Below, one piece after another: positions 1 through 64,000 of a stretch of DNA of 64,000 nt (positions are counted from its first letter, which is position 1; every line of letters begins with the position of its first letter). Under the pieces are notes generated by a model that was not told where the DNA came from, did not search any database, and saw only the letters and a program-made list of their open reading frames with translations. Source of the DNA: Squalus acanthias (Eukaryota). The stretch is from positions 66,838,001 through 66,902,000 of the forward strand of contig CM059432.1 of assembly GCA_030390025.1 (NCBI GenBank), read 5' to 3'. The position numbers were made by a program, and so were the translations under genes.

Positions 1-30
1 GAAGAAGAAGAAGAAGAAGAAGAAGAAGAA
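1..30 (+). repeat. (GAA)n microsatellite
   Basis: Ten GAA units at the window start. Confidence 0.95.
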
Positions 31-1166
31 ACACTGTCACTCGATTTCACACACCCAGCCACCAGCTCCTCAAGGTCGACCAGCAGGGCCATTTGCAGCG
101 TAGCCCACTGAAAGTCAGCAGCCTTCCACCAGCCATGCTGCAGCCACTGGGGTAGCACTGCGTGACATCAGTACGATAGGCAAAGGCACACACAAGACAG
201 TCACTAAGGGAATGCGTAAGGGTGATGAGTTGATTTCTTGATGTCATATTGGATAGATAGATGTATAAAGTTGGATTGGAAAGTTTGCTTTGTGGTGACT
301 TTTATTTCAGCATTGTGGCCAAGAGGATGCTGTGATGATCAGTAACAGAGGGAAGGGAACGTTTGGGACGAATGTTGAAAGGGGAATTCGGGTTGTAGTC
401 ACTGGTACCGCAGGCGGATGATTCCATCCCAGATATCCCAGCCAGAAAGGTTGAATCCTTCCTTCTGCTTCATCCTCTTCTGCATCTTCCTCTTCTGCGT
501 CTTGCTCTTCTGCGTCTTGCTCTTCCCTCTGCGAGCAGATGCTGTAAATCTGATATAAAAGCATAAAATGCTGGAAATACTCAGCAGGTCAGGCAGCATC
601 TCAACCTGAGACGTGAACTCTGTTTCTCTCTCCACGGTTGCTGCCTGACCTGCTGAGTATTTCCAGCATTTTCTGTCTTCTCAAAGGCCTTCCTTTACCA
701 TCCGTGGCCTTGCAAGTGTCTAGCAGCACTCCCTGTACTCCCTACTTTAGTTTAAACATGTATTGCAGCAAGCCACTACTACAATAAAATTAAAAAAAAT
801 CCTGTCCAAAAGCTTAAATGTAAACTTACCTGAAAGATGTGTGTGTCCCTTTCAGAGATGCTGACAGCGTCTCTGTCAGTCTGATGAATGCTGTGTTTTC
901 ATAGTGAGCTTAGGGCCCAGTGCTGAACTCAACGCTAAGGTCGAAGTACGCTGAGGTGATGTTAAGTCGCCGTTGCACGCTGACTGACGTCGCCATTTCT
1001 TCATTTACATTTCCAGGGCCAGCATTGCTATCGGCAGCGCTAAGGCCCTTACCAAAATGGCGGCCGCTGAGTCCCGCGCCGAGAAGGGTGCTAGAGTGGC
1101 GGCCGCCATTTTTCAACAGGATTGCGGCGGTTACTTGTGGTGGTAAGTGGCCCAATTTCTAGGCCC
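31..1166. mobile_element. Right part of a PIF/Harbinger-type DNA transposon
   Basis: Ends in aatttctaggccc, the same GGG(C)nnGAAATT-type TIR seen on other Harbinger elements here. Acidic low-complexity remnant at ~460-530. Confidence 0.5.
535..680. mobile_element. Short palindromic Penelope terminal-repeat remnant (a second, older one at ~6675-6830)
   Basis: aaaatgctggaaatactcagcaggtcaggcagca followed by its reverse complement; same sequence as the ends of the Penelope at 24276-25690. Confidence 0.75.
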
Positions 1167-1168
1167 TG

Positions 1169-1495
1169 ATCTTGTCTTCCGGCTGAGACGTTAAATCGAG
1201 GCCCCATCTGCCCTCTCAGGTGGACATTAAAATTCCATGGCACTATTTCGAAGAAGAGCATAGAAGTTCTCCCGGCATCCTAGCCAACATTTATCCCTCA
1301 ACCAACAGCACCAAAACAGATTATCTGATCTCATTGCTGTTTGTGAGACCATGCTGTGTGCAAATTGGCTGCTGCATTTCCTACATTACAACAGTGACTA
1401 CATTTCTAAAGGGTAATTTGGTTGTAAAGTGCTTTGGGATGTCCTGAGGTCATGAAAGGCGCTTTATGAATGTGAGTCTTTCTTTTCTTTTTTGG
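1169..1495 (+). mobile_element. 5'-truncated Deu-domain SINE (SacSINE1/AmnSINE1-like)
   Basis: Recognisable Deu domain gagacgttaaatcgaggcccc...ccatggcactatttcgaagaagagca...atttatccctcaaccaac and tail gtgctttgggatgtcctgagg...aaaggcgct. Confidence 0.75.
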
Positions 1496-1529
1496 CTTCA
1501 AATTCATACATTGGCGAATTGCAAGGAAG

Positions 1530-1720
1530 GTGGCAGAAGGAGGTGATTTCTCAGATGTCGAACTACAGACCTGGACAAGATCTGCCATAGGAGAGACCGC
1601 CAGCTGGGCTTGTAATCACCATAGTCATATGTAAAGAGGTGGCAGTGGTGCTGAGTGCCACCTCTCAATCCCCAGGACAGTGGACCAGTGCCGGAAAAAG
1701 TGACTTGGTAGGCATGGTAA
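1530..1720 (+). pseudogene. Degenerate Harbinger Myb/SANT-like ORF remnant
   Basis: Fragments translate as FSDVELQT and IPRTVDQCRKK, typical of the Myb/SANT-like DNA-binding protein of Harbinger. Confidence 0.4.
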
Positions 1721-2399
1721 GAGAAGGGAGGCCTTCACCTTTTCATTTTGGCATCATGGGACCCGCTCACTGTTTAAATGGAATAAAATGTCTTTGTTTG
1801 CAGTACGCCATGGTTCAAGGACTCTCTGACTCTTCCACCTCGAAGTTGTGTTTGGAGCTCCCTTCAGAAGCTCTTCTTGCATGAAGCTTCTTGCGACTCC
1901 AAGCTCTCATGTTACAGGGTCCTTCTAGCATTTGTCCTTCTGGATGCATCACCTGTCTGCTGCCACCTCAAAGATTCCCTTCAGATGCTTACTTTCATCT
2001 ACTGCTGTTAATATTGTTCCACGAGAAACTGGACAACAATGCCCAGGAGAGGCAGATCACCAGTTAGTTCCCAGAAATAAGGGAACTGAATGATTTGGAG
2101 GTCCTAGCTATGGAGCTCCAAGGGAGCCAACGGTTTTGGTTGCTGGCAATAGCAAAGTTGGTGGGCCAGTGCCAGATGTAGGTGATTGAGTGGTAAGCAA
2201 TACCTGCTCCTGCTACAGCGCTTTATAGGACCAAGCTGTCACTGAACTTCAGGTTGTCTTTATCTTATCACTCTCTTTGGGTGATGCATACTCAAAATTA
2301 CTTCCCTTCCTCTTCATCCATGAGTGCCACATCACAAGGGGAGAGCAGCAATGGAGGAAGAAGATGATGATGAAGAGGACAATGATGATGTTTTATTTT

Positions 2400-2580
2400 T
2401 GTTAGGTAAGGGTATCAAGGAATAAGGCAAGTAAGTAGAGTTGAAACACAGATCAGCCATGATCTAATTGAATGGCAGAGCAGGCTCGAGGTGCTGAATG
2501 GCTCTGTGGCTTAATTGGTTAAAGCACCTGTCTTGTAAACAGTAGATCCTGGATTCAATTCCCAGCAGCTCCTATGTGCT
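2400..2580 (+). mobile_element. CR1 LINE 3' UTR fragment interrupted by a tRNA copy
   Basis: gatcagccatgatctaattgaatggcagagcaggctcgag...gctcctatg matches the other CR1 tails in the window. Confidence 0.75.
2500..2568 (+). pseudogene. tRNA-Thr(TGT) pseudogene
   Basis: ggctctgtggcttaattggttaaagcacctgtctTGTaaacagtagatcctggattcaattcccagcag resembles vertebrate tRNA-Thr. The B box is mutated and the 3' acceptor strand truncated. Confidence 0.8.
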
Positions 2581-4790
2581 TATAATGTTGAGGAGGCAAA
2601 AGACCTTACACCTTGCTAGATGAGAATGATAATGACAACGAAAAGGACGAGGATGACCATCCCACCCCTTGTTTCTCTGCTGCTCCTGTCTGGTCTCCCA
2701 CTAATTTAACATCTTGGTCACCCACCTTATATGTCCCTTGCACCAGCTCAGAGACTGTCACTGGAAAGATTTAGATAGCAGGGATGAGGATATGGCATCA
2801 ACTGACTCACTGAGCATGAGGGACCTGGAAGAACAAGGTGTGGATGGGAACTCAGCCATTCCTCAGCAGGGGATGCACGAGGCACCTTCTCTAAGCTGAG
2901 GAGGCCGTGGGCCCAGATTTCATGGGTCCTTCACTGAAGTCGCTATCCCAGAATGTATAACATGGGTTTTGATTCGGTCCACTGGCTGCAGACGCAACAA
3001 CATCAGGGAAGTTTTTCCTTGTTGCAGACATCAATGACGTGGTCTAGAGGTATTCTTCCAGCACTCCACTGCACTCCCCCACTACAGCAGTGTCCCAAAA
3101 CAAGTTGGTGCCTTGTCCTCATTAGAAGCACAGACTTCAGCCCTGGAGACAGTGGGTGACCTAGGAGCAGAGGAACATAGGACCTTTTCTTGTTTCATGC
3201 TTTCCTATATTATTTTACTATATATAGCAGGTATAATTACACTGAATGTGTTACATTATGATGATCAACTTTTGGATTATCACAATGCCTATGGTTCTTT
3301 ACTGAGGACATTGATTTCATGAAATGCCCTGACTATAAATACCTGCCATAAAACCAACCACTGCCAAGCCAGTGTAAATGGAATAAATGTGCCATGAAAT
3401 GTCATAACATTTCTTATATCTGTCGTGACCATTATCTATATTCTGGCCATCAATTCTACCTTTAATTTTCAGCTTCCTCCTTAGTTATGTGTTGAAGACT
3501 GTTTTTTCCTTTGTAACTGATTATTTTCTACATTGTTATACTTAAATTAATAGACAGAAAATTGTGAGGAACACAAATTTGTGTCCAAATTCCCAACATG
3601 TGCTCCTAATATGGAGTAAAAATTCATAAAATCTATCCTTATATATTTAACATTCCTCAGATTAAATACTGTTTCTATCTAAAAAAAATGGTTAAACAAG
3701 TTTGTGTGACTGTTACAAACAATGTTTGAGAAAAACTTCAGCACAACATCAATACTAAAAATGAATATCTGATTCTCAAGAGATTATCATGAAACTATTT
3801 TGATCAGTATTTGATAATAAAATTGAACATACACAAATATTGACTGCAGATGAAGATACAAGTAAACTCTGATTCCAGGGTTAGACCAATGACCAAGTGC
3901 ATGTCACAATGTCCAAAGCTGACAGCCGAGGCTATTATTGGAATCTGAGTTCACTTCTGTGACCTTAGATGTAATAAGCCCGACTTTAACTCAGTGCGGA
4001 GGACGAAGCGAGTGGCAAACATGAGGCCTGGGAGATTTTCCCAACACTGACTCCTGCCTGAATGCCATCACCACCAGTGGTTGGGAGTCAAAATTCATGG
4101 GGGGATTAGGCCATCACTGGGGACCCACAGAAACCACCTGGCAAGCTAAGTAAGCAATGGGGGGCGGCGGCGGGGGGGGGGGGGGGCGAAACGGGAATGG
4201 GAACATCCATGATCAGGAAAGGAGGGAAAGCCTGGGGCAGGGGATGCCCAAGGTAGCCTTGTTGGACAAAGTTGAGCCTGCAGTTAAAATGGCGCACGCA
4301 CACAATGACGTCATCGGGACATGACTTTGCCATTTAAATTAGGCGCCCACTCCTCTGGAGCCGGTGGTATTCCCATGCCTAATTGCAGGCTAGTTAAAAT
4401 ACGGGGGGGGGGGGGGGGGGGTGGCAGGAACATGTCGAGAAATGTATTTCCCCAATAGTTTTGAATGACAGTTGGAAACAGAAGTCAATGTTATACTAAT
4501 AAAGTGCCCTTGGAGCATCTTTTACGCATTTTGGAGCAGATTATAACATGCACTCTGTGATATCTGCAAACAATGTCCTGTTGCCTATTAGTCACTCACT
4601 GAAGACCATTGTCCAAAAGCATCAAATGGTAAACTGTTTGTTCACATTTAGCTATTCCTCAGCCAAATATAAGTTTTCACCAAATCACATTTAGGATTTC
4701 AACTTAAGAGCATAATGGCACATTAGAAAGCATTAAAATAAAGACAAAAATATTTTCATAAGGTATAAATAAAATGTGTTTGGTACTTAC

Positions 4791-4871
4791 AAGCTGGTGT
4801 AGAACAATCCCTTGTGTTATAATAGAGACGTTGAAATTGCTTACTGCATTCAGATGAGAACGAGATTGGTC
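4791..4871 (-). CDS. ALKAL1: ALKAL1 coding exon 3 (81 nt), ALKAL/FAM150 domain
   Basis: Acceptor aagcAG, donor T|GTAAGT. Encodes [37 protein letters not shown] and CSTPAY favour ALKAL1 over ALKAL2 (KCSK, YHNTR, CTIPAY). The final YKRCARLL exon was not found in the window. Confidence 0.93.
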
Positions 4872-4902
4872 CTGCTTGATAATTAGGAAGAGGTTTATAA
4901 AA

Positions 4903-6235
4903 ATAGAGTCATAGAGTCATAGAGTTACAGCACAGAAAGAGGCCCTTCGGCCCATCGTGTCCACGCTGGCCATCAAGCCCTGTCTATTCTAATCCCATTT
5001 TCCAGCACTTGGTCCATAGCCTTGTATGCTATGGCGTTTCAAGTGCTCATCTAAATGCTTCTTGAATGTTGTGAGGGTTCCTGCCTCTACCACCCTTTCA
5101 GGCAGTGAGATCCAGATTCCAACCACCCTCTGGGTGAAAAGTTTTTCCTCAAATCCCCTCTAAACCTCCTGCCCCTTACCTTGAAACAATGCCCCCTGGT
5201 TATTGACCCTTCTACTAAGAGGAAAAGTTCCTTTCTATCTACCCTATCTGTGCCCCTCATAATTTTGTACACCTCAATCAGGTCCCCCCTCAGCCTTCTC
5301 TGCTCTAAGGAAAACAACCCCAGCCTGTCCAGTCTCTCTTCATAGCTGAAGCGCTCCAGCCCAGGTAACATCCTGGTGAATCTCCTCTGCACCCTCTCCA
5401 ATGCAATCACATCCTTCCTATAGTGTGGCGACCAGAACTGCACACAGTATTCCAGCTGTGGCCTAACTAGCGTTTTGTACAGCTCCATCATAACCTCCCT
5501 GCTCTTATATTCTATGCCTCAGCTAATGAAGGCAAGTATCCCATATGCCTTTTTAACCACCTTATCTACCTGTGCTGCTGCCTTCAGGGACCTATGTACA
5601 TGCACACCAAGGTCCCTCTGATCCTCTGTCCTTCCTAGGGTCCTACCATTCATTGTGTATTCCCTTGCCTTGTTAGTCCTCCCAAAATGCATCACCTCAC
5701 ACTTTTCAGAGTTAAATTCTATTTGCCACTGTTCTGCCCATCTAACCAACCCGTCTATATCGTCCTGTAGCCTGAGGCTTCCCTCCTCGCTATTTACCAC
5801 TCCACCAATTTTCGTGTCATCTGCGAACTTACTGATCATACCTCCTACATTCATATCTAAATCATTAATGTACACTACAAACAGCAAAGGACCCAGCACC
5901 GATCCCTGCGGTACAACACTGTATACAGGCTTCCAGTCACAAAAACAACCTTCAGCCATCACCCTCTGCCTCCTGCCACTAAGCCAATTTTGGATCCAAT
6001 GTGCCAAATTGCCCTGGATCCCATGGGCTCTTACCTTCTTGACCAGTCTCCCATGCGGGACTTTGTCAAAAGCCTTACTGAAGTCCATGTAGACTACATC
6101 AACTGCACTACCCTCATCCACGCACCTAGTCACCCCCTCGAAAAATTCAATCAAATTGGTTAGACATGATCTCCCCCTGACAAAGCCATGCTGACTATCC
6201 TTGATTAATCCTTGCCTCCCCCTCAGAACTTTTTT
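4903..6235 (-). mobile_element. 5'-truncated CR1 LINE filling most of ALKAL1 intron 2
   Basis: ORFs 5519-6154 and 5087-5491 with DFSKAFDKVPH, PQGSVLGP, FADDTK; (atagagtc)n tail at 4903. Confidence 0.95.
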
Positions 6236-6312
6236 CTGTCACAGCAAATGCATGATTATTTTAATGCATCACGATTATTTTAACACAGTACGTTGAATAC
6301 AGTGGGTCCTAC

Positions 6313-6366
6313 CTGCAAAATGCTTTATAAACTTCTCTTTCATGTTGGGGTCTCTATGGACAACCT
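6313..6366 (-). CDS. ALKAL1: ALKAL1 coding exon 2 (54 nt)
   Basis: Acceptor catttttcccaacAG, donor G|GTAGGA, phase 1/1. Encodes EVVHRDPNMKEKFIKHFAG, matching the recalled ALKAL motif EIxPRDxxxKDKFIKHFTG. Confidence 0.92.
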
Positions 6367-7233
6367 CTGTTGGGAAAAATGAAGATTTTTTAGATATTCT
6401 CAATGATAACATTGCCAATCCTTATCTTTTTTATCTGACTGGCAAATTTAAAATGTGCTTTGTGCCACATACAAATGTATGGCAAATGTTTTCATTATCT
6501 TAAATTTCAAATGTACAAATTTGAAAACTTTCAATAGTTTTTCACACTGCCTGTTAAGACACTTTTACATTGAGGCTGCTGTCACAGGACTGTAACTCTT
6601 TCCTATTTACTTTAAAGAAGTGTCACCACTCAAATTGAGGACCTTTGGAGGTCGAATTACAAAGAGAAAACTTTAAATGCTAAAAATCTGAAATGAAAAC
6701 AGAAAATGCTAGAAATACACAGCAAGCCCGTCAGTTCTGACAAAGGGTTTGCACCAAAAATATTAACTTGTCTTTTCTTTTCGAACGGAGTTGGACCATC
6801 TGTGTACTTCCAGCATTTTCTGTGTTTTACCAATATTCTCGATTATTAGTCGCACCTTTAAAGTGGACCCATCATATGTCTATGATTTTTTGCAGCTATG
6901 AATGTATGAACAAGGTGCTGTCAATCTCACTACATGGTTGATTAAATATTTTATTTTGGTCACTCAATCTATTCCTATAGTCGGAGCAAGTCCATTAAGA
7001 TACATTCTCCATCTAAATGTTGAAAAATAAGACAAGAGTTCCTGATGAGCTGTAGAATGTATGGAGACTATGACCAGCAAGTGTCTTACGTGGCCACTTC
7101 TGTCCATCAACTCATAAGTGGATTGATAAGAACTTGGCAAATAGATATGACTTTTTGTTAGTTTAGTCAAGATCAGCAACTCTATTGATCTTTGTATCAA
7201 AACAAAAGTCCATGTCAGCCTAAAAGAAACCAT

Positions 7234-8114
7234 GGGGAAGAAATTCAGTATCGCCCCATTTGGGGCGCAATTATCGGCCGGGCGCAAAGATTAGCGCCTG
7301 GTGCTAATTATCGCCACCGACTGCAAACTTGACTTTTATCGGCCCTGGAGGTGATTGGAGCGCTAAATCAGGCGCTTCACACCTGTCTTAAGGCGCAAAG
7401 GCCGAGGAGCGAGGCGCTACCTCAGAGCGCTGGCGAAGCTCGTGTGATGTCAGTCAGCAATGGAACACACACACAATGGCACGGGCCAGTTCTTAAAGGG
7501 GAGGGTTGATCTTGCTTTCCATCCACATCCTGCTCATTGCAGCCTTGAATCTCGGCCTGGAGAGACCTGCACATCAAATCTGCTGGAAAGAACAATGGAG
7601 AGTACCAGGCAAAGAGCTCAGCCCCCACAATCTCTTATAAATCGATACAAGAATGGCAAATCAAAATGAACCTGCAAAGTGCTGCTCAGTACCCAAAACT
7701 CCTTCACACAGCGTGGAATCTCTTTAGAAGTCTCTCTCTCTCTCAGAATGCGTGGTTCAAAAATGGCACCAACAATAAAAGGCAGGAAGCGGTTGCCTTT
7801 AAATAGCGCTCCCCCAGTCCCTTCATGACTGCAAAACGCTCCCCTCAACCTGTCGTAGCTAGCGTCAGGCGGTAAGGCAGGGGGCGCCACTCAATATCCG
7901 CTCCGGGGCGATACCGGGGCGTTGCACACTCGACTGACGTCACGATCTGCCGACGCAGGAGATCGTGGCGGTAGTGTTTAGCGCCGCCGCAAAATGTCTA
8001 GTTAATTTCGCGAGCAGCGCAAACATCGCCGCGCCTGGGCGCTAGATGTTTTGCGCCCCGTTAGCACCCTCTTAAGGCGCTAACGGGAGGCGCAACCAAC
8101 TGAATTTTTCCCCC
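7234..8114 (+). mobile_element. Harbinger-type MITE family A, copy 1 (~880 bp)
   Basis: TIRs GGGGAAGAAATTCAG / CTGAATTTTTCCCCC, 3-bp TSD CAT; close copies at 29061 and 60440. Confidence 0.9.
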
Positions 8115-8267
8115 CATGATTTTTAACCAGGTGATGCTCGACAATGTGATGCCATCAGAACACTGCAGAGTGGAACATTTATATATGTGAGAGCCACTGA
8201 AGGCAGCAGCTGCCATTGCACCACTCTATCGAAGTACCTTTAATTGCTATCAACTGCAATGACTAAC

Positions 8268-10982
8268 TTAAGAACATACATAAGAACATAAGAAATAGGA
8301 GCAGGAGTAGGCCAATTGGCCCCTCGAGCCTGCTCCGCCATTCAATAAGATCATGGCTGATCTGATCCTAACCGCCAATCTACTATCACAGAACCATCCC
8401 CTGAACCTAACAGAATTGGACACACGAAATAGGAGCAGGATCAGGCTACACGGCCCCTGGGCCCGCTACGCTACCCACAGGGCCAAGACCGATCCGAACC
8501 TAGACTCATGTCCAAATTCATGCCCGCTCCCCGTAACCCTTAATTCCCTTTACTTCTAGGAAACTGTCTATTTCTGTTTTAAATTTATGTAATGATGTAG
8601 CTTCTACAGCTTATTCCATGGAGCTACCACCCTCTGAGTGAAGTAGTTCCTTCTCATCTCAGTTTTGAAAGAGCAGCCCCTTATTCTAAGACGATGCCCC
8701 CTAGTTCTAGTTTCACCCATCATCGGGAACATCCTCCCCGCATCCACCCGATCCAACCCCTTCACAATCTTATATGTTTCAATAAGATCGCCTCTCATTC
8801 TTCTGAACTCCAATGAGTAGAGTCGCAATCTACCCAACCTCTCCTCATATGTCCATCCCCTCATCCCCGGGATTAACCGAGTGAACCTTCTTTGTACTGA
8901 CTCGAGAGCAAGTATGTCTTTTCTTAAGTATGGACACCAAAACTGTATGCAGTATTCCAGGTGCGGTCTCACCAATACCTTGTACAACTGAAGCAATACC
9001 TCCCTATTTTTATATTCTATCCCCCTAGCAATGAAAGCCAACATTCCATTGGCCTTCTTAATCACTTGCTGCACCTGCATACTAACCTTTTGAGTTTCGT
9101 GCACCAGGACGCCCAGATCCCTTTGTACTTCAATACTTTCCAGTTTCTTGCCATTAAGATAATAACTTGCTCTACTATTTTTCCTGCCAAAGTGCATAAC
9201 CTCACACTTTCCAGTATTGTATTCCATCTGCCAAATCTCTGCCCACTTACTTAGCCTGTCTATGTCCCCTTGCAGATTTTTTATGTCCTCCTCACTCACT
9301 ACTTTCCCTCCCATCTTAGTATCACCTGCAAACTTTGATATGTTACACTCGGTCCCCTCCTCCAAATCGTTAATATAGATTGTAAAGAGTTGGGGACCCA
9401 GCACTGACCCCTGCGGAACACCACTAGTTACTGATTGCCAGTCTGAGAATGAACCATTTATCCCAACTCTCTGCCTTCTGTTAGATAGCCAATCCTCTAT
9501 CCATGCCAGAATATTACCCCCAATCCCGTGATTTTTTATCTTAAGCAATAATCTTTTGTGTGGCACCTTGTCAAATGCCTTTTGGAAGTCTAAATACACC
9601 ACATCCACTGATTCCCCTTTATCCACCCTGTGTGTTACTTCCTCAAAGAACTCCAGCAAATTTGTCAAACATGACTTCCCCTTCATAAAACCATGCTGAC
9701 TTTGTCCTATTAAATTATGATTATCCAAATGTCCCGTTACTGTCTCCTTAATAATGGACTCCAAAATTTTACCTACCACAGATGTTAGGCTAACCGGTCT
9801 ATAGTTTCCAGCCTTCTGTCTACTGCCCTTTTTAAATAAGGGTGTTACATTAGCAGTTTTCCAGTCTGCCGGGATCTTTGCTGAGTCCAGGGAGTTTTGG
9901 AAAATTATTACCAATGCATCCACAATCCCTACCGCCACTTCCCTCAAGACCCTAGGATGTAAGCCATCAGGTGCAGGTGATTTATCCGCCTTGAGTCCCA
10001 TTATTTTACCGAGTACCACTTCCTTAGTGATTTTGATCGTGTTTAGCTCCTCCCCCCCTATAGCCCCCTGTTTGTCCAGTGTTGGGATATTCTTAGTGTC
10101 CTCTACTGTAAAGACTGATACAAAATATTCATTCAGTGTATTTGCCATCTCCATATTTCCCACCATTAATTTCCCGGTCTCATCCTCTAAGGGACCAACA
10201 TTTACTTTAGCCACCCTTTTTCTTTTTATATAACTATAAAAACTCTTACTATCTGTTTTTATATTTTTTGCTAATTTACTTTCATAATCTATCTTCCCTT
10301 TCTTAATCAATCTTTTTGTTATTTTTTGCTGTCTTTTAAAGTTTTCCCAATCCTCTATCCTCCCACTAGATTTGGCTACCTTATAAGCCCTTGCTTTTAG
10401 TTGAATACTATCCTTAATTTCTTTACTTAGCCACGGATGACTGTCTTTTCTTTTACACCCTTTTCTTCTCAGTGGAATATATTTTTTTTGGAAGTTGTAA
10501 AATAACTCCTTAAATGTACACCATTGATCATGTATCATCTTACCCTTTAATCTATTTTCCCAATCCACTCTACTAAATTCCACTCGCATACCTTCATAGT
10601 CTCCTTTATTCAAGCTTAGCACGCTTGTTTGAGATCCAACCTTCTCACCCTCTAATTGAATATGGAATTCAACCATGTTATGGTCACTCATTCCAAGGGG
10701 ATCCTTTACTAGGACATTTTTAATTAATCCTGTCTCGTTACACAGGACCAGATCTAAGGTTGCTTGCCCCCTGGTCGGTTCAGTTACATACTGCTCAAGA
10801 AACCCATCCCTAATACACTCAATGAACTCATCCTCAAGGCAGCCCTGCCCAATTTGATTTGTCCAATTAATATGATAGTTAAAATCCCCCATAATTATAG
10901 ATGTTCCCTTATTACAAGCCTCAACTATTTCCTGATTGATACTCCGTCCAACAGAGTTGCAACTATTCGGAGGCCTATAGAC
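8268..10982 (-). mobile_element. Young 5'-truncated CR1 LINE with ~790 codons of open ORF2 (partial endonuclease + RT)
   Basis: ORF 8604-11027 with IMGDFN, SDHN, NYRPVSLTS, DFQKAFDKVPH, PQGSVLGP and FAGDTK (catalytic D changed to G); (taagaaca)n tail at 8268. Confidence 0.96.
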
Positions 10983-11983
10983 TTCAGATGGCAATGGAAC
11001 AGAAATTATTTCCTGCTGAAGTTTCAAAACATAGGCTACACACTTTTGAAAAGATTTCGCAATTTAGCACCATTTTTACTTGATTTTGTTTTTTCTCCTC
11101 TGCTCCTGCAGGTCATGCAGAGGGCAGAGAGCTGACTTACTACTGTATTCAGAAATAAGACACAGTAGAGGGCACTAGTGTTGCAAATTATTATTTTGAA
11201 CCATAACTTTCAAGCAGGTTATCATTATGGTCATCACTTCGAGTACAGAATATAATTTGATAGGTTGGCTAAAGAAAGTAATCTTAGTTCTAAAAAAAAT
11301 CATGTTTAACACATGTAACATAGAACCTGTCTGGCAGCACAGCCACAGACCAAGACCTGGTTAGGTCAGGTTCAAAAATTAGATGAAAACACAGGCACAG
11401 TAGTCTATCTTTCCATACCCAATTAAATCATAAAGTATGCTTTATGTGGGTGCAAGTGGGGAGGAATTGACTGAGTTTCCGACAGCTGACACCATCTCAC
11501 CTGCCTCCTCTTCTGACATCAGAACAAAAGGAGGCAGATCACAGAAAGTGTCCACTGTCCCTGCCAGCAGAACTTTTCATTGTGAAGGAAAAGGAGACAT
11601 AAAACTGGGTCCCACCACAAATTCCACATTCCATTCCTACCCAGCTTACGCCCAGCTGCAAGGATTTCAGACTAAAACACTCTTTGAAGCCACATTTACT
11701 TTATACATACCAGTCTGCTTTAAACTGCATTGCCATTTAGTGGCATTAACCCATTTATCTTAAATCGGCAAATGTGTCCATTAAAATAGCTGACTTAAGG
11801 ATTTCATACAATATCAAGGCCTTTATTTTTTGTTGTGTTTAAGCCTGACATTATATTGCATTATTAATGTGGGAGCACGAACTACAGTACCAAGTATTTA
11901 TCAAGATCCTTGTTATATTGCGAGTTGTGAATGGTACTCTGCCCACCAGGAGAGAGTTCTGCTCCCTGGTTGGTAAACTTTTA

Positions 11984-12617
11984 GGGCCTGAAATTCTGGT
12001 CTGGGACAAGACAGAATCCCAGGGATCTCTGGATCAGGGGCCACAAAATGGGGCAGAACTCAGTTCTGCCAGTATTCCATCTATTTTTGCCAGGTTGCCA
12101 TTTTCTGGTAGGCGGGCTGTGGGTAGATTTTTTGTCTATCCGCCTCCTGCCCCCCCCCCCCTCCCAAATCAAGGAGACATATTGGAGATGGGGTTCTGAG
12201 CTACCCCAGGAATTCTGCTCTAAACACCCTTAAAATGCCTCCATCAGAGGTGATGTGAGTCCCTTTGAAACCTTTTGAAATGCCCAAATCTTACCTAGAC
12301 TAAGGTAATCTATCCCAGAGGGGATCAATTATCTCTTGCCTTGAAGCAAAATTACTGCTTTTAGATATGAAGACTACCACAGCTACTTTTTTCTTGGTTC
12401 AGAAGGACTGTGGGTATCCCAGATAGGGTGGCTGTGGGTCAACTCTCCCATAAAAGGCCAGATCAGAGCAGGTATCACTTAAATGCCCTTGCAGGTGCCG
12501 GCGACCCACCACAACCATGCATATGACCCTGCACCTGCAGTGTTGGTTGGGCTCAGCAGCCAAGCACATGGACCATTCTTCCATCAGTGGATCAGCCCCC
12601 ATGGAAATTTCAGTCCT
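11984..12617. mobile_element. Degenerate Harbinger-type MITE
   Basis: GGGCCTGAAATT ... AATTTCAGTCC ends with tta/taa flanks. Confidence 0.5.
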
Positions 12618-14628
12618 TAATGTTTGGACAGCAAGGGCAGAAGTGTCCACAATTGTCAAAACATTAAAATAATTCTACTACACATTGATAAAAAAAGATG
12701 CCCAGAGGGGTCCAAAGGACCATCTGCACACTTTTTAAATGTGCTGGTCACACCAGACTGAAGTTATGTTTCAACCTCCTGTGTCAACCCTTGTGGTGTA
12801 ATACAGCCTTGCTGAAGGATTTTCACACCACTTGCCTTCAGTATACTCTGACTTCCTGAGTGGAATGTGACTCCGGAGTTATGCTGCCACTTTTGCATTG
12901 ATGTACAATGGAAACTGTGTTGTCACAGAAGTGGCAATATAACGTCACCTTGATTTATGGCTGTTTCCTAAATTCTTGTTTGGATTTAACTCCAACAGCA
13001 AGACCAGGGGATACAAAATGCTATTTTCCCTAACTATTACTTCAAATAATGTAGTTTTGGTATGATTTTTGAGTAAATTGATATATTATTCCAGCGATTG
13101 TAGTATGTTTTGTTGCCACAATTCCCTACATGCTTGCAGTTCCAATCACAGTCCAACTATTAAATAGAGATGCTTTCTCACAGCGAGAGAAAAAGTATCT
13201 GTCCCCAATCACCTCCCAAGAACTTTCTAGCCATCAGTTACAAAATGAAAATAAGTTAACAAGTTTGACAGGGTTTAGTACCAATTGCATTTCATGTTTC
13301 AATGGATTTTTAGTCTTTATCAATCCAAAGGGGAAGGAGGAAATATTGCCATTATAATTATGTGAAGGTTTAACCAATTGAGTCAAATTATTGAGTTATA
13401 AATTTGGCATGCCTTAGGGCATTTGTTAATATCAATAAAGTCAAATATTATGAGACTGTATATTAATAATCAGTTTTATAACATTCTACTTGACAGAGGA
13501 TAATTGAAAACTGCATATTTGAGAAGTTTCAGTAAATCTAAATTTGTAAACCAAATTAACCCAAGTTCTCATTCAACATAATAAGCACACTAAGGCAGTA
13601 TTGTAACTCCAAATTTAAAATATAGCACTGGCTCACTTCCAAGTAGGGGTGCATTATCAGCAGCTTTTATTTATTTTACTTTATGTAGATCAGTAAGTTT
13701 CTTTTCCAGACTGTACTAAATATAGGTTAGTTGGATTGTTAAACTTCAAATCCAAGATCTTCTGAACAGTTCCATTTCAAGCCTGCCAAAGCAGGGTAAT
13801 CTCTACTTCTATAACCGATATATAGATTTCTAATTATGTTCAAAGGTTTCATTATCTACATCTCAAATCATCTCCTGGCATGATCACAACCAGAATACTG
13901 AGGTGCACTCAGATGAAATAATTTGTCCTGTGGGTACATGGAGCACATGACCCTGCAATGGGTCGCTACTGCTTCACAAGCGAAACAGGAGCAGCTTTCA
14001 TTTTATTTGCTTTATTTTTGACAAAAGAGCCCACATAATATTTTTTCCTGTTGTATACAATCCAGAATGTTGTGCTTGACCTGTTTTGAAGCGGCACAAG
14101 GCAAAGTTTAACATGGAAATCAGAAAACAGCCGTAAAATAGATTTTTTAAATGGTCTATTTCTTGTTAAATCGCAGTTTGTTTATAAATTGCTACTCATG
14201 ACTTCTTGCGAAATGTATCAGTAAATCTAGGCATTGATGCATGAATTCCACGGGCAAAAACATCATCTGATTTAAGATCAGACACGACCTGACGGTTTGG
14301 AACAGTAACGTTTTATGCATGGGCTGTCCCAAATCCTTATATTACTTAAAGAGGATTTTATATTGAAACTACAATTGTTCGTTTCAGACATCTGACTAAA
14401 AACAACAAAGGGTCGCCCTATCTTGCTCTTAATGCCAATGAACAAAGTGCGTGTGTTTTTATTTTTGTCCCTATTATTATGGGCGGAATGATCCATACTT
14501 CTCCACGTACTCAAATATGATAATCCGGGTTTAAAGTCTGTCATTGCTAGATTAGCGTTGGGAGGTGGAGGAGGAATCCGCGTGTACAGACACACACGCA
14601 CTCAGGCACCTACCCGTTCTCTTCTTAC

Positions 14629-14887
14629 CTATTGGCTTGTCCAGCCTTGGGACAAACACGGCTTTTTCTTTAGTGAAGTGCTTGTAGTCCTGGTCCAAGG
14701 CATATAAAGTGTTGTATCGTTTGGCTATGTTCCTGCCCCCGTGGTTGCTGTCTCCCACGCCTTTTAAGATGAGGTCGAGAGGGGATTTTTTCACTTTCTG
14801 CCTCGATTCTGCTCCGCCTTCAGAGTGACCTGCAGTGACCAACAAAAAGACGATGCCCAGCAAAGTGTGCCATTTCCGTCGGCCCAT
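14629..14887 (-). CDS. ALKAL1: ALK and LTK ligand 1 (FAM150A/augmentor-beta-like), coding exon 1 with signal peptide
   Basis: ATG at 14887 gives MGRRKWHTLLGIVFLLVTAGHSEG (signal-peptide-like) ...PRLDKPI, ending at donor AG|GTAAGA. 259 nt, phase 1, in frame with the exon at 6366. Confidence 0.8.
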
Positions 14888-16700
14888 CTCTAGATAAAAG
14901 AGAGATCGAGAGAAGGTGAACATTCCTTTCAGAAGCCTTTGGAGTGCCAGGACAACCACGAATTCTCTCTAATGCTGCCAGACAGACTGCTGACCGAAAA
15001 GTGCTTCAATCTTGCCCAGGGGGTTTAAGTGAGCGCGGGCAGCAAGCACAGCGCTATTGCAAAGTGGACGGCTTGTTTTACAGAAGGCTCATTAGATCAA
15101 ATCTAAACCTTCTCATCACGCGATGCGGAGGTGTCACAAGGACAACTCAATCTCCACATTCCTGAGTTTTATCCCGTTCTACATCATGCGAACTATCGCT
15201 CTGGCCCTTCCTTAACATTTGTTTCGTTCCAGGTTTAATATCTTGTTAGGTCACATTTATAGACATGGATTAGGAAAGGTATTGCCAAAGCAGCACATTG
15301 CAATCCAGGCTTTAGTTCAGATCTACTTTGCACACATCACTGGATCCATTTAGCAAGCGGGAGGAGGTTTTCGGGTTTAGAAACACATGCAAAAACAACG
15401 CAGAATTTAGACGGGAAATTACTATCATTTTGGATGTTTACATTTGTTGAATAAAACGAGTGTGTATTTCTCTATATAACTTTGTAAAAAGAGTTCTAAC
15501 GCTGTTTTAATAATTCGCTCAAAAATAATGCATTTTATGAAGTAGCTCCAAATATTTTAGAAATTAAATTAAAAGCTCCACCGATCAAAGTTTCGTCAAA
15601 ACACCTTGCAGGTGTTTTGCGATATAAACACCTAGCCGAGTATTTCACACTGTCCTTGGAATCGCTGTAAAATGATATCACTGGCTCACCTGAACAAATG
15701 ATTGTCTTCGCGCTACTTTTAAATTTGCTCCGATGAAGAATGAAAAGACTTAAAAATGTGTTCCAGTATGTTCAAATGTCTCTTTTTCACTAAGTAGAGC
15801 TAATGGTTCAAAGTAAAATGCACAATGTTCTGCTTGCATCCATACACCAGACTTATATACGCGGAGCAAGTGTTAGTTCAATATGACACTATCGACTTTA
15901 GGTGGGTGGCAGGCAATGAAAACATCTCCTGGTAATCTCTCGTCAGAAGTTCCCGCTGGCACTCCGCCTCTTTCTCCCGGTGGACTGTAATTGAAGTCCA
16001 TCAATTAGGATCGTTCTGGAGTCTTCTGAAAATTGAGATTTCCCCAAGAGCAGGAAATGCCTGTCTAGTTATTTGCAAATCTGGTCATCAGTGGCTGTGC
16101 CATGCTGTGCTCGGATTATGTTCACAATTTTGGGATTCCCTCAAAGCTGCTGACGTCAAGGATTGTCTGGTGGAGCCAGCAGAGCTTTCGTTTTACTCAG
16201 TCACTTAACACACGCGAACATTTTGCAAACAGTAAAGGACGGGCGCTAAATAAGGAAAATGTGCCCTGGATTTATGAAATTGTACTTTACTTCATTTAAA
16301 GCGGTCCTTGTTAAATCGCAGTACTTAAGGTTTAAATCTTCAGGGCAGTACATTCTTCCATCTGTTAGGTTTATCGTCCGAACAACGCGAGTGCTGATGC
16401 TGAGTAATTTTAGGCGTTCAGTCCCACGAATGGTATCTGTCCTCTCCTGAAATTCCAGCCTTGAGTAAGTTCGTGGTGCAAACATTTATGAAAGTTGTTG
16501 TTGTAAATTAACTTATTAATGGCCTGTGAAAACCAGCTGTAGCTGCCTGCTGCCTTGCACTTCCACTGAATAGCAAGTGCTTCTCAAGCAACAGCAACTT
16601 TGCCTTCCAGCAGCGGAGCCAGTCGAGTTCAGAAAGGGAGCAGAACAGCTGCAGAGTACAGGCAAAGGGTTTCAATTGTGCGCTTGTCAACCTCGGTCAA
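14888..16700 (-). promoter_or_regulatory. Probable 5' UTR and promoter region of ALKAL1
   Basis: TE-free, relatively CpG-rich unique sequence just upstream of exon 1. TATA-like TTAAA near 15024-15028 (minus) and a perfect CRE palindrome TGACGTCA at 16151-16158. TSS not determinable. Confidence 0.45.
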
Positions 16701-16816
16701 GACTACAGTGGTAGGCGAGAGGGAGCAGGAGGAAAAATGTGAAAAAAAACCCTGGAGATGGGTCCATATAGCAGGTGTACAAAGAGGAGCCCCTGGTACC
16801 CAAGCAACAGACACAC

Positions 16817-18557
16817 TGGGGGGAATTTTTCGGGGGGTCAGTGGGCTGGTCGGGTGGGAATTTATTTTTGACAACCCGCCTCCACACTAGTTTCCCAGAT
16901 GTTGGGTCTGTCATCGCTGAACAGACCCGACACCAAGCAGCGGGGGAGGCAATTTAGATTATTAAGAGGTTGTTAACAGGCACTTCAAAACTATTTTAAA
17001 CTCACCTTTAGATTTTAAGAGTTTGCCCACGGCTTCCCCGCTGCTCGGGGATCACGTCAGGTAAGGAGGTCGGGAGTTGTGTCAGCATGGGATGATTTCT
17101 TAACTTGACAGTTGCCAATCTTCTATAAAAGCTCCCATTTCATAGCTGTTCACTTTCCAAGGTTAGAAGCTGTTGCTTAATGCATTTGCAAGACAGGTTG
17201 AGCTTTATGTAGTTTGCAAGTGTTTGGAGCAAACTCTGTATCCAGCGACACCTCATTGGAACAACATATCTCATCATTGACAGATCGCTTCTGTCATCTC
17301 AACTTCACCTGCCATCTATTCCATCAGCATCATTGCCCTTGAAACTATCTCACCTTGATCCTCAGAATCCCACCACGATCAGCCCCAAAACCAGCAGCAC
17401 CAGGCACACCAGCAGCACTAACAACAACACCAACCTTCTCTGCAATCAACTGATGCTGCACAGGACACAGGGCATCAGCACCCAACCACATTGCTGCCCG
17501 GGAGGCCAGGGATGGCCTCACCATGGCCAGATTTACTTAATTTGTCGCTGTGCACCCTGGCTGCCACATGATGCGCCAGGTTGACAGCACCCCACACCAG
17601 CACCATAAAGCATTCCTACAATGCCCAAGCCATTCCTTTCACACTCATGACTATTGTGGGGGGTACCATTATGTTTCACCATTCACTGCAACTCACTAAG
17701 CCACTTCCAAAGGTGCACACAAATCTGTCCAAGAACACAAAGTGTGGAAAATAAAGATTTCAATGTTTGACAGCACATTACCATGAACTTCAAATGAACA
17801 TTGGCTAAAACACCCAAGTGCCTACCCTTGTGTGTTGTTACTTAGCATGATTGGACTAGGATGAGGGTGAGTGTGAGGGGTGGCTAGTGAGATGGGGATG
17901 TGATAATGTAGATAAATAGGGATGGGTGGAGGTACAAGTTAAGTTGGTGTGAGTAAGGATGTGCAGGAGTTGGGTTGGGAAGGCAGAGTGATGGGGATAT
18001 GATGAGAGGCACAGCAGGATGAGGTTGAGTATGGCTTTGCAATAACCTTTCGTGATCTACTGAGATCATTGAAAGGTTTGCGCCACTGCACCTGGTCCTC
18101 CTAACGACATCCCTGCTTGTGTGTAATGTGCAACTAGGCTGCGTTGATCTCCTGGGGAGGTCTCTTCTGCCCATGTGAAGGGAAGAGAACCTCCCTGTGT
18201 GCTGTGACTCCCTCCATAAGCATATGGAGGGAGTCATGGGAGAGCCTGGATGCAGCCGTGCACCTCTGTGCAGTGCTTGTCAGTGTTTGCAGCACCTCAA
18301 TGCTGTAGAACACTGACAGCACAACTGTCAAAATCAATTTGCACATGGTCCCTTTAAGGAAACCAGCTGATGACGCATCATCAAGTGATGTCATCAGACC
18401 CGCTTCCTTCAATTGGCCGGGAAATGCGCTGGGCGGGCTTAACAAGCCCAATCTGCATAAGATCACTTTGGACAGCGGGCTGGAGCCAGCAGCGGGGTCG
18501 CACCCCGCCACCGACCCCGGCTGCACCGGACCCACCGAGGTAGGCAAAATCGCGGCC
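16817..18557. mobile_element. Internally deleted Harbinger transposon with Myb/SANT-like remnant (minus, ~18030-18250)
   Basis: Right end aaaatcgcggcc; minus strand gives SHDSLHMLMEGVTAHREVLFPSHGQKRPPQEINAA and SRDVVRRT; ~17100-17470 resembles the Harbinger at 28007. Left boundary approximate. Confidence 0.6.
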
Positions 18558-18569
18558 ACTGCGATTGAG

Positions 18570-19856
18570 TGAGCTACCTGAACCTCTGCTTGAGCACAGA
18601 GCTTGGAGATAGAGCCGGGTGAGTTGCAATCAGAGTGGATCACAAGCAGAGTGGATGAATTTGGTGTTAGTAGAAAATTAGTAGTGAGAAGGAAGGTGGT
18701 TTCTCATGTCCAACTCAAAAGGAGGAGTGGAGCCACAGAACCCAAGGATTCCAAGTTAAGTATCTAGATATCTAATATTTAGGTTCTTTGTCTTTAGTAT
18801 CTCAGTGGTTCTTGTTAAATTTGAGTAAATAATTTTGACTTTTTTCTCTCTAAGTTAAGGCAGTGGGTTAAACAAAGAAGTTTAGTTAGTAGTCTAACAA
18901 ATAGAAGCATGACAGGGCACCTCAGTCCCATCAAATGCACATCTTGTGCCATGTGGGAAGTCCAGGATGCTTCTCATGTCCTGGCCAACCACGTGTGTAG
19001 GAAGTGTTGTCAGCTGGAGGAGCTCGAGTTCTGGGTTTCGGAGCTTGAGCAGCAGCTGGTGTCACCGTGATGCATCCATGAGGCTGAGAGCTATATGGAT
19101 AGCACTTTCAGGAGGTGGTCACCCAGGAGCGTAAGAGTGTGCAGACAGAGAGGGAATGGGTGACCGCCAGACAGAAAAGGAGGACCAGGCAGGTAGTGCA
19201 GGAGGGCGAGGGTGAGGGCGATGGTTCCTCTGGGGAGTACAGCCAGAGCCAAGTCCATGGCACCAGGGGTGGCTCAGCTGTACAAGGGGGGAGGAGGAAG
19301 TTTGGGAAAGCAATAGTGATAGGGGATTCGATAGTTAAGGGAACAGACAGGTGTTTCTGCGGCCGCAGATGCGATTCCAGGATGGTATGTTGCCTCGCTG
19401 GTGCCAGGGTCAAGGATGTCACTGAGCGGCTGCAGGACATTCTGAGGGGGGGAGGGTGAACAGCCAGAGGTCGTGGTCAAAATTCTTACAGGGCTTGACA
19501 GGGTAGATGCAGGGAGGATGTTTCCCCTGGCTGGGGAGTCTAGAACTGGGGGGGTCACAGTCTCAGAATAAAGGGTCGGCCATTTAGGACTGAGATGAGG
19601 AGAAATGTCTTCACTCAGAGGGTGGTGAATCTTTGGAATTCTCTACCCCAGAGGGCTGTGGAGGCTCAGTCGTTGAGTATATTCAAGACAGAGAGCGATA
19701 GATTTTTGAATATTAAGGGAATCAAGGGATATGGGGATCAGGTAAGAAGGTGGAGTTGAGGTAGAAGATCAGCCATGATCTTATTGAATGGCAGAGCAGG
19801 CTCGAAGTGCCAAATGGCCTACTCCTGCTCTTATTTCTTATGTTCTTACGTTCTTA
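18570..19856 (+). mobile_element. Internally deleted CR1: 5' UTR + ORF1 (Zn finger, coiled coil, SGNH esterase) joined to the 3' end
   Basis: CTSCAMWE...CRKC and AIVIGDSIVKGTDRCFCG...MVCCLAGARVKDV, then a jump at ~19480 to the ORF2 C-terminus, 3' UTR and (tgttctta)n-type tail. Confidence 0.88.
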
Positions 19857-19932
19857 GATCCAGTTATACTCCTGGGTGCCACTACCATATAAGTAGATTT
19901 AGGATAGTGTGAGTCAACTCTCATAAAAATAT

Positions 19933-20210
19933 GGACGTGACTGCTGCCAACGAACCGGAAGCTGCGTAGAAGCATTCTGCGCATGCGCGCTTCTGGTTCG
20001 TTACAGGAGCGGGCTCGTTAAAAAAAGTTTTAAAAAGCCGGGAAGGTAGCGGGCTCCTTAAAAAAAATTTAAAAAGCTGGGAAGGGAAGAGGCTTGTTAA
20101 AAATAATTTTAAAAGCCAGGGACGGAGCAGGCTCGATTTTAAAAAAGCAGAAACATCATGCTTACGGTCGTTGGAGCTTCTGCTTCCGGTCATTGCCAGC
20201 AGTCACTCCC
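19933..20210. mobile_element. ~280 bp MITE with ~29-bp TIRs and internal ~40-bp tandem repeats
   Basis: gtgactgctgccaacgaaccggaagc versus gcttccggtcattgccagcagtcac; ~3.5 repeat units at 20005-20148. Confidence 0.7.
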
Positions 20211-20234
20211 TAAAATAAAATAATTTAAAAAAAA

Positions 20235-21295
20235 TTTGTTATGCGTCGCTGGCAAGGCCAGCATTTATTGCCCGTCCCTAGTTGCTCTTGAGAAGGTGGT
20301 GGTGAGCCACCTTCTTGAACCGCTGCAGTCCGTGTGGCGAAGGTACTCCCACAGTACTGTTAGAGAGGGAGTTCCAGGATTTTGACCCAGCGACGATGAA
20401 GGATCGGCGATATACTTCCAAGTCAGGATGGTGTGTGACTTGGAGGGGAACTTGGAGGTGATGGTGTTCCCATGTGCCTGCTGCCCTTGTTCTTCTAGAT
20501 GGTAGAGGTTGCAGGTTTGGGAGGTGCTGCCGAAGAAGCCTTGGTGAGTTGCTACGGTGCATCTTGTAGATGATACACACTGCAGCCACGGTGTGCCGGT
20601 GGTGGAGGGAGTGAATGTTTAAGGTGGTGGATGGGGTGCCAATCAAGCGGGCTGCTTTGTCCTGGATGGTGTCGAGCTTCTTAGTGTTGTTGGAGCTGCA
20701 CTCATGCAGGCAAGTGGAGAGTATTCCATCACACTCCTGACTTGTGCCTTGTAAATGGTGGAAAGGCTTTGGGGAGTCTGGAGGTGAGACACTTGCCGCA
20801 GAATACTCAGCCTCTGACCTGCTCTTGTTGCCACAGTATTTATGTGGCTGGTCCAGTTAAGTTTCTGGTCAATGATGACCCCCAGGCTATTGATGGTGAG
20901 GGATTCGGCGATGGTAATGCCGTTGAATGTCAAGGGGCGGTGGTTAGATGCTCGCCTGTTGGAGATGGTCATTGTCTGGCACTTGTGTGGTGCGAATGTT
21001 ACCTGTCACTTATCAGCCCAGGCCTGAATGTCGTCCAGGTCTTCCTGCATGCGGGCATGGACTGCTTCATTATCTGAGGAGTTGCGAATGGCACTGAACA
21101 CTGCGCAGTGATCAGCGAACATCCCCACTCCTGACCTTATGATGGAGAGAAGGTCATTGATGAAGCAGCTGAAGATGGTTGGGCCTAGGACACTGCCCTG
21201 AGGAACTCCTGCAGCAATATCCTAGGGCTGTGATAATTAACCTCCAACCTCCACAACCATCTTCCTTTATGCGAGGTATGACTTCAGCCAATGGC
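20235..21295 (-). mobile_element. 5'-truncated non-LTR retrotransposon (CR1/L2 group, same family as 41555-44795)
   Basis: RT C-terminus IYKAQVRSVMEYSPLA, HSLHHRHTVAAVC and a 3' end shared with the 41555 copy. Confidence 0.88.
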
Positions 21296-21379
21296 TGTGA
21301 CCTCATAGAATCATAGAATCATAGAATGGTTACAGCACAGAAGGAGACCATTCGGCCGGTCGAGCCTGTGACCTGTTAC

Positions 21380-22260
21380 ATGAAGACCTAGAGCCTCACT
21401 CATATGCCTGAATTGCTCTCTCTGTGGCAATGAAGGTCACTACTGCCCTCAATTTTTATGGCTCAGACTCATTTCAGGCAGCCACAAGGGATCTGTGCAA
21501 CATAAGCAAGTGAGCAGTAAGGGTGTGCATATGCCAGGTCACTGGCACCCTTTACTGCACAGCAGCCCAGTTCAGAGGCTTTGGGATTACAGCGAGGCAG
21601 CAGAAAGAATGGGCCATATACTTCTATGGGGTTGCTAGCTTCCTCAAGGTACAGGGTAAAATCAATGGCTCCCACATCGCATCACTTACTGAACAAGAAG
21701 AAATTATACTGTAGATGTACAGATACTTTGAGACATTACTCAGAGGATTATCCATGTCAACCCCGATATGCAGGAATTTGCCAGGACACCTTCATTCTCC
21801 AGCATTCAGCCCTCCCTAACCTCTTCAGAGAAGAAAACCACATCAATGATGGCTTCTGGGCGACAAGACATGCCTTGCTGCCATGACGGATGACCCTAAT
21901 CTGAGTGATGCCAACAAAAATAGAGGAGTGGTACAATGAGGCACATGCAGTTAGCAGTCTGGTGATAGAGAGAACCATCATGGGGTTGAAAATCCAGTTT
22001 CACTGCCTAGATAGCTTGAGAGGGAATCTGCATAATGGTGCAGATCATGTCTCCAGATAATGATAGCCGTCTGAGAACTTCACCGTTCACGAATGGCTGC
22101 AGATTGACATGGCTGAGGAGGAGGCGCTGGCTCCGATGGATCCTGAGCTGCAAAGAACAGACCAGCTGACAGCTGCAAGGGGCATCAGAGGACAGATAAT
22201 CTTGGATGTTTTCACCTCTGCTTCTACCTTTGACACTCCACTGGACTTCCTTTTCCCCCA
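21380..22260 (+). pseudogene. Degenerate Harbinger (HARBI1-like DDE) transposase
   Basis: [52 protein letters not shown]; many stops and frameshifts. Confidence 0.7.
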
Positions 22261-22839
22261 CTTACAAATAAAGAGCCATTTCCTCAATCCTGCAACATGA
22301 AAACACATCAGCCCTCTTAGCCTCAATATAACCATGCCGATAATCATTACCTGAGTAATAAACTAGTGCACTAGTGCAAGATACTGCCAACCTCACCATG
22401 ACCAATGGCAAGAGTCGAGTGAGTGCCCATGAGCTCCACGGCCTTATCCTCAAAGGGGGTGAGACGTTTGAAAATGGGATACCCGCTCCGATGGCCTGCC
22501 CTTGGCAGTCTTCATGTGCCAATTTGACATGCAAGACGATAAAGTAAATGGGGGTAAGGCTAGCATTTGAGGAGTGTATGCCAAGTGGCATGAGAGAGGT
22601 GAAGTAAGAGATGTGGGGTTACGAGGTTGTTAAAGTGTTGCAGAAGAGGTTGCCAAGATGTTACAAAGAGAGCTCAACAATGGCCTGCACCTGGGTAATT
22701 ACTTACAAATAAAATTTATTTCAGACAAATTCAATATACTGTGTATATTAAAAATAAAAAAATAGGAAGCATATGTACTCCATAGAAGTTGCCAAGAAAT
22801 AAATCAAAATAGACAAAGGAGTGCTAATTGACTCATTGC

Positions 22840-23500
22840 CCACAATGTCTGAACAATGTGAGGCAACAATAAACAAAATAAATAGTATCCTGGATTACAC
22901 GGACAAATCAGTTTAGTTCAAATCCCCACAAGTCATGCTGAAGCTGTACAGTGCATGGTCAGACTGCACCTAGAGTACTGTGTTCTGGTCTGATCACCGC
23001 AACATAAGGGAGGCATCCAGGTCCAAAAAGGCAGTGCAAGGGAAAGCAATGAAGCTGTTCCCTGGTGTCAGAGAGATGAGCTAGGAGGAACTATTTGATA
23101 AGCTAGGGCTAATCAGCCTCAAAAAGAGACATCTCAGAGGGGATCTTACAAAGGTATATGACAGGAAATTTTCTGATTGTGTGCTCCTGGTGCGGAACTT
23201 TGTCCACTGGGTGTGCATATCATGCATGCCTAGCCATTAATTTCTATCCATTCATTTTAATTAAGTACACTAAGTCATATGACTTCTCCTTTGAATTTGA
23301 GATGTCACTGTTACAATTAGAGCTTGATACTTAATGGGATAGAGAAAATAAGCTCAAAATAATACTTTCATGTATGTCAAAACAGCAGGACAAGAGAATA
23401 TGTTGAAGGTTATGAAGGACAAATTTAGGTCAGGAAATATCTCTTTACACGGAGAACAATGAATGGCTGGAATAAGTCCCCGGGAAGAGTGGTTGAAGAT
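22840..23500 (+). mobile_element. Old CR1 3' fragments
   Basis: atggtcagactgcacctagagtactgtg and agagacatctcagaggggatct match the degenerate CR1 ORF2 C-terminus. Confidence 0.6.
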
Positions 23501-24331
23501 ACTGGCCCTGAAAATGTGCAAGCCAGCAATCCCAGCACTTATGCTGATATCATGCCTTTAGGGAAACTCCACCACTGATCCTGATGAACTTTTCGGGATC
23601 AGAGGGAGGGTTCCTAATTTGCCGGCAAATGGACAGTGACTTTGCCAACAATAGCATATCTTGGGTGCCTGGCACATTTGAGGACATGGACAGTCCAGTG
23701 GAGGAGTACCAGGCCCTGGGGGGTGGGGCTGCTGGATCTGCCCTGGCAGAATTTTCTAAATGCTCGCTGTGACCCCCTTTGTAAAAGAGTCACCTTAAAA
23801 TCTGCAGAAAGAAAATCCCACCCTAGACCCCAGGTGTTCCCTACTTCTGCCCGTGTTCAGGAGGTATACCTGACCTGGCATATCACTCCCAACCATATAG
23901 CAGATCCCAACAAAGGCCAAATGCACAGGAGCACTGATGTTCAGAGTCCCCCCTCCCCCCGCCCAACTGCCTTCTCCCCCAACCCTACCCCTTATGCTGA
24001 TGGCTATATTTTGGGGGGACTGAGGCTCCACCCTAGCAGGCCATCTTGGGCTACTTTGGCATTAAGCCAAGATCCGACATATCCAAGCCTTGGCCTAATT
24101 TCTGGCTGTTCCAGCATAGTCTTGCCAAAGATATGGTAGCTCTGGATGCCTGCTCAAAATGCAAAGCCAGAAATGTCACACTTTCTGTAGTTTACACAGC
24201 ACTGGGTTACATTGTGCTCATTAGTGGCCACATCCTACAGGCAAAAACATTAGAGCTCAACAATGGAAGAAGGAACAGAAAATGCTGGAAATACTCAGCA
24301 GGTCAGGCAGCATCTGTGGAGAGAGAAACAG

Positions 24332-24368
24332 AGTTAACGTTTCAGGTCGATGACCCTTCGTCAGAACT
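24332..24368 (-). ncRNA. Minimal type I hammerhead ribozyme motif (Penelope)
   Basis: AGTT-CTGACGA-A-GGGTC atc GACCT-GAAACGTT-AACT: core boxes, stems I and II, palindromic stem III AACGTT. Confidence 0.75.
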
Positions 24369-25549
24369 GGAAAAAGCTGGAGATGGAACAGGTTTTTAAG
24401 CAAGTGCAGGGGCAGGGAAAGGGGGGAGGGGAGGAAAGAACAAAAGGGAAGGTCTGTGATAGGATGGAAGGCAGGAGAGATTAAGAGACAAAAGGGATGA
24501 TGGTGCAAGGCAAAAGGAGATGGTAATGGGACAAGTTAAGAAGCAAAAGATGACTCTAGATGAAGTGGAAATGGCACTGGCAGAATGAAAGACAGCTGTC
24601 ATGTGAGAGAGAGAGAAAAAAATGGAATAAAAAGGATAGGGGCAGAGGTTATGGTCTGAAATTGTTGAACTCGATGTTGAGTCCAGAAGGCTGTAAAATG
24701 CCTAATCGAAAGATGAAGTGCTGTTCCTTGAGCTTACGTTGAGCTTCATTGGAACAGTGTAAGAGGCCGAGGACGGTGAGGTCTGAATGGGAGTGGAGCG
24801 GAGAATTAAAGTGACAGGCGACCAGAAGCTCGGGGTCACCCTTACGGACTGAACGGAGGTGTTCCACAAAGCGGTCACCCAACCTGCGTTTGGTCTCCCC
24901 AATGTAGAGGAGACCACATCGTCAGCAGCGAATACAGTATACTAAATTGAAAGAAGTACAAGTAAATCACTGTTTCACCTGGAAGGAGTGTTTGGGGCCC
25001 TGGACAGTGGGAAGGGAGGAGGTTAAAGGGCATGTGTTGCATCTCCTGCGCTTGCACGGGAAGGTACCGGGCGAAGGGGAAGGGGTGTTGGGGGTGATAG
25101 AGGAGTGGACCAGGGTGTTGTGGAGGGAGTCATTCAGACCTCACTGTCCTCGGCCTCTTACACTGTTCCAATGAAGCTCAACGTAAGCTCGAGGAACAGC
25201 ACCTCATCTTTCAATTAGGCACTTTACAGTCTTCTGGACTCAACATAGAGTTCAACAATTTCAGACCATAACCTCTGCCCCTATCCTTTTTTTCCATTTT
25301 TTTTCTCTCTCTCACATGGCAGCTGTCGATCATTCTGCCATTGCCATTTACACTTCAGCTAGAGCCATCTTTTGTTTCTTAACTTGTCCCATTACCATCT
25401 CCTTTTGCCTTGCACCATCATCCCTTTTGTCTCTTAATCTCTCCTGCCTTCCATCCTATCACAGACCTTCCCTTTTGTTCTTTCCTCCCCTCCCCCCTTT
25501 CCCTGCCCCGACACTTGCTTAAAAACCTGTTCCATCTCCAGCTTTTTCC

Positions 25550-25586
25550 AGTTCTGATGAAGGGTCATCGACCTGAAACATTAACT
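25550..25586 (+). ncRNA. Minimal hammerhead ribozyme motif, stem III mutated
   Basis: AGTT-CTGATGA-A-GGGTC atc GACCT-GAAACATT-AACT. Confidence 0.65.
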
Positions 25587-26371
25587 CTGTTTCTCTCTCC
25601 ACAGACGCTGCCTGACCTACTGAGTATTTCCAGCATTTTCTGTTTTTATTTCAGATTTCCGGCATCCGCAGTATTTTGCTTTTGTGTTGTAATGGAAGAA
25701 GGAAATTCATCCTTACAATGACCAGATAAATGGAAAAAACTCAAAGCATCAAATGATTGTCTAGCTCTGGGCAGAAGGTGTTATTTTACTTGTGAATCAT
25801 GGGCTTCTTCAGGGAAAAGTTCAAGAAAATAATTCAAGAAGATAATCTGTCTTCAGAATAAGTCTACAACAGTGACAAGATAGGGTAATTGTGAAAAATA
25901 CTTTCTAGCAAGATGCTTGCTGAACTTGCTGAATTAACTGTATGAGTACAAGCAGAACAAAGTTTGTTTCATAATCCCAGGGTGCAGCAAGGACACAAAA
26001 ACTACCATTGAACGCTTTCAGGAAATCGCTGAAGCCATGAACTTTCAACAATTTTAAACACAAGTTCCTTCCTGTTTATTACAAAGTTCAGTCTAATACT
26101 TCAATGGGCATTAAGTTGTTCATAAAATGGTTGCATTCCAAATTTGTACCACTTAAATAGCAGGAGCTTCCTGCAAAAGTCATATCATAAACAATATTCC
26201 ACTGCAGCCTGCATGAGCTGCTTCATATTGGGACCATGAGGATTTTTTTCTTTCCCCATAACGGGATAGCACTGCTGCCTTCAATGCAGAATCTCAAGAG
26301 TGAGTATAAGTACCAGATGATGTCATCCCTCTTCACAGAGGTAGAAGAGAAAGCCTGATAGAGAGGAGAAT

Positions 26372-27135
26372 GGGGGAGAAATTCGGCATATTAGTGCCCC
26401 CAGTTGGCACCTGGCAGGGGCGCTAACATGCGCTCAGGCAGTAGCGCCGTGGTGGGGCAAACCCTGCGCCACACGGCAAATTTGCCGGTCCCGTAGCGCC
26501 GGTGATAACAGTTAGCACTTCGGCATCTTTCGCCATGCAGATCGTGATGTCAGCGAGTGTGCAATGCTCACTGGGCGCCCGATCTGCAAACTTCAGTAGC
26601 GGCCCCTGCCTTACTGCCTCGCGCCGACAGCGCCAGGGAGCGGAGGTGTGAACCAGCTGGCTGGCGGGGCGCTACTTAATGGGATGCGCCCCAGCTGTCA
26701 AGGAATTTCCGTTCCAAAGGTCAGTTATCAGTGGCAGAGAGCGCAGGATGTATCTGCAGCCAAATAAAGGCTGCTTAGTCCCCGGAGTGTTGCGGGCCGT
26801 CAAAGGACTTTGCATTTCATCCCACGGCATATCGCCGTTCTGCACTCCCCGAACCATTGGGGGCTGGTGTGCGGACTCCAATGACCCTCCCCTTTAATGG
26901 CTGGAAGGTGCCTTCCTCAATGCTCACTCCCGATTACACAACACCTGATATTTCTTATCACTTGGAGCCTAACGACACTCATCTATGGCATGAGCACCTG
27001 ATTTAGCACTCCCCTGCATTCTTTGAATACTGAGACTGAATTTAGTGGGCTGTGAGATTGATTAGCACCTGACGCTAAACTTCCAACTTCTCAAAAGTTA
27101 GCACCCTTTCCTGGGCACTACTGAATTTCGAGCCC
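26372..27135 (+). mobile_element. Harbinger-type MITE family B, copy 1
   Basis: TIRs GGGGGAGAAATTC / GAATTTCGAGCCC; full-length inverted copy at 27223-27995. Confidence 0.85.
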
Positions 27136-27222
27136 ATTAGTCTGACGGAATAATTCAAAACCATCAATGTGAAGGCTGCCATCTACTGGGCAGCATTTAC
27201 ATAGGACAATAGAATCGTATAT

Positions 27223-27995
27223 GGGCTAGAAATTCAGTAGCGCCCAGGAAGGGGTGCTAACTTTTGAGAAGTTGGAAGTTTAGCGCCAGACACTAATCAA
27301 TCTCGCTGCCTGCTAAATTCAGTCTCAGTGCTCAAAGAATGCAGGGGAGCGCTAAATCAGGTGCTAATGGCATAGGTGAGTGGCGTTAGGCTCCAAGCGA
27401 TAAGGAATATCAGGTGTTGTGTAATCGGGAGTGAGCATTGGCGAAGGCGCCTTCCAGCCATTAAAGGGGAGGGTCACTGGAGTCCGCACACCAACCCCCA
27501 GTGAATCGGGGAGTGCAGAACGGCGATATGCTGTGAGATGAAATGCAAAGTCCTTTGATGGCCCGCAACACTCCGGTGAGTAAGCAGCCTTTATTTGGCT
27601 GCAGATACATCCTGCACTCTCTGCCACTCATAACTGACCTTTGGAACGGAAGTTCCTTGACAGCTGGGGTGCATCCCTTTAAGTAGCGCCCTGCCAGCTG
27701 CCAGCCTACTGGTTCACGCCAATGCTCCCTGGCACTGTCGGCGCGAGGCGGTAAGGCAGGGGGCACTACTGAAGTTTGCAGATCAGGCTCCCAGCGAGCG
27801 TTGCACACTCGCTGACGTCACGATCTGCATGGCGAAAGGTGCCGAGACATTAATTGTTATCGCCGGAGCTACGGGGCTGGCGAATATGCCGTGTGGCACA
27901 GGATTCACCCTGCCACGGCGCTACTGCCTGAGCGCCCCATTAGCGCCCCCCGCCAGGCGCTAACTGGGGCCGCTAGCATGCCGAATTTCTATACC
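27223..27995 (-). mobile_element. Harbinger-type MITE family B, copy 2 (inverted relative to copy 1)
   Basis: TIRs GGGCTAGAAATTC / GAATTTCTATACC; reverse complement of 26372-27135 along its length. Confidence 0.85.
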
Positions 27996-28730
27996 ATAGA
28001 ATCATAGGCCGGAATTTTACCGTTGCCGTACATGCGGGTTTGGAAGCGGGTCGGCAGTAAAAATGTCAGAAATAGCCACCGCATCGGGAACCCTCCGTCA
28101 TCCCACCACCTCGCGTATTTAATTCGGGTGGCTTTGAAGGCGCGACATGGACCCGGTCGGCAGAGGCGAGTGACCTCATTGAAATCATTAAATGTTTGTT
28201 TGCAGACCCTTAAAAGTGATTTTTACACCAGCTTTTGAGCTTTACTGCAAGAGCATGGGATTCACGGAGGTCGGGTACCTCGCCTGTGAAGGGGAGGCGG
28301 AAGCTCAGTGGCCATTGGCGAGTTCATTCATTGACAGCTGGGAAAAGCACATAAATACTGTAACATTACACCTCATTACTTGCCTCATGGAAAGGCTCTT
28401 GCTCACTCCATTTTGTCCAGAGATTTGGGTGTCTGCTGCTTGCAGGTCATTTTTGAAACCTCGAAAGCCACTCTCACCACATTGCTACTCACTATCACAA
28501 CATTGAGGGACTGGCCCTCAGATCATAACTTTACTTGCCATCTACTACATCAGCATGGGTGCCGCTTATACTGTCTCACCATGGTCCTCAGAATCAGACC
28601 AATATGAGCTCCACCCCCATCAACACCAGCCAAAACACCAACAGCAGCAGCCACACCACCAGCAGCAGCAGCAGCAACCACAACAGCAGCCTTCTCCTCA
28701 ACGACCTGATGCTCCACAGGAGAGAGGGGG

Positions 28731-30292
28731 TGTAAGTTTTTATTTCAACTGGCATTAAATTGACAGAAAGACCAATTCTTTTGAAACAACTTGGAATATG
28801 TTTATTAAACACACAAACTCATGCACATTAAAACAATAGCCTACTGGTATTTATGGACTCTACTCGATTACAACACGTAAGGTAATGGGTTAGATTTACA
28901 CAGCCTGGTACTTCCCTGAGTTAAGCAATGCATGCGGCCTTTTTCCTTGCTTCTTGGTCTGTAGAGGGAGGGCTTCTTGTTCTTCCGCATGGTCGTCCAG
29001 AGCGAGAGAGAGAGCGAAAGAGCCTTTGGGTTCCTTGTTTTATATCTTTTTAAGTCCATTCAGTATCGCCCCATTTGGGGCGCAATTATCGGCCGGGCGC
29101 AAAGATTAGCGCCTGGCACTAATTATCGCCTCCGACTGCAAACTTGGCTTTTATCGCCCCTGGAGGTGATTGGAGCGCTAAATCAGGCGCTTCACACCTG
29201 TCTTAAGGCGCAAAGGCCGAGGAGCGAGGCGCTACCTCAGAGTGCTGGCGAAGCTCATGTAATGTCAGTTAGCAATGGAACAGAGACACAATGGCCCCGG
29301 CCAGTTCTTAAAGGGGAGGGTTGATCTTGCTCTCCATCCACATCCTGCTCATTGCAGCCTTGAATCTCGGCCTGGAGAGACCTGTACATCAAATCTGCTG
29401 GAAAGAACAATGGAGAGTACCAGGGAAAGAGCTCAGAGTGCAGCCCCCACAGTCTCTTCTAAATCGATACAAGGAAGGGCAAATCAAACTGAACCTGCAA
29501 AGTGCTGCTCAGTACCCAAAACTCCTTCACACAGCATTGAATCTCTCCAGAAGTCTCTCTCTCTCTCTCTCTCTCAGAATGCGTGGTGCAAAAATGTCAC
29601 CAACAAAAAAAGGCAGGAAGCGTTCGCCTTTAAATAGCGCTCCCCCAGTCCCTTCATGACTGCAAAACGCTCGCCTCAACCTGTCGTTGCTAGCGGCAGG
29701 CGGTAAGGCAGGGGGCGCCACTCAATATCTGCCTCGGGGCGATACCGGGGCGTTGCGCACTCGACTGACGTCACGATCTGCCGGCGCAGGGGATCGTGGA
29801 GGTAGTGTTTAGCACCGCCGCAAAATGTCTAGTTAATTTCGCGAGCGGCGCAAACATCGCCGCGCCCGGGCGCTAGTTGCTTCACGCCCCATTAGCGCCC
29901 TCTTCAGGCGCTAACAGGAGGCGCAACCAACTGAATTTTCCCCCCATTGTCTCTACTCTAAATTGCTAAGACCCCAGGATTGGGTCTTAGATTCATGGCT
30001 GTTCTTGATTGGCTTTCCTTTGAACATGTGTCTGTCTGCAGTGGCTGGTGCCATTTCTTGCTTAAGTTAATTGTTTGTTGACACCTTTTAGTTGCTCTTG
30101 AGTTTCGATGGTGAGTTTTGATGGTGTCTCTGTGGGGGGTTATCCTGTTATGCAGGTTTCCTTTGTTAAATTTTGCGTCGTTGCCTTACCCAGGGGAGAT
30201 CCATACAAATCAAATTTATCTTTATTACATACATCTTATATTAATAGTCTCGAGTCCATCACACATACAAAACATATCTTTTTATTCTTACA
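28731..30292 (-). repeat. 3' LTR (~680 bp net, interrupted by a MITE)
   Basis: Matches 37407-38672; minus-strand AATAAA at 28801-28806; PPT caaagcggggaatc immediately adjacent (30293-30306, minus). Confidence 0.95.
29061..29944 (+). mobile_element. MITE family A, copy 2, inserted in the 3' LTR
   Basis: Close copy of 7234-8114 with the left TIR clipped. The empty site aagtccattgtctc is visible in the 5' LTR at ~38318-38331. Confidence 0.9.
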
Positions 30293-30547
30293 GATTCCCC
30301 GCTTTGAGGGGGAAATATCCTTATTGACCCCTCATTTGGTTTATCTCCTCAGGGCTCGCATATGGTGGTTCAGTTTCCTAAGGAGTTTTCGCAGGTAGCA
30401 GATCATGATAATCCCCACCACTACAATTATGGCTTGTGCCAGTATCATAAGCATTGAGAGGGTTCTGAGCCAGGGGTGTTGTCCTACATTATACATTGTT
30501 TCCCACCATGGGCTGGCTCCTAGCTTTTGTATAGCTCTGCTGTTTAT

Positions 30548-31642
30548 CGACTGTCGATCGACAGTTCCGACGGGCCACTGCGAAAAACCGCATATACCTC
30601 CTCAGAAGACGAACACGGGACACAACCAACAGAGTACCCTACGTCGTCCAGTACTTCCCCGGAGCGGAGAAACTACGCCATGTTCTTCGCAGCCTTCAAC
30701 ATGTCATCGATGACGACGAACACCTTGCTAAGGCCATCCCCACGCCTCCACTACTCACCTTCAAGCAGCCGCCTAACCTCAAAAGTACCATCGTTCGCAG
30801 CAAATTACCCAGCTGTCAGGAGAACAGCGACCACGACACCACACAACCCTGCCACGGCAACCTCCGCAAGACATGCCAGATCATGGACACAGATACCGTC
30901 ATCACACGTGAGGACACTACCCACCAGGTACATGGTACATACTCATGTGACTCGGCCAACGTTGTCTACCTGATACGTTGCAATAAAGGATGCCCCAGAG
31001 CATGGTACATCGGCGAGACCATGCAGACACTGAGACAACGTATGAACGGACACCGCGCAACAATCGCCAGGCAGGATGGTTGCCTCCCAGTCGGGGAACA
31101 CCAGCAGTCAAGGGCATTCAGCCTCGGATCTGCGGGTTAGCGTTCTCCAAGGCGGCCTTCGGGATACACGACAATGCAAAATCATCGAGCAGAAACTGAT
31201 AGCCAAGTTCCACACTCATGAGGACGGCCTCAATCGGGATATCGGGTTCATGTCACGCTACAGAACGTGACTTGACATCGTTGCCTGTCTTTCCAGCTTT
31301 TTAAAAAAACAAACACAAGAAACAAACACAAGAAACAAACCCAAATGGAGAGGATATGCAGCCAGCAGGTGTTTTGACATGTTGGACCCCCTGGGACACA
31401 TCTCATTGTCTTGGCTGTGCTCTTAGTGTGTCTTTGATGTAGGGAAAGATTGAATCTCTGCATTTTCTCTGTGTTTATATTCTGTGAATTCTGGTAGATC
31501 CTCTCACAGTAACTCTACCTGAAGAAGGGGCAGGATAGCTCCGAAAGCTTGTAATTTTAAATAAATCTGTTGGACTATAACCTGGTGTTGTGCGACTTCT
31601 CGTTTTTGTCCACCCCAGTCCAACGCCGGCATCTCCGCATCA
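30548..31642 (+). mobile_element. 5'-truncated Penelope-like element (second family)
   Basis: GIY-YIG: NVVYLIRCNKGCPRAWYIGETMQTLRQRMNGHR...EQKLIAKFHTHEDGLNRD; 15-bp TSD agctctgctgtttat / agatctgctgtttat (30533-30547, 31643-31657); 16-bp palindrome at the 5' junction. Confidence 0.92.
31516..31553 (+). ncRNA. Minimal hammerhead ribozyme motif (Penelope)
   Basis: TAC-CTGAAGA-A-GGGGC aggata GCTCC-GAAAGCTT-GTA; palindromic stem III AAGCTT. Confidence 0.75.
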
Positions 31643-31720
31643 AGATCTGCTGTTTATGGCATTGTTCTGTGTCATCTGTATCCGTATCATGGTCCTGTGG
31701 GAAACAAGATCAGTGTAGTA

Positions 31721-34700
31721 TTTACTCTTTGGCAGTTTTTAACTGGTTAATATATCATTTCTTGTACTTAATGCCCTTTCCCCCCGGTAACTGAATCAAA
31801 TAAACCGCGGGGTTTTTTCGGTCTATAATCGTATGCGGTCCCCACCACCTGGGCTCAAAGGCAGGCTTCTTTTTCCCATAATTTGGAATCATTACGGTGT
31901 CCCCCACCTGATACTCAAAGGGACGTACTTTCTTGTCAAAGTACCTTACTTCCCCAATTTCGTGGCCACAAATCGATTCATCTGATCGGTGTGATCTACC
32001 AATTGTTCCAGCCACTTGGAACTACATGGTTCCATAGTCAAGGGGCTCATCCCCGTTAGTGTTAGCTGGCCTGGCGTTCTCATGAGTCTCCCAGTCATGG
32101 CCTGATATGGGGAGACTCCTGTTGTTTTATGAGGTGTGGACCTCATTGCCATTAAGCACATTGGCAGCATGTTAGCCCATTGAGTGGGGTGGTCCGCACA
32201 CAATTTTTTTAACATTAACTTGAGGGTCCTGTTCTCCCTTTTGACCCCTCCGGACGACTGGGGGTGGTGAGCAATATGGAGTTTGTGTTTTATCCCCAAC
32301 ATTTCCTGCAGGTGGGTAAAAATCTTACCGGTAAAGTGCGAACCTTGATCCACTTGTACCGGTACTCCCCACCCTCAAAACATATGATTTAATAGTGTTT
32401 TGGCTGCCGTGATTGCGGTGTTGGAGCAGCAGGGGAATGCTTCGATCCATTTAGTGAATTGATCCACCACCACTAGGGCATGCTGAAAATTGCCTTGTAC
32501 CTGTGGAAGTGGCCCAATGAAGTCTGTCTGGAGGTGAGTCCATGGCCCTTGAGGTGGGGGCGCGCTTTGAAGCAAGGCTCGGTTAGTGCATGTGGGAGGA
32601 TTGTGCTGCAGGCACGGTAGGCATCGTGCCACATATAGGTTGATTGTTTCCCTCATGGAAGGCCACCAAGCTGTGGATGCTACATTATAGAAGGTTACCA
32701 GGCCCGAATAGTGCCCTGCCGTGGGGTGGGAGTGAAAGAGGGAGAGCAGTTCCTGACCCACCTCTGGTGGAACACACACCACCGGCTTTCTTTTGAACAT
32801 CAGCAACTGCTCCGCTGAGTCAGGGGCAGTGGCTAGTATGGTATTGGGGGCCCAGGCTGTCGGTTGAGGAAGGGGTCTGCCTTCCTCGTGCCAGGTGCTT
32901 ACAATGGTGTATGGCCAGTATTGCTGCTGCAGGGATTTTAAATCGAGGTGATCTGTTGGGGAACCCTTGCCAACAGCATTGCAGGGCTCAACAACTATAT
33001 CCTCTATCTCCCCATTAATCGCAACGTCCTTGGCTGCTCTGTCTGCTCTGTAATTTCCCTCACTATGTGGACCCCCTTTTCTATGGGCTGCTACCTTTCC
33101 TATGAAGCAGGGCTGGGATCACTGTTTAAGGTATGACCAGAGCAGGCATAACCAGGGCCCATGGACCAGGGCCTTACCGTCTATTGTACGGTAGTCATTT
33201 CTGTGGTATAGGGGCAAGGAGAGCATGGTGTTTATAGCATAGTCACTATCAGACAAAATATTCACGGGTCTATCTGAGGTTTCTTTCACGGCAGTTAGAA
33301 GTGCGGCGATTTCTGCATATTGTGAGGACTGTCGGTTGCATCATCGCTGGATGGTTCTCTCTGGCAATACCACAGCATACCCAGTGTGGGGGGATCCCTC
33401 GATGTGATATGAGGACGCATCGATGTAGACATCTGGGCCTCTCTGTATGGGCTCTTTCTGCACAGGATGGGTCTCAAAGTTAATCAGGGGTAGTGGACAT
33501 TCATGCGGTTCCCCCTCATAAACCAGAAATTGTGGCAGCAATGTGGTTTGGAAATGATACCAATGTCTCTTTCCATAAATTCCAATGTCCATTTGCTGAG
33601 GTGCTGCGAGGAAACTAGCGAATCTCCAGGTTTCATCAGTAGGTTTAGAGGCGTTGTGTGCACTGTGAAGGATGGTCGCTTGTAGCCCAGAAATAAAGGT
33701 AAAATGATGTACCGCCCAGAAGACGGCCAGCAGGTGGCATTCGCACGCGGTATACGGTCTTTTCTGCCCCCTGCAGGATTGGAGACGCATATGCAATGGG
33801 CTGTAGTCGATCAGCTCGCGTTTGGCACAGAACTGCGGCGAGGCTTTGTTCTGTGGCCCCAACCTCCAAATGGAAGGGCTGCGTGGGATCCGGAGGAATC
33901 AGACATGCGGCCTGTATCACTGCAATTTTTAATTTGGCTGCGGACTGGGTGTGAGCATCAGTCCATGCCGGGTGTATGTCATCACCCTGCAGTTTTATCA
34001 AATCATACAGGGGCTTTGCGCACTCTGCAAAGCCTGGGATAAAGTTCCTTTGGTACCCCACCAAACCCAAGAATGATTGTAGGGCTGTTTTGGAAGTGGG
34101 TAATGGTAGTCGCTGTATTATCTCCACCTTGTGGGAGTCGGGGGACGTTCCCTCTGGAGAAATGGACAATCCCAGAAAGGTGACCCGTTCTTTTACCAAC
34201 TGAGCCTTACGGGGATTCACCTTTAGTCCCGCCTGAGCCAACAATGTCAACAGTTCATGCAAAAGGGACAGATGCTCCTCCATGTTATCGGTTGCCAGCA
34301 GTAGATCGTCTACGTACCGTAGCAAGCAGGTAGGGCAGGAAAAGTCTTTTAAAACTGCAGCCATTCTTTTGTGGAAGATTGTGGGGGCATTGTGGAACCC
34401 CTGAGGCAGGCATGTCCAAGTGTAGCTCTGGTCCTCAAATGTGAACGCAAATTTGTACTGGTCCTCCCTTTTAACAGGGATACTCCAGAATCCATTGGCG
34501 ATGTCGAGGGTCGAGAAGTACTTCGAACCAGCAGGAATTTGAGATAATATGGTGGGAGCTTCTCTTACTACCGGTGAGCAGGCTGGCGTTACAGAATTTA
34601 ACTTCCTGTAATCAATAGTCAGTCGCCAGCTGCTATCAGGCTTTTTAACTGGCCATGTGGGTGAATTGGTTGTGAAAGTGCCTGTCCTAACAACACCCTG

Positions 34701-35362
34701 CTCGACCAGGGATTTTATGGTGTCTCAGATGTAAGGGTGACTCTCCCTTGGGATGGGGTACTATTTAGTGAGTGAGTGGGGGGGGGTCCCTCAATAGACT
34801 CTTCACCCGCCATTTTTCCACAATCGTGCTTGTACGTGGCAAACACCGTTAGGTGTTCCTGAATTAGTTTTGCCACAGCTTCATTTTCGCTCCCCGGAGG
34901 GTCATACTCGGATGGCTTTTTAATAGCAAAAACAGAGTGAGCATCTGAAATTTCTATCACTTTTGCATTATTTCTCAATCCCATCCAAACACAGTCCCGG
35001 TTGTAATCTATTACCGCGCCATACTGATCCAACACATCAGTCCCTAAAATTCCCCTTCCGTCGGGGGTGGTCATCAGCATCGGCGCTGGGACCTTGCAGG
35101 TGAGGCCTCCCAACTGAAGTTCAGAGGTCTTCCCCGTATACGCGGTGGTTGTATCACCATTAAACCCTTTAAGGGCCATACAACCCTTGCCCGCTGCTGC
35201 ATGGCATTCAGGGTATGGGGTGTGGATGATGGTAACGGCTGAGCCAGTGTCTATAAGCATAATCTGCTGCCGGCTCCCTTTTAAGACAACAAGGACTACT
35301 GGTCTCCCGCTACCATCACATTGGAACTCCACTTCCGACCAATCTTTGGGGGTCAAACCCCC
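31721..35362 (-). pseudogene. pol: aspartic protease, RT, degenerate RNase H (tether), second RNase H, integrase; frameshifted
   Basis: LIDTGSAVTII; LPQGFHNAP / YVDDLL; FHLEVGAT...PIAYAS; YIDASS...SSQYAEIAA...ILSDSDY...KVAAH...GNYRADRAAK; HSHPTAGH..CLPC, TDFIGPLP, DQGSHF, WWGPH. Confidence 0.93.
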
Positions 35363-37280
35363 TCATAGGGTGGATCCTTGGAGGGGTCCTTCCAATGGGT
35401 GTGCATTGACGATAGGATTTTGCATTCCCAATGGGTGTGCATTGGCGATTGCGTGCACCGGTAAATGATTTTGCATCTCCCCCGTGACAATTTGGGCTTT
35501 CATGAGGGTTATCAACTGGTCCAATCGTTGATCCGTCCCAGAGGGCTTGGATTCATCCTTTTTTAGAAGGGTAACTAACTAAGCCAATTGTTGTTCCATC
35601 CCAGAGGGTTTGGGTTCGTCCCTCGGGAGGTATCTATGCGTTGCATCGTGGTCTGTATGGGTCTCCTGCAGTGTTTTGCTAGGTGACCTTCCTTCTTACA
35701 ATTAAAGCACTGTCCCCTAAAGGGGTAGTACCGAGATCCCTCCACCGCTGACACTGGTTTCTTTGCGGTGGGTGGTGACTTCACCTTTAACTGGTCTTTT
35801 ACCATCTCCCAGGCTCTTTGAACGTCAGTCTCTATATCTGTCCACTGATCGGTGGGCCTCACGGCTATACCCAGGGTAGTTTTAACTAAAGAGTGGAGTT
35901 GGGTCAGGAACATCATTTTGAATTGTTCCTGATTCTTTCCTGCTGCAGTATTTGCGGGTGCCTGGTTCTGGGTACATTCATAGATATCGTACAGGCGATT
36001 ACTGAAGGCTCTAGGGGTCTCATCTGGGCGCTGTTTGGTCTGACTAAGCATAGCCACTAAGTTTAAGTTCTGGATCCCTAAATGGTTTAGGACCTCGGTC
36101 ACGACTACATCAGTCGCTGTGCCACGCTGGAGGATCGCGTCTGGCAGATTATTCTTTAAAGAAGTGGAACAGGCCAAGAGGAGGACTCGTGTTAAGTCTC
36201 CCTCTTCTAACTCGGGGTGACCCGTCCTGAAATCTGCCCACCTCCTATTAACTACCAGTGGGTCATCCCCATCATTAATGGGCCCCAACTCGTGGCTACA
36301 CGCCGTGGCGTCAGCACCAGATATGGGCCGTGAGTCGGTATGGTTACTAGTGATGTGACCATGCACATTACGCCGTAAAGAGGTGGTCACTATTGCTATG
36401 GTTGGCCCTTGTGTCTCCAAGGTATCCCATCCTTCACCGCCCTCCTGGGGATTATACTGACTGCCTTTCTCTTCCCAATCTGTCTCCCCCTCGTCTCCTT
36501 CTGTTGTCTCTGTTATGGCTCCCCGTGTTACTGCGGATACTAGAGCCTGTTGCTGCCCTAATTTACTCTTTAGCTGCGTTATTTCTAGGTGTCACCAGGA
36601 GTGGTCTGCCTCCCTATGTGGCTTCTTAATTGCTTCCCTTAATGCCTCCCTAACGTCTTCTACTTCCTGCCCGAGCCCCAGGTTTTCCAATTTATATTTC
36701 TTGAGCTCTAACCTCGTTTCATTTGCTGCTGCGACTGCTGCTCCTGCATTTAAATTTAAGAGGCTTTGTTGCTGTAGCAATGAAGCTGCCTGCTCGGCTC
36801 CTCTTCCAATTGTCTGATACTGTGGCCTAATCGATCGATTTCTTGTCTCAAATGCTGGATTTCTCCCTCCTTTGACTGCCTAACAAGCTGGATGCTTTCT
36901 TCTTTCTGTTCTTTCATACTTTGAATCTCTTTTTCTTTTAGTTGAATCTCTTTGGCTTTTAGTTCTTTTAAATCTTGTATCTCTCCCTTTAAATCGCGAA
37001 TCTCTTTTGCATCCTGCCTCATTAATTCCTCATCTCTCCGAGCACAGTAATGTGCCCTGAATGCCAAAAGACCGTTTGCCTGTTTGGGCCTTAGCTTTTC
37101 CTCATCTACCCTCTCCTGGATAAATGCCACGAGCTCTCCAAAGGACGCATGTTGGCCCTTACAGATGCATCGTGCCCGTAACTCTTGTAAGTCCCTTATG
37201 GATACCTTTTCATATGTTTTTTCATGGTAGGCTACAGCTATGTCTTTTGCTGGCTTTTTGTATGCCCCCGATCCCTTCAT
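35363..37280 (-). pseudogene. gag: N-terminal coiled coil, capsid-like region, CCHC zinc knuckle; frameshifted
   Basis: ATG at 37280 (MKGSGAYKK), heptad-rich KEIRDLKGEIQDLKE..., TKQRPDETPRAFSNRL (MHR-like), CFNCKKEGHLAKHC. Confidence 0.88.
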
Positions 37281-37384
37281 CCTATGTCTTTTGAATTTAC
37301 TTATAAACTTCGCACCACAGGTTAGAATCGCAACTCCCGAAATTTTCAATTGTTTAAAAGAATGATCTAAAGCTGTCTCGCCAG

Positions 37385-37402
37385 ATCCCGGACGAGCCCC
37401 CA
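37385..37402 (-). other. Primer binding site for tRNA-Pro
   Basis: TGGGGGCTCGTCCGGGAT, the canonical 18-nt PBS-Pro (as in MLV), 4 nt downstream of the 5' LTR. Confidence 0.95.
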
Positions 37403-37652
37403 ATTTTGTAAGCTTTTTATTTCGACTGGCATTAAATTGACAGCAAGACCAATTCTTTTGAAACAATTTGGAATAAGTTTATTAAACACACAAACTCATG
37501 CACATCAAAACAATAGCCTACTGGTATTTATGGACTCTACTCGATTACAACACGTAAGGTAATGGGTTAGATTTACACAGACTGGTACTTCCCTGAGTTA
37601 AAAATGAGAAGTCGCACAACACCAGGTTATAGTCCAACAGATTTATTTAAAA

Positions 37653-37692
37653 TTACAAGCTTTCGGAGCTATTCTGCCCCTTCTTCAGGTAA
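37653..37692 (-). ncRNA. Minimal hammerhead ribozyme motif
   Basis: TTAC-CTGAAGA-A-GGGGC agaata GCTCC-GAAAGCTT-GTAA on the minus strand. Confidence 0.75.
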
Positions 37693-38040
37693 AGTTACAC
37701 TGAGTGAATCTACAAAAGTTCACAGAATATAAACACAGATACTGCAGAGATACAATCCCTGGAAGGAGCTTCAGGTGAAGAAGTTGAGGGCGGTGGTGAC
37801 TTTGATAGCCACTGGTAAGACATGTCCACCAGGTCCTCTGGACAGCAGGTCTTGTTCCAGCAAGCTACAAATGTCTGCGACGACCTGGCACAATAGTTTC
37901 AGCCTCCTTTGGCACTGCTGCTCAGTTATGTTGAGGAAGCTCACATTTGCGGGATCTCACAGTTGGCCTCCCACAGATTGTATCTCTGTAGTATCTGTGT
38001 TTATATTCTGTGAACTTTTGTAGATTCACTCAGTGTAACT

Positions 38041-38080
38041 TTACCTGAAGAAGGGGCAGGATAGCTCCGAAAGCTTGTAA
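38041..38080 (+). ncRNA. Minimal hammerhead ribozyme motif
   Basis: TTAC-CTGAAGA-A-GGGGC aggata GCTCC-GAAAGCTT-GTAA. Confidence 0.75.
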
Positions 38081-39913
38081 TTTTAAATAAATCTGTTGGA
38101 CTATAACCTGGTGTTGTGCGACTTCTCATTTTTGTCCACCCCAGTCCAACGCCGGCATCTCCGCATCATTCCCTGAGTTAAGCAATGCATGCGGCCTTTT
38201 TCCTTGCTTCTTGGTCTGGTCTGTAGAGGGAGGGCTTCTTGTTCTTCCGCGTGGTCGTCCAGAGAGAGAGAGAGAGAGAGCGAGAGAGCCTTTGGGTTCC
38301 TTGTTTTATATCTTTTTAAGTCCATTGTCTCTACTCTAAATTGCTAAGACCCCATGATTGGGTCTTAGATTCATGGCAGTTCTTGATTGGCTTTCCTTTG
38401 AACATGTGTCTGTCTGCAGTGGCTGGTGCCATTTCTTGCTTCAGTTAATTGTTTGTTGACACCTTTTAGTGGCTCTTGAGCTTCGATGGTGAGTTTCGAT
38501 GGTGTCTCTGTGGTGGGTTATCCTGTTATGCAGGTTTCCTTCGTTAAGTTTTGCACCGTTGCCTTACCTAGGGGAGATCCATACACATCAAATTTATCTT
38601 TATTACATACATCATATATTAATAGACTCGAGTCCATCACACATACAAAACATATTTTTTTTTATTCTTACAGGGGGCACCACAGGGCTGCAGCACATTG
38701 GAGACGATACCCCCAACATAGGGTATACAGGCAGAGGATGAGCTTCCTCAACATAACTGAGCAGCAGTGCCAAAGGAGGCTGAGACTATTGTGCCAGGTC
38801 GTCGCAGACATTTGTAGCTTGCTGGAACAAGACCTGCTGTCCAGAGGACCTGGTGGACATGTCTTACCAGTGGCTATCAAAGTCGCCACCGCCCTCAACT
38901 TCTTCACCTGAAGCTCCTTCCAGGGATCTGCAGCAGACATTTGCGGGATCTCACAGTCAGCCTCCCACAGATGCCTCACACAGGTCACCGATGCCATGTT
39001 TCACAAGTCAGCCAAATAGATCAACTTTGCCACTGAAGAGGCCAGTGTTATTGAGTAGATGCTGCAAGGTGGGAAAGAAGAGAACTTTGAGTGAGAGTGA
39101 TGGAATGAGTGTAAGGAATGGATGGGCTACATCTGTGGAGGGTGACTATGAGGGAATGGGGTGACAATGCCAAATGGCCTCCTTCTGTGGTGTTACTTGC
39201 TATGATTGCATTAGGATGAGGTTGAGTGTCAGGGGTGGTTAGTCAGATGGGGATGTGAGTATGTACATAGAGAGAGAGGGATGGGTGGACTTGGGAGGTG
39301 TGCAGGAGTAGGCTTGGGAAGGCAGAGTGATGGGGATGTGATAACAGGCACATCAGGATGAAGGTGAGTGTGGCTTTGCACTCACCTTTGCTGACCTCAT
39401 CAGATCATTGAATCTCTTCCTGCACTTGATCCAGGTCCTCCTCATAACCTCCCTGCTGCTGACCTCCTCTGCTATTTCCAGCCAGGCCCTTTTGGTCTCT
39501 TGGCGAGGTGTCTTACGCCTATCTGCTGGGAAGAGGACCTCCCTGCATGCTCTTACTGCTTAACCAGAATATGCAGTGAGACATCTGTAAAGCAGGGTGT
39601 AGCCAACTGCCTTTGGGTATTCATATTTTTCACTTTGCACAATAACTCCAACCTTTCCAATGTTCATTCCACACTCCTCTTCCAACCTTCAAATGAGTTG
39701 TGTGCAAGGCTGTTTTAATTAAGGGTGCTGGAAATTAGTCATCGATGATGTCATCAGACCCATCTGATAGGGCTGGGAAATGCACATGGCTGGTTTAATT
39801 TGGGCCATTGCGCTAAAGTCGCTCTGAAAAGCGTGCTGATCAAGACATCGCATTCCTGACCCGCTACGCAGCCCGCACGCACCCATCCCGACTCAGATGT
39901 AAAAATTCTGGCC

Positions 39914-41320
39914 ATAGAATCATAGAAATTTACAACGAAGAAGGAGGCCATTTGATCCATTGTGTCCGTGCCGGTCGAAAAAGAGCTATCCAGCCTAATC
40001 CCACTTTTCAGTTCCTGGTCCGTAGCCTTGTAGGTTACAGCACTTCAAGTGCATATCCAAGTAGTTTTTCAATATGATGAGAGTTTCTGCCTCTTTCACC
40101 CTTTCAGGCAGTGAGTTCCAGACCCTCACCAACCTCTGGATGAAAAAAGTTCTCCTCAACTCCCCTCTAATCCTTCTACTAAATATTTTAAGTCTATGCC
40201 CGTTTGTTATTGACCTCTCTCCTAGGGGAAATAGGTCCTTCCTATCCACTCTATCTAGGCCCCTCATAATTTTATACACCTCAGTCAAGTCTCCCCTCAG
40301 CCTCCTCTGTTCCAAAGAAAACAACGCCCAGCCTATCCAATCTTTCCTCATAGCTAAAATTCTCCAATTCGGGCAGCATCCTCGGAAATCTCCTCTGTAC
40401 CCTATCTAGTGCAATCACATCGTTCCTGTAATCTGGTGACCAGAACTGTACGCAGTACTCTAGCTGTGGCCTAACTAGTGTTTTATACAGTTCAAGCACA
40501 ACCTCCCTGCACTTACATTTTTTGCCTCAGCTAATAAAGGAAAGTATCCCGTATGCCTTCTTAACCACCTTATCTACCTGTCCTGCTACCTTCAGGGATC
40601 TGTGGACATGCACTCCAAGGTCCCTCTATTCCTCTACACTTCTCAGTATCCTACCATTCATTGTATATTCCCTTGCCTTGTTTAGCCCTCCCCAAATGCA
40701 TTACCTCACACTTCTCTGGACTGAATGCCATTTGCCACTTTTCTGCCCACCTGACCAGTCCATTGATATCTTCCTACAGTGTGCAGCTTTCTTCCTCACT
40801 ATCAACCACACGGCCAATTTTTGTATCATTTGCAAACTTCTTAATCATGCCCCCTACATTAAAGTCTAAATCATTGATATATACCACAAAAGCAAGGGAC
40901 CTAATACTGAGCCCTGTGGAACCCCACTGGAAACAGCCTTCCAGTCACAAAAACACCCTTTGCTTCCTGCCACTGAGCCAATTTTGGATCCAACTTGCCA
41001 CTTTCCCTTGGATCCCAAGGGCTTTTACTTTTCTGACCAGTTTGCCATGTGGGACCTTGTCAAAAGCCTTGCTAAAGTCCATGTAGACGACATCAAATGT
41101 GTTAACCTCATCAACCCTCCTTGTTAATGCCTCAAAAAATTCAATCATGTTTGTCAGACACGACCTTCCCTTAACAAATCCATGCTGACTGTCCTTGATT
41201 AATTTGTGCCTTTCTAAATGACGGTTAATACTGACCCTCAGAATTTTTTCCAATAACCACCAAGGTTAGGCTGACTGGTCTAATTACTCGGTCTATCCCT
41301 TTCTCGCTTTTTAAACAACG
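39914..41320 (-). mobile_element. 5'-truncated CR1 LINE
   Basis: ORFs 40945-41253, 40281-40499, 39995-40351 (DFSKAFDKVPH, RPQLEYCVQFW); (atagaatc)n tail continues at ~27996-28006 beyond the Harbinger insertion. Confidence 0.93.
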
Positions 41321-41554
41321 TACCTTGGGCCGCATTCAGCAAGTATCGGAAACAGCTGTGACCTAATATCCAAACAAGCATGAATGCTTGCAAATTTGAG
41401 GCTGCAGCTTTTACCTGGCATTGTGTATGAAGAATGCATATCATTGAAGAATGAACTAGGATGATGCCTGGAATGAGAGGATACGGTTAGTAATAGAGAC
41501 TTAGAAAAATCATGTCTATCCAAAATTCAAAGCAGAAAGCAATTTTTTTATTTT

Positions 41555-44500
41555 TTTATTCGTTCATGGGATGTGGGCATCGCTGGCAAGGCCAGCATTT
41601 ATTGCCCATCCCTAATTGCCCTTGAGAAGATGGTGGTGAGTCGCTGTCTTGAACTGCTGCAGTCCGTGTGGTGAAGGTACTCCCACAGTGCTGTTTGGGA
41701 GGGAGTTCCAGGATTTTGACCCAGCGACGATGAAGGAATAGCAATATATTTCTAAGTCAGGATGGTGTGTGACTTGGAGGGGAACTTGGAGGTGATGGTG
41801 TTCCCATGCGCCTACTGCCCTTGTTCTTCTATGTGGTAGAGTTTGCGGGTTTGGGAGGTGCTGCCGAAGAAGTCTTGGTGAGTTGCTGCAGTGCATCTTG
41901 TAGATGGTACACACTGCAGCCACAGTGCGCCAGTGGTGGAGGGAGTGAATATTTAAGGTGGTGGATGGAGTGCAAATGAAGCGGCCTGCTTTGTCCTGGT
42001 TGGTGTCGAACTGCTTGAGTGTTGTTGGAGCTGCACCCATCCAGGCAAGTGGAGAGTATTCCATCACACTCCTGGCTTGTGCCTTGTAGATGGTGGAAAG
42101 GCTTTGGGGAGTGAGGAGGTGATTCACTCGCCGCAGAATACACAGCCTCTGACCTGCTCTTGTAGCCACAGTATTTATGTAGCTGGTCCAGTTAAGTTTC
42201 TGGTCAATGGTGACCCCAGGATGTTGATGGTGGGGGATTCACCGATGGTAATGCCGTTGAATTTCAACGGGTGGTTAGATTATCTCTTCTTGGAGATGGT
42301 CATTGCCTGACACTTTTGAGGTGTGAATGTTACTTGCCACTTATCAGCCCAAGCCTGAATGTCGTCCAGGCCATGCTGATGTGGGCGCGGACTCTGAGGA
42401 GTTGCAAATGGAACTGAACACTGTGCAGTCATCAGCGAACATCCCCACTTGTGACCTTATGGTGGAGGGAAGGTCATTGATAAAGCAGCTGAAGATGGTT
42501 GGGCCTAGGACACTGCCCTGAGGAACTCCTGCAGCAATGTCTTGGGGCTGAGATGATTGACCTCCAACAACCACAACCATCTTCCTTTGTGCTAGGTATG
42601 ACGCCGGCCAGTGGAGAGTTTTCCCCCTGATTCCCATTGACTCCAATTTTAATAGGGCTCCTTGATGCCACACTCAGTCAAATGCTGCCTTGATGTCAAG
42701 GGCAGTCACTCTCACCTCAGCTCTGGAATTCAGCTCTTTTGTCCATGTTTGGACCAAGGCTGTAATGAGGTCTGGAGCCGAGAGGTCCTGGCAGAACCCA
42801 AACTGAGCATCGGTGAGCAAGTTATTGGTGAGTAAGTGCCGCTTGATAACACTGTTGACGACACCTTCCATCACTTTGCTGATGATTGAGAGTAGACTGA
42901 TGGGGCGGTAATTGGCTGGATTGGATTTGTCCTGCCTTTTGTGGACAGGAAATACCTGGGCAATTTTCACATTGTCTGGTAGATGCCACTGTTGTAGCTG
43001 TACTGGAACAGCTTGGCTAGAGGTGTGGCTAATTCCGGAGCACAAGTCTTCAGCATGACAGCCGGGATGTTGTCGGGACCCATAGCCTTTGCTGTATCCA
43101 GTGTAATCATTAATTTCTTGCTATCACGCGGAATGAATCGAATTGGCTGAAGACTGGCATCTGTGATGGTCGGGACCTCAGGATGAGGCCAAGGTGGATC
43201 ATCCACTCGGCACTTCTGGCTTGTCTTTTGCGCTCACATGCTGGGCTCCACCATCATGGAGGATGGGGATCTACATGGAGCCTCCTCTTCCCGTTAGTTG
43301 TTTAATTATCCCCCACTATTCATGACTGGATTTGGCAGGACTGCAGAGCTTTGATCTGATCCGTTGGTTGTGGGATTGCTTAGCTCTGTCTATAGCATTC
43401 TGTTTTCGCTGTTAGCATGCATGTAGTCCCATGTTGTAGCTTTACCAAGTTAGTACCTCATTTTTAGGTACGCCTGGTGCTGCTCCCAGCATGCTCTTCT
43501 GCACTTCTCATTGAACCAGGGTTGTTCTCCTGGCTTGAATGGTAATGGTAGAGTGAGGGATATGCCGAGCCATGAGGTTGCAGATTGTGGTGGAATACAA
43601 TTCTGCTGCTGCTGATGGCCCACAGCGCCTCAGGGATGCCCAGTTTTAAGCTGCTAGATCTGTTCTAAATCTATCCTATTAGCATGGTGGTAGTGCCACA
43701 CAACACAATGGAGGGTGTCCTCAGTGTGAAGCTGGGACTTCGTCTCCACAAGGACTGTGGTGATCACTGCTACCAATACTGTCATGGACAGATGCATCTG
43801 TGACAGGTGGATTGGTGAGGACGAAGTCAAATAGGTTGTTCGCTCGTGTTGGTTCTCTCGCCATCTGTCACAGGCCTAGTCTGGCAGCTATGTCCTTCAG
43901 GACTCGGCCAGCTCCGAGCCACTGTTGTTGATGGACATTGAAGTCTCCCAGCCAGAGAACGTTTTGTGCCCTTGCTACCCTCAGTGCTTCTTCCAAGTGG
44001 TGTTTAACATGGAGGGGTACTGATTCATCAGCTGGAGGGCGGGCGGTAGGTGTTAATCAGGAGGAGGTTTGCTTGCCCTTTTTGGTTTGTCCTGTTGCCA
44101 TGAGACTTAATAGGGTCCAGAGTCAATGTTGAGGACTACCAGGGCCACTCCCTCCCAACTGTATACAACTGTGCTGCCACCTCTGGTGGGTCTGTCCTGC
44201 CAGTGGGACAGGACATACCCAGAGATGGTGGAGTCTGGGACATTGGCTGAAAGGTATATTACTGTGAGTATGACTATGTCAGGCTGTTGCTTGACTAGTC
44301 TGTGGGACAGCTCTCCCAATTTTGGCACAAGTCCCCAGATGTTATGGAGGAGGACTTTGCAGGGTCGACTGGGCTGGGTGTGCCTTTGTCTTCTCCTGTG
44401 CCTAGCTCAATGCCGGGTGATCTGTCCGGTTTTATTCTTGGTACACTTCTTCGTAGCAGTTTGTTACAACTGAGTGGCTTGCTAGGCCATTTCAGAGGGC

Positions 44501-44795
44501 AGTTAAGAGTCAACTACATTTCTGTGGGTCTGGAGTCACATATAGGCCAGACCAGGTAAGGACGGCAGATTTTCTTCCCGAAAGGACATTAATGAACCAG
44601 ATGGATTTTTACGACAATTCGGTAGTTTCATGGTCACCATTACTGATGCCAGCTTTTTATTCCAGATTTAATTACTTAACTGAATTTAAATTCAATCCAG
44701 CTGCTGTGATGGGATTTGAACTCATGTCTCTGGATCATTAGTCCAAGCCTCTGGATTACTAGTCCAGTAACATAACAACTATGCTACTGTACCCC
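41555..44795 (-). mobile_element. Near full-length non-LTR retrotransposon (APE endonuclease + RT) with a tRNA-like 5' head
   Basis: QQPDIVILT, DRPTRGGST, KAMGPDNIP, NYRPISLLS, DIKAAFD, PQGSVLGP, FADD. Head 44795-44700 has A-box-like tagcatagttg and B box gagttcaaatccc. Confidence 0.88.
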
Positions 44796-44940
44796 AAGGG
44801 GACAGCATTAAATAGTGGTCTCTTTCAGCCAGCTAATCAAGCAGTTGCCAGGGTTTCAAGGGATGGAAGATGGCAATATCAGTGTGTGGCTTGCATCCAG
44901 AAGTATCTTAGGGCATGAGCTGCTTTTAGCTGAAGATGTT

Positions 44941-46997
44941 GGCCTGGAATTTGCAGTGGGTAATGACGGCAAACTATCAGCGCTGGCCTTCATTACCCCT
45001 CTGAAACTGACCGCAACTTCAGGATTTAGCGCATGCACATCTAAACACAAAATCCTGAAGTTGCAGTCAGTCATTCAATGCTCTGACACTGGCTGCGCTG
45101 TGCCCCCCCACCCCCCACCAAAGCTGGCATACAGTCTAATCAGTGAAATCAGTGAAACTGGCGAAAACTTGGGCATTTCCCTGGTAATATTGCTGTTCAA
45201 TAACCCATTAAATGTTAAGCCTTGTTGGAATGAGTTGCAAAATGACATCCTTTGTGAATGTGATAAAGGTAAACTATCCCTCCTCATCCTTCTTGACTTG
45301 TCTGCAGCCTTTGACACGGTTGACCACTCCATCCTTCTCCAACACCTCTCCACCATCGTCCAGCTGGGAGGGACTGCACTCGCCTGGTTCCATTCTTATC
45401 TATCTAATCATAGCCAGAGAATCACCTGCAACGGCTTCTCTTCCCGCTCCCGTATCGTTACCTCTGGTGTCTCCCAAGGATCTATCCTTGGTCCCCCTCC
45501 TATTTCTCATCTACATGTTGCCCCTTGGTGACATCATCTGAAAACTCAGCGTCGGTTTCCACATGTATGCTGACAACACCCAGCTCTACCTCACCACCAC
45601 TTCTCTCCACCCCTCCACGGTCTCTAAATTGTCAGACTGCTTGTTCGACATCCAGTTCTGGATAAGCAGAAATTTTCTCCAATTAAATATTGGAAAGACC
45701 GAAGCCATTGTTTTCAGTCCCCGCCACAAACTCGTTCCCTCGCCACTGACTCCATCCCTCTCCCTAACATCTGTCTGAGGCTGAACCACACTGTTCGCAA
45801 CTTTGGTGTCATATTTGACCCTGAAATGAGCTTCTGACCACATATCCGCAGCCTAATTAAGACCGCCCATTTCCACCTCCGTAATATCGCCCGTCTCTGC
45901 CCTGTCAGCTCATCCGCTGCTGAAACCCTCATCTATGCCTTTGTTACCTCTAGACTTGACTATTCCAACACACTCCTGGCTGGCCTCCCATATTCTACCC
46001 TACATAATCTTGAGGTCATCCAAAACTCGGCTACCCATGTTCTAACTTGCACCAAGTTCCGTTCACCTATCACCCCTGTGGTCACTGACCTTCATTGGCT
46101 CCCGGTTAAGCAACTCCTCGATTTCAAAATTCTCATCCTTGTTTTCAAATCCCTTCATGGCCTCACCCCTCCCTATCTCTGTAATCTCCTCCAGCCCCAC
46201 AACTCCCCGAGATATCTGTGCTCCTCTAATTCTGCACTCTTGAGCATCCCTGATTATAATTGCTCAACCATTGGTGGCCATGCCTTCTGTTGCCTCGGCC
46301 CTGAGCTCTGGATTTCCCTGCCTAAACCTCTCCGCCTGTCTACCTCTCTTTCCTCCTTTAAGACGCTCCTTAAAACCTACCTCTTTGACCAAGCTTTTGG
46401 TCATCTGCCTTAATTTCTCCTTATGTGGCTCAGTGTCAATTTTTTTGTCTTATAATACTCCTGTGAAGTGCCTTGGGGCATTTTACTATGTTAAAGGCGC
46501 TATATAAATACAAGTTGTTGTTGTTGTTGTTGTTAACTGGGGTTTTAACAGCGTATTGACTGCTAAACAAACGTTCTGGCCCTGAAAAACGAATTTTTGT
46601 ATTTGTGGACTATCAAATTTCTCCATTATGAAAAAAATAACAATTTAAAAAAATTAAACAATTTTTTAAAAGTTTGTTCAGGTTCTACCTTATCCCCATG
46701 TGAGAGTCTCAATCTTTATTCCACTCTCTGTAACATTTTTAATAAGTACGGATAAAAGCACCTTCTCATTTCCTGGTTTCCTATCTGTGATAATTCTGCA
46801 ATGCGATTGGCCGCTTAGACAGCTTGTTGAAGTCACTGCAGCATCGCACTAGGAATCCCCTTTACAGAGCGCTGAAATCAATTGAACATCGAAAAAGGCA
46901 AACTTCTCGCCACTGAGATCGTTAGATCTCTGTGAGCAGCTTTCTTTTGGCCAGCGGCAAGCGCCTTTACTTCGCCGCTGACCGCAAATTACGGGCC
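44941..46997. mobile_element. Harbinger-type non-autonomous element interrupted by an L2
   Basis: Ends GGCCTGGAATTTGC / GCAAATTACGGGCC; related to the element at 55670-58582. Confidence 0.65.
45238..46535 (+). mobile_element. 5'-truncated L2 LINE
   Basis: LLDLSAAFDTVDH, YADNTQLY, LQLNIGKTE, LHWLPV, FKTLLKTYLF; tail aaggcgctatataaatacaa(gtt)n. Confidence 0.92.
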
Positions 46998-47639
46998 ATT
47001 GTGGATGCAATCCATTGAGAAAACTCAGAAGAAGAATATCTAATGGAGAATATGTTCTAATTGATGCTGCTCTGCGATATATGGCACAGTAAGATGAAGG
47101 CACACCTTTGATTATCATCCTCCTCAAGAAGTGATGAGACATGGCAGTATTGAGATGAGAATTGTTACTTCATCAGTGGAAGCTTCCTGGACATTCTCAT
47201 TCCCATATTACTGTACTGTAATTTTTACAGTAAATTTTCTTTATCATTTGTTCTGAATGATTATTTAACTTAAAACACTCATTTGAAAAATATTTGTATA
47301 ACAATTTTTTAAAAAATCAAAGAAAAAAATGTAAAAAGAAACAAGCAATGAATGGAACAACAGCACTAATGAATTTTCATTTGGTCCCATTCCTGTACAT
47401 GATACTGGTGCTGGGTGCTGCTATACTTCTATCTCTGTGATTTCCAGCCATGTATAAGCAAAGCATTATAGTGATGATAAATGAACATGTATCTGTCCAT
47501 GAGACAATGACTCGGGGTCTTTGCAGGACTCTTGTTCTGGCTTCCTGCTAATTGTGCTGTCCATAAATAGGATAAGGGGATGGTATTTATAGTAATATCA
47601 GAATTACTGATGACACCAAGCTACGTGAAGCGGAGTCTA

Positions 47640-48225
47640 AAGCCCAATTTTAACTCGAGGGGCGGGGCGTGTGAGCTGGGACAGAGGCAGATGGCAAACC
47701 GTCCGGACCTCAGCAGCATGAGGTCCTAGAAATTTTATCTCCTGGACCTCATGTCCCGCCTGAACCTGGCAGGAAGAGACAGCTGGAGTGGGAGCGGGAG
47801 TGGGATGTCAGGCAGTAGGAGGCAGCCACTAGGGACTTGAAGGATCAGCCCTGGCACTTAGGTAATTGGTTGGGAGGGAGTTCAAGGGGAAATTCCTGCC
47901 CCTCCTGGCCCACAAGGAAAGTAAAAAAAGAAGATCCACTCTATGTTTTTCGTCCTATTTCCATTGGGTTAGCCTGGTGGGGAAGTCACAAAGGCTTCCT
48001 CGCACAGGCCTCCATTTAAAATTGGTCAGACCCCAATAACATCACCAGAGCCCAATCTGAATATTTAAAGAAGCACCTCACTGACTTCCCTCAGTGTCCC
48101 TTACCTGCTCAGGAGAGCAGGTTTAGATTTGAACTCTTGGGTAGACAGTGGGATTGGTGCAGGTCAGTCCCAGAGGCCATTTTAACTGTGCGCCTGCCCG
48201 GTTTCCACTGATTAAAATCAGTCCT
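47640..48225. mobile_element. Degenerate GC-rich MITE (ATTTTAAC...TTAAAAT ends); similar pieces at ~3978-4410, 51330-51880, 53531-54440, 55230-55610
   Basis: gcccaattttaactc ... attaaaatcagtcc ends; 51380-51730 and 55240-55580 are inverted copies of each other. Confidence 0.5.
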
Positions 48226-50849
48226 TAAGAATCTCTAATAAAATGTGTCTACTTTTACTCAGCTTAATTTGTTTCAGAAATGGAGTCTTCCAGTAATGAG
48301 CTTAGCTCAGAATTAATATAGTTGAATCTGTTTATTCCTATCTCTCCTCAGCCAGTTCTAACTGGGTTGACTATTTTCATTGCAACATTTTCATATGATC
48401 CTTGAAATATAGATTTTCCTCCTTGTTGCCAACCAACTTGTTTGCCTCATTCATTCACAGGGATCAAATGTGAATAAATATGATGTAATCCTCCTGATAC
48501 AGGAAAGATATACACACAGAGAGGGATGTTCTCAGAGGTTTTAGCTGTGGTTATTGTTCTCGCAAGAGATTAAGTATGTGAAGAGGATTCATGTGTAGAT
48601 TTATAAGACTGATTTTTCTTTCCCCCCCGCCCCCGCCCACCCCCACCACCTAACACAAGATAGGCAAAGTGCACCAAAAATGTCCCAACACAAGTTGTAA
48701 TTGGACTCCTCCATGCTCTGCATGCAGAGCTAGTATGCGAGCTGGCCTCTGTGGCATCCTATTCCCCTGTCCTAGCTCATTCACATTTGTGCCCGATGAG
48801 TCGCCATGTGAAGACTACTCCTCCAGTATTCTTACCTTGACAATTCTGCTGAGGTCATTAAACTTTTTCTTGTGTTGCAGCTAAGTCCTGGGAGCTAAGG
48901 TGCTGGCATTAACTTCCTCTGCAATCTCTTTCCGCTGGTGGCAAATATGTTGCTTAGAGGCTTGTTGCCCCCTGAGGGAAACAGAATCTCCCTCCTGTTG
49001 TACACCCTCTGGAGTAGGGCCTCTAAAGCAGCATAACAGAACCTGGGTGCCCGCTCTGTACTTCTTTTAGCCATTTCTTTGTTCGGGGCTGCTCGCTTGA
49101 AACATTATAATGAGGTGCCTGCACCAGTTTATACGCACAATGTATTATATCCTGACACAGGTGCACTTGTGAAGTTTTGTAGTCATGAACAAATTCTAGG
49201 TAAGTGTGAAGAGTGAATAATGTTGTCTACTTTTTGGAACATGTCATCTTGTCCAATCGTATTGGCCACCCATCACAGCGTGTTCACATTATCAGAGTGT
49301 CACAGCGAGTAACATGCAATGTATTTCTCAGCATTTGTGCTCATGCATTGCTGGGCATAAGGAATGCCTGTGCACCCCTAGTGTCCAGCATGAGTATGGG
49401 CCTCAGGGAGGATTTAAAATGCAAAAGGTTGATTAGTCCTCGATTGGTTTTGGGACTGTATCAATCAACATTTAGATTATATTCTTTGTTCCTACCAACT
49501 CACCACTCTGTACTGTAATTTCATTGAAGTTCTTATCAATTCTATATTGAAAATAGGTTGATCTTGGAATTGACAAAACAAGTAAGTCCTCAAAAGGTTA
49601 ACTGTTTTTAGTATAAAGGTAAAAGATTCCCATGATGTAATGGTAAATGACTGTTGAAGTTTAGAATTTTAACATTGCATTTGAATCTTGTATATTTACA
49701 ATGTGTTGGAAATGTGAATGTCATCCGCAGCCAAAGAAGCATTTGTAGAATTCTATCACGCATACTATAAAAGGCAACAGAGCTAGCAACTATCCATCAT
49801 CTATTCTTTAGTTGGCAAAAAATGGTTATGCTGTCAAGAAGATCTACATTTTAAACTGCGGTATCAATTTACTACTGTTATGTCAATTTAATTAGCACAA
49901 AGAATAAAGAAAATAATTTTAGACTTGTTTCAGATCCAAAAAAGACAAACTTGTTTCCGTCATACTGCAGCTCCAGGAATCTCTAATAAAATGTGTCTGC
50001 TTTTTTTCAACCTAATTCACTTCAGAAATGCAATCTTTAAGTAAGGAGCTTAGCCTAGGTTTAATAGATTCTAAGGAATTGCCCAAAAGTTTAATCTATT
50101 GTTTATCCTGTTTTGCCCAATGTAAGCAGTGTGAGAGCTAATGACTGCTTGTACCCATATCTTAACTCAACCAATAGAAACTAGTTCTAACTGCAGTTTA
50201 TGTCTCATTACATGATATTGAGAAGATCCTTAAAATATACATTTAACTTCTTGTTACCGGCTGTCCGATACTAGTCACTTCATGGTTTTCTTTTGGAAAA
50301 ATAATTCAGCTTTATAAAAGAAATGAGAGGAAGTTAATCCCTTGTGATAATTCCCATAGCATTAACCAAATCTAAATGCAAGCAAAAGGCCACCCAAGAC
50401 ATCACGAATGCTTAAATTGTATGATAGTTACTTCCTAGTCCATTTTGCACTAAGCTTTTCATTTCTTTCTGGTTTTGGAGATGGTCAGAACTGACTCATA
50501 TCTTGGGCTGGATTAAGATGATGCTCAGAATCCTTTTAAAAATATCGTTTGTTACCTTATTATATAATTAAGAATCTTGAATCTGGCTCACCTCAAAATA
50601 TTACATTTCAAAGTGTCATACATGCACAGTGTATACACTTGCATTTGAGTGGCTCAAATAAGTACTACCTGTTAAGTAACCATACTGAATCACTTAAGTA
50701 TAGACAAACCAGAAGACAGTTAGGAAAAACTACCAATCATGAACCATTAACTCACACAAAACCAACCAATCAAATTGCTAATTTTAAGCCCGTCAATCAG
50801 GAACTAAAAACTGGAGCAAAACAAACCAATCTCCCAATCTGTAGTGCAC

Positions 50850-52130
50850 AGCTGCATCAAACATGTCACCAATGCTTTCCTTGCCAGAGCAAACCAGTAC
50901 ATTACCTTTGTGATGTACATGATGTACGCCAACAGCCAGAATGAGAGACGTCTGGGATTTGCAGCAGTGGCCGGCTTCCCTCTTGTCCAGAGCACAATAG
51001 ACTACACTCATGTAGCTACCAGGGCACTCGAAGATGATCCAGTATCTTATGTGAACAAAAATGGCTTCCACTCCATCAATGCTCAAATGGTGTATCATCA
51101 CCACAGAAGGATAATTCAAGTGTGTGGCATAACGCCTTCATTCTGCAACACCCATCATCCCTCCACTTTTCCATCCATCCAGGATGGCTGCTAGGTAACA
51201 AGGTATACTCCCTCCACACCTGGATGATGATGACATCCCGCCACAGCCCCACTAAGCCTGAGCAATACAGGTACAATGAGATCACCAGGAACATCGTAGA
51301 GCACATCATTGGTATTTTGAAGAAATGGCTTCGATTTTAACTCGAGGTGAGATCAGTTTGTGCGGGGGTCCAGAGCGACTGACAAACTACAGTAGACTGT
51401 CACCAGAGACCCACGGGAACGGCCCCTAGCAACCAGGTAAGTGGTGGTGGTGGGGGGGGTACAGAGGTGATCACGATCAGGGGAGGGGGGGGAAGCCCGG
51501 ACAAGAGAGGCCCAAGGTTTCCTTCTGGGGCCTGGAGGAACACCCTTGATTCTCCTGATCCACAACGAAATTTAAAAACACATTTTAAACTTATTTTGCT
51601 GAACCTCTTCTGACCCTCGATCTAACTTCCAGCAGGTTTGGCTTGGCTGGGAAGCCACCACTGCTCCATGGCTCAGGCCTCAGGTTGAATTTGCAGATCA
51701 GAGTCCTGAAGCGTTATCGGAGCCCCGATCTGTATATTCAAAGAAGACTCCGTTGGCTTGGAGCAGGTGTCCTTGCCACGTGCAATTTAAAATTGCAGTC
51801 AGTCAGATCAAGAGTGGGTAAGTCCACCGCACCAATTTAATTGCTTCCCCACCTGGTTTCTGATAAGTGGGGAGGGGTCTTTAAGATTCAGGTGCCTTGA
51901 TAGCTCTGAGGGCTCCCGATAAGTGGGCCACTTGATTGAGTTTGCTGCAGTTTGTACAACCTGGGAATGCAAAGAAGATCGGAGTCCGAGGAGGCACAGC
52001 AACAAGGGGCATTGTCAAACGAGGATGAATTGGTTGAAGGCATGGGAGAACCACCAGAAGGAGGGCCAGCACTACACATTGCAGCTAGAGAGGCTAGGGA
52101 ACAGTTGATAGAGCAGCGCTTTTGGTGGGT
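50850..52130 (+). pseudogene. Degenerate Harbinger transposase interrupted by a MITE; Myb/SANT remnants on minus at ~48830-49080 and ~53110-53440
   Basis: GFAAVAGFPLVQSTIDYTHVA...YVNKNGFHSINAQMV, GWLLGNKVY...TRNIVEHIIGILKK, resuming FRCLD at ~51886. Confidence 0.75.
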
Positions 52131-52682
52131 GACCTCCTCAATCGCCTTACCTGAAAAGACAGAGAAAGCCCCTCAAACATTAACAGTCCTTGTTAACATC
52201 CCTTCACCACTCCCTTGATTCTACATTGAAGAAGGTTGAAACCATTCAGCCAACCTCTATATCAATGACATTCTGACAATGCAGACTAAGACATTTTAAT
52301 GAGAAGAAAATATAGACCAAAGTTGCACATGTAATAGAGGTGTTGATTTTAATTCCAAACACAATATTGTAGTGAATTCTTTGTCTCCCAAGTGATCAAC
52401 CCATAGTGCTTTCCTTAACAGAAGGTTTCCTCATGGTACTACTCCAACAGTATGCTCACCCAGTGCCTTCAGCAGAGCTGTAACAAGAATTAAAAGTGGT
52501 ACACTGTGGTCTTGTGCTGGGTAGTGAAGGATGCGATGGAGGGGAGGGAATTGTTGAGAGTGCTAGGGGAGGGGGGAATAGGACTGTTGCAATGTGTTGT
52601 TGAGAGAACTGAAGAAATGAGGAGGTGTACGCACCAATGTTCCCCCTAAGGTGCGCGGCCACGTGGCCACACATCAATCACA

Positions 52683-53108
52683 AGCTACTAGCATGGACTG
52701 AGAATTGGTTAACAGACAGAAAACAAAGAGTAGGGATAAACGGGTCTTTTTCAGGATGGCAGGCTGTGACTAGTGGGGTACCGCAAGGGTCGGTTCTTGG
52801 GCCCCAGCTAGTCACAATCTATATCAATGATTTGGACGAGGGGACGAAATGTAACATTTCCAAATTTGCTGATGATACAAAGCTAGGTGGCAGTATCAGT
52901 TGTGAAGAGAATGTGAAGGGGCTTCAAGGGGATCTCGACAGGCTCAGTGAGTGGGTGAGAACATGGCAGATGGAATATAATGTGGATAAATGTGAAGTTA
53001 TCACTTTGGTACAAAAAACAGAAAGGCAGAGTAGTCATGATCTCATTGAATGGCGGAGCAGGCTCGAAGGGCCGAATGGCCTACTCCTGCTCCTATTTAT
53101 GTTCTTAC
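52683..53108 (+). mobile_element. CR1 RT fragment joined to the 3' UTR
   Basis: WLTDRKQRVGINGSFSGW, PQGSVLGP, FADDTKLGG, then the CR1 tail. Confidence 0.9.
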
Positions 53109-55669
53109 AAGGTCCTGCGCAGGTCACTCACCAGCTGCTGCTGCTGGAAGAGATACCACGCAGCAAATTTAAAGGGCCCGTGCAGGAAGAAAAATTAGAG
53201 GGAACATTAGTACATACCCTTGTTACTCTTGTGAGGTCATTGAAGTGCTTCCTGCACTACTCCTGGAGCCGACAACTTCCCCGATCTCTCTCCATGCCTG
53301 GTGCCCTTTTGAGGATACTCCTCGCACTGGCTGGACGGAGAACTTCCGTCCTTGTCTCGACCTCTTCTGGGAGAACCTCCTGGGAGGCCACAGAGAACCT
53401 GGGGGCTTACCTGCATTTCACACTGACTCAGTTTCTTGCTCCACCACTCCAACAGCGGAATCTTGCAGAAGGGAATGCAACCTCAACCTGTTTCTTTGGC
53501 TGCAGAAGTTGAGTTTTGAACTGACACTAAGGGGGAATTTTAACCCTCCATGACGGGTGGCAGAGGGTCGAGAGGGGGGTTTAAAAATGAAAAATAGCGT
53601 AAAGCGACCCCAACCCGCTGCCATTTTTACAGTGGCTGGTTGTGTAGTGTGTCTGTGTTCTGCTCTCAAGGCGGGACAGTTCATTATAATATTTAAATCA
53701 GACTCCCCAGGGCTCGGGAAACCCAGCAGCGAAATAGAGACGGGAGCAGCAGTTCCAGCAGCTAAGCACTTTCTATAGCACTGTTTGTGAGCCAGAAGGA
53801 GCAGCAGTGCTCCCCGTGGCCTCTCAAGCAAACCTACCCGCAATCCTTGCCTCCTTCCACGTGATCTACTGACACCCACCAGATCCGCGGTCTCAAGTAT
53901 CCCTCCTCACGATCTTTCCCTGCATCCCTCCCAATTGCCAGTCCGACCCCCCACCCCAACCTTCTGCCCCATGATCTTTGCTTCCCTCCCCACGATCTGC
54001 CAACCCCTGCCCAACCCATGATCTCAAGCCTCCCTCTCCCGATCTCTTACTCTTTCACTCCCTCCTCCCCTTCTGGCCCGTGATTTTTGTCTCCCTTCGC
54101 ATGATCTGCCAACCACCTCCCCCACCACCGCTCCCCCCCCCACCACCCCTACCATGCCCTGATCTTTCCCTCCCTCCCCCCTAGTTGCCTCGCTCTGAGT
54201 CCCCCCACCACGTCGCGATCTTTTCTGATTGCTGGGGATCTCCCCAAAGGCCCCTGGCTGCGGCTTTCTACCGTTGGTTTTTCCACCCGGCAGTTAGCCA
54301 GCTTGTCAATTTGAATAAGAAAATGATAATGAGGTCCTGCCATTAAATTCGGCAGCATCTCCGCGTTCTCGGGATTTCCGGGTGTCCCCTGTTACTGTGC
54401 TCACCCACTTCCTCTCCGCCTCCCCGTAAATAATGGGGCCCAAAAGTCACTGAACAAAAAATGGCCTGGAGTTAAAATTGGGCCTCATTTTCCAGATTGT
54501 ACACATTTGGCAAAACGTTTAAAAGCCTGATAGCACCTCTATCCAGGATCTGGGATATATCTCACAGTGTCTTGTCCCAGCAATTCCAAACTTTTTGATA
54601 CTGAATAGCAAGTGGAATATCTTGATTTTAAAAAAAAGTGTAAATGTAACATCAAAGGTAACTTGGATCTTCATAAATATTTAAGTCTCTTTCCCACCAA
54701 TGGATGTTAAATTATCTTCTCATAAGTAGCCTAGCTGCTTACGATCCTACCATTTATAATAAATTATTTAATTTTATTACAGTGATATTTTAATGCCCAA
54801 TGCAACAATTATTCACATGTGAACAACAAAAAGACACAACATGGGCTGTTTCACTACAATTTAATAGGTGATTGTTCAGACTAGAGCCTGGGACTCAATG
54901 CGCAAAGAATTAAAAGTAACAGTTAATAGGCTCTTATATAATAATAATATTAATTGTTGAAAAGTAAGAAGGGCATTGCAGATTTTTCTCGTTGGAATGT
55001 AAGTCAGTTAAAACTTCCTTCTGAGTAGAGCTAAAATCACCCACATAAAGCCCTCAGTTATAACACTATGGTCTTTATTCATAAAGCTTATGCTGATCTG
55101 CAAAAACGGGTTTTTGCAAATTTCAGTAATTTATCTACAAATGGTCATTTTGCAGCTAGATGCAGAAAAATGCGTAACAAATAAAAGACAATTATCTCAG
55201 CAGATCAGCATTGTAAATGAGTGAAAGCCTGTGGGGTCCCCTTAAAATATCCAGATCGGGCTCCGATGACAATAATGGAGCTCTGATCTGCGATTTCGAC
55301 CTGAGGCCTGAGCAGGGGGGGGGGAGCAGTGGTGGCGTCCCCGCCAAGCCAAACCTGCTGGAAGCTAGATCGAGGGCCAGAAGAGGTACACCTAGGTAAG
55401 TTTAATTGTTTTGTAAAGTTTCCTTGTGGATCAGGAGAAGCAGGAGTGTTCCCCCAGGCCCCAGAAGGAAACCTTGGGTCTCCCTTGCCCCGGGCTTTGC
55501 TTCCCTCCCCTGATCGTGATCACTACTGGACCCTCACCACTTACCTGATTGCCGGGGACTGTTCCCACGGGTCTCTGGTGGTAGTCTCCTGCCACTCGAA
55601 TTTATGAAGCATTCCTCATGATATGGCTGTCTTCATAACTTTAAAAAACATTTTCAATTACATGCAATT

Positions 55670-58582
55670 GCCCAGATTTTGCTGTCAGCAGCGAAGGGAT
55701 GGCATTCACCACTGACCTTGAAGTAAGCTTCCTGCAAAGATTTAGTGGGCTGTGTGGCATCGATTTCCCTTATTCCATCGTCAGTTTCAATCTGGCTCCA
55801 TATATAAGGGATCTGTGGTGTCCAGGAACAGTAAGTCATCAAGCAGGCTGAGCAGCCAATCAGGTTGAAGAATTCTCACAGTCAGCAAACCAGGAAGTAA
55901 AAATCACTGATTATCATTCACATTTTAATAATTTTATAGAAAGTGAAATAAAGATTGGGGCATACACATGGGATTAAGGTTGAAGCTGAAATATCATAAA
56001 CAAACTTAAAAAAATAAAAATTAAAATTAATTTTTATTATTTTAAAAATCTATGTAATTTTTATCATGGAATGGACGGAAAGACACTCCACACTTATAAT
56101 ATTAGTTTTTCTTCCCAGAGAGGTTGTTCAGCAGTAATTCTGACTTAGTATGCCATTAAAAACTCAAGTTACACCTCATTAAACAAGGCTTAACAATTTC
56201 AATGGTTTTTACAGCGAGAATAGTGCGTAAAAAGTTGAAGTTCACGTCAAATCACCGATTCTGTGTTGATTGCATCAGCAAAGACTGCAACAGTGCACCC
56301 TGTGGAGGAGTAGGATATCACTGACAGCAACTTCTGGATTTTGTGTTTAGAAGCATAGCATAGAAGCATAGAAGATAGGAGCAGGAGTAGGCCATTCGGC
56401 CCCTCGAGCCTGCTCCGCCATTTAATGAGATCATGGCTGATCATCCAAATTCAGTATCCTGTCCCTGCTTTCTCCCCATATCCCTTGATCCCTTTAGCCT
56501 TAAGAAATATATCTATCTCCTTCTTGAATATATTTAATGACTTGGCCTCAACTGCCTTCTGTGGTAGAGAATTCCACAGGTTCACCACTCTCTGGGTGAA
56601 GAAATTCCTCCTCATCTCAGTCCTAAATGGCTTACCCCTTATCCTTAGACTGTGACCTCTGGTTCTGGACTCGCCCACCATTGGGAACATTCTTCCTGCA
56701 TCTAGTCTGTCTAGTCCTGTTAGAATTTTATAAGTTTCAATGAGATCCCCTCTCATTCTTTTAAACTCTAGCGAATATAAGCCTAATCGACCCAATCTCT
56801 CTTCATACGTCATTCCTGCCATCCCAGGTATCAGTCTGGTAAATCTTCGCTGCACTCCCTCCATGGCAAGAACATCCTTCTCAGATAAGGCGACCAAAAC
56901 TGCACACAATACTCAAGGTGTGGTCTCACCAAGGCCTTGTACAACTGCAGCAAGACATCCTTGCTCCTGTACTCGAATCCTCTCGCTATGAAGGCCAACT
57001 TACTATTTGCCTTCTTAACCGTCTGCTGCACGTGCATGCTTACCTTCAGCGACTGGTGCACAAGGACTCCCAGATCTCGTTGCACTTCCCCTTTTCCCAA
57101 TCTATTGCTGTTCAGATAATGATCTGTCTTCTTGTTTTTGCCACCGAAGTGGATAAGCTCGCATTTATCTACATTATACTGCATCTGCCATGCATCTGCC
57201 CAATCACCAAACGTGTCCAAATCATACTGGACTTTCGCTGCATCCTCCTCACAGCACATACGCCTACCCAGCTTTGTGTTGTCTGCAAACTTAGAGATAT
57301 TACATCTAGTTCCCTCATCTAGATCATTAATATATATTGTGAATAGCTGGGGTCCTTGCACCGATCCCTACGGTACCCCACTAGTCACTGCCTGCCACTC
57401 GGAAAAAGACCAGTTTATTCCAACTCTTTGCTTCCTGTCTGCCAACCAGTTCTCTATCCAAATCAGTACCTTTCCCCCAATCCCATGTGCTTTAACTTTG
57501 CACACTAATCTCTTATGCAGGACCTTATCGAAAGCCTTCTGAAAGTCCAAATACACCACATCCACTGGTTCTCCCTTATCTATTCTACCAGTTACATCCT
57601 CAAAAAATTCCAGTAGATTAGTCAGGCATGATTTCCCTTTTGTAAATCCATGTTGACTTTGTCTGATCCTGTCACTGTTTTCCAAGTGCTCTGCTATTAC
57701 ATCTTTTATAATGGACTTTAGCATTTTGCCCACTACCGATGTCAGGCTTACACCAGTCTATAATTCTCTGTTTTTTCTCTACCACCTTTTTTAAATAGTG
57801 GGGTTACATTAGCTACCCTCCAATCCATGGGAACTGTTCCAGAGTCTATAGAATTTTGAAAGATGACCAGCAATGCATCTACTATTTCTAGGGCCACTTC
57901 CTTAAGTACCCTAGGATGTAAATTATCAGGCCCTGGGGATTTATCAGCCTTCAATCCCGTCAATTTCCCTAACACCATTTCCCTACAAATACTGATTGCA
58001 TTCAATTCCTCCCTCTCATTAGACCCTATGTTCCCTGACATCTCTGGGAGTTTATTTGTGTCCTCCTTTGTGAAGACAGAACCAAAGTATGTATGTAATT
58101 GGTCTGCCATTTCTTTGTTCCCCATTATAAATTCCCCTGATTCTGACTGCAAGGGACCTACGCTTGACTTCACCAATCTTTTTCTCTTCACATATCTATA
58201 GAAGCTTTTACAGTCAGTTTTTATGTTCCCTGCAAGCTTACTCTCATATTCTATTTTCCCCCTCTTAATTAATCCCTTTGTCCTCCTTTGCTGAATCCTA
58301 AACTGCTCCCAATCCTCAGGTTTGCTGCTTTTTCTGGCCAATTTATATGTCCTCTCCTTGGATCTTATGCTATCCCTAATTTCCCTTGTTAGCCACGGTT
58401 GAGTCACCTTTTTTGTTTTATTTTTATCAAACAGGGATGAACAAATTCTGTAGTTCATCCATGCGATCTTTAAATGTTTAATTGTGCATGTGCAGACGCC
58501 AGGCGTTGCTGTCAATTTTACACAGTAATGATGGCGAGCACTGACAGTTTTGCCTATCATTACAACCACAAATTCTGGGCCG
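55670..58582. mobile_element. Harbinger-type non-autonomous element interrupted by CR1
   Basis: Ends gcccagattttgc / cacaaattctgggcc; internal similarity (inverted) to 46540-46990. Confidence 0.55.
56350..58475 (-). mobile_element. 5'-truncated CR1 LINE, frameshifted
   Basis: ORFs 57748-58614, 57368-57733, 56831-57361, 56451-56909 carry CR1 ORF2 motifs; (agaagcat)n tail. Confidence 0.95.
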
Positions 58583-59254
58583 ATTGCTTTCAACTGGTGA
58601 AGTACATGCCTCATGCTGGTAAAATTGCTACTCAGCTGGACTTAGAAACAGAAACTAACGGAATTAGCATCAGTGCTACTATCAGTGACACACAGTTATA
58701 GTTATTAGGGCCCTTCATCTCATAATCTGGTAAAGCACTTCTGCAGATCGTTGATTTTATATGTAAGGCTTGAATAGTTCACTCTTCTTCATCAATGTTA
58801 GATTATTTTAAACAATTCATAAATTCAACACATTTATAGGTTCCTTTTGTAAAGGGTAACAGTTTATGTCCAGTCTAATTCCCCTGTTACTTTATTGAAC
58901 ATGCACAGATCCCTCCCCTATCCCCAACTTCCCTCCATGAAGGAATCACTATAACAAATTGCACCAGTCACCAAATGTCCCAGACAAAGGTTCCTGAACC
59001 CAGAGCAGTTGGAGTCATTTAATTGTTTGAGACTTTCAATGGGGGCAGATGTTTTCAGATCACTCTCTCTGTTTTTATTGGGGTGCTAGAGCCAGTTGCT
59101 CCTGACTTGTAGCTCTTGTGAACCCAAAGGTACAGATTTGCTAAGGTTGGCAGCAGGAAGACCAATCAGGCTTCTTCTGTAGCCTGGTCCATCAAAATCC
59201 TCATCTGACTCTTCTACTGCAGAACTAGTGTGCAGGTCAGATGGAAACTGCTTA

Positions 59255-59990
59255 AAAATCATAGAATGATTGAAATTTTGGTGCAGAAAAAGACCATTCA
59301 GCCCATGGTGCCTGTGCCTATGCCTGTGCTAGTGGTAGTTCCTGCACCGGAGTGATCTACTATTATCCTATTACCCTGCCCTTTCCCTTAACTATTTTTA
59401 TTTTTCAAGTGTTTATCTAATTCACTCTTAAATGTCCTGATTGAATTAGCTTCAATAGTCACTTCTTGCAAAAAGTTCCACTGTACTAACAACTACACAT
59501 GAAAACATTTCTTGTAATCTCCTCTTTATGCGATAGTACTACAACCCATTGTTACTAATTTCTGGTATCATCTTAGTGAATCTACATTGCACCTTTTCTA
59601 TGGCTGCAATATTGTTTTGATAATGGGTGCGCAACTGCACTCAATATTTAACTATGATCTTACCAATATCTTGTACATACTTATAATCACTTCCTTCCTT
59701 TGGTGATCAGTGCCTCTATATATACAATCAGGAATCCCATTTGTCTTTTTATGACTTTTTTCACTTGTACTCCTGCTTTTAAAGATCTGGACATATATTC
59801 CTTTTGTGTCTGTTTATATGATCTATGCACTTTGAGAATTCTACCAATTAGAATATAATTCCACTCTCTTTTCTCCAAAATGCACTTCTTTATATTTAGC
59901 TATGAGAACTGAATTTGCTCACTCCCCTAATATGTCAAAGTCCTCTTATAGCCCCCTTCATTCTTTCTTGCTGTTTGCTGTGCCTTTATT
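59255..59990 (-). mobile_element. Old degenerate CR1 3' fragment
   Basis: aatcatagaat tail and degenerate ORF2 C-terminal similarity. Confidence 0.55.
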
Positions 59991-60439
59991 TGAGAAAAAT
60001 ATATTTTGTAGGCTTTTCAGTGGAATAGGCCTTTTAGATTCAAAGTTATTCTTGTCAGCAGTTTGTGTAACTGTCATTGTACACCTATGTCAGAAGCCAT
60101 TTTTGTCTAAGTGGTTATCTTATGTTTATGGGATCAAATGGGAATCGTAGGTTGACTGTTTCTGCCTATTTTGGAATGTGTGGGAGTTGTTAGGATGGTA
60201 CTTGGCTTGGGGAAACATTGAAATCTATTGACATACAGGCACAAAAGCAGACTCAAGTTCCCATAATATAATTTAATATGAGTGATTTAATGTATATAAG
60301 GCAGACATAAAGCATTGAATATTTCACATCGAAGTGGAATGGGACACGCTCAGGTGTTACCACAAGGCCATTCGAGATCGACCACCTCAAAATCTTATAG
60401 ATGTTAGGAGTTTGTATCTCTTTTTTTTTACAATATTAT

Positions 60440-61332
60440 GGGGGAAAACTTCAGTTGGTTGCGCCTCCCGTTAGCGCCTTAAGAGGGCGCTAATGGGGCG
60501 CAAAGCAACTAGCACCCGGGCGCGGCGATGTTTGCGCTGCTCGTGAAATTGACTAGACATTTTGCGGTGGTGCTAAACACTACCACCACGATCTCCTGCG
60601 CCGGCAGATCGTGACGTCAGTCGAGTGCGCAACGCCCCGGTAGTGCCCCGGAGTGGATATTGAGTGGCGCCTCCTGCCTTACCGCCTGCCGCTAGCAACG
60701 ACCGGTTGAGGGGAGCATTTTTCAGTCAGGAAGGGACTGGGGGAGCACTATTGAAAGGTGACCGCTTCCTGCCTTTTTTTGTTGGTGACATTTTTGAACC
60801 ACGCATTCTGAGAGAGAGAGAGAGGAACTTCTGGAGAGATTCAACGCTGTGTGAAAGAGTTTTGGGTACTGAGCAGCACTTTGCAGGTGCATTTTGATTT
60901 GCCCTTCCTTGTATCGATTTAGAAGAGACTGTGGGGTTTGCACTCTGAGCTCTTTCCCTGGTTGTCTCTATTGTTCTTTCTAGCAGATTTGATGTACAGG
61001 TCTCTCCAGGCCGAGATTCAAGGCTGCAATGAGCAGGATGTGGATGGAAAGCAAGATCAACCCTCCCCTTTAAGAACTGGCCAGCGCCATTGTGTCTGTG
61101 TTCCATTACTGACTGACATCACACGAGCTTCGCCAGCGCTCTGAGTTAGCGCCTCGCTCCTCGGCCTTTGCGCCTTAAGACAGATGTGTAGCGCCTGATT
61201 TAGTGCTCCAATCACCTCCAGGGGCGATAAAAGTCAAGTTTGCAGTCGGAGGCGATAATTAGCGCCAGGCGCTAATCTTTGCGCCCGGCCGATAATTGCG
61301 CCCCAAACGGGGCGATACTGAATTTTTCCCCC
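60440..61332 (-). mobile_element. MITE family A, copy 3
   Basis: Reverse complement of 7234-8114; TIRs GGGGGAAAACTTCAG / CTGAATTTTTCCCCC; TSD TAT. Confidence 0.9.
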
Positions 61333-61712
61333 TATAAGTATAATCTTTGTATTTTAACCCCTTTGCTTATATTATTGTAGCTTTGTTTTTTATCAATATA
61401 ATAAAACATTCCGGGGGTTAACTTGGCTAACATCTGAAAACGAGCATGGGGATCGTGGTGCACAATTAACCTGCGCCCGTTCATTGTGATGCAGGCAGCA
61501 CAGTAAATTGGTTCTGCCTGCTCTTTTACATGATTTTTGCATGCAGCCCGTGCTCCCCGCGCTGTCTATTGGCTGCACGCACCAACAGGGGGCCCAATAT
61601 TGCGAGTGGCTAGTGCTCCTTAAAGGCAACCTGTGCCTCTTAAAGGGGAGGTGCGTTGTGGCTGCACAAAGTGGTGTGAGTTTTTTCAAAAGGCAATGTG
61701 ATACTTTGAGCA

Positions 61713-61880
61713 ATGGCTGAACATGCAAGAGAGTGAGCACCAAAGTTTTCAGACACTGCACTGGATGTCTTGGTGGAAGAAGTGAAAAGAAGGAGAGACG
61801 CCTGGTATCTGCAGGGGGGCAGGATGCCCTCCAGGTATATCCTCAGGAGGCAGTGGGAATAAGTAACTGCGAAAGTCAAT
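61713..61880 (+). pseudogene. Harbinger Myb/SANT-like ORF start, cut by CR1
   Basis: MAEHARE*APKFSDTALDVLVEEVKRRRDAWY...RRQWE*VTAKVN. Confidence 0.65.
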
Positions 61881-64000
61881 AAGAACATAAGAACATAAGA
61901 AATAGGAGCAGGAGTCGGCCATTTGGCCCCTCGAGCCTGCTCCACCATTCAATAAGATCATGGCTGATCTACTACCTCAACTCTACCTTCCTACCCGATC
62001 CCCATATTCCTTGATTCCCTTAATATCCAAAAATCTATCGATCTCTGTCTTGAATATACTCAATGACTGAGCCTCCACAGCGCTCTGGGGTAGAGAATTC
62101 CAAAGATTCACCACCCTCTGAGTGAAGAAATGTCGTCTGCATCTCAGTCCTAAATGGCCGACCCCTTATTCTGAGACTGTGACCCCTGGTTCTAGACTCC
62201 CTAGCCAGGGGAAACATCCTCCCTGCTTCTACCCTGTCAAGCCCTGTAAGAATTTTGTATGTTTCAATGAGCTCACCTCTCATTCTTCTAAACTCTAGAG
62301 AATATAGGCCTAGTCTACTCAATCTCTCCTCATAAGACAATCCCCGTATCCCAGGAACCAGTCTGGTGAACCTTTGTTGCACTCCCTCTATGGCAAGTAT
62401 ATCCTTCCTTAGATAAGGAGACCAAAACTGTACACAATACTCCAGGTGTGGTCTCACCAGCGCCCTGTATAATTGCAGTAAGACATCTTTACTCTTATAC
62501 TCAATCCTCTTGTAATAAAGGCCATCATACCATTTGCTTTCCTAATTGCTTGCTATACCTGCATGTTAACTTTCAGTGATTCGTGTACAAGGACACCCAA
62601 GTCTCTCTGAACACCAACATTTCCCAATCACCCACCATTTAAAAAATACTCTGATTTTCTATTTTTCCTACCAAAGTGGATAACTTCACATTTCTCCACA
62701 TTATATTCCATTTGCCATGTTCTTGCCCACTCACTTAGCCTGTCTATATCCCCTTGAAGCCTCTTTGCATCCTCCTCACAACTTACATTCCCACCCAGCT
62801 TTGTATCATCAGCAAACTTGGATATATTACATTTGGTCCTCTCATCCAAATCATTGATATAGATTGTGAATAGCTGAGGCCCAAGCACTGATCCTTGCGG
62901 TACCCCACTAGTTACAGCCTGCCAACCCGAAAATGACCCACATATTCCTACTCTCTGTTTTCTGTCCGTCAACCAATCCTCAATCCATGCTAGTAAATTA
63001 TCCCCAATCCCATGAGCCCTAATTTTGTTTAATAACCTCTTGTGTGGCACCTTATTGAATGCCTTCTAAAAATCCAAATACATCACATCTACTGGTTGCC
63101 CCTTATCTATTCTGCTAGTTACAACCTCAAAAAACTCTAACAGATTTGTCAAACATGATTTCCCTTTCATAAATCCATGTTGACTCTGCCCAATCCTATT
63201 ATTATTTTCTAAGTGCCCTGTTACTACATCCTTAATAATGGATTCTAGCATTTTCCCTACTATTGATGTCAGGCTAACTGGTCTGTAGTTCCCCGTTATC
63301 TCTCTCTCTCATTTCTTAAATAGTGGGATTACATTTGCTGCCTTCCAATCTGTGGGAACCACTCTAGAATCTATGGAATTTTGGAAGATGACAACCAATG
63401 CATCCACTATCTCTATAGCCACCTCTTTCAAAACTCTAGGATTTAGGCCATCAGGTCCAGGGGATTTATCGGCTTTCAGTCCCATTAATTTCTCCAGTAC
63501 TATTTTTTTACTAATACTAATTTCTTTCAGTTCCTCGTTCTCGCTAGGGCCTTGGTTCTCGCGCCTTCTTCCGTGAAGACAGACACAAAGTATTTGTTTA
63601 ATTTCTCTGCCATTTCCTTATTCCCCATTATAATTTATCTTGTCTCAGCCTGTAAGGGACCCACATTTACTTTCGCTAATCTTTTCCTTTTTACATACTT
63701 ATACAGCCTGTTTTTATGTCTCTAGCTAGTTTACTCTCATATTCTATTTTCTCTTTATCAATTTCTTGGTCCTCCTTTGCTAAATTCTAAAATTGTCCCA
63801 ATCCTCAGGCTTACTACTCTTTTTAGCCTCTTCATTTGATCTAGTACTATCTTTAACTTCTCTTGTTAGCCACGGTTGGACCACTTTTCCTGTGGGGTTT
63901 TTGTGCCTTAAGGAATGTATATTTATCGTAAATTATGTATTAATTCTTTAAATGCTAGCCATTGCTTGTCTACCATCATACCTTTTAATGTAGTTTCCCA
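61880..64000 (-). mobile_element. CR1 LINE running off the window end
   Basis: ORFs 62035-62457, 62628-63050, 63066-63251 with CR1 RT motifs; (taagaaca)n tail at 61880. Confidence 0.95.

Follow-up and report, generated by a model that had tools for sequence, protein, structure and literature searches.

Loss of env followed by intragenomic spread is a described pattern (PMC10536682, accessible part of the text). It includes the IAP elements and recKoRV, known as "superspreaders" (Magiorkinis 2012, as cited in that part of PMC10536682), in which env is mostly lost, gag-pol and the LTRs are kept, and the deleted form is far commoner. Env-less LTR elements can also use sORF2-type proteins; in insects, according to the available sections of the source, these are 63-107 aa long, with one membrane helix and at least 3 K/R in the 15 residues after it, and the myristoylation motif MGxxxS/T is present in four of six Drosophila sORF2 proteins and missing in the other two (10.1101/2025.03.14.642691). 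Lokiretroviruses, as described in the portion of PMC7947760 at hand, carry gag-pol-env with an F-like Env, an R-x-K-R site and a coiled-coil stretch ahead of the capsid region; none of three chondrichthyan genomes was positive for them in that portion of the report.

Here we compare with these systems a provirus from a 64,000-nucleotide stretch of the Squalus acanthias genome (hereafter the window), in which a 79-codon ORF stands in the place of env. Our analysis indicates that this ORF is a remnant of the family's own env. In our view, the env-deleted form very probably outgrew its parent within germ-line cells or with a helper Env, the in-frame stub being carried along as a passenger.

The provirus and its interrupted short frame

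The provirus spans positions 38672 to 28731 on the minus strand of the window and has gag, pro-pol, a primer-binding site, a purine tract and LTRs, flanked by a 5-nt target-site duplication (38673-38677 and 28726-28730). Its features are the following:

37407..38672, minus strand: 5' LTR, with TG start and CA end, broken up by later insertions
37385..37402, minus strand: primer-binding site
35575..37280, minus strand: gag, in two frames, with a coiled-coil-like N-terminal part, then a capsid region and a CCHC knuckle
31722..35362, minus strand: pro-pol (protease, RT, RNase H region, integrase), with stops and frameshifts
31695..31714, minus strand: putative env splice-acceptor-like tract; the same tract lies ahead of full env in sibling copies
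31646..31690, minus strand: 5' piece of the short ORF (env codons 1-3, deletion junction, first env-tail codons)
31680..31681, minus strand: deletion junction, with 2-nt microhomology in a 7-of-10 imperfect repeat; about 1.8 kb of env absent
30548..31645, plus strand: Penelope-like insertion with a GIY-YIG fragment and a 12-nt target-site duplication, later than the provirus
30341..30547, minus strand: 3' piece of the short ORF, the env C-terminal codons (Trp-rich membrane-proximal stretch, helix, basic tail, stop)
about 30460-30398, minus strand: membrane helix of the short ORF
30295..30305, minus strand: polypurine tract
28731..30292, minus strand: 3' LTR, with an unrelated insertion at about 29058-29947

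The primer-binding site resembles what we take to be the tRNA-Pro type. Alignment of the 5' and 3' LTRs shows 25 differences in 704 columns. Pfam scores for gag were E = 0.0015 for zf-CCHC and only E = 0.05-0.1 for BAR_4/Golgin. The start of gag (35575-37280, minus strand) is a long Lys/Glu-rich coiled-coil-like stretch ahead of the capsid region, with only weak Pfam matches.

The first-pass annotation had proposed that removal of a Penelope insert restores a 79-aa minus-strand ORF, and the same open frame is indeed found in uninterrupted copies. The insert that breaks the frame is present on the opposite strand, as described, but its end lies at 31645 and not at 31642: the exact target-site duplication is 12 nt long (31657-31646 and 30547-30536), and therefore the insert is bounded by 30548 and 31645. 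Its GIY-YIG match (PF01541, E = 4e-4) is under the curated cut-off. The insert is specific to the window copy at this place, being absent from the other copies and from the contigs of runs X1, X2 and X9.

On the minus strand, the letters at 31696-31690 place the ATG (31690) 4 nt past the acceptor-like AG (31696-31695), and the stop (30343-30341) is about 35 nt short of the purine tract (30295-30305), both as the annotation had stated. Among the 29 other best-scoring loci, which were ranked by DNA identity and are thus biased to intact copies, the two ORF pieces adjoin without the insert in 26, with the 79-codon frame open in 16 of these and broken by stops or frameshifts in 10; the ORF is therefore real, and a family state. 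Where the acceptor tract was found (60 of 67 loci examined), the AG is kept in 56 loci and the ATG in 57. In the naturally open copy P0001, on which helix and charge were computed, residues 41-61 form the single hydrophobic segment (mean Kyte-Doolittle 2.77), and 5 K/R lie among the 15 residues that follow it, in agreement with the one membrane helix and polybasic tail first reported. The distribution of charge suggests that the stub would adopt an N-out topology.

No splice joint at 31694 was present among the 15 of 86 joints listed for the contig sets of four out of 14 runs, and these same sets cover the whole element and its inserts as DNA would be covered. Contigs of runs X2 and X9 span the deletion junction, while the joint of run X1 is too short for it.

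Several other repeats are found in and around the provirus. An unrelated GC-rich repeat of about 890 nt is present in three copies that are 92-95% alike (7234-8114, 29058-29947 and 60438-61332 of the window), one of them within the 3' LTR. Long inverted repeat pairs (86-99%) with short spacing are located at 24274-25644, 26430-27935 and 37600-38927, and the nested inserts of the 5' LTR among them have ends in common with the Penelope-like insert. A CAG/CAA-rich repeat, poly-Gln-like on the plus strand, lies just outside the provirus (28600-28690).

Internal deletion of env and the copies of the family

The short ORF corresponds to env codons 1-3 fused in frame to the last 76 codons, with the signal peptide and ectodomain gone. 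Env-bearing siblings are 95-99% identical to the short form over the common 3' stretch and have about 1.8 kb of extra env, the full gene having a signal-peptide-like start and about 680 codons (about 2040 nt in the reference copy). Comparison of the two forms indicates that env lost about 1.8 kb in one internal deletion; the stub has no signal peptide because the deletion removed it, and has a Trp-rich stretch, a helix and a basic tail because the deletion left them. The junction shows 2-nt microhomology inside a 7-of-10 imperfect repeat common to the env start and the env tail. A junction on a short imperfect repeat is as expected of template switching, and the deletion may have occurred in this way during reverse transcription. 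Both copies of the repeat have one reading frame in common, and therefore env codons 1-3 run into the last 76.

The annotation had headlined a FAST-like fusogen replacing Env and had offered, as its other reading, the in-frame stub of an env without its ectodomain. Full-span env in copies of the same family supports the stub: the env interior is whole in 5 of 68 family loci, partial in 10 and absent in 53, and in the five a long env lies between the same acceptor and the same TM segment, the very arrangement that had been named as evidence against the headline. The ORF is thus a deletion product of the family's own env, and the proposed replacement of Env by a fusogen is not supported. Every env-spanning copy (5 of 5) has a stop 17-239 codons after the ATG. 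A genome search with env-interior DNA returned 21 matches, of which five are full-length at 89-100% (one being the query's own locus), three are partial at 90-92%, and the remainder belong to sister families.

In a pol-anchored sample of 30 loci, 24 have the short junction, five have other deletions and one has full env, which answers the question of whether the short ORF is the commonest state of the family: it is. Pol is often kept along with it: of 16 short-form loci checked, 12 match a 2.4-kb stretch of pol located no more than about 3.4 kb upstream. The best reading of this census is that the env-deleted form out-amplified its env-bearing parent, with the stub as a passenger.

The age of the two forms is consistent with this reading. 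Over the shared codons, short and env-bearing copies (38 and 5) differ by pS = 0.044 and pN = 0.040, values no different from those among short copies themselves, and a pol tree of 59 of the 67 copies is star-like, with the two forms mixed and a median end branch of 0.023. Equal divergence and a star-like mixed tree together show that short and env-bearing copies arose in one burst, so that the sequences give the stub no separate history. A three-row basal group in the pol tree was rejected as an artefact of poorly overlapping rows.

In mechanistic terms, the deleted form retained gag-pol together with its LTRs, acceptor and purine tract, and the tree and census indicate that it became the commonest form in the same burst as its env-bearing parents. 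It most likely spread by intracellular copying in the germ line or with Env borrowed from intact siblings. If translated from a spliced env RNA, the putative 79-aa product would amount to an Env tail anchored in the membrane, without a function of its own. The family resembles IAP and recKoRV in that env is mostly lost, gag-pol and LTRs are kept and the deleted form is far commoner; unlike theirs, its deletion is in frame and leaves a 79-codon frame that still has its acceptor, ATG, anchor and tail, and its parent Env is F-type. It would be one more case of env loss and amplification, with the parent and deletion forms caught side by side. We found no description of a membrane-anchored or in-frame env stub in ERVs in a literature search that covered subscription journals thinly.

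Eight deletion forms were seen in all, and in each of them the 3' end lies ahead of the membrane helix, between nt 1669 and 1892 of the roughly 2040-nt env, a clustering that is partly ascertainment, since most of the eight were found with a query from the membrane segment. The frame was determined for five of them, of which three are in frame and two are out (chance about 0.2 by hand calculation); one out-of-frame form recurs at 4 loci, each on a different contig. The final 150-370 nt of env were probably spared because of a recombination hot spot or of RNA signals close to the purine tract. Such a signal or hot spot within 250 nt would explain both the clustering of the deletions and an LTR-borne family (described below) without any protein.

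Besides the common junction, the seven other independent env deletions among these eight, three with a near-identical 5' end, have 3' ends within about 220 nt of each other (L052-L054, L057, L058, L066, L067, L069, L070, L085 and L109); loci L064 and L088 carry the common short-form junction. A short-form provirus lacking the membrane helix (L089, L113, L116, L120 and about 10 unplaced-contig matches) multiplied together with its flank, apparently within a segmental or tandem repeat. The helix-less copies were considered as proof that the stub is dispensable, and this was dropped, as the four examined have a common flank and appear to be segmental duplicates of a single insertion.

Relatives and fold of the parent Env

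A protein search of the genome with P0001 gave 150 scored matches out of 6427 candidates, and those at 35-58% cover query residues 3/4-75, many of them in long open frames. Twenty of these matches, picked partly for their long frames, are env C-termini with an R-x-K-R site, a hydrophobic peptide, a heptad region and a cysteine-rich body. Of 60 sister-family loci, 29 have an integrase match, and in these 1544-3219 nt separate integrase from the segment, with no short interval among them. Scanning 1.84 billion representatives gave four matches and no short stand-alone relative: three are proteins of 438-739 aa from Pelodytes (a frog), Chiloscyllium (a shark) and Xenopus, matched at their C-terminus, and the fourth is a repeat artefact.

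A word-index homolog search with the sister Env gave no match, a PDB sequence search with Env gave coiled-coil noise only, and no Ig domain was matched by Pfam on the first 120 env codons or on P0003 and P0002. The sister-family Env has an R-x-K-R cleavage motif and matches PF00523 only at E = 0.04-0.09. Its structural model has a mean pLDDT of 37.5, and the fold matches listed for it all belong to foamy Env or to paramyxo/pneumovirus F, with a best E of 1e-7. From this low-confidence model we tentatively assign the Env of this lineage to the F-type class I fusion proteins. Many sister families (L031-L050, L121-L160; P0002, P0003, P0005) have Envs of 700-780 codons with F-like models and a non-lokiretroviral RT; relatives are found in a bamboo shark, two frogs and, by RT, coelacanth.

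The window family has the gag-pol-env order, F-like Env, R-x-K-R site and coiled-coil stretch ahead of the capsid region of lokiretroviruses, and its gag start is reminiscent of their smc-like segment. However, its RT falls in another clade, and the Env tail of Loki-Xtr, as given in the supplement of PMC7947760 that was at hand, is dissimilar by eye, which is how all published Loki sequences were compared. The window RT shares 46-63% identity with its counterparts in Xenopus, frog and coelacanth elements and 36% with proteins that bear the Loki RT motif. In a quick tree of 66 RTs it groups with Xenopus (98) and the frog/coelacanth elements, apart from two Loki-motif proteins. A lokiretrovirus identity was therefore rejected: judged by its RT clade, and despite its F-type Env, the element is an F-type-Env retrovirus of another lineage. 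This lineage is little described.

Foamy virus Env and paramyxo/pneumovirus F (PMC11468914, accessible excerpt) resemble the sister Env in modelled fold, with F proteins as the best matches and foamy Env at rank 35, and the solved RTs nearest to the window RT are those of foamy Pol. Unlike foamy viruses, the family has a short signal-peptide-like Env start instead of a long leader, a CCHC knuckle in gag, and an RT outside the foamy clade. Lokiretroviruses are further marked by a tether plus second RNase H and by an smc-like ORF; in the window an RT_RNaseH match follows the RT, the nearest Pol relatives have both domains, and the coiled coil upstream matches weakly.

The anchored segment: likeness, selection and recurrence

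The stub shows the structural features used to recognize sORF2 proteins, with 79 aa, one helix (41-61), 5 K/R in the 15 residues after it and amphipathic stretches on both sides. It is nevertheless highly improbable that the ORF took the place of Env as a fusogen or cell-to-cell transmission protein of the FAST/sORF2 kind. Three of four ordinary full-length Env tails of the lineage pass the polybasic test and all have the same layout, so these criteria do not discriminate, and the FAST likeness of the stub, as read from its residues, is inherited from the Env tail. The N-myristoylation motif is absent from the stub, as it is from two of the six sORF2 proteins (10.1101/2025.03.14.642691, available sections). 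The ORF is also a direct deletion product of the family env with no lineage-specific change, has no short homolog in the databases searched, and coexists with env-bearing copies of the same age. It does not behave as a gene of its own conserved across elements, being an env deletion product with no short form in the 29 sister loci. Compared with Drosophila MDG1-group sORF2 and reovirus FAST proteins (10.1101/2025.03.14.642691, in the part available), the stub is likewise small and single-pass, has a basic patch following its helix, and belongs to an LTR element with no full env; it differs from them in deriving from the element's own env tail, in lacking the myristoylation motif and in showing no sign of independent conservation. 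Ordinary Env tails that pass such structural criteria call for caution in FAST/sORF2 screens.

A second explanation is that the stub was selected as an anchored piece of the fusion machine, which could obstruct six-helix bundle formation in the F-type Envs of its siblings, as superinfection interference, or maintain a contact between tail and Gag. We consider this improbable, even though the part kept fits it: it comprises the last ectodomain helix (heptad repeat B or the next), the membrane-proximal stretch, the anchor and the tail. In the low-confidence Env model it corresponds to the last helices and anchor (707-718, 721-730 and 733-782), in a fold that appears to match paramyxo/pneumovirus F, and the corresponding segment of F-type proteins lies packed against the central coiled coil (PMC11468914, accessible excerpt). 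Also in its favor, the deletion ends cluster upstream of this segment, the dominant form is in frame, and most copies keep the acceptor and ATG. Against this, the out-of-frame form multiplied too (4 loci), and an RNA signal located in these 250 nt would account for the clustering equally well.

The substitution pattern also counts, weakly, against selection on the stub, which is undiverged from the env tail with pN/pS near 1. In 39 uninterrupted short copies pN/pS is 0.91 (0.60-1.58), or 0.73 on shared alleles, a test with too little power in this star-like family to tell neutrality from weak selection; the integrase of the same 39 copies gives 0.80, or 0.66 on shared alleles, with an interval that overlaps that of the stub. 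Between the stub codons and the sister family, pN/pS is 0.30 (0.12-0.52), as expected for env.

The segment recurs outside the window family. In a second repeat family, a homologous env segment with the same Met position stands behind an ATG about 28 nt into an LTR-like unit, a pattern with 47 matches genome-wide and 0 for the control, which favors selection on an anchored fragment. The order of the unit (L126:4032-4900; L142:650-970, minus strand; L161-L190) is about 28 nt, ATG, the last ~80 sister-env codons, purine tract and an older LTR. In the 30 LTR-borne loci that were read, most flanks are unrelated, and some copies follow a purine-tract-like stretch and env-like sequence. The copies have two donor env types, and L169 has a longer env piece at the same place.

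The LTR-borne copies have pN/pS of 1.30 (0.91-1.84, n=11) and 1.09 (0.79-1.50, n=10), and 2 of 21 are open over their full length. This counts against selection on the fragment, weakly, as it reflects mostly post-insertion decay; the copies appear to decay neutrally. We also considered a conserved internal acceptor and start Met within env, and rejected the idea: an AG closes the preceding codon in 34 of 61 loci, and conservation of the Met (0.92) does not exceed that of adjacent residues, so that neither a specially kept start nor a conserved AG ahead of it supports an anchored fragment.

A broader proposal is that the last 76-80 Env codons are a reusable anchored module, put behind its own start by two unrelated rearrangements, both of which multiplied because the module is useful, either as a fusion inhibitor of sibling Envs or as a path to a sORF2/FAST-like transmission protein in a vertebrate. 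This we regard as doubtful, and passenger spread of an env-deleted form remains our preferred reading. If the stub were under selection, it would either show where small membrane proteins in env-less elements can come from or represent a naturally occurring anchored inhibitor of fusion, and having two independent forms would make the idea testable. The LTR-borne segment resembles, in its placement, a 3'-LTR ORF position.

Follow-up and report, generated by a model that had tools for sequence, protein, structure and literature searches.

In the accessible sections of two published accounts (PMC8557442, PMC3846280), the standard layout of a Penelope-like element (PLE) insertion includes an inverted, truncated copy and a tail of 30-40 nt on one end, and the available parts of PMC8557442 and PMC11167929 treat the closing of such head-to-head insertions as an unsettled matter. 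In Adineta vaga, unique spacers of 0.9-1.5 kb lie between the pseudo-LTRs (pLTRs) of Pen1, and an NRPS gene has been mobilised in trans (PMC3846280, in the portion available). For L1, templated insertions have been recorded in 22 cases, usually below 250 bp in length and with a template no more than 15 bp from the insertion (bioRxiv 2024.08.27.596794), and in 3 cases together with multi-piece local examples (Fig. S10 of PMC11702581), and co-insertion of a local pre-mRNA was reported in 1 clone (PMC10191854), as far as the accessible text of these studies goes. Our literature search, which left most subscription journals outside its reach, returned no PLE insertion with a mapped target-adjacent donor.

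Here we describe a 580-bp head-to-head Penelope-like insertion in a repeat-rich, 64-kb stretch of Squalus acanthias DNA (the window, whose own coordinates are used throughout). It lies inside an LTR of a Gypsy-type element, is bounded by a 13-bp target-site duplication (TSD), bears a 35-nt tail at the outer end of the right arm only, and holds between its arms a spacer that matches, in two pieces of opposite orientation, a Harbinger-like transposon copy beside the target (Table 1). With head-to-head EN+ Penelope/Poseidon insertions (Pen2a_Av, PMC3846280; PMC8557442; PAc, PMC11167929) it shares, in the sections of these accounts open to us, the inverted 5'-truncated copy, the TSD, the tail of 30-40 nt on one end (35 nt here) and a hammerhead motif in the pLTR; it differs from them in that the inverted copy there is "immediately adjacent" or overlaps in a short palindrome, whereas here 224 bp of non-PLE DNA, for which a local donor is mapped, occupy the inversion point. 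The A. vaga spacers are likewise unrelated host sequence between pLTRs within a TSD, but the pLTRs there are mostly direct, the arrangement is read as mobilisation in trans and the accessible portion of PMC3846280 names no target-adjacent donor, whereas the present donor is a neighbour of the target and nothing suggests that the unit has moved again. The short copy of a target neighbour, the TSD, the microhomology at the joints and the intact donor recall the L1 templated insertions as they appear in the partial accounts cited, from which the locus departs in being a PLE, in a donor 0.56-0.79 kb away and in a spacer that sits between two arms rather than at the 5' end. With L1 twin priming, as described in the same partial sources, it has in common a single template copied as two adjacent pieces that face opposite ways, a short stretch lost where the orientation changes and a join of low homology; the template here, however, is host sequence, and both primers would be PLE cDNA ends and not target DNA ends.

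Table 1. Features of the insertion, its target and its donor (window coordinates; a point marks features given without strand)
Feature	Positions	Strand	Remarks
Harbinger-like DNA transposon, split by Gypsy	28007-39913	.	TIR-like ends, 3-bp ATA on both sides
LTR of Gypsy-type retrotransposon, host of the insertion	37407-38673	-	Partner LTR 28731-30293
Left TSD copy	37589-37601	.	13 bp, TTCCCTGAGTTAA; terminal AA overlaps arm end (2-nt microhomology)
Left PLE arm, inverted, tail-less (3' pseudo-LTR end)	37602-37757	-	Inner end is GAT in common with spacer
Left-arm minimal hammerhead-type motif (predicted)	37653-37692	-	Pattern search
Spacer piece 1, inverted copy of 38739-38927	37755-37943	-	187/189 identical; 9/9 listed family-discordant letters donor-like
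Spacer piece 2, direct copy of 38938-38972	37944-37978	+	33/35 identical; 1/1 listed family-discordant letter donor-like
Right PLE arm, direct	37975-38168	+	35-nt tail 38134-38168; first 4 nt (AGAT) in common with spacer
Right-arm minimal hammerhead-type motif (predicted)	38041-38080	+	Pattern search
Right TSD copy	38169-38181	.	13 bp, TTCCCTGAGTTAA
Donor of piece 1	38739-38927	+	Decayed transposase-like frame; derived TGA at 38909-38911
Uncopied donor stretch between pieces	38928-38937	+	9-10 nt
Donor of piece 2	38938-38972	+	Source of 37944-37978

Three elements are nested, the PLE insertion lying in the right-hand LTR of the Gypsy-type element and the latter in the Harbinger-like transposon. 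The Gypsy-type element (28731-38673, minus strand) has matches to reverse transcriptase (RT), RNase H, integrase and zinc knuckle and a flanking G run, and its LTRs are identical at 651 of 676 positions. A non-coding-looking element of 890 bp occurs in three copies that are 92-93% identical (7234-8117, 29058-29947 and 60438-61331), one of them inserted in the left Gypsy LTR. PIF/Harbinger elements are defined by a Myb/SANT frame beside a transposase frame and canonically have short TIRs and a 3-bp TSD of the TAA/TTA type. At this locus the TIR-like ends measure 14-15 nt and lie in repeated context, and a Myb/SANT frame on the minus strand (39353-39559) matches PF13873 at 31.3 bits (cut-off 21.7). 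The transposase-like frame gave no Pfam match, and none of 23 candidates was a homologue at E<=0.001; the segment 38675-38908 gave an atlas lead to eukaryotic clusters including DUF8040 (score 0.92), and we take the donor frame to resemble HARBI1-type N-termini.

The target sequence occurs once in the partner LTR, at 28912-28924, and this is the empty site. The corresponding empty join, from 37588 to 38169, was carried by at least 3 contigs of one run (X15) and at least 4 of another (X17), with none in contigs of X1 or X2, all among the 15 of 173 joints listed; the TSD that the sequence-only reading had placed around the unit thus holds, with a single occurrence in the partner LTR and the empty join in two of four runs.

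The arms agree with one another at 151 of 153 positions (37602-37754 against 37979-38131), and the right arm matches, at 181 of 194 aligned bases, the 3' end (31447-31642) of a PLE copy at 30.5-31.6 kb whose frame has a Pfam GIY-YIG match (E 3e-4) of 21.4 bits, slightly below the cut-off of 22.6. The 182 nt between that frame and the arm continue into family sequence, as seen at a contig loose end before 37975, and the window holds no reverse transcriptase region of this PLE family. Loose ends of family contigs cluster behind 38169 and are heterogeneous near 37607 (among the 24 of 2255 listed), so that the clusters fall at or near both outer ends used by the insertion. A minimal hammerhead pattern, which agrees with the description in PMC4209133, has four matches on the two strands of the window, all of them in PLE arms (two here and two in a second PLE family); an Rfam search at the locus returned no hammerhead and no family, its two matches being at chance level. 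We assign the arms to the ends of an EN+ Penelope-like element, the hammerhead being a predicted motif. Hammerhead cleavage was considered as the origin of the common inner end and rejected, the expected cut at about 38076 being some 100 nt from that end.

The same-family copy at 30536-31657 lies in the internal region of the Gypsy-type element, is 5' truncated, has a 12-bp TSD and carries at its 5' end a perfect 16-bp palindrome that is likely a small fold-back. At the presumptive nicks of both same-family insertions (37588-37602; 30535-30548/31645-31658) the next base is G (AA^G, AA^G, AT^G and GA^G), an observation on four sites only that may be due to chance.

The spacer has a close counterpart in the donor. 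Piece 1 is the reverse complement of its source with two differences, exactly as the sequence-only reading had it, and these are transitions at source positions 38784 and 38885; for piece 2 that reading gave the correct coordinates and passed over two differences, at 38958-38959, where TG stands in the copy for CA in the donor. All six differences at the locus (four between spacer and donor, two between the arms) are transitions, unaccompanied by indels; independent loss of a single CpG, in opposite directions in the two copies, would account for the CA/TG pair, and 38885 likewise fits CpG decay. Spacer and donor agree over as much as 100 nt without a break, whereas in 200 shuffles of the spacer, searched over the flanks (33000-43000) on both strands, the longest exact run never exceeded 16 nt and averaged 10.7 nt, which excludes a chance match; within the 64-kb window we saw neither a comparable match to the spacer elsewhere nor a second unit of arm, spacer and arm. 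Before the insertion the donor lay 557-791 bp from the target site, nearer than the figure of about 1 kb given at first. It has been kept whole: 38674-39043 is one read-through frame in which the 10 skipped bases are present, as expected of a copy and not a cut.

The identity of the donor was assessed with contigs of four coded runs aligned on 37400-39199 at 85% likeness, from which 40 of 111 letter rows were listed. Ten listed rows within 38739-38972 are sites at which the donor is at odds with its family, and at all ten, the TGA included, the spacer has the donor letter; at nine of the ten, each of the four runs has the family letter in the majority, and at the TGA position 38910 the non-donor letter makes up 99.1-99.7% of depth, where contig depth is not equivalent to copy number and the runs appear to be without this locus. 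One further site, visible from the spacer side only, also agrees with the donor. Because family contigs overwhelmingly carry the other letter, the in-frame TGA after NFFT, which had already been noticed in both donor and copy, is a derived state common to the two; the earlier attribution of the source to the neighbouring Harbinger-like copy also stands, and the ten letters indicate that the spacer was templated by this very copy and not by a paralogue. A distant, near-identical Harbinger copy as donor, or a unit that arrived ready-made from another locus, might be entertained on the grounds that family members are plentiful in each of the four runs, that a recent duplicate of this locus is conceivable and that the runs come from relatives or other individuals (share of words <=0.46). 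We consider it very improbable, however, since the ten discordant letters agree with a copy 0.6 kb away and the sole other Harbinger-like relative in the window (16952-18237) is 61-73% identical and has no alignment over the donor segment.

No contig bridging any of the three inner joints was present among the 32 of 74,143 pieces listed, and these joints therefore rest on the assembly itself. Two of the runs (X1 and X2) have no depth for the window letter at several LTR positions, so that the locus seems to be absent from both, and missing contig cover of the locus is evidence in neither direction. Genome assembly is known to be difficult at inverted PLE structures (PMC8557442, accessible sections), and an assembly chimera would account for the lack of bridging contigs; it would not create a 13-bp TSD, an asymmetric tail or family-typical ends, and the restriction of all six differences to transitions, with a CA/TG pair and a position 38885 that fit CpG decay, also speaks against an artefact, which we regard as extremely improbable.

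At the joint of left arm and spacer we count 3 nt of microhomology (GAT, donor 38925-38927), at the right joint 4 nt (AGAT, donor 38969-38972) and at the middle joint, at 37943, 1 nt, in place of the 1-2 nt of the initial description; the counts of 3 and 4 arise because the PLE itself continues ...AAAGAT/TG, as seen in the 31.4 kb copy and in contig loose ends. The proposal that the arms are cut at the identical nucleotide is accordingly true only within the 3-4-nt ambiguity that this microhomology creates. Read in sense orientation, both PLE/spacer joints consist of donor plus strand, then GAT, then PLE.

Divergence between the arms (2/153, 1.3%) and between spacer and donor (4/224, 1.8%) is indistinguishable (Fisher p = 1.0), the intervals being wide at 0.2-4.6% and 0.5-4.5%, respectively. 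The LTR pair differs at 25 of 676 positions (3.7%), and the comparison of pooled arms and spacer with the LTR pair is borderline (p = 0.058). Judged by these counts, arms and spacer are probably younger than the LTR pair, and templating of the spacer close in time to the PLE insertion is supported. In the layout, the TSD, the local donor and the near-equal age of arms and spacer, taken together, we have high confidence. Joints of 1-4 nt and templates close at hand are generic marks of repair. They could thus stem from a later, unrelated event in which an older asymmetric PLE insertion was broken and then patched by MMBIR or by polymerase-theta-type switching from nearby DNA, a history for which the wide divergence intervals leave room. 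The patch, however, lies exactly at the inversion point, the arms end in the same trinucleotide, the TSD is intact and the apparent age of the spacer equals that of the arms, and we hold such a history to be improbable.

The two pieces of the spacer derive from adjacent, non-overlapping stretches of donor, lie in opposite orientation with a loss of 9-10 nt, and both of their joints to the PLE connect the same PLE trinucleotide with a plus-strand GAT. In the available parts of the L1 literature, twin-priming inversions have deletions of 1-10 bp in 22 of 32 cases (PMC11702581), and the median deletion at inversions is 14.5 bp (bioRxiv 2024.08.27.596794). We favour, while giving it about an even chance, a reading in which two PLE ends each captured one plus-strand template and were then joined. 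The PLE endonuclease would nick both target strands, 13 nt apart, and PLE RNA would template the extension of both 3' ends, with copying begun at the tail end for one of them and at an internal start about 35 nt upstream for the other, which would result in two cDNA ends of identical sequence, ...ACAATC(T)-3'. Each end would land on the donor plus strand by way of its 3-4-nt microhomology, at AGAT 38972 and at GAT 38927, and copy leftwards; the first would halt after 35 nt (38972->38938), 9-10 nt before the second landing site, the second would copy 189 nt (38927->38739), and the ends would be joined over 1 nt before the gaps were filled. Since both joints attach PLE to the plus strand, two growing ends could each copy that strand leftwards, and the opposite orientation of the pieces in the product would then need no second template strand. 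The template may have been a local plus-strand transcript or exposed plus-strand DNA; 5' resection from the insertion break would remove the plus strand, from which we infer a transcript, an R-loop or a sister strand. The polymerase may have been the PLE RT or a host repair enzyme, between which the sequence does not discriminate.

In favour of capture by two ends, a PLE protein in purified form nicks each of the two target strands and extends both, uses two start sites that bracket the tail and is predicted to be a dimer, according to the accessible sections of PMC11167929; contigs of the present family terminate in numbers at the tail end as well as close to the tail-less end, and the two head-to-head insertions of the second PLE family in the window have the same tail asymmetry. 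Against capture by two ends, both ends must stop at the same PLE position, which calls for either a shared RNA end or breakage in the middle of a perfect palindrome, and in the window's other two head-to-head insertions the inner ends are unequal, lying about 35 nt apart in one and about 340 nt in the other. The capture of two ends also leaves as coincidence the likeness of the landing sites, whose 12-mers match at 9 of 12 positions, a level reached by 36 of the 1991 GAT-ending 12-mers in the window. That the identical ends arose during integration is a tentative proposition, to which we give clearly less than an even chance; that they arose shortly afterwards, when a palindrome that was perfect at first broke at its centre, seems quite unlikely, and centre-break outcomes, mostly asymmetric deletions (93% of 118) with gain of a spacer uncommon in the available part of PMC8701086, count against it. 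Inspection by eye found no plus-strand host gene over the locus, and LINE orientation was judged to be uninformative. The only exon-like segment noticed lies on the minus strand at 14629-14887; it has a signal-peptide-like start, a strong splice donor at its end and CpG-rich DNA upstream, and it probably represents the initial coding exon of a host gene directed away from the insertion.

The sequence-only reading had proposed serial switching in two orientations; its neighbour-templated copy is retained, but the serial use of both strands is not required, as two plus-strand copies explain the product equally. A serial route with snap-back is nevertheless a close rival, which we hold to be possible but doubtful. 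In it, a nascent strand would copy the PLE from the tail, jump to the plus strand at 38972, switch to the minus strand at 38739, run to 38927 and fold onto its own PLE/spacer joint, where it would make sense-strand PLE, and that strand would anneal to cDNA primed from the other nick. Identical inner ends and the likeness of the landing sites would be explained directly, the joint at 37978 is the best ungapped register on the nascent strand for the observed 3' end (9/12, the next being 6/12; duplex -7.5 kcal/mol), the same-family copy at 30.5 kb has its 16-bp palindrome at the 5' end and junction palindromes have led to the proposal that PLEs prime themselves (PMC3846280, in the portion available). 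However, in a scan of 188 possible end points and 214 registers, the path offers stronger fold-backs at earlier points, among them one at 38913 (11/12, with 8 matches terminal) and one at 38855 (9/12, likewise with 8), and unless the PLE part was shielded the register used therefore has nothing that sets it apart; the route also requires the growing end to move 200 nt and onto the opposite strand with 1 nt of homology, and leaves the adjacency of the pieces, at 9-10 nt, to chance.

Whichever route was taken, the event is target-site templating and not transduction of host DNA by the element, as had been suggested at first, because the copied DNA comes from beside the target site and not from the surroundings of a donor element: it lies 5' of both arms, and no PLE sequence adjoins the donor. 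As to fillers in other insertions, which the sequence-only reading had raised, a host spacer was found in one of the four PLE insertions examined in the window, the present one; the others are those at 30.5-31.6 kb, 24.3-25.7 kb and 0.5-0.7 kb, and further fragments may have been missed. The second PLE family supplies a control at 24262-25704, a head-to-head insertion whose TSD measures 14 bp and whose arms, of about 855 and about 560 nt, each hold a hammerhead motif, with the tail on the right arm and no host spacer; the 341-nt middle of its palindrome was considered as host filler and rejected, being PLE coding sequence. A small head-to-head insertion of the same second family at 535-681, on the opposite strand, has inner ends about 35 nt apart, no spacer and no clear TSD. 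An exact 21-nt arm pattern had no match in metagenome contigs. The window also contains a long palindromic, MITE-like element (26430-27935) with arms of about 710 nt that are 86-92% complementary and a distant likeness to the 890-bp element; its 83-nt spacer (27138-27220) has no match in the window.

In summary, local templating has left a real and well-resolved footprint at this PLE insertion, a single locus for which two mechanisms remain. It is one decayed site, at which a fragment of a dead transposon was copied into an LTR, and no function is implied. Local templating itself is known for L1; what appears to be new here is a PLE with a mapped local donor. A spacer of known donor records where each cDNA end went, and such loci can therefore serve as a test of two-ended versus self-priming models: in a PLE-rich genome one can count which template strand was used, how large the gap is and whether the inner ends are equal. 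The footprint also documents one way for host DNA to end up between two pLTRs, an arrangement thought to allow mobilisation in trans. A more general proposal, which we advance as unlikely on present data, is that in a PLE dimer both RT subunits, each with a cDNA end, might jump onto a nascent transcript, or its displaced DNA strand, near the target and twin-copy it, and that this might be a regular means of closing PLE insertions. If that were true, the capture of unspliced local host sequence between inverted pLTRs would be the entry step both for pLTR-flanked host spacers and for the intron-containing genes that PLEs reportedly move.
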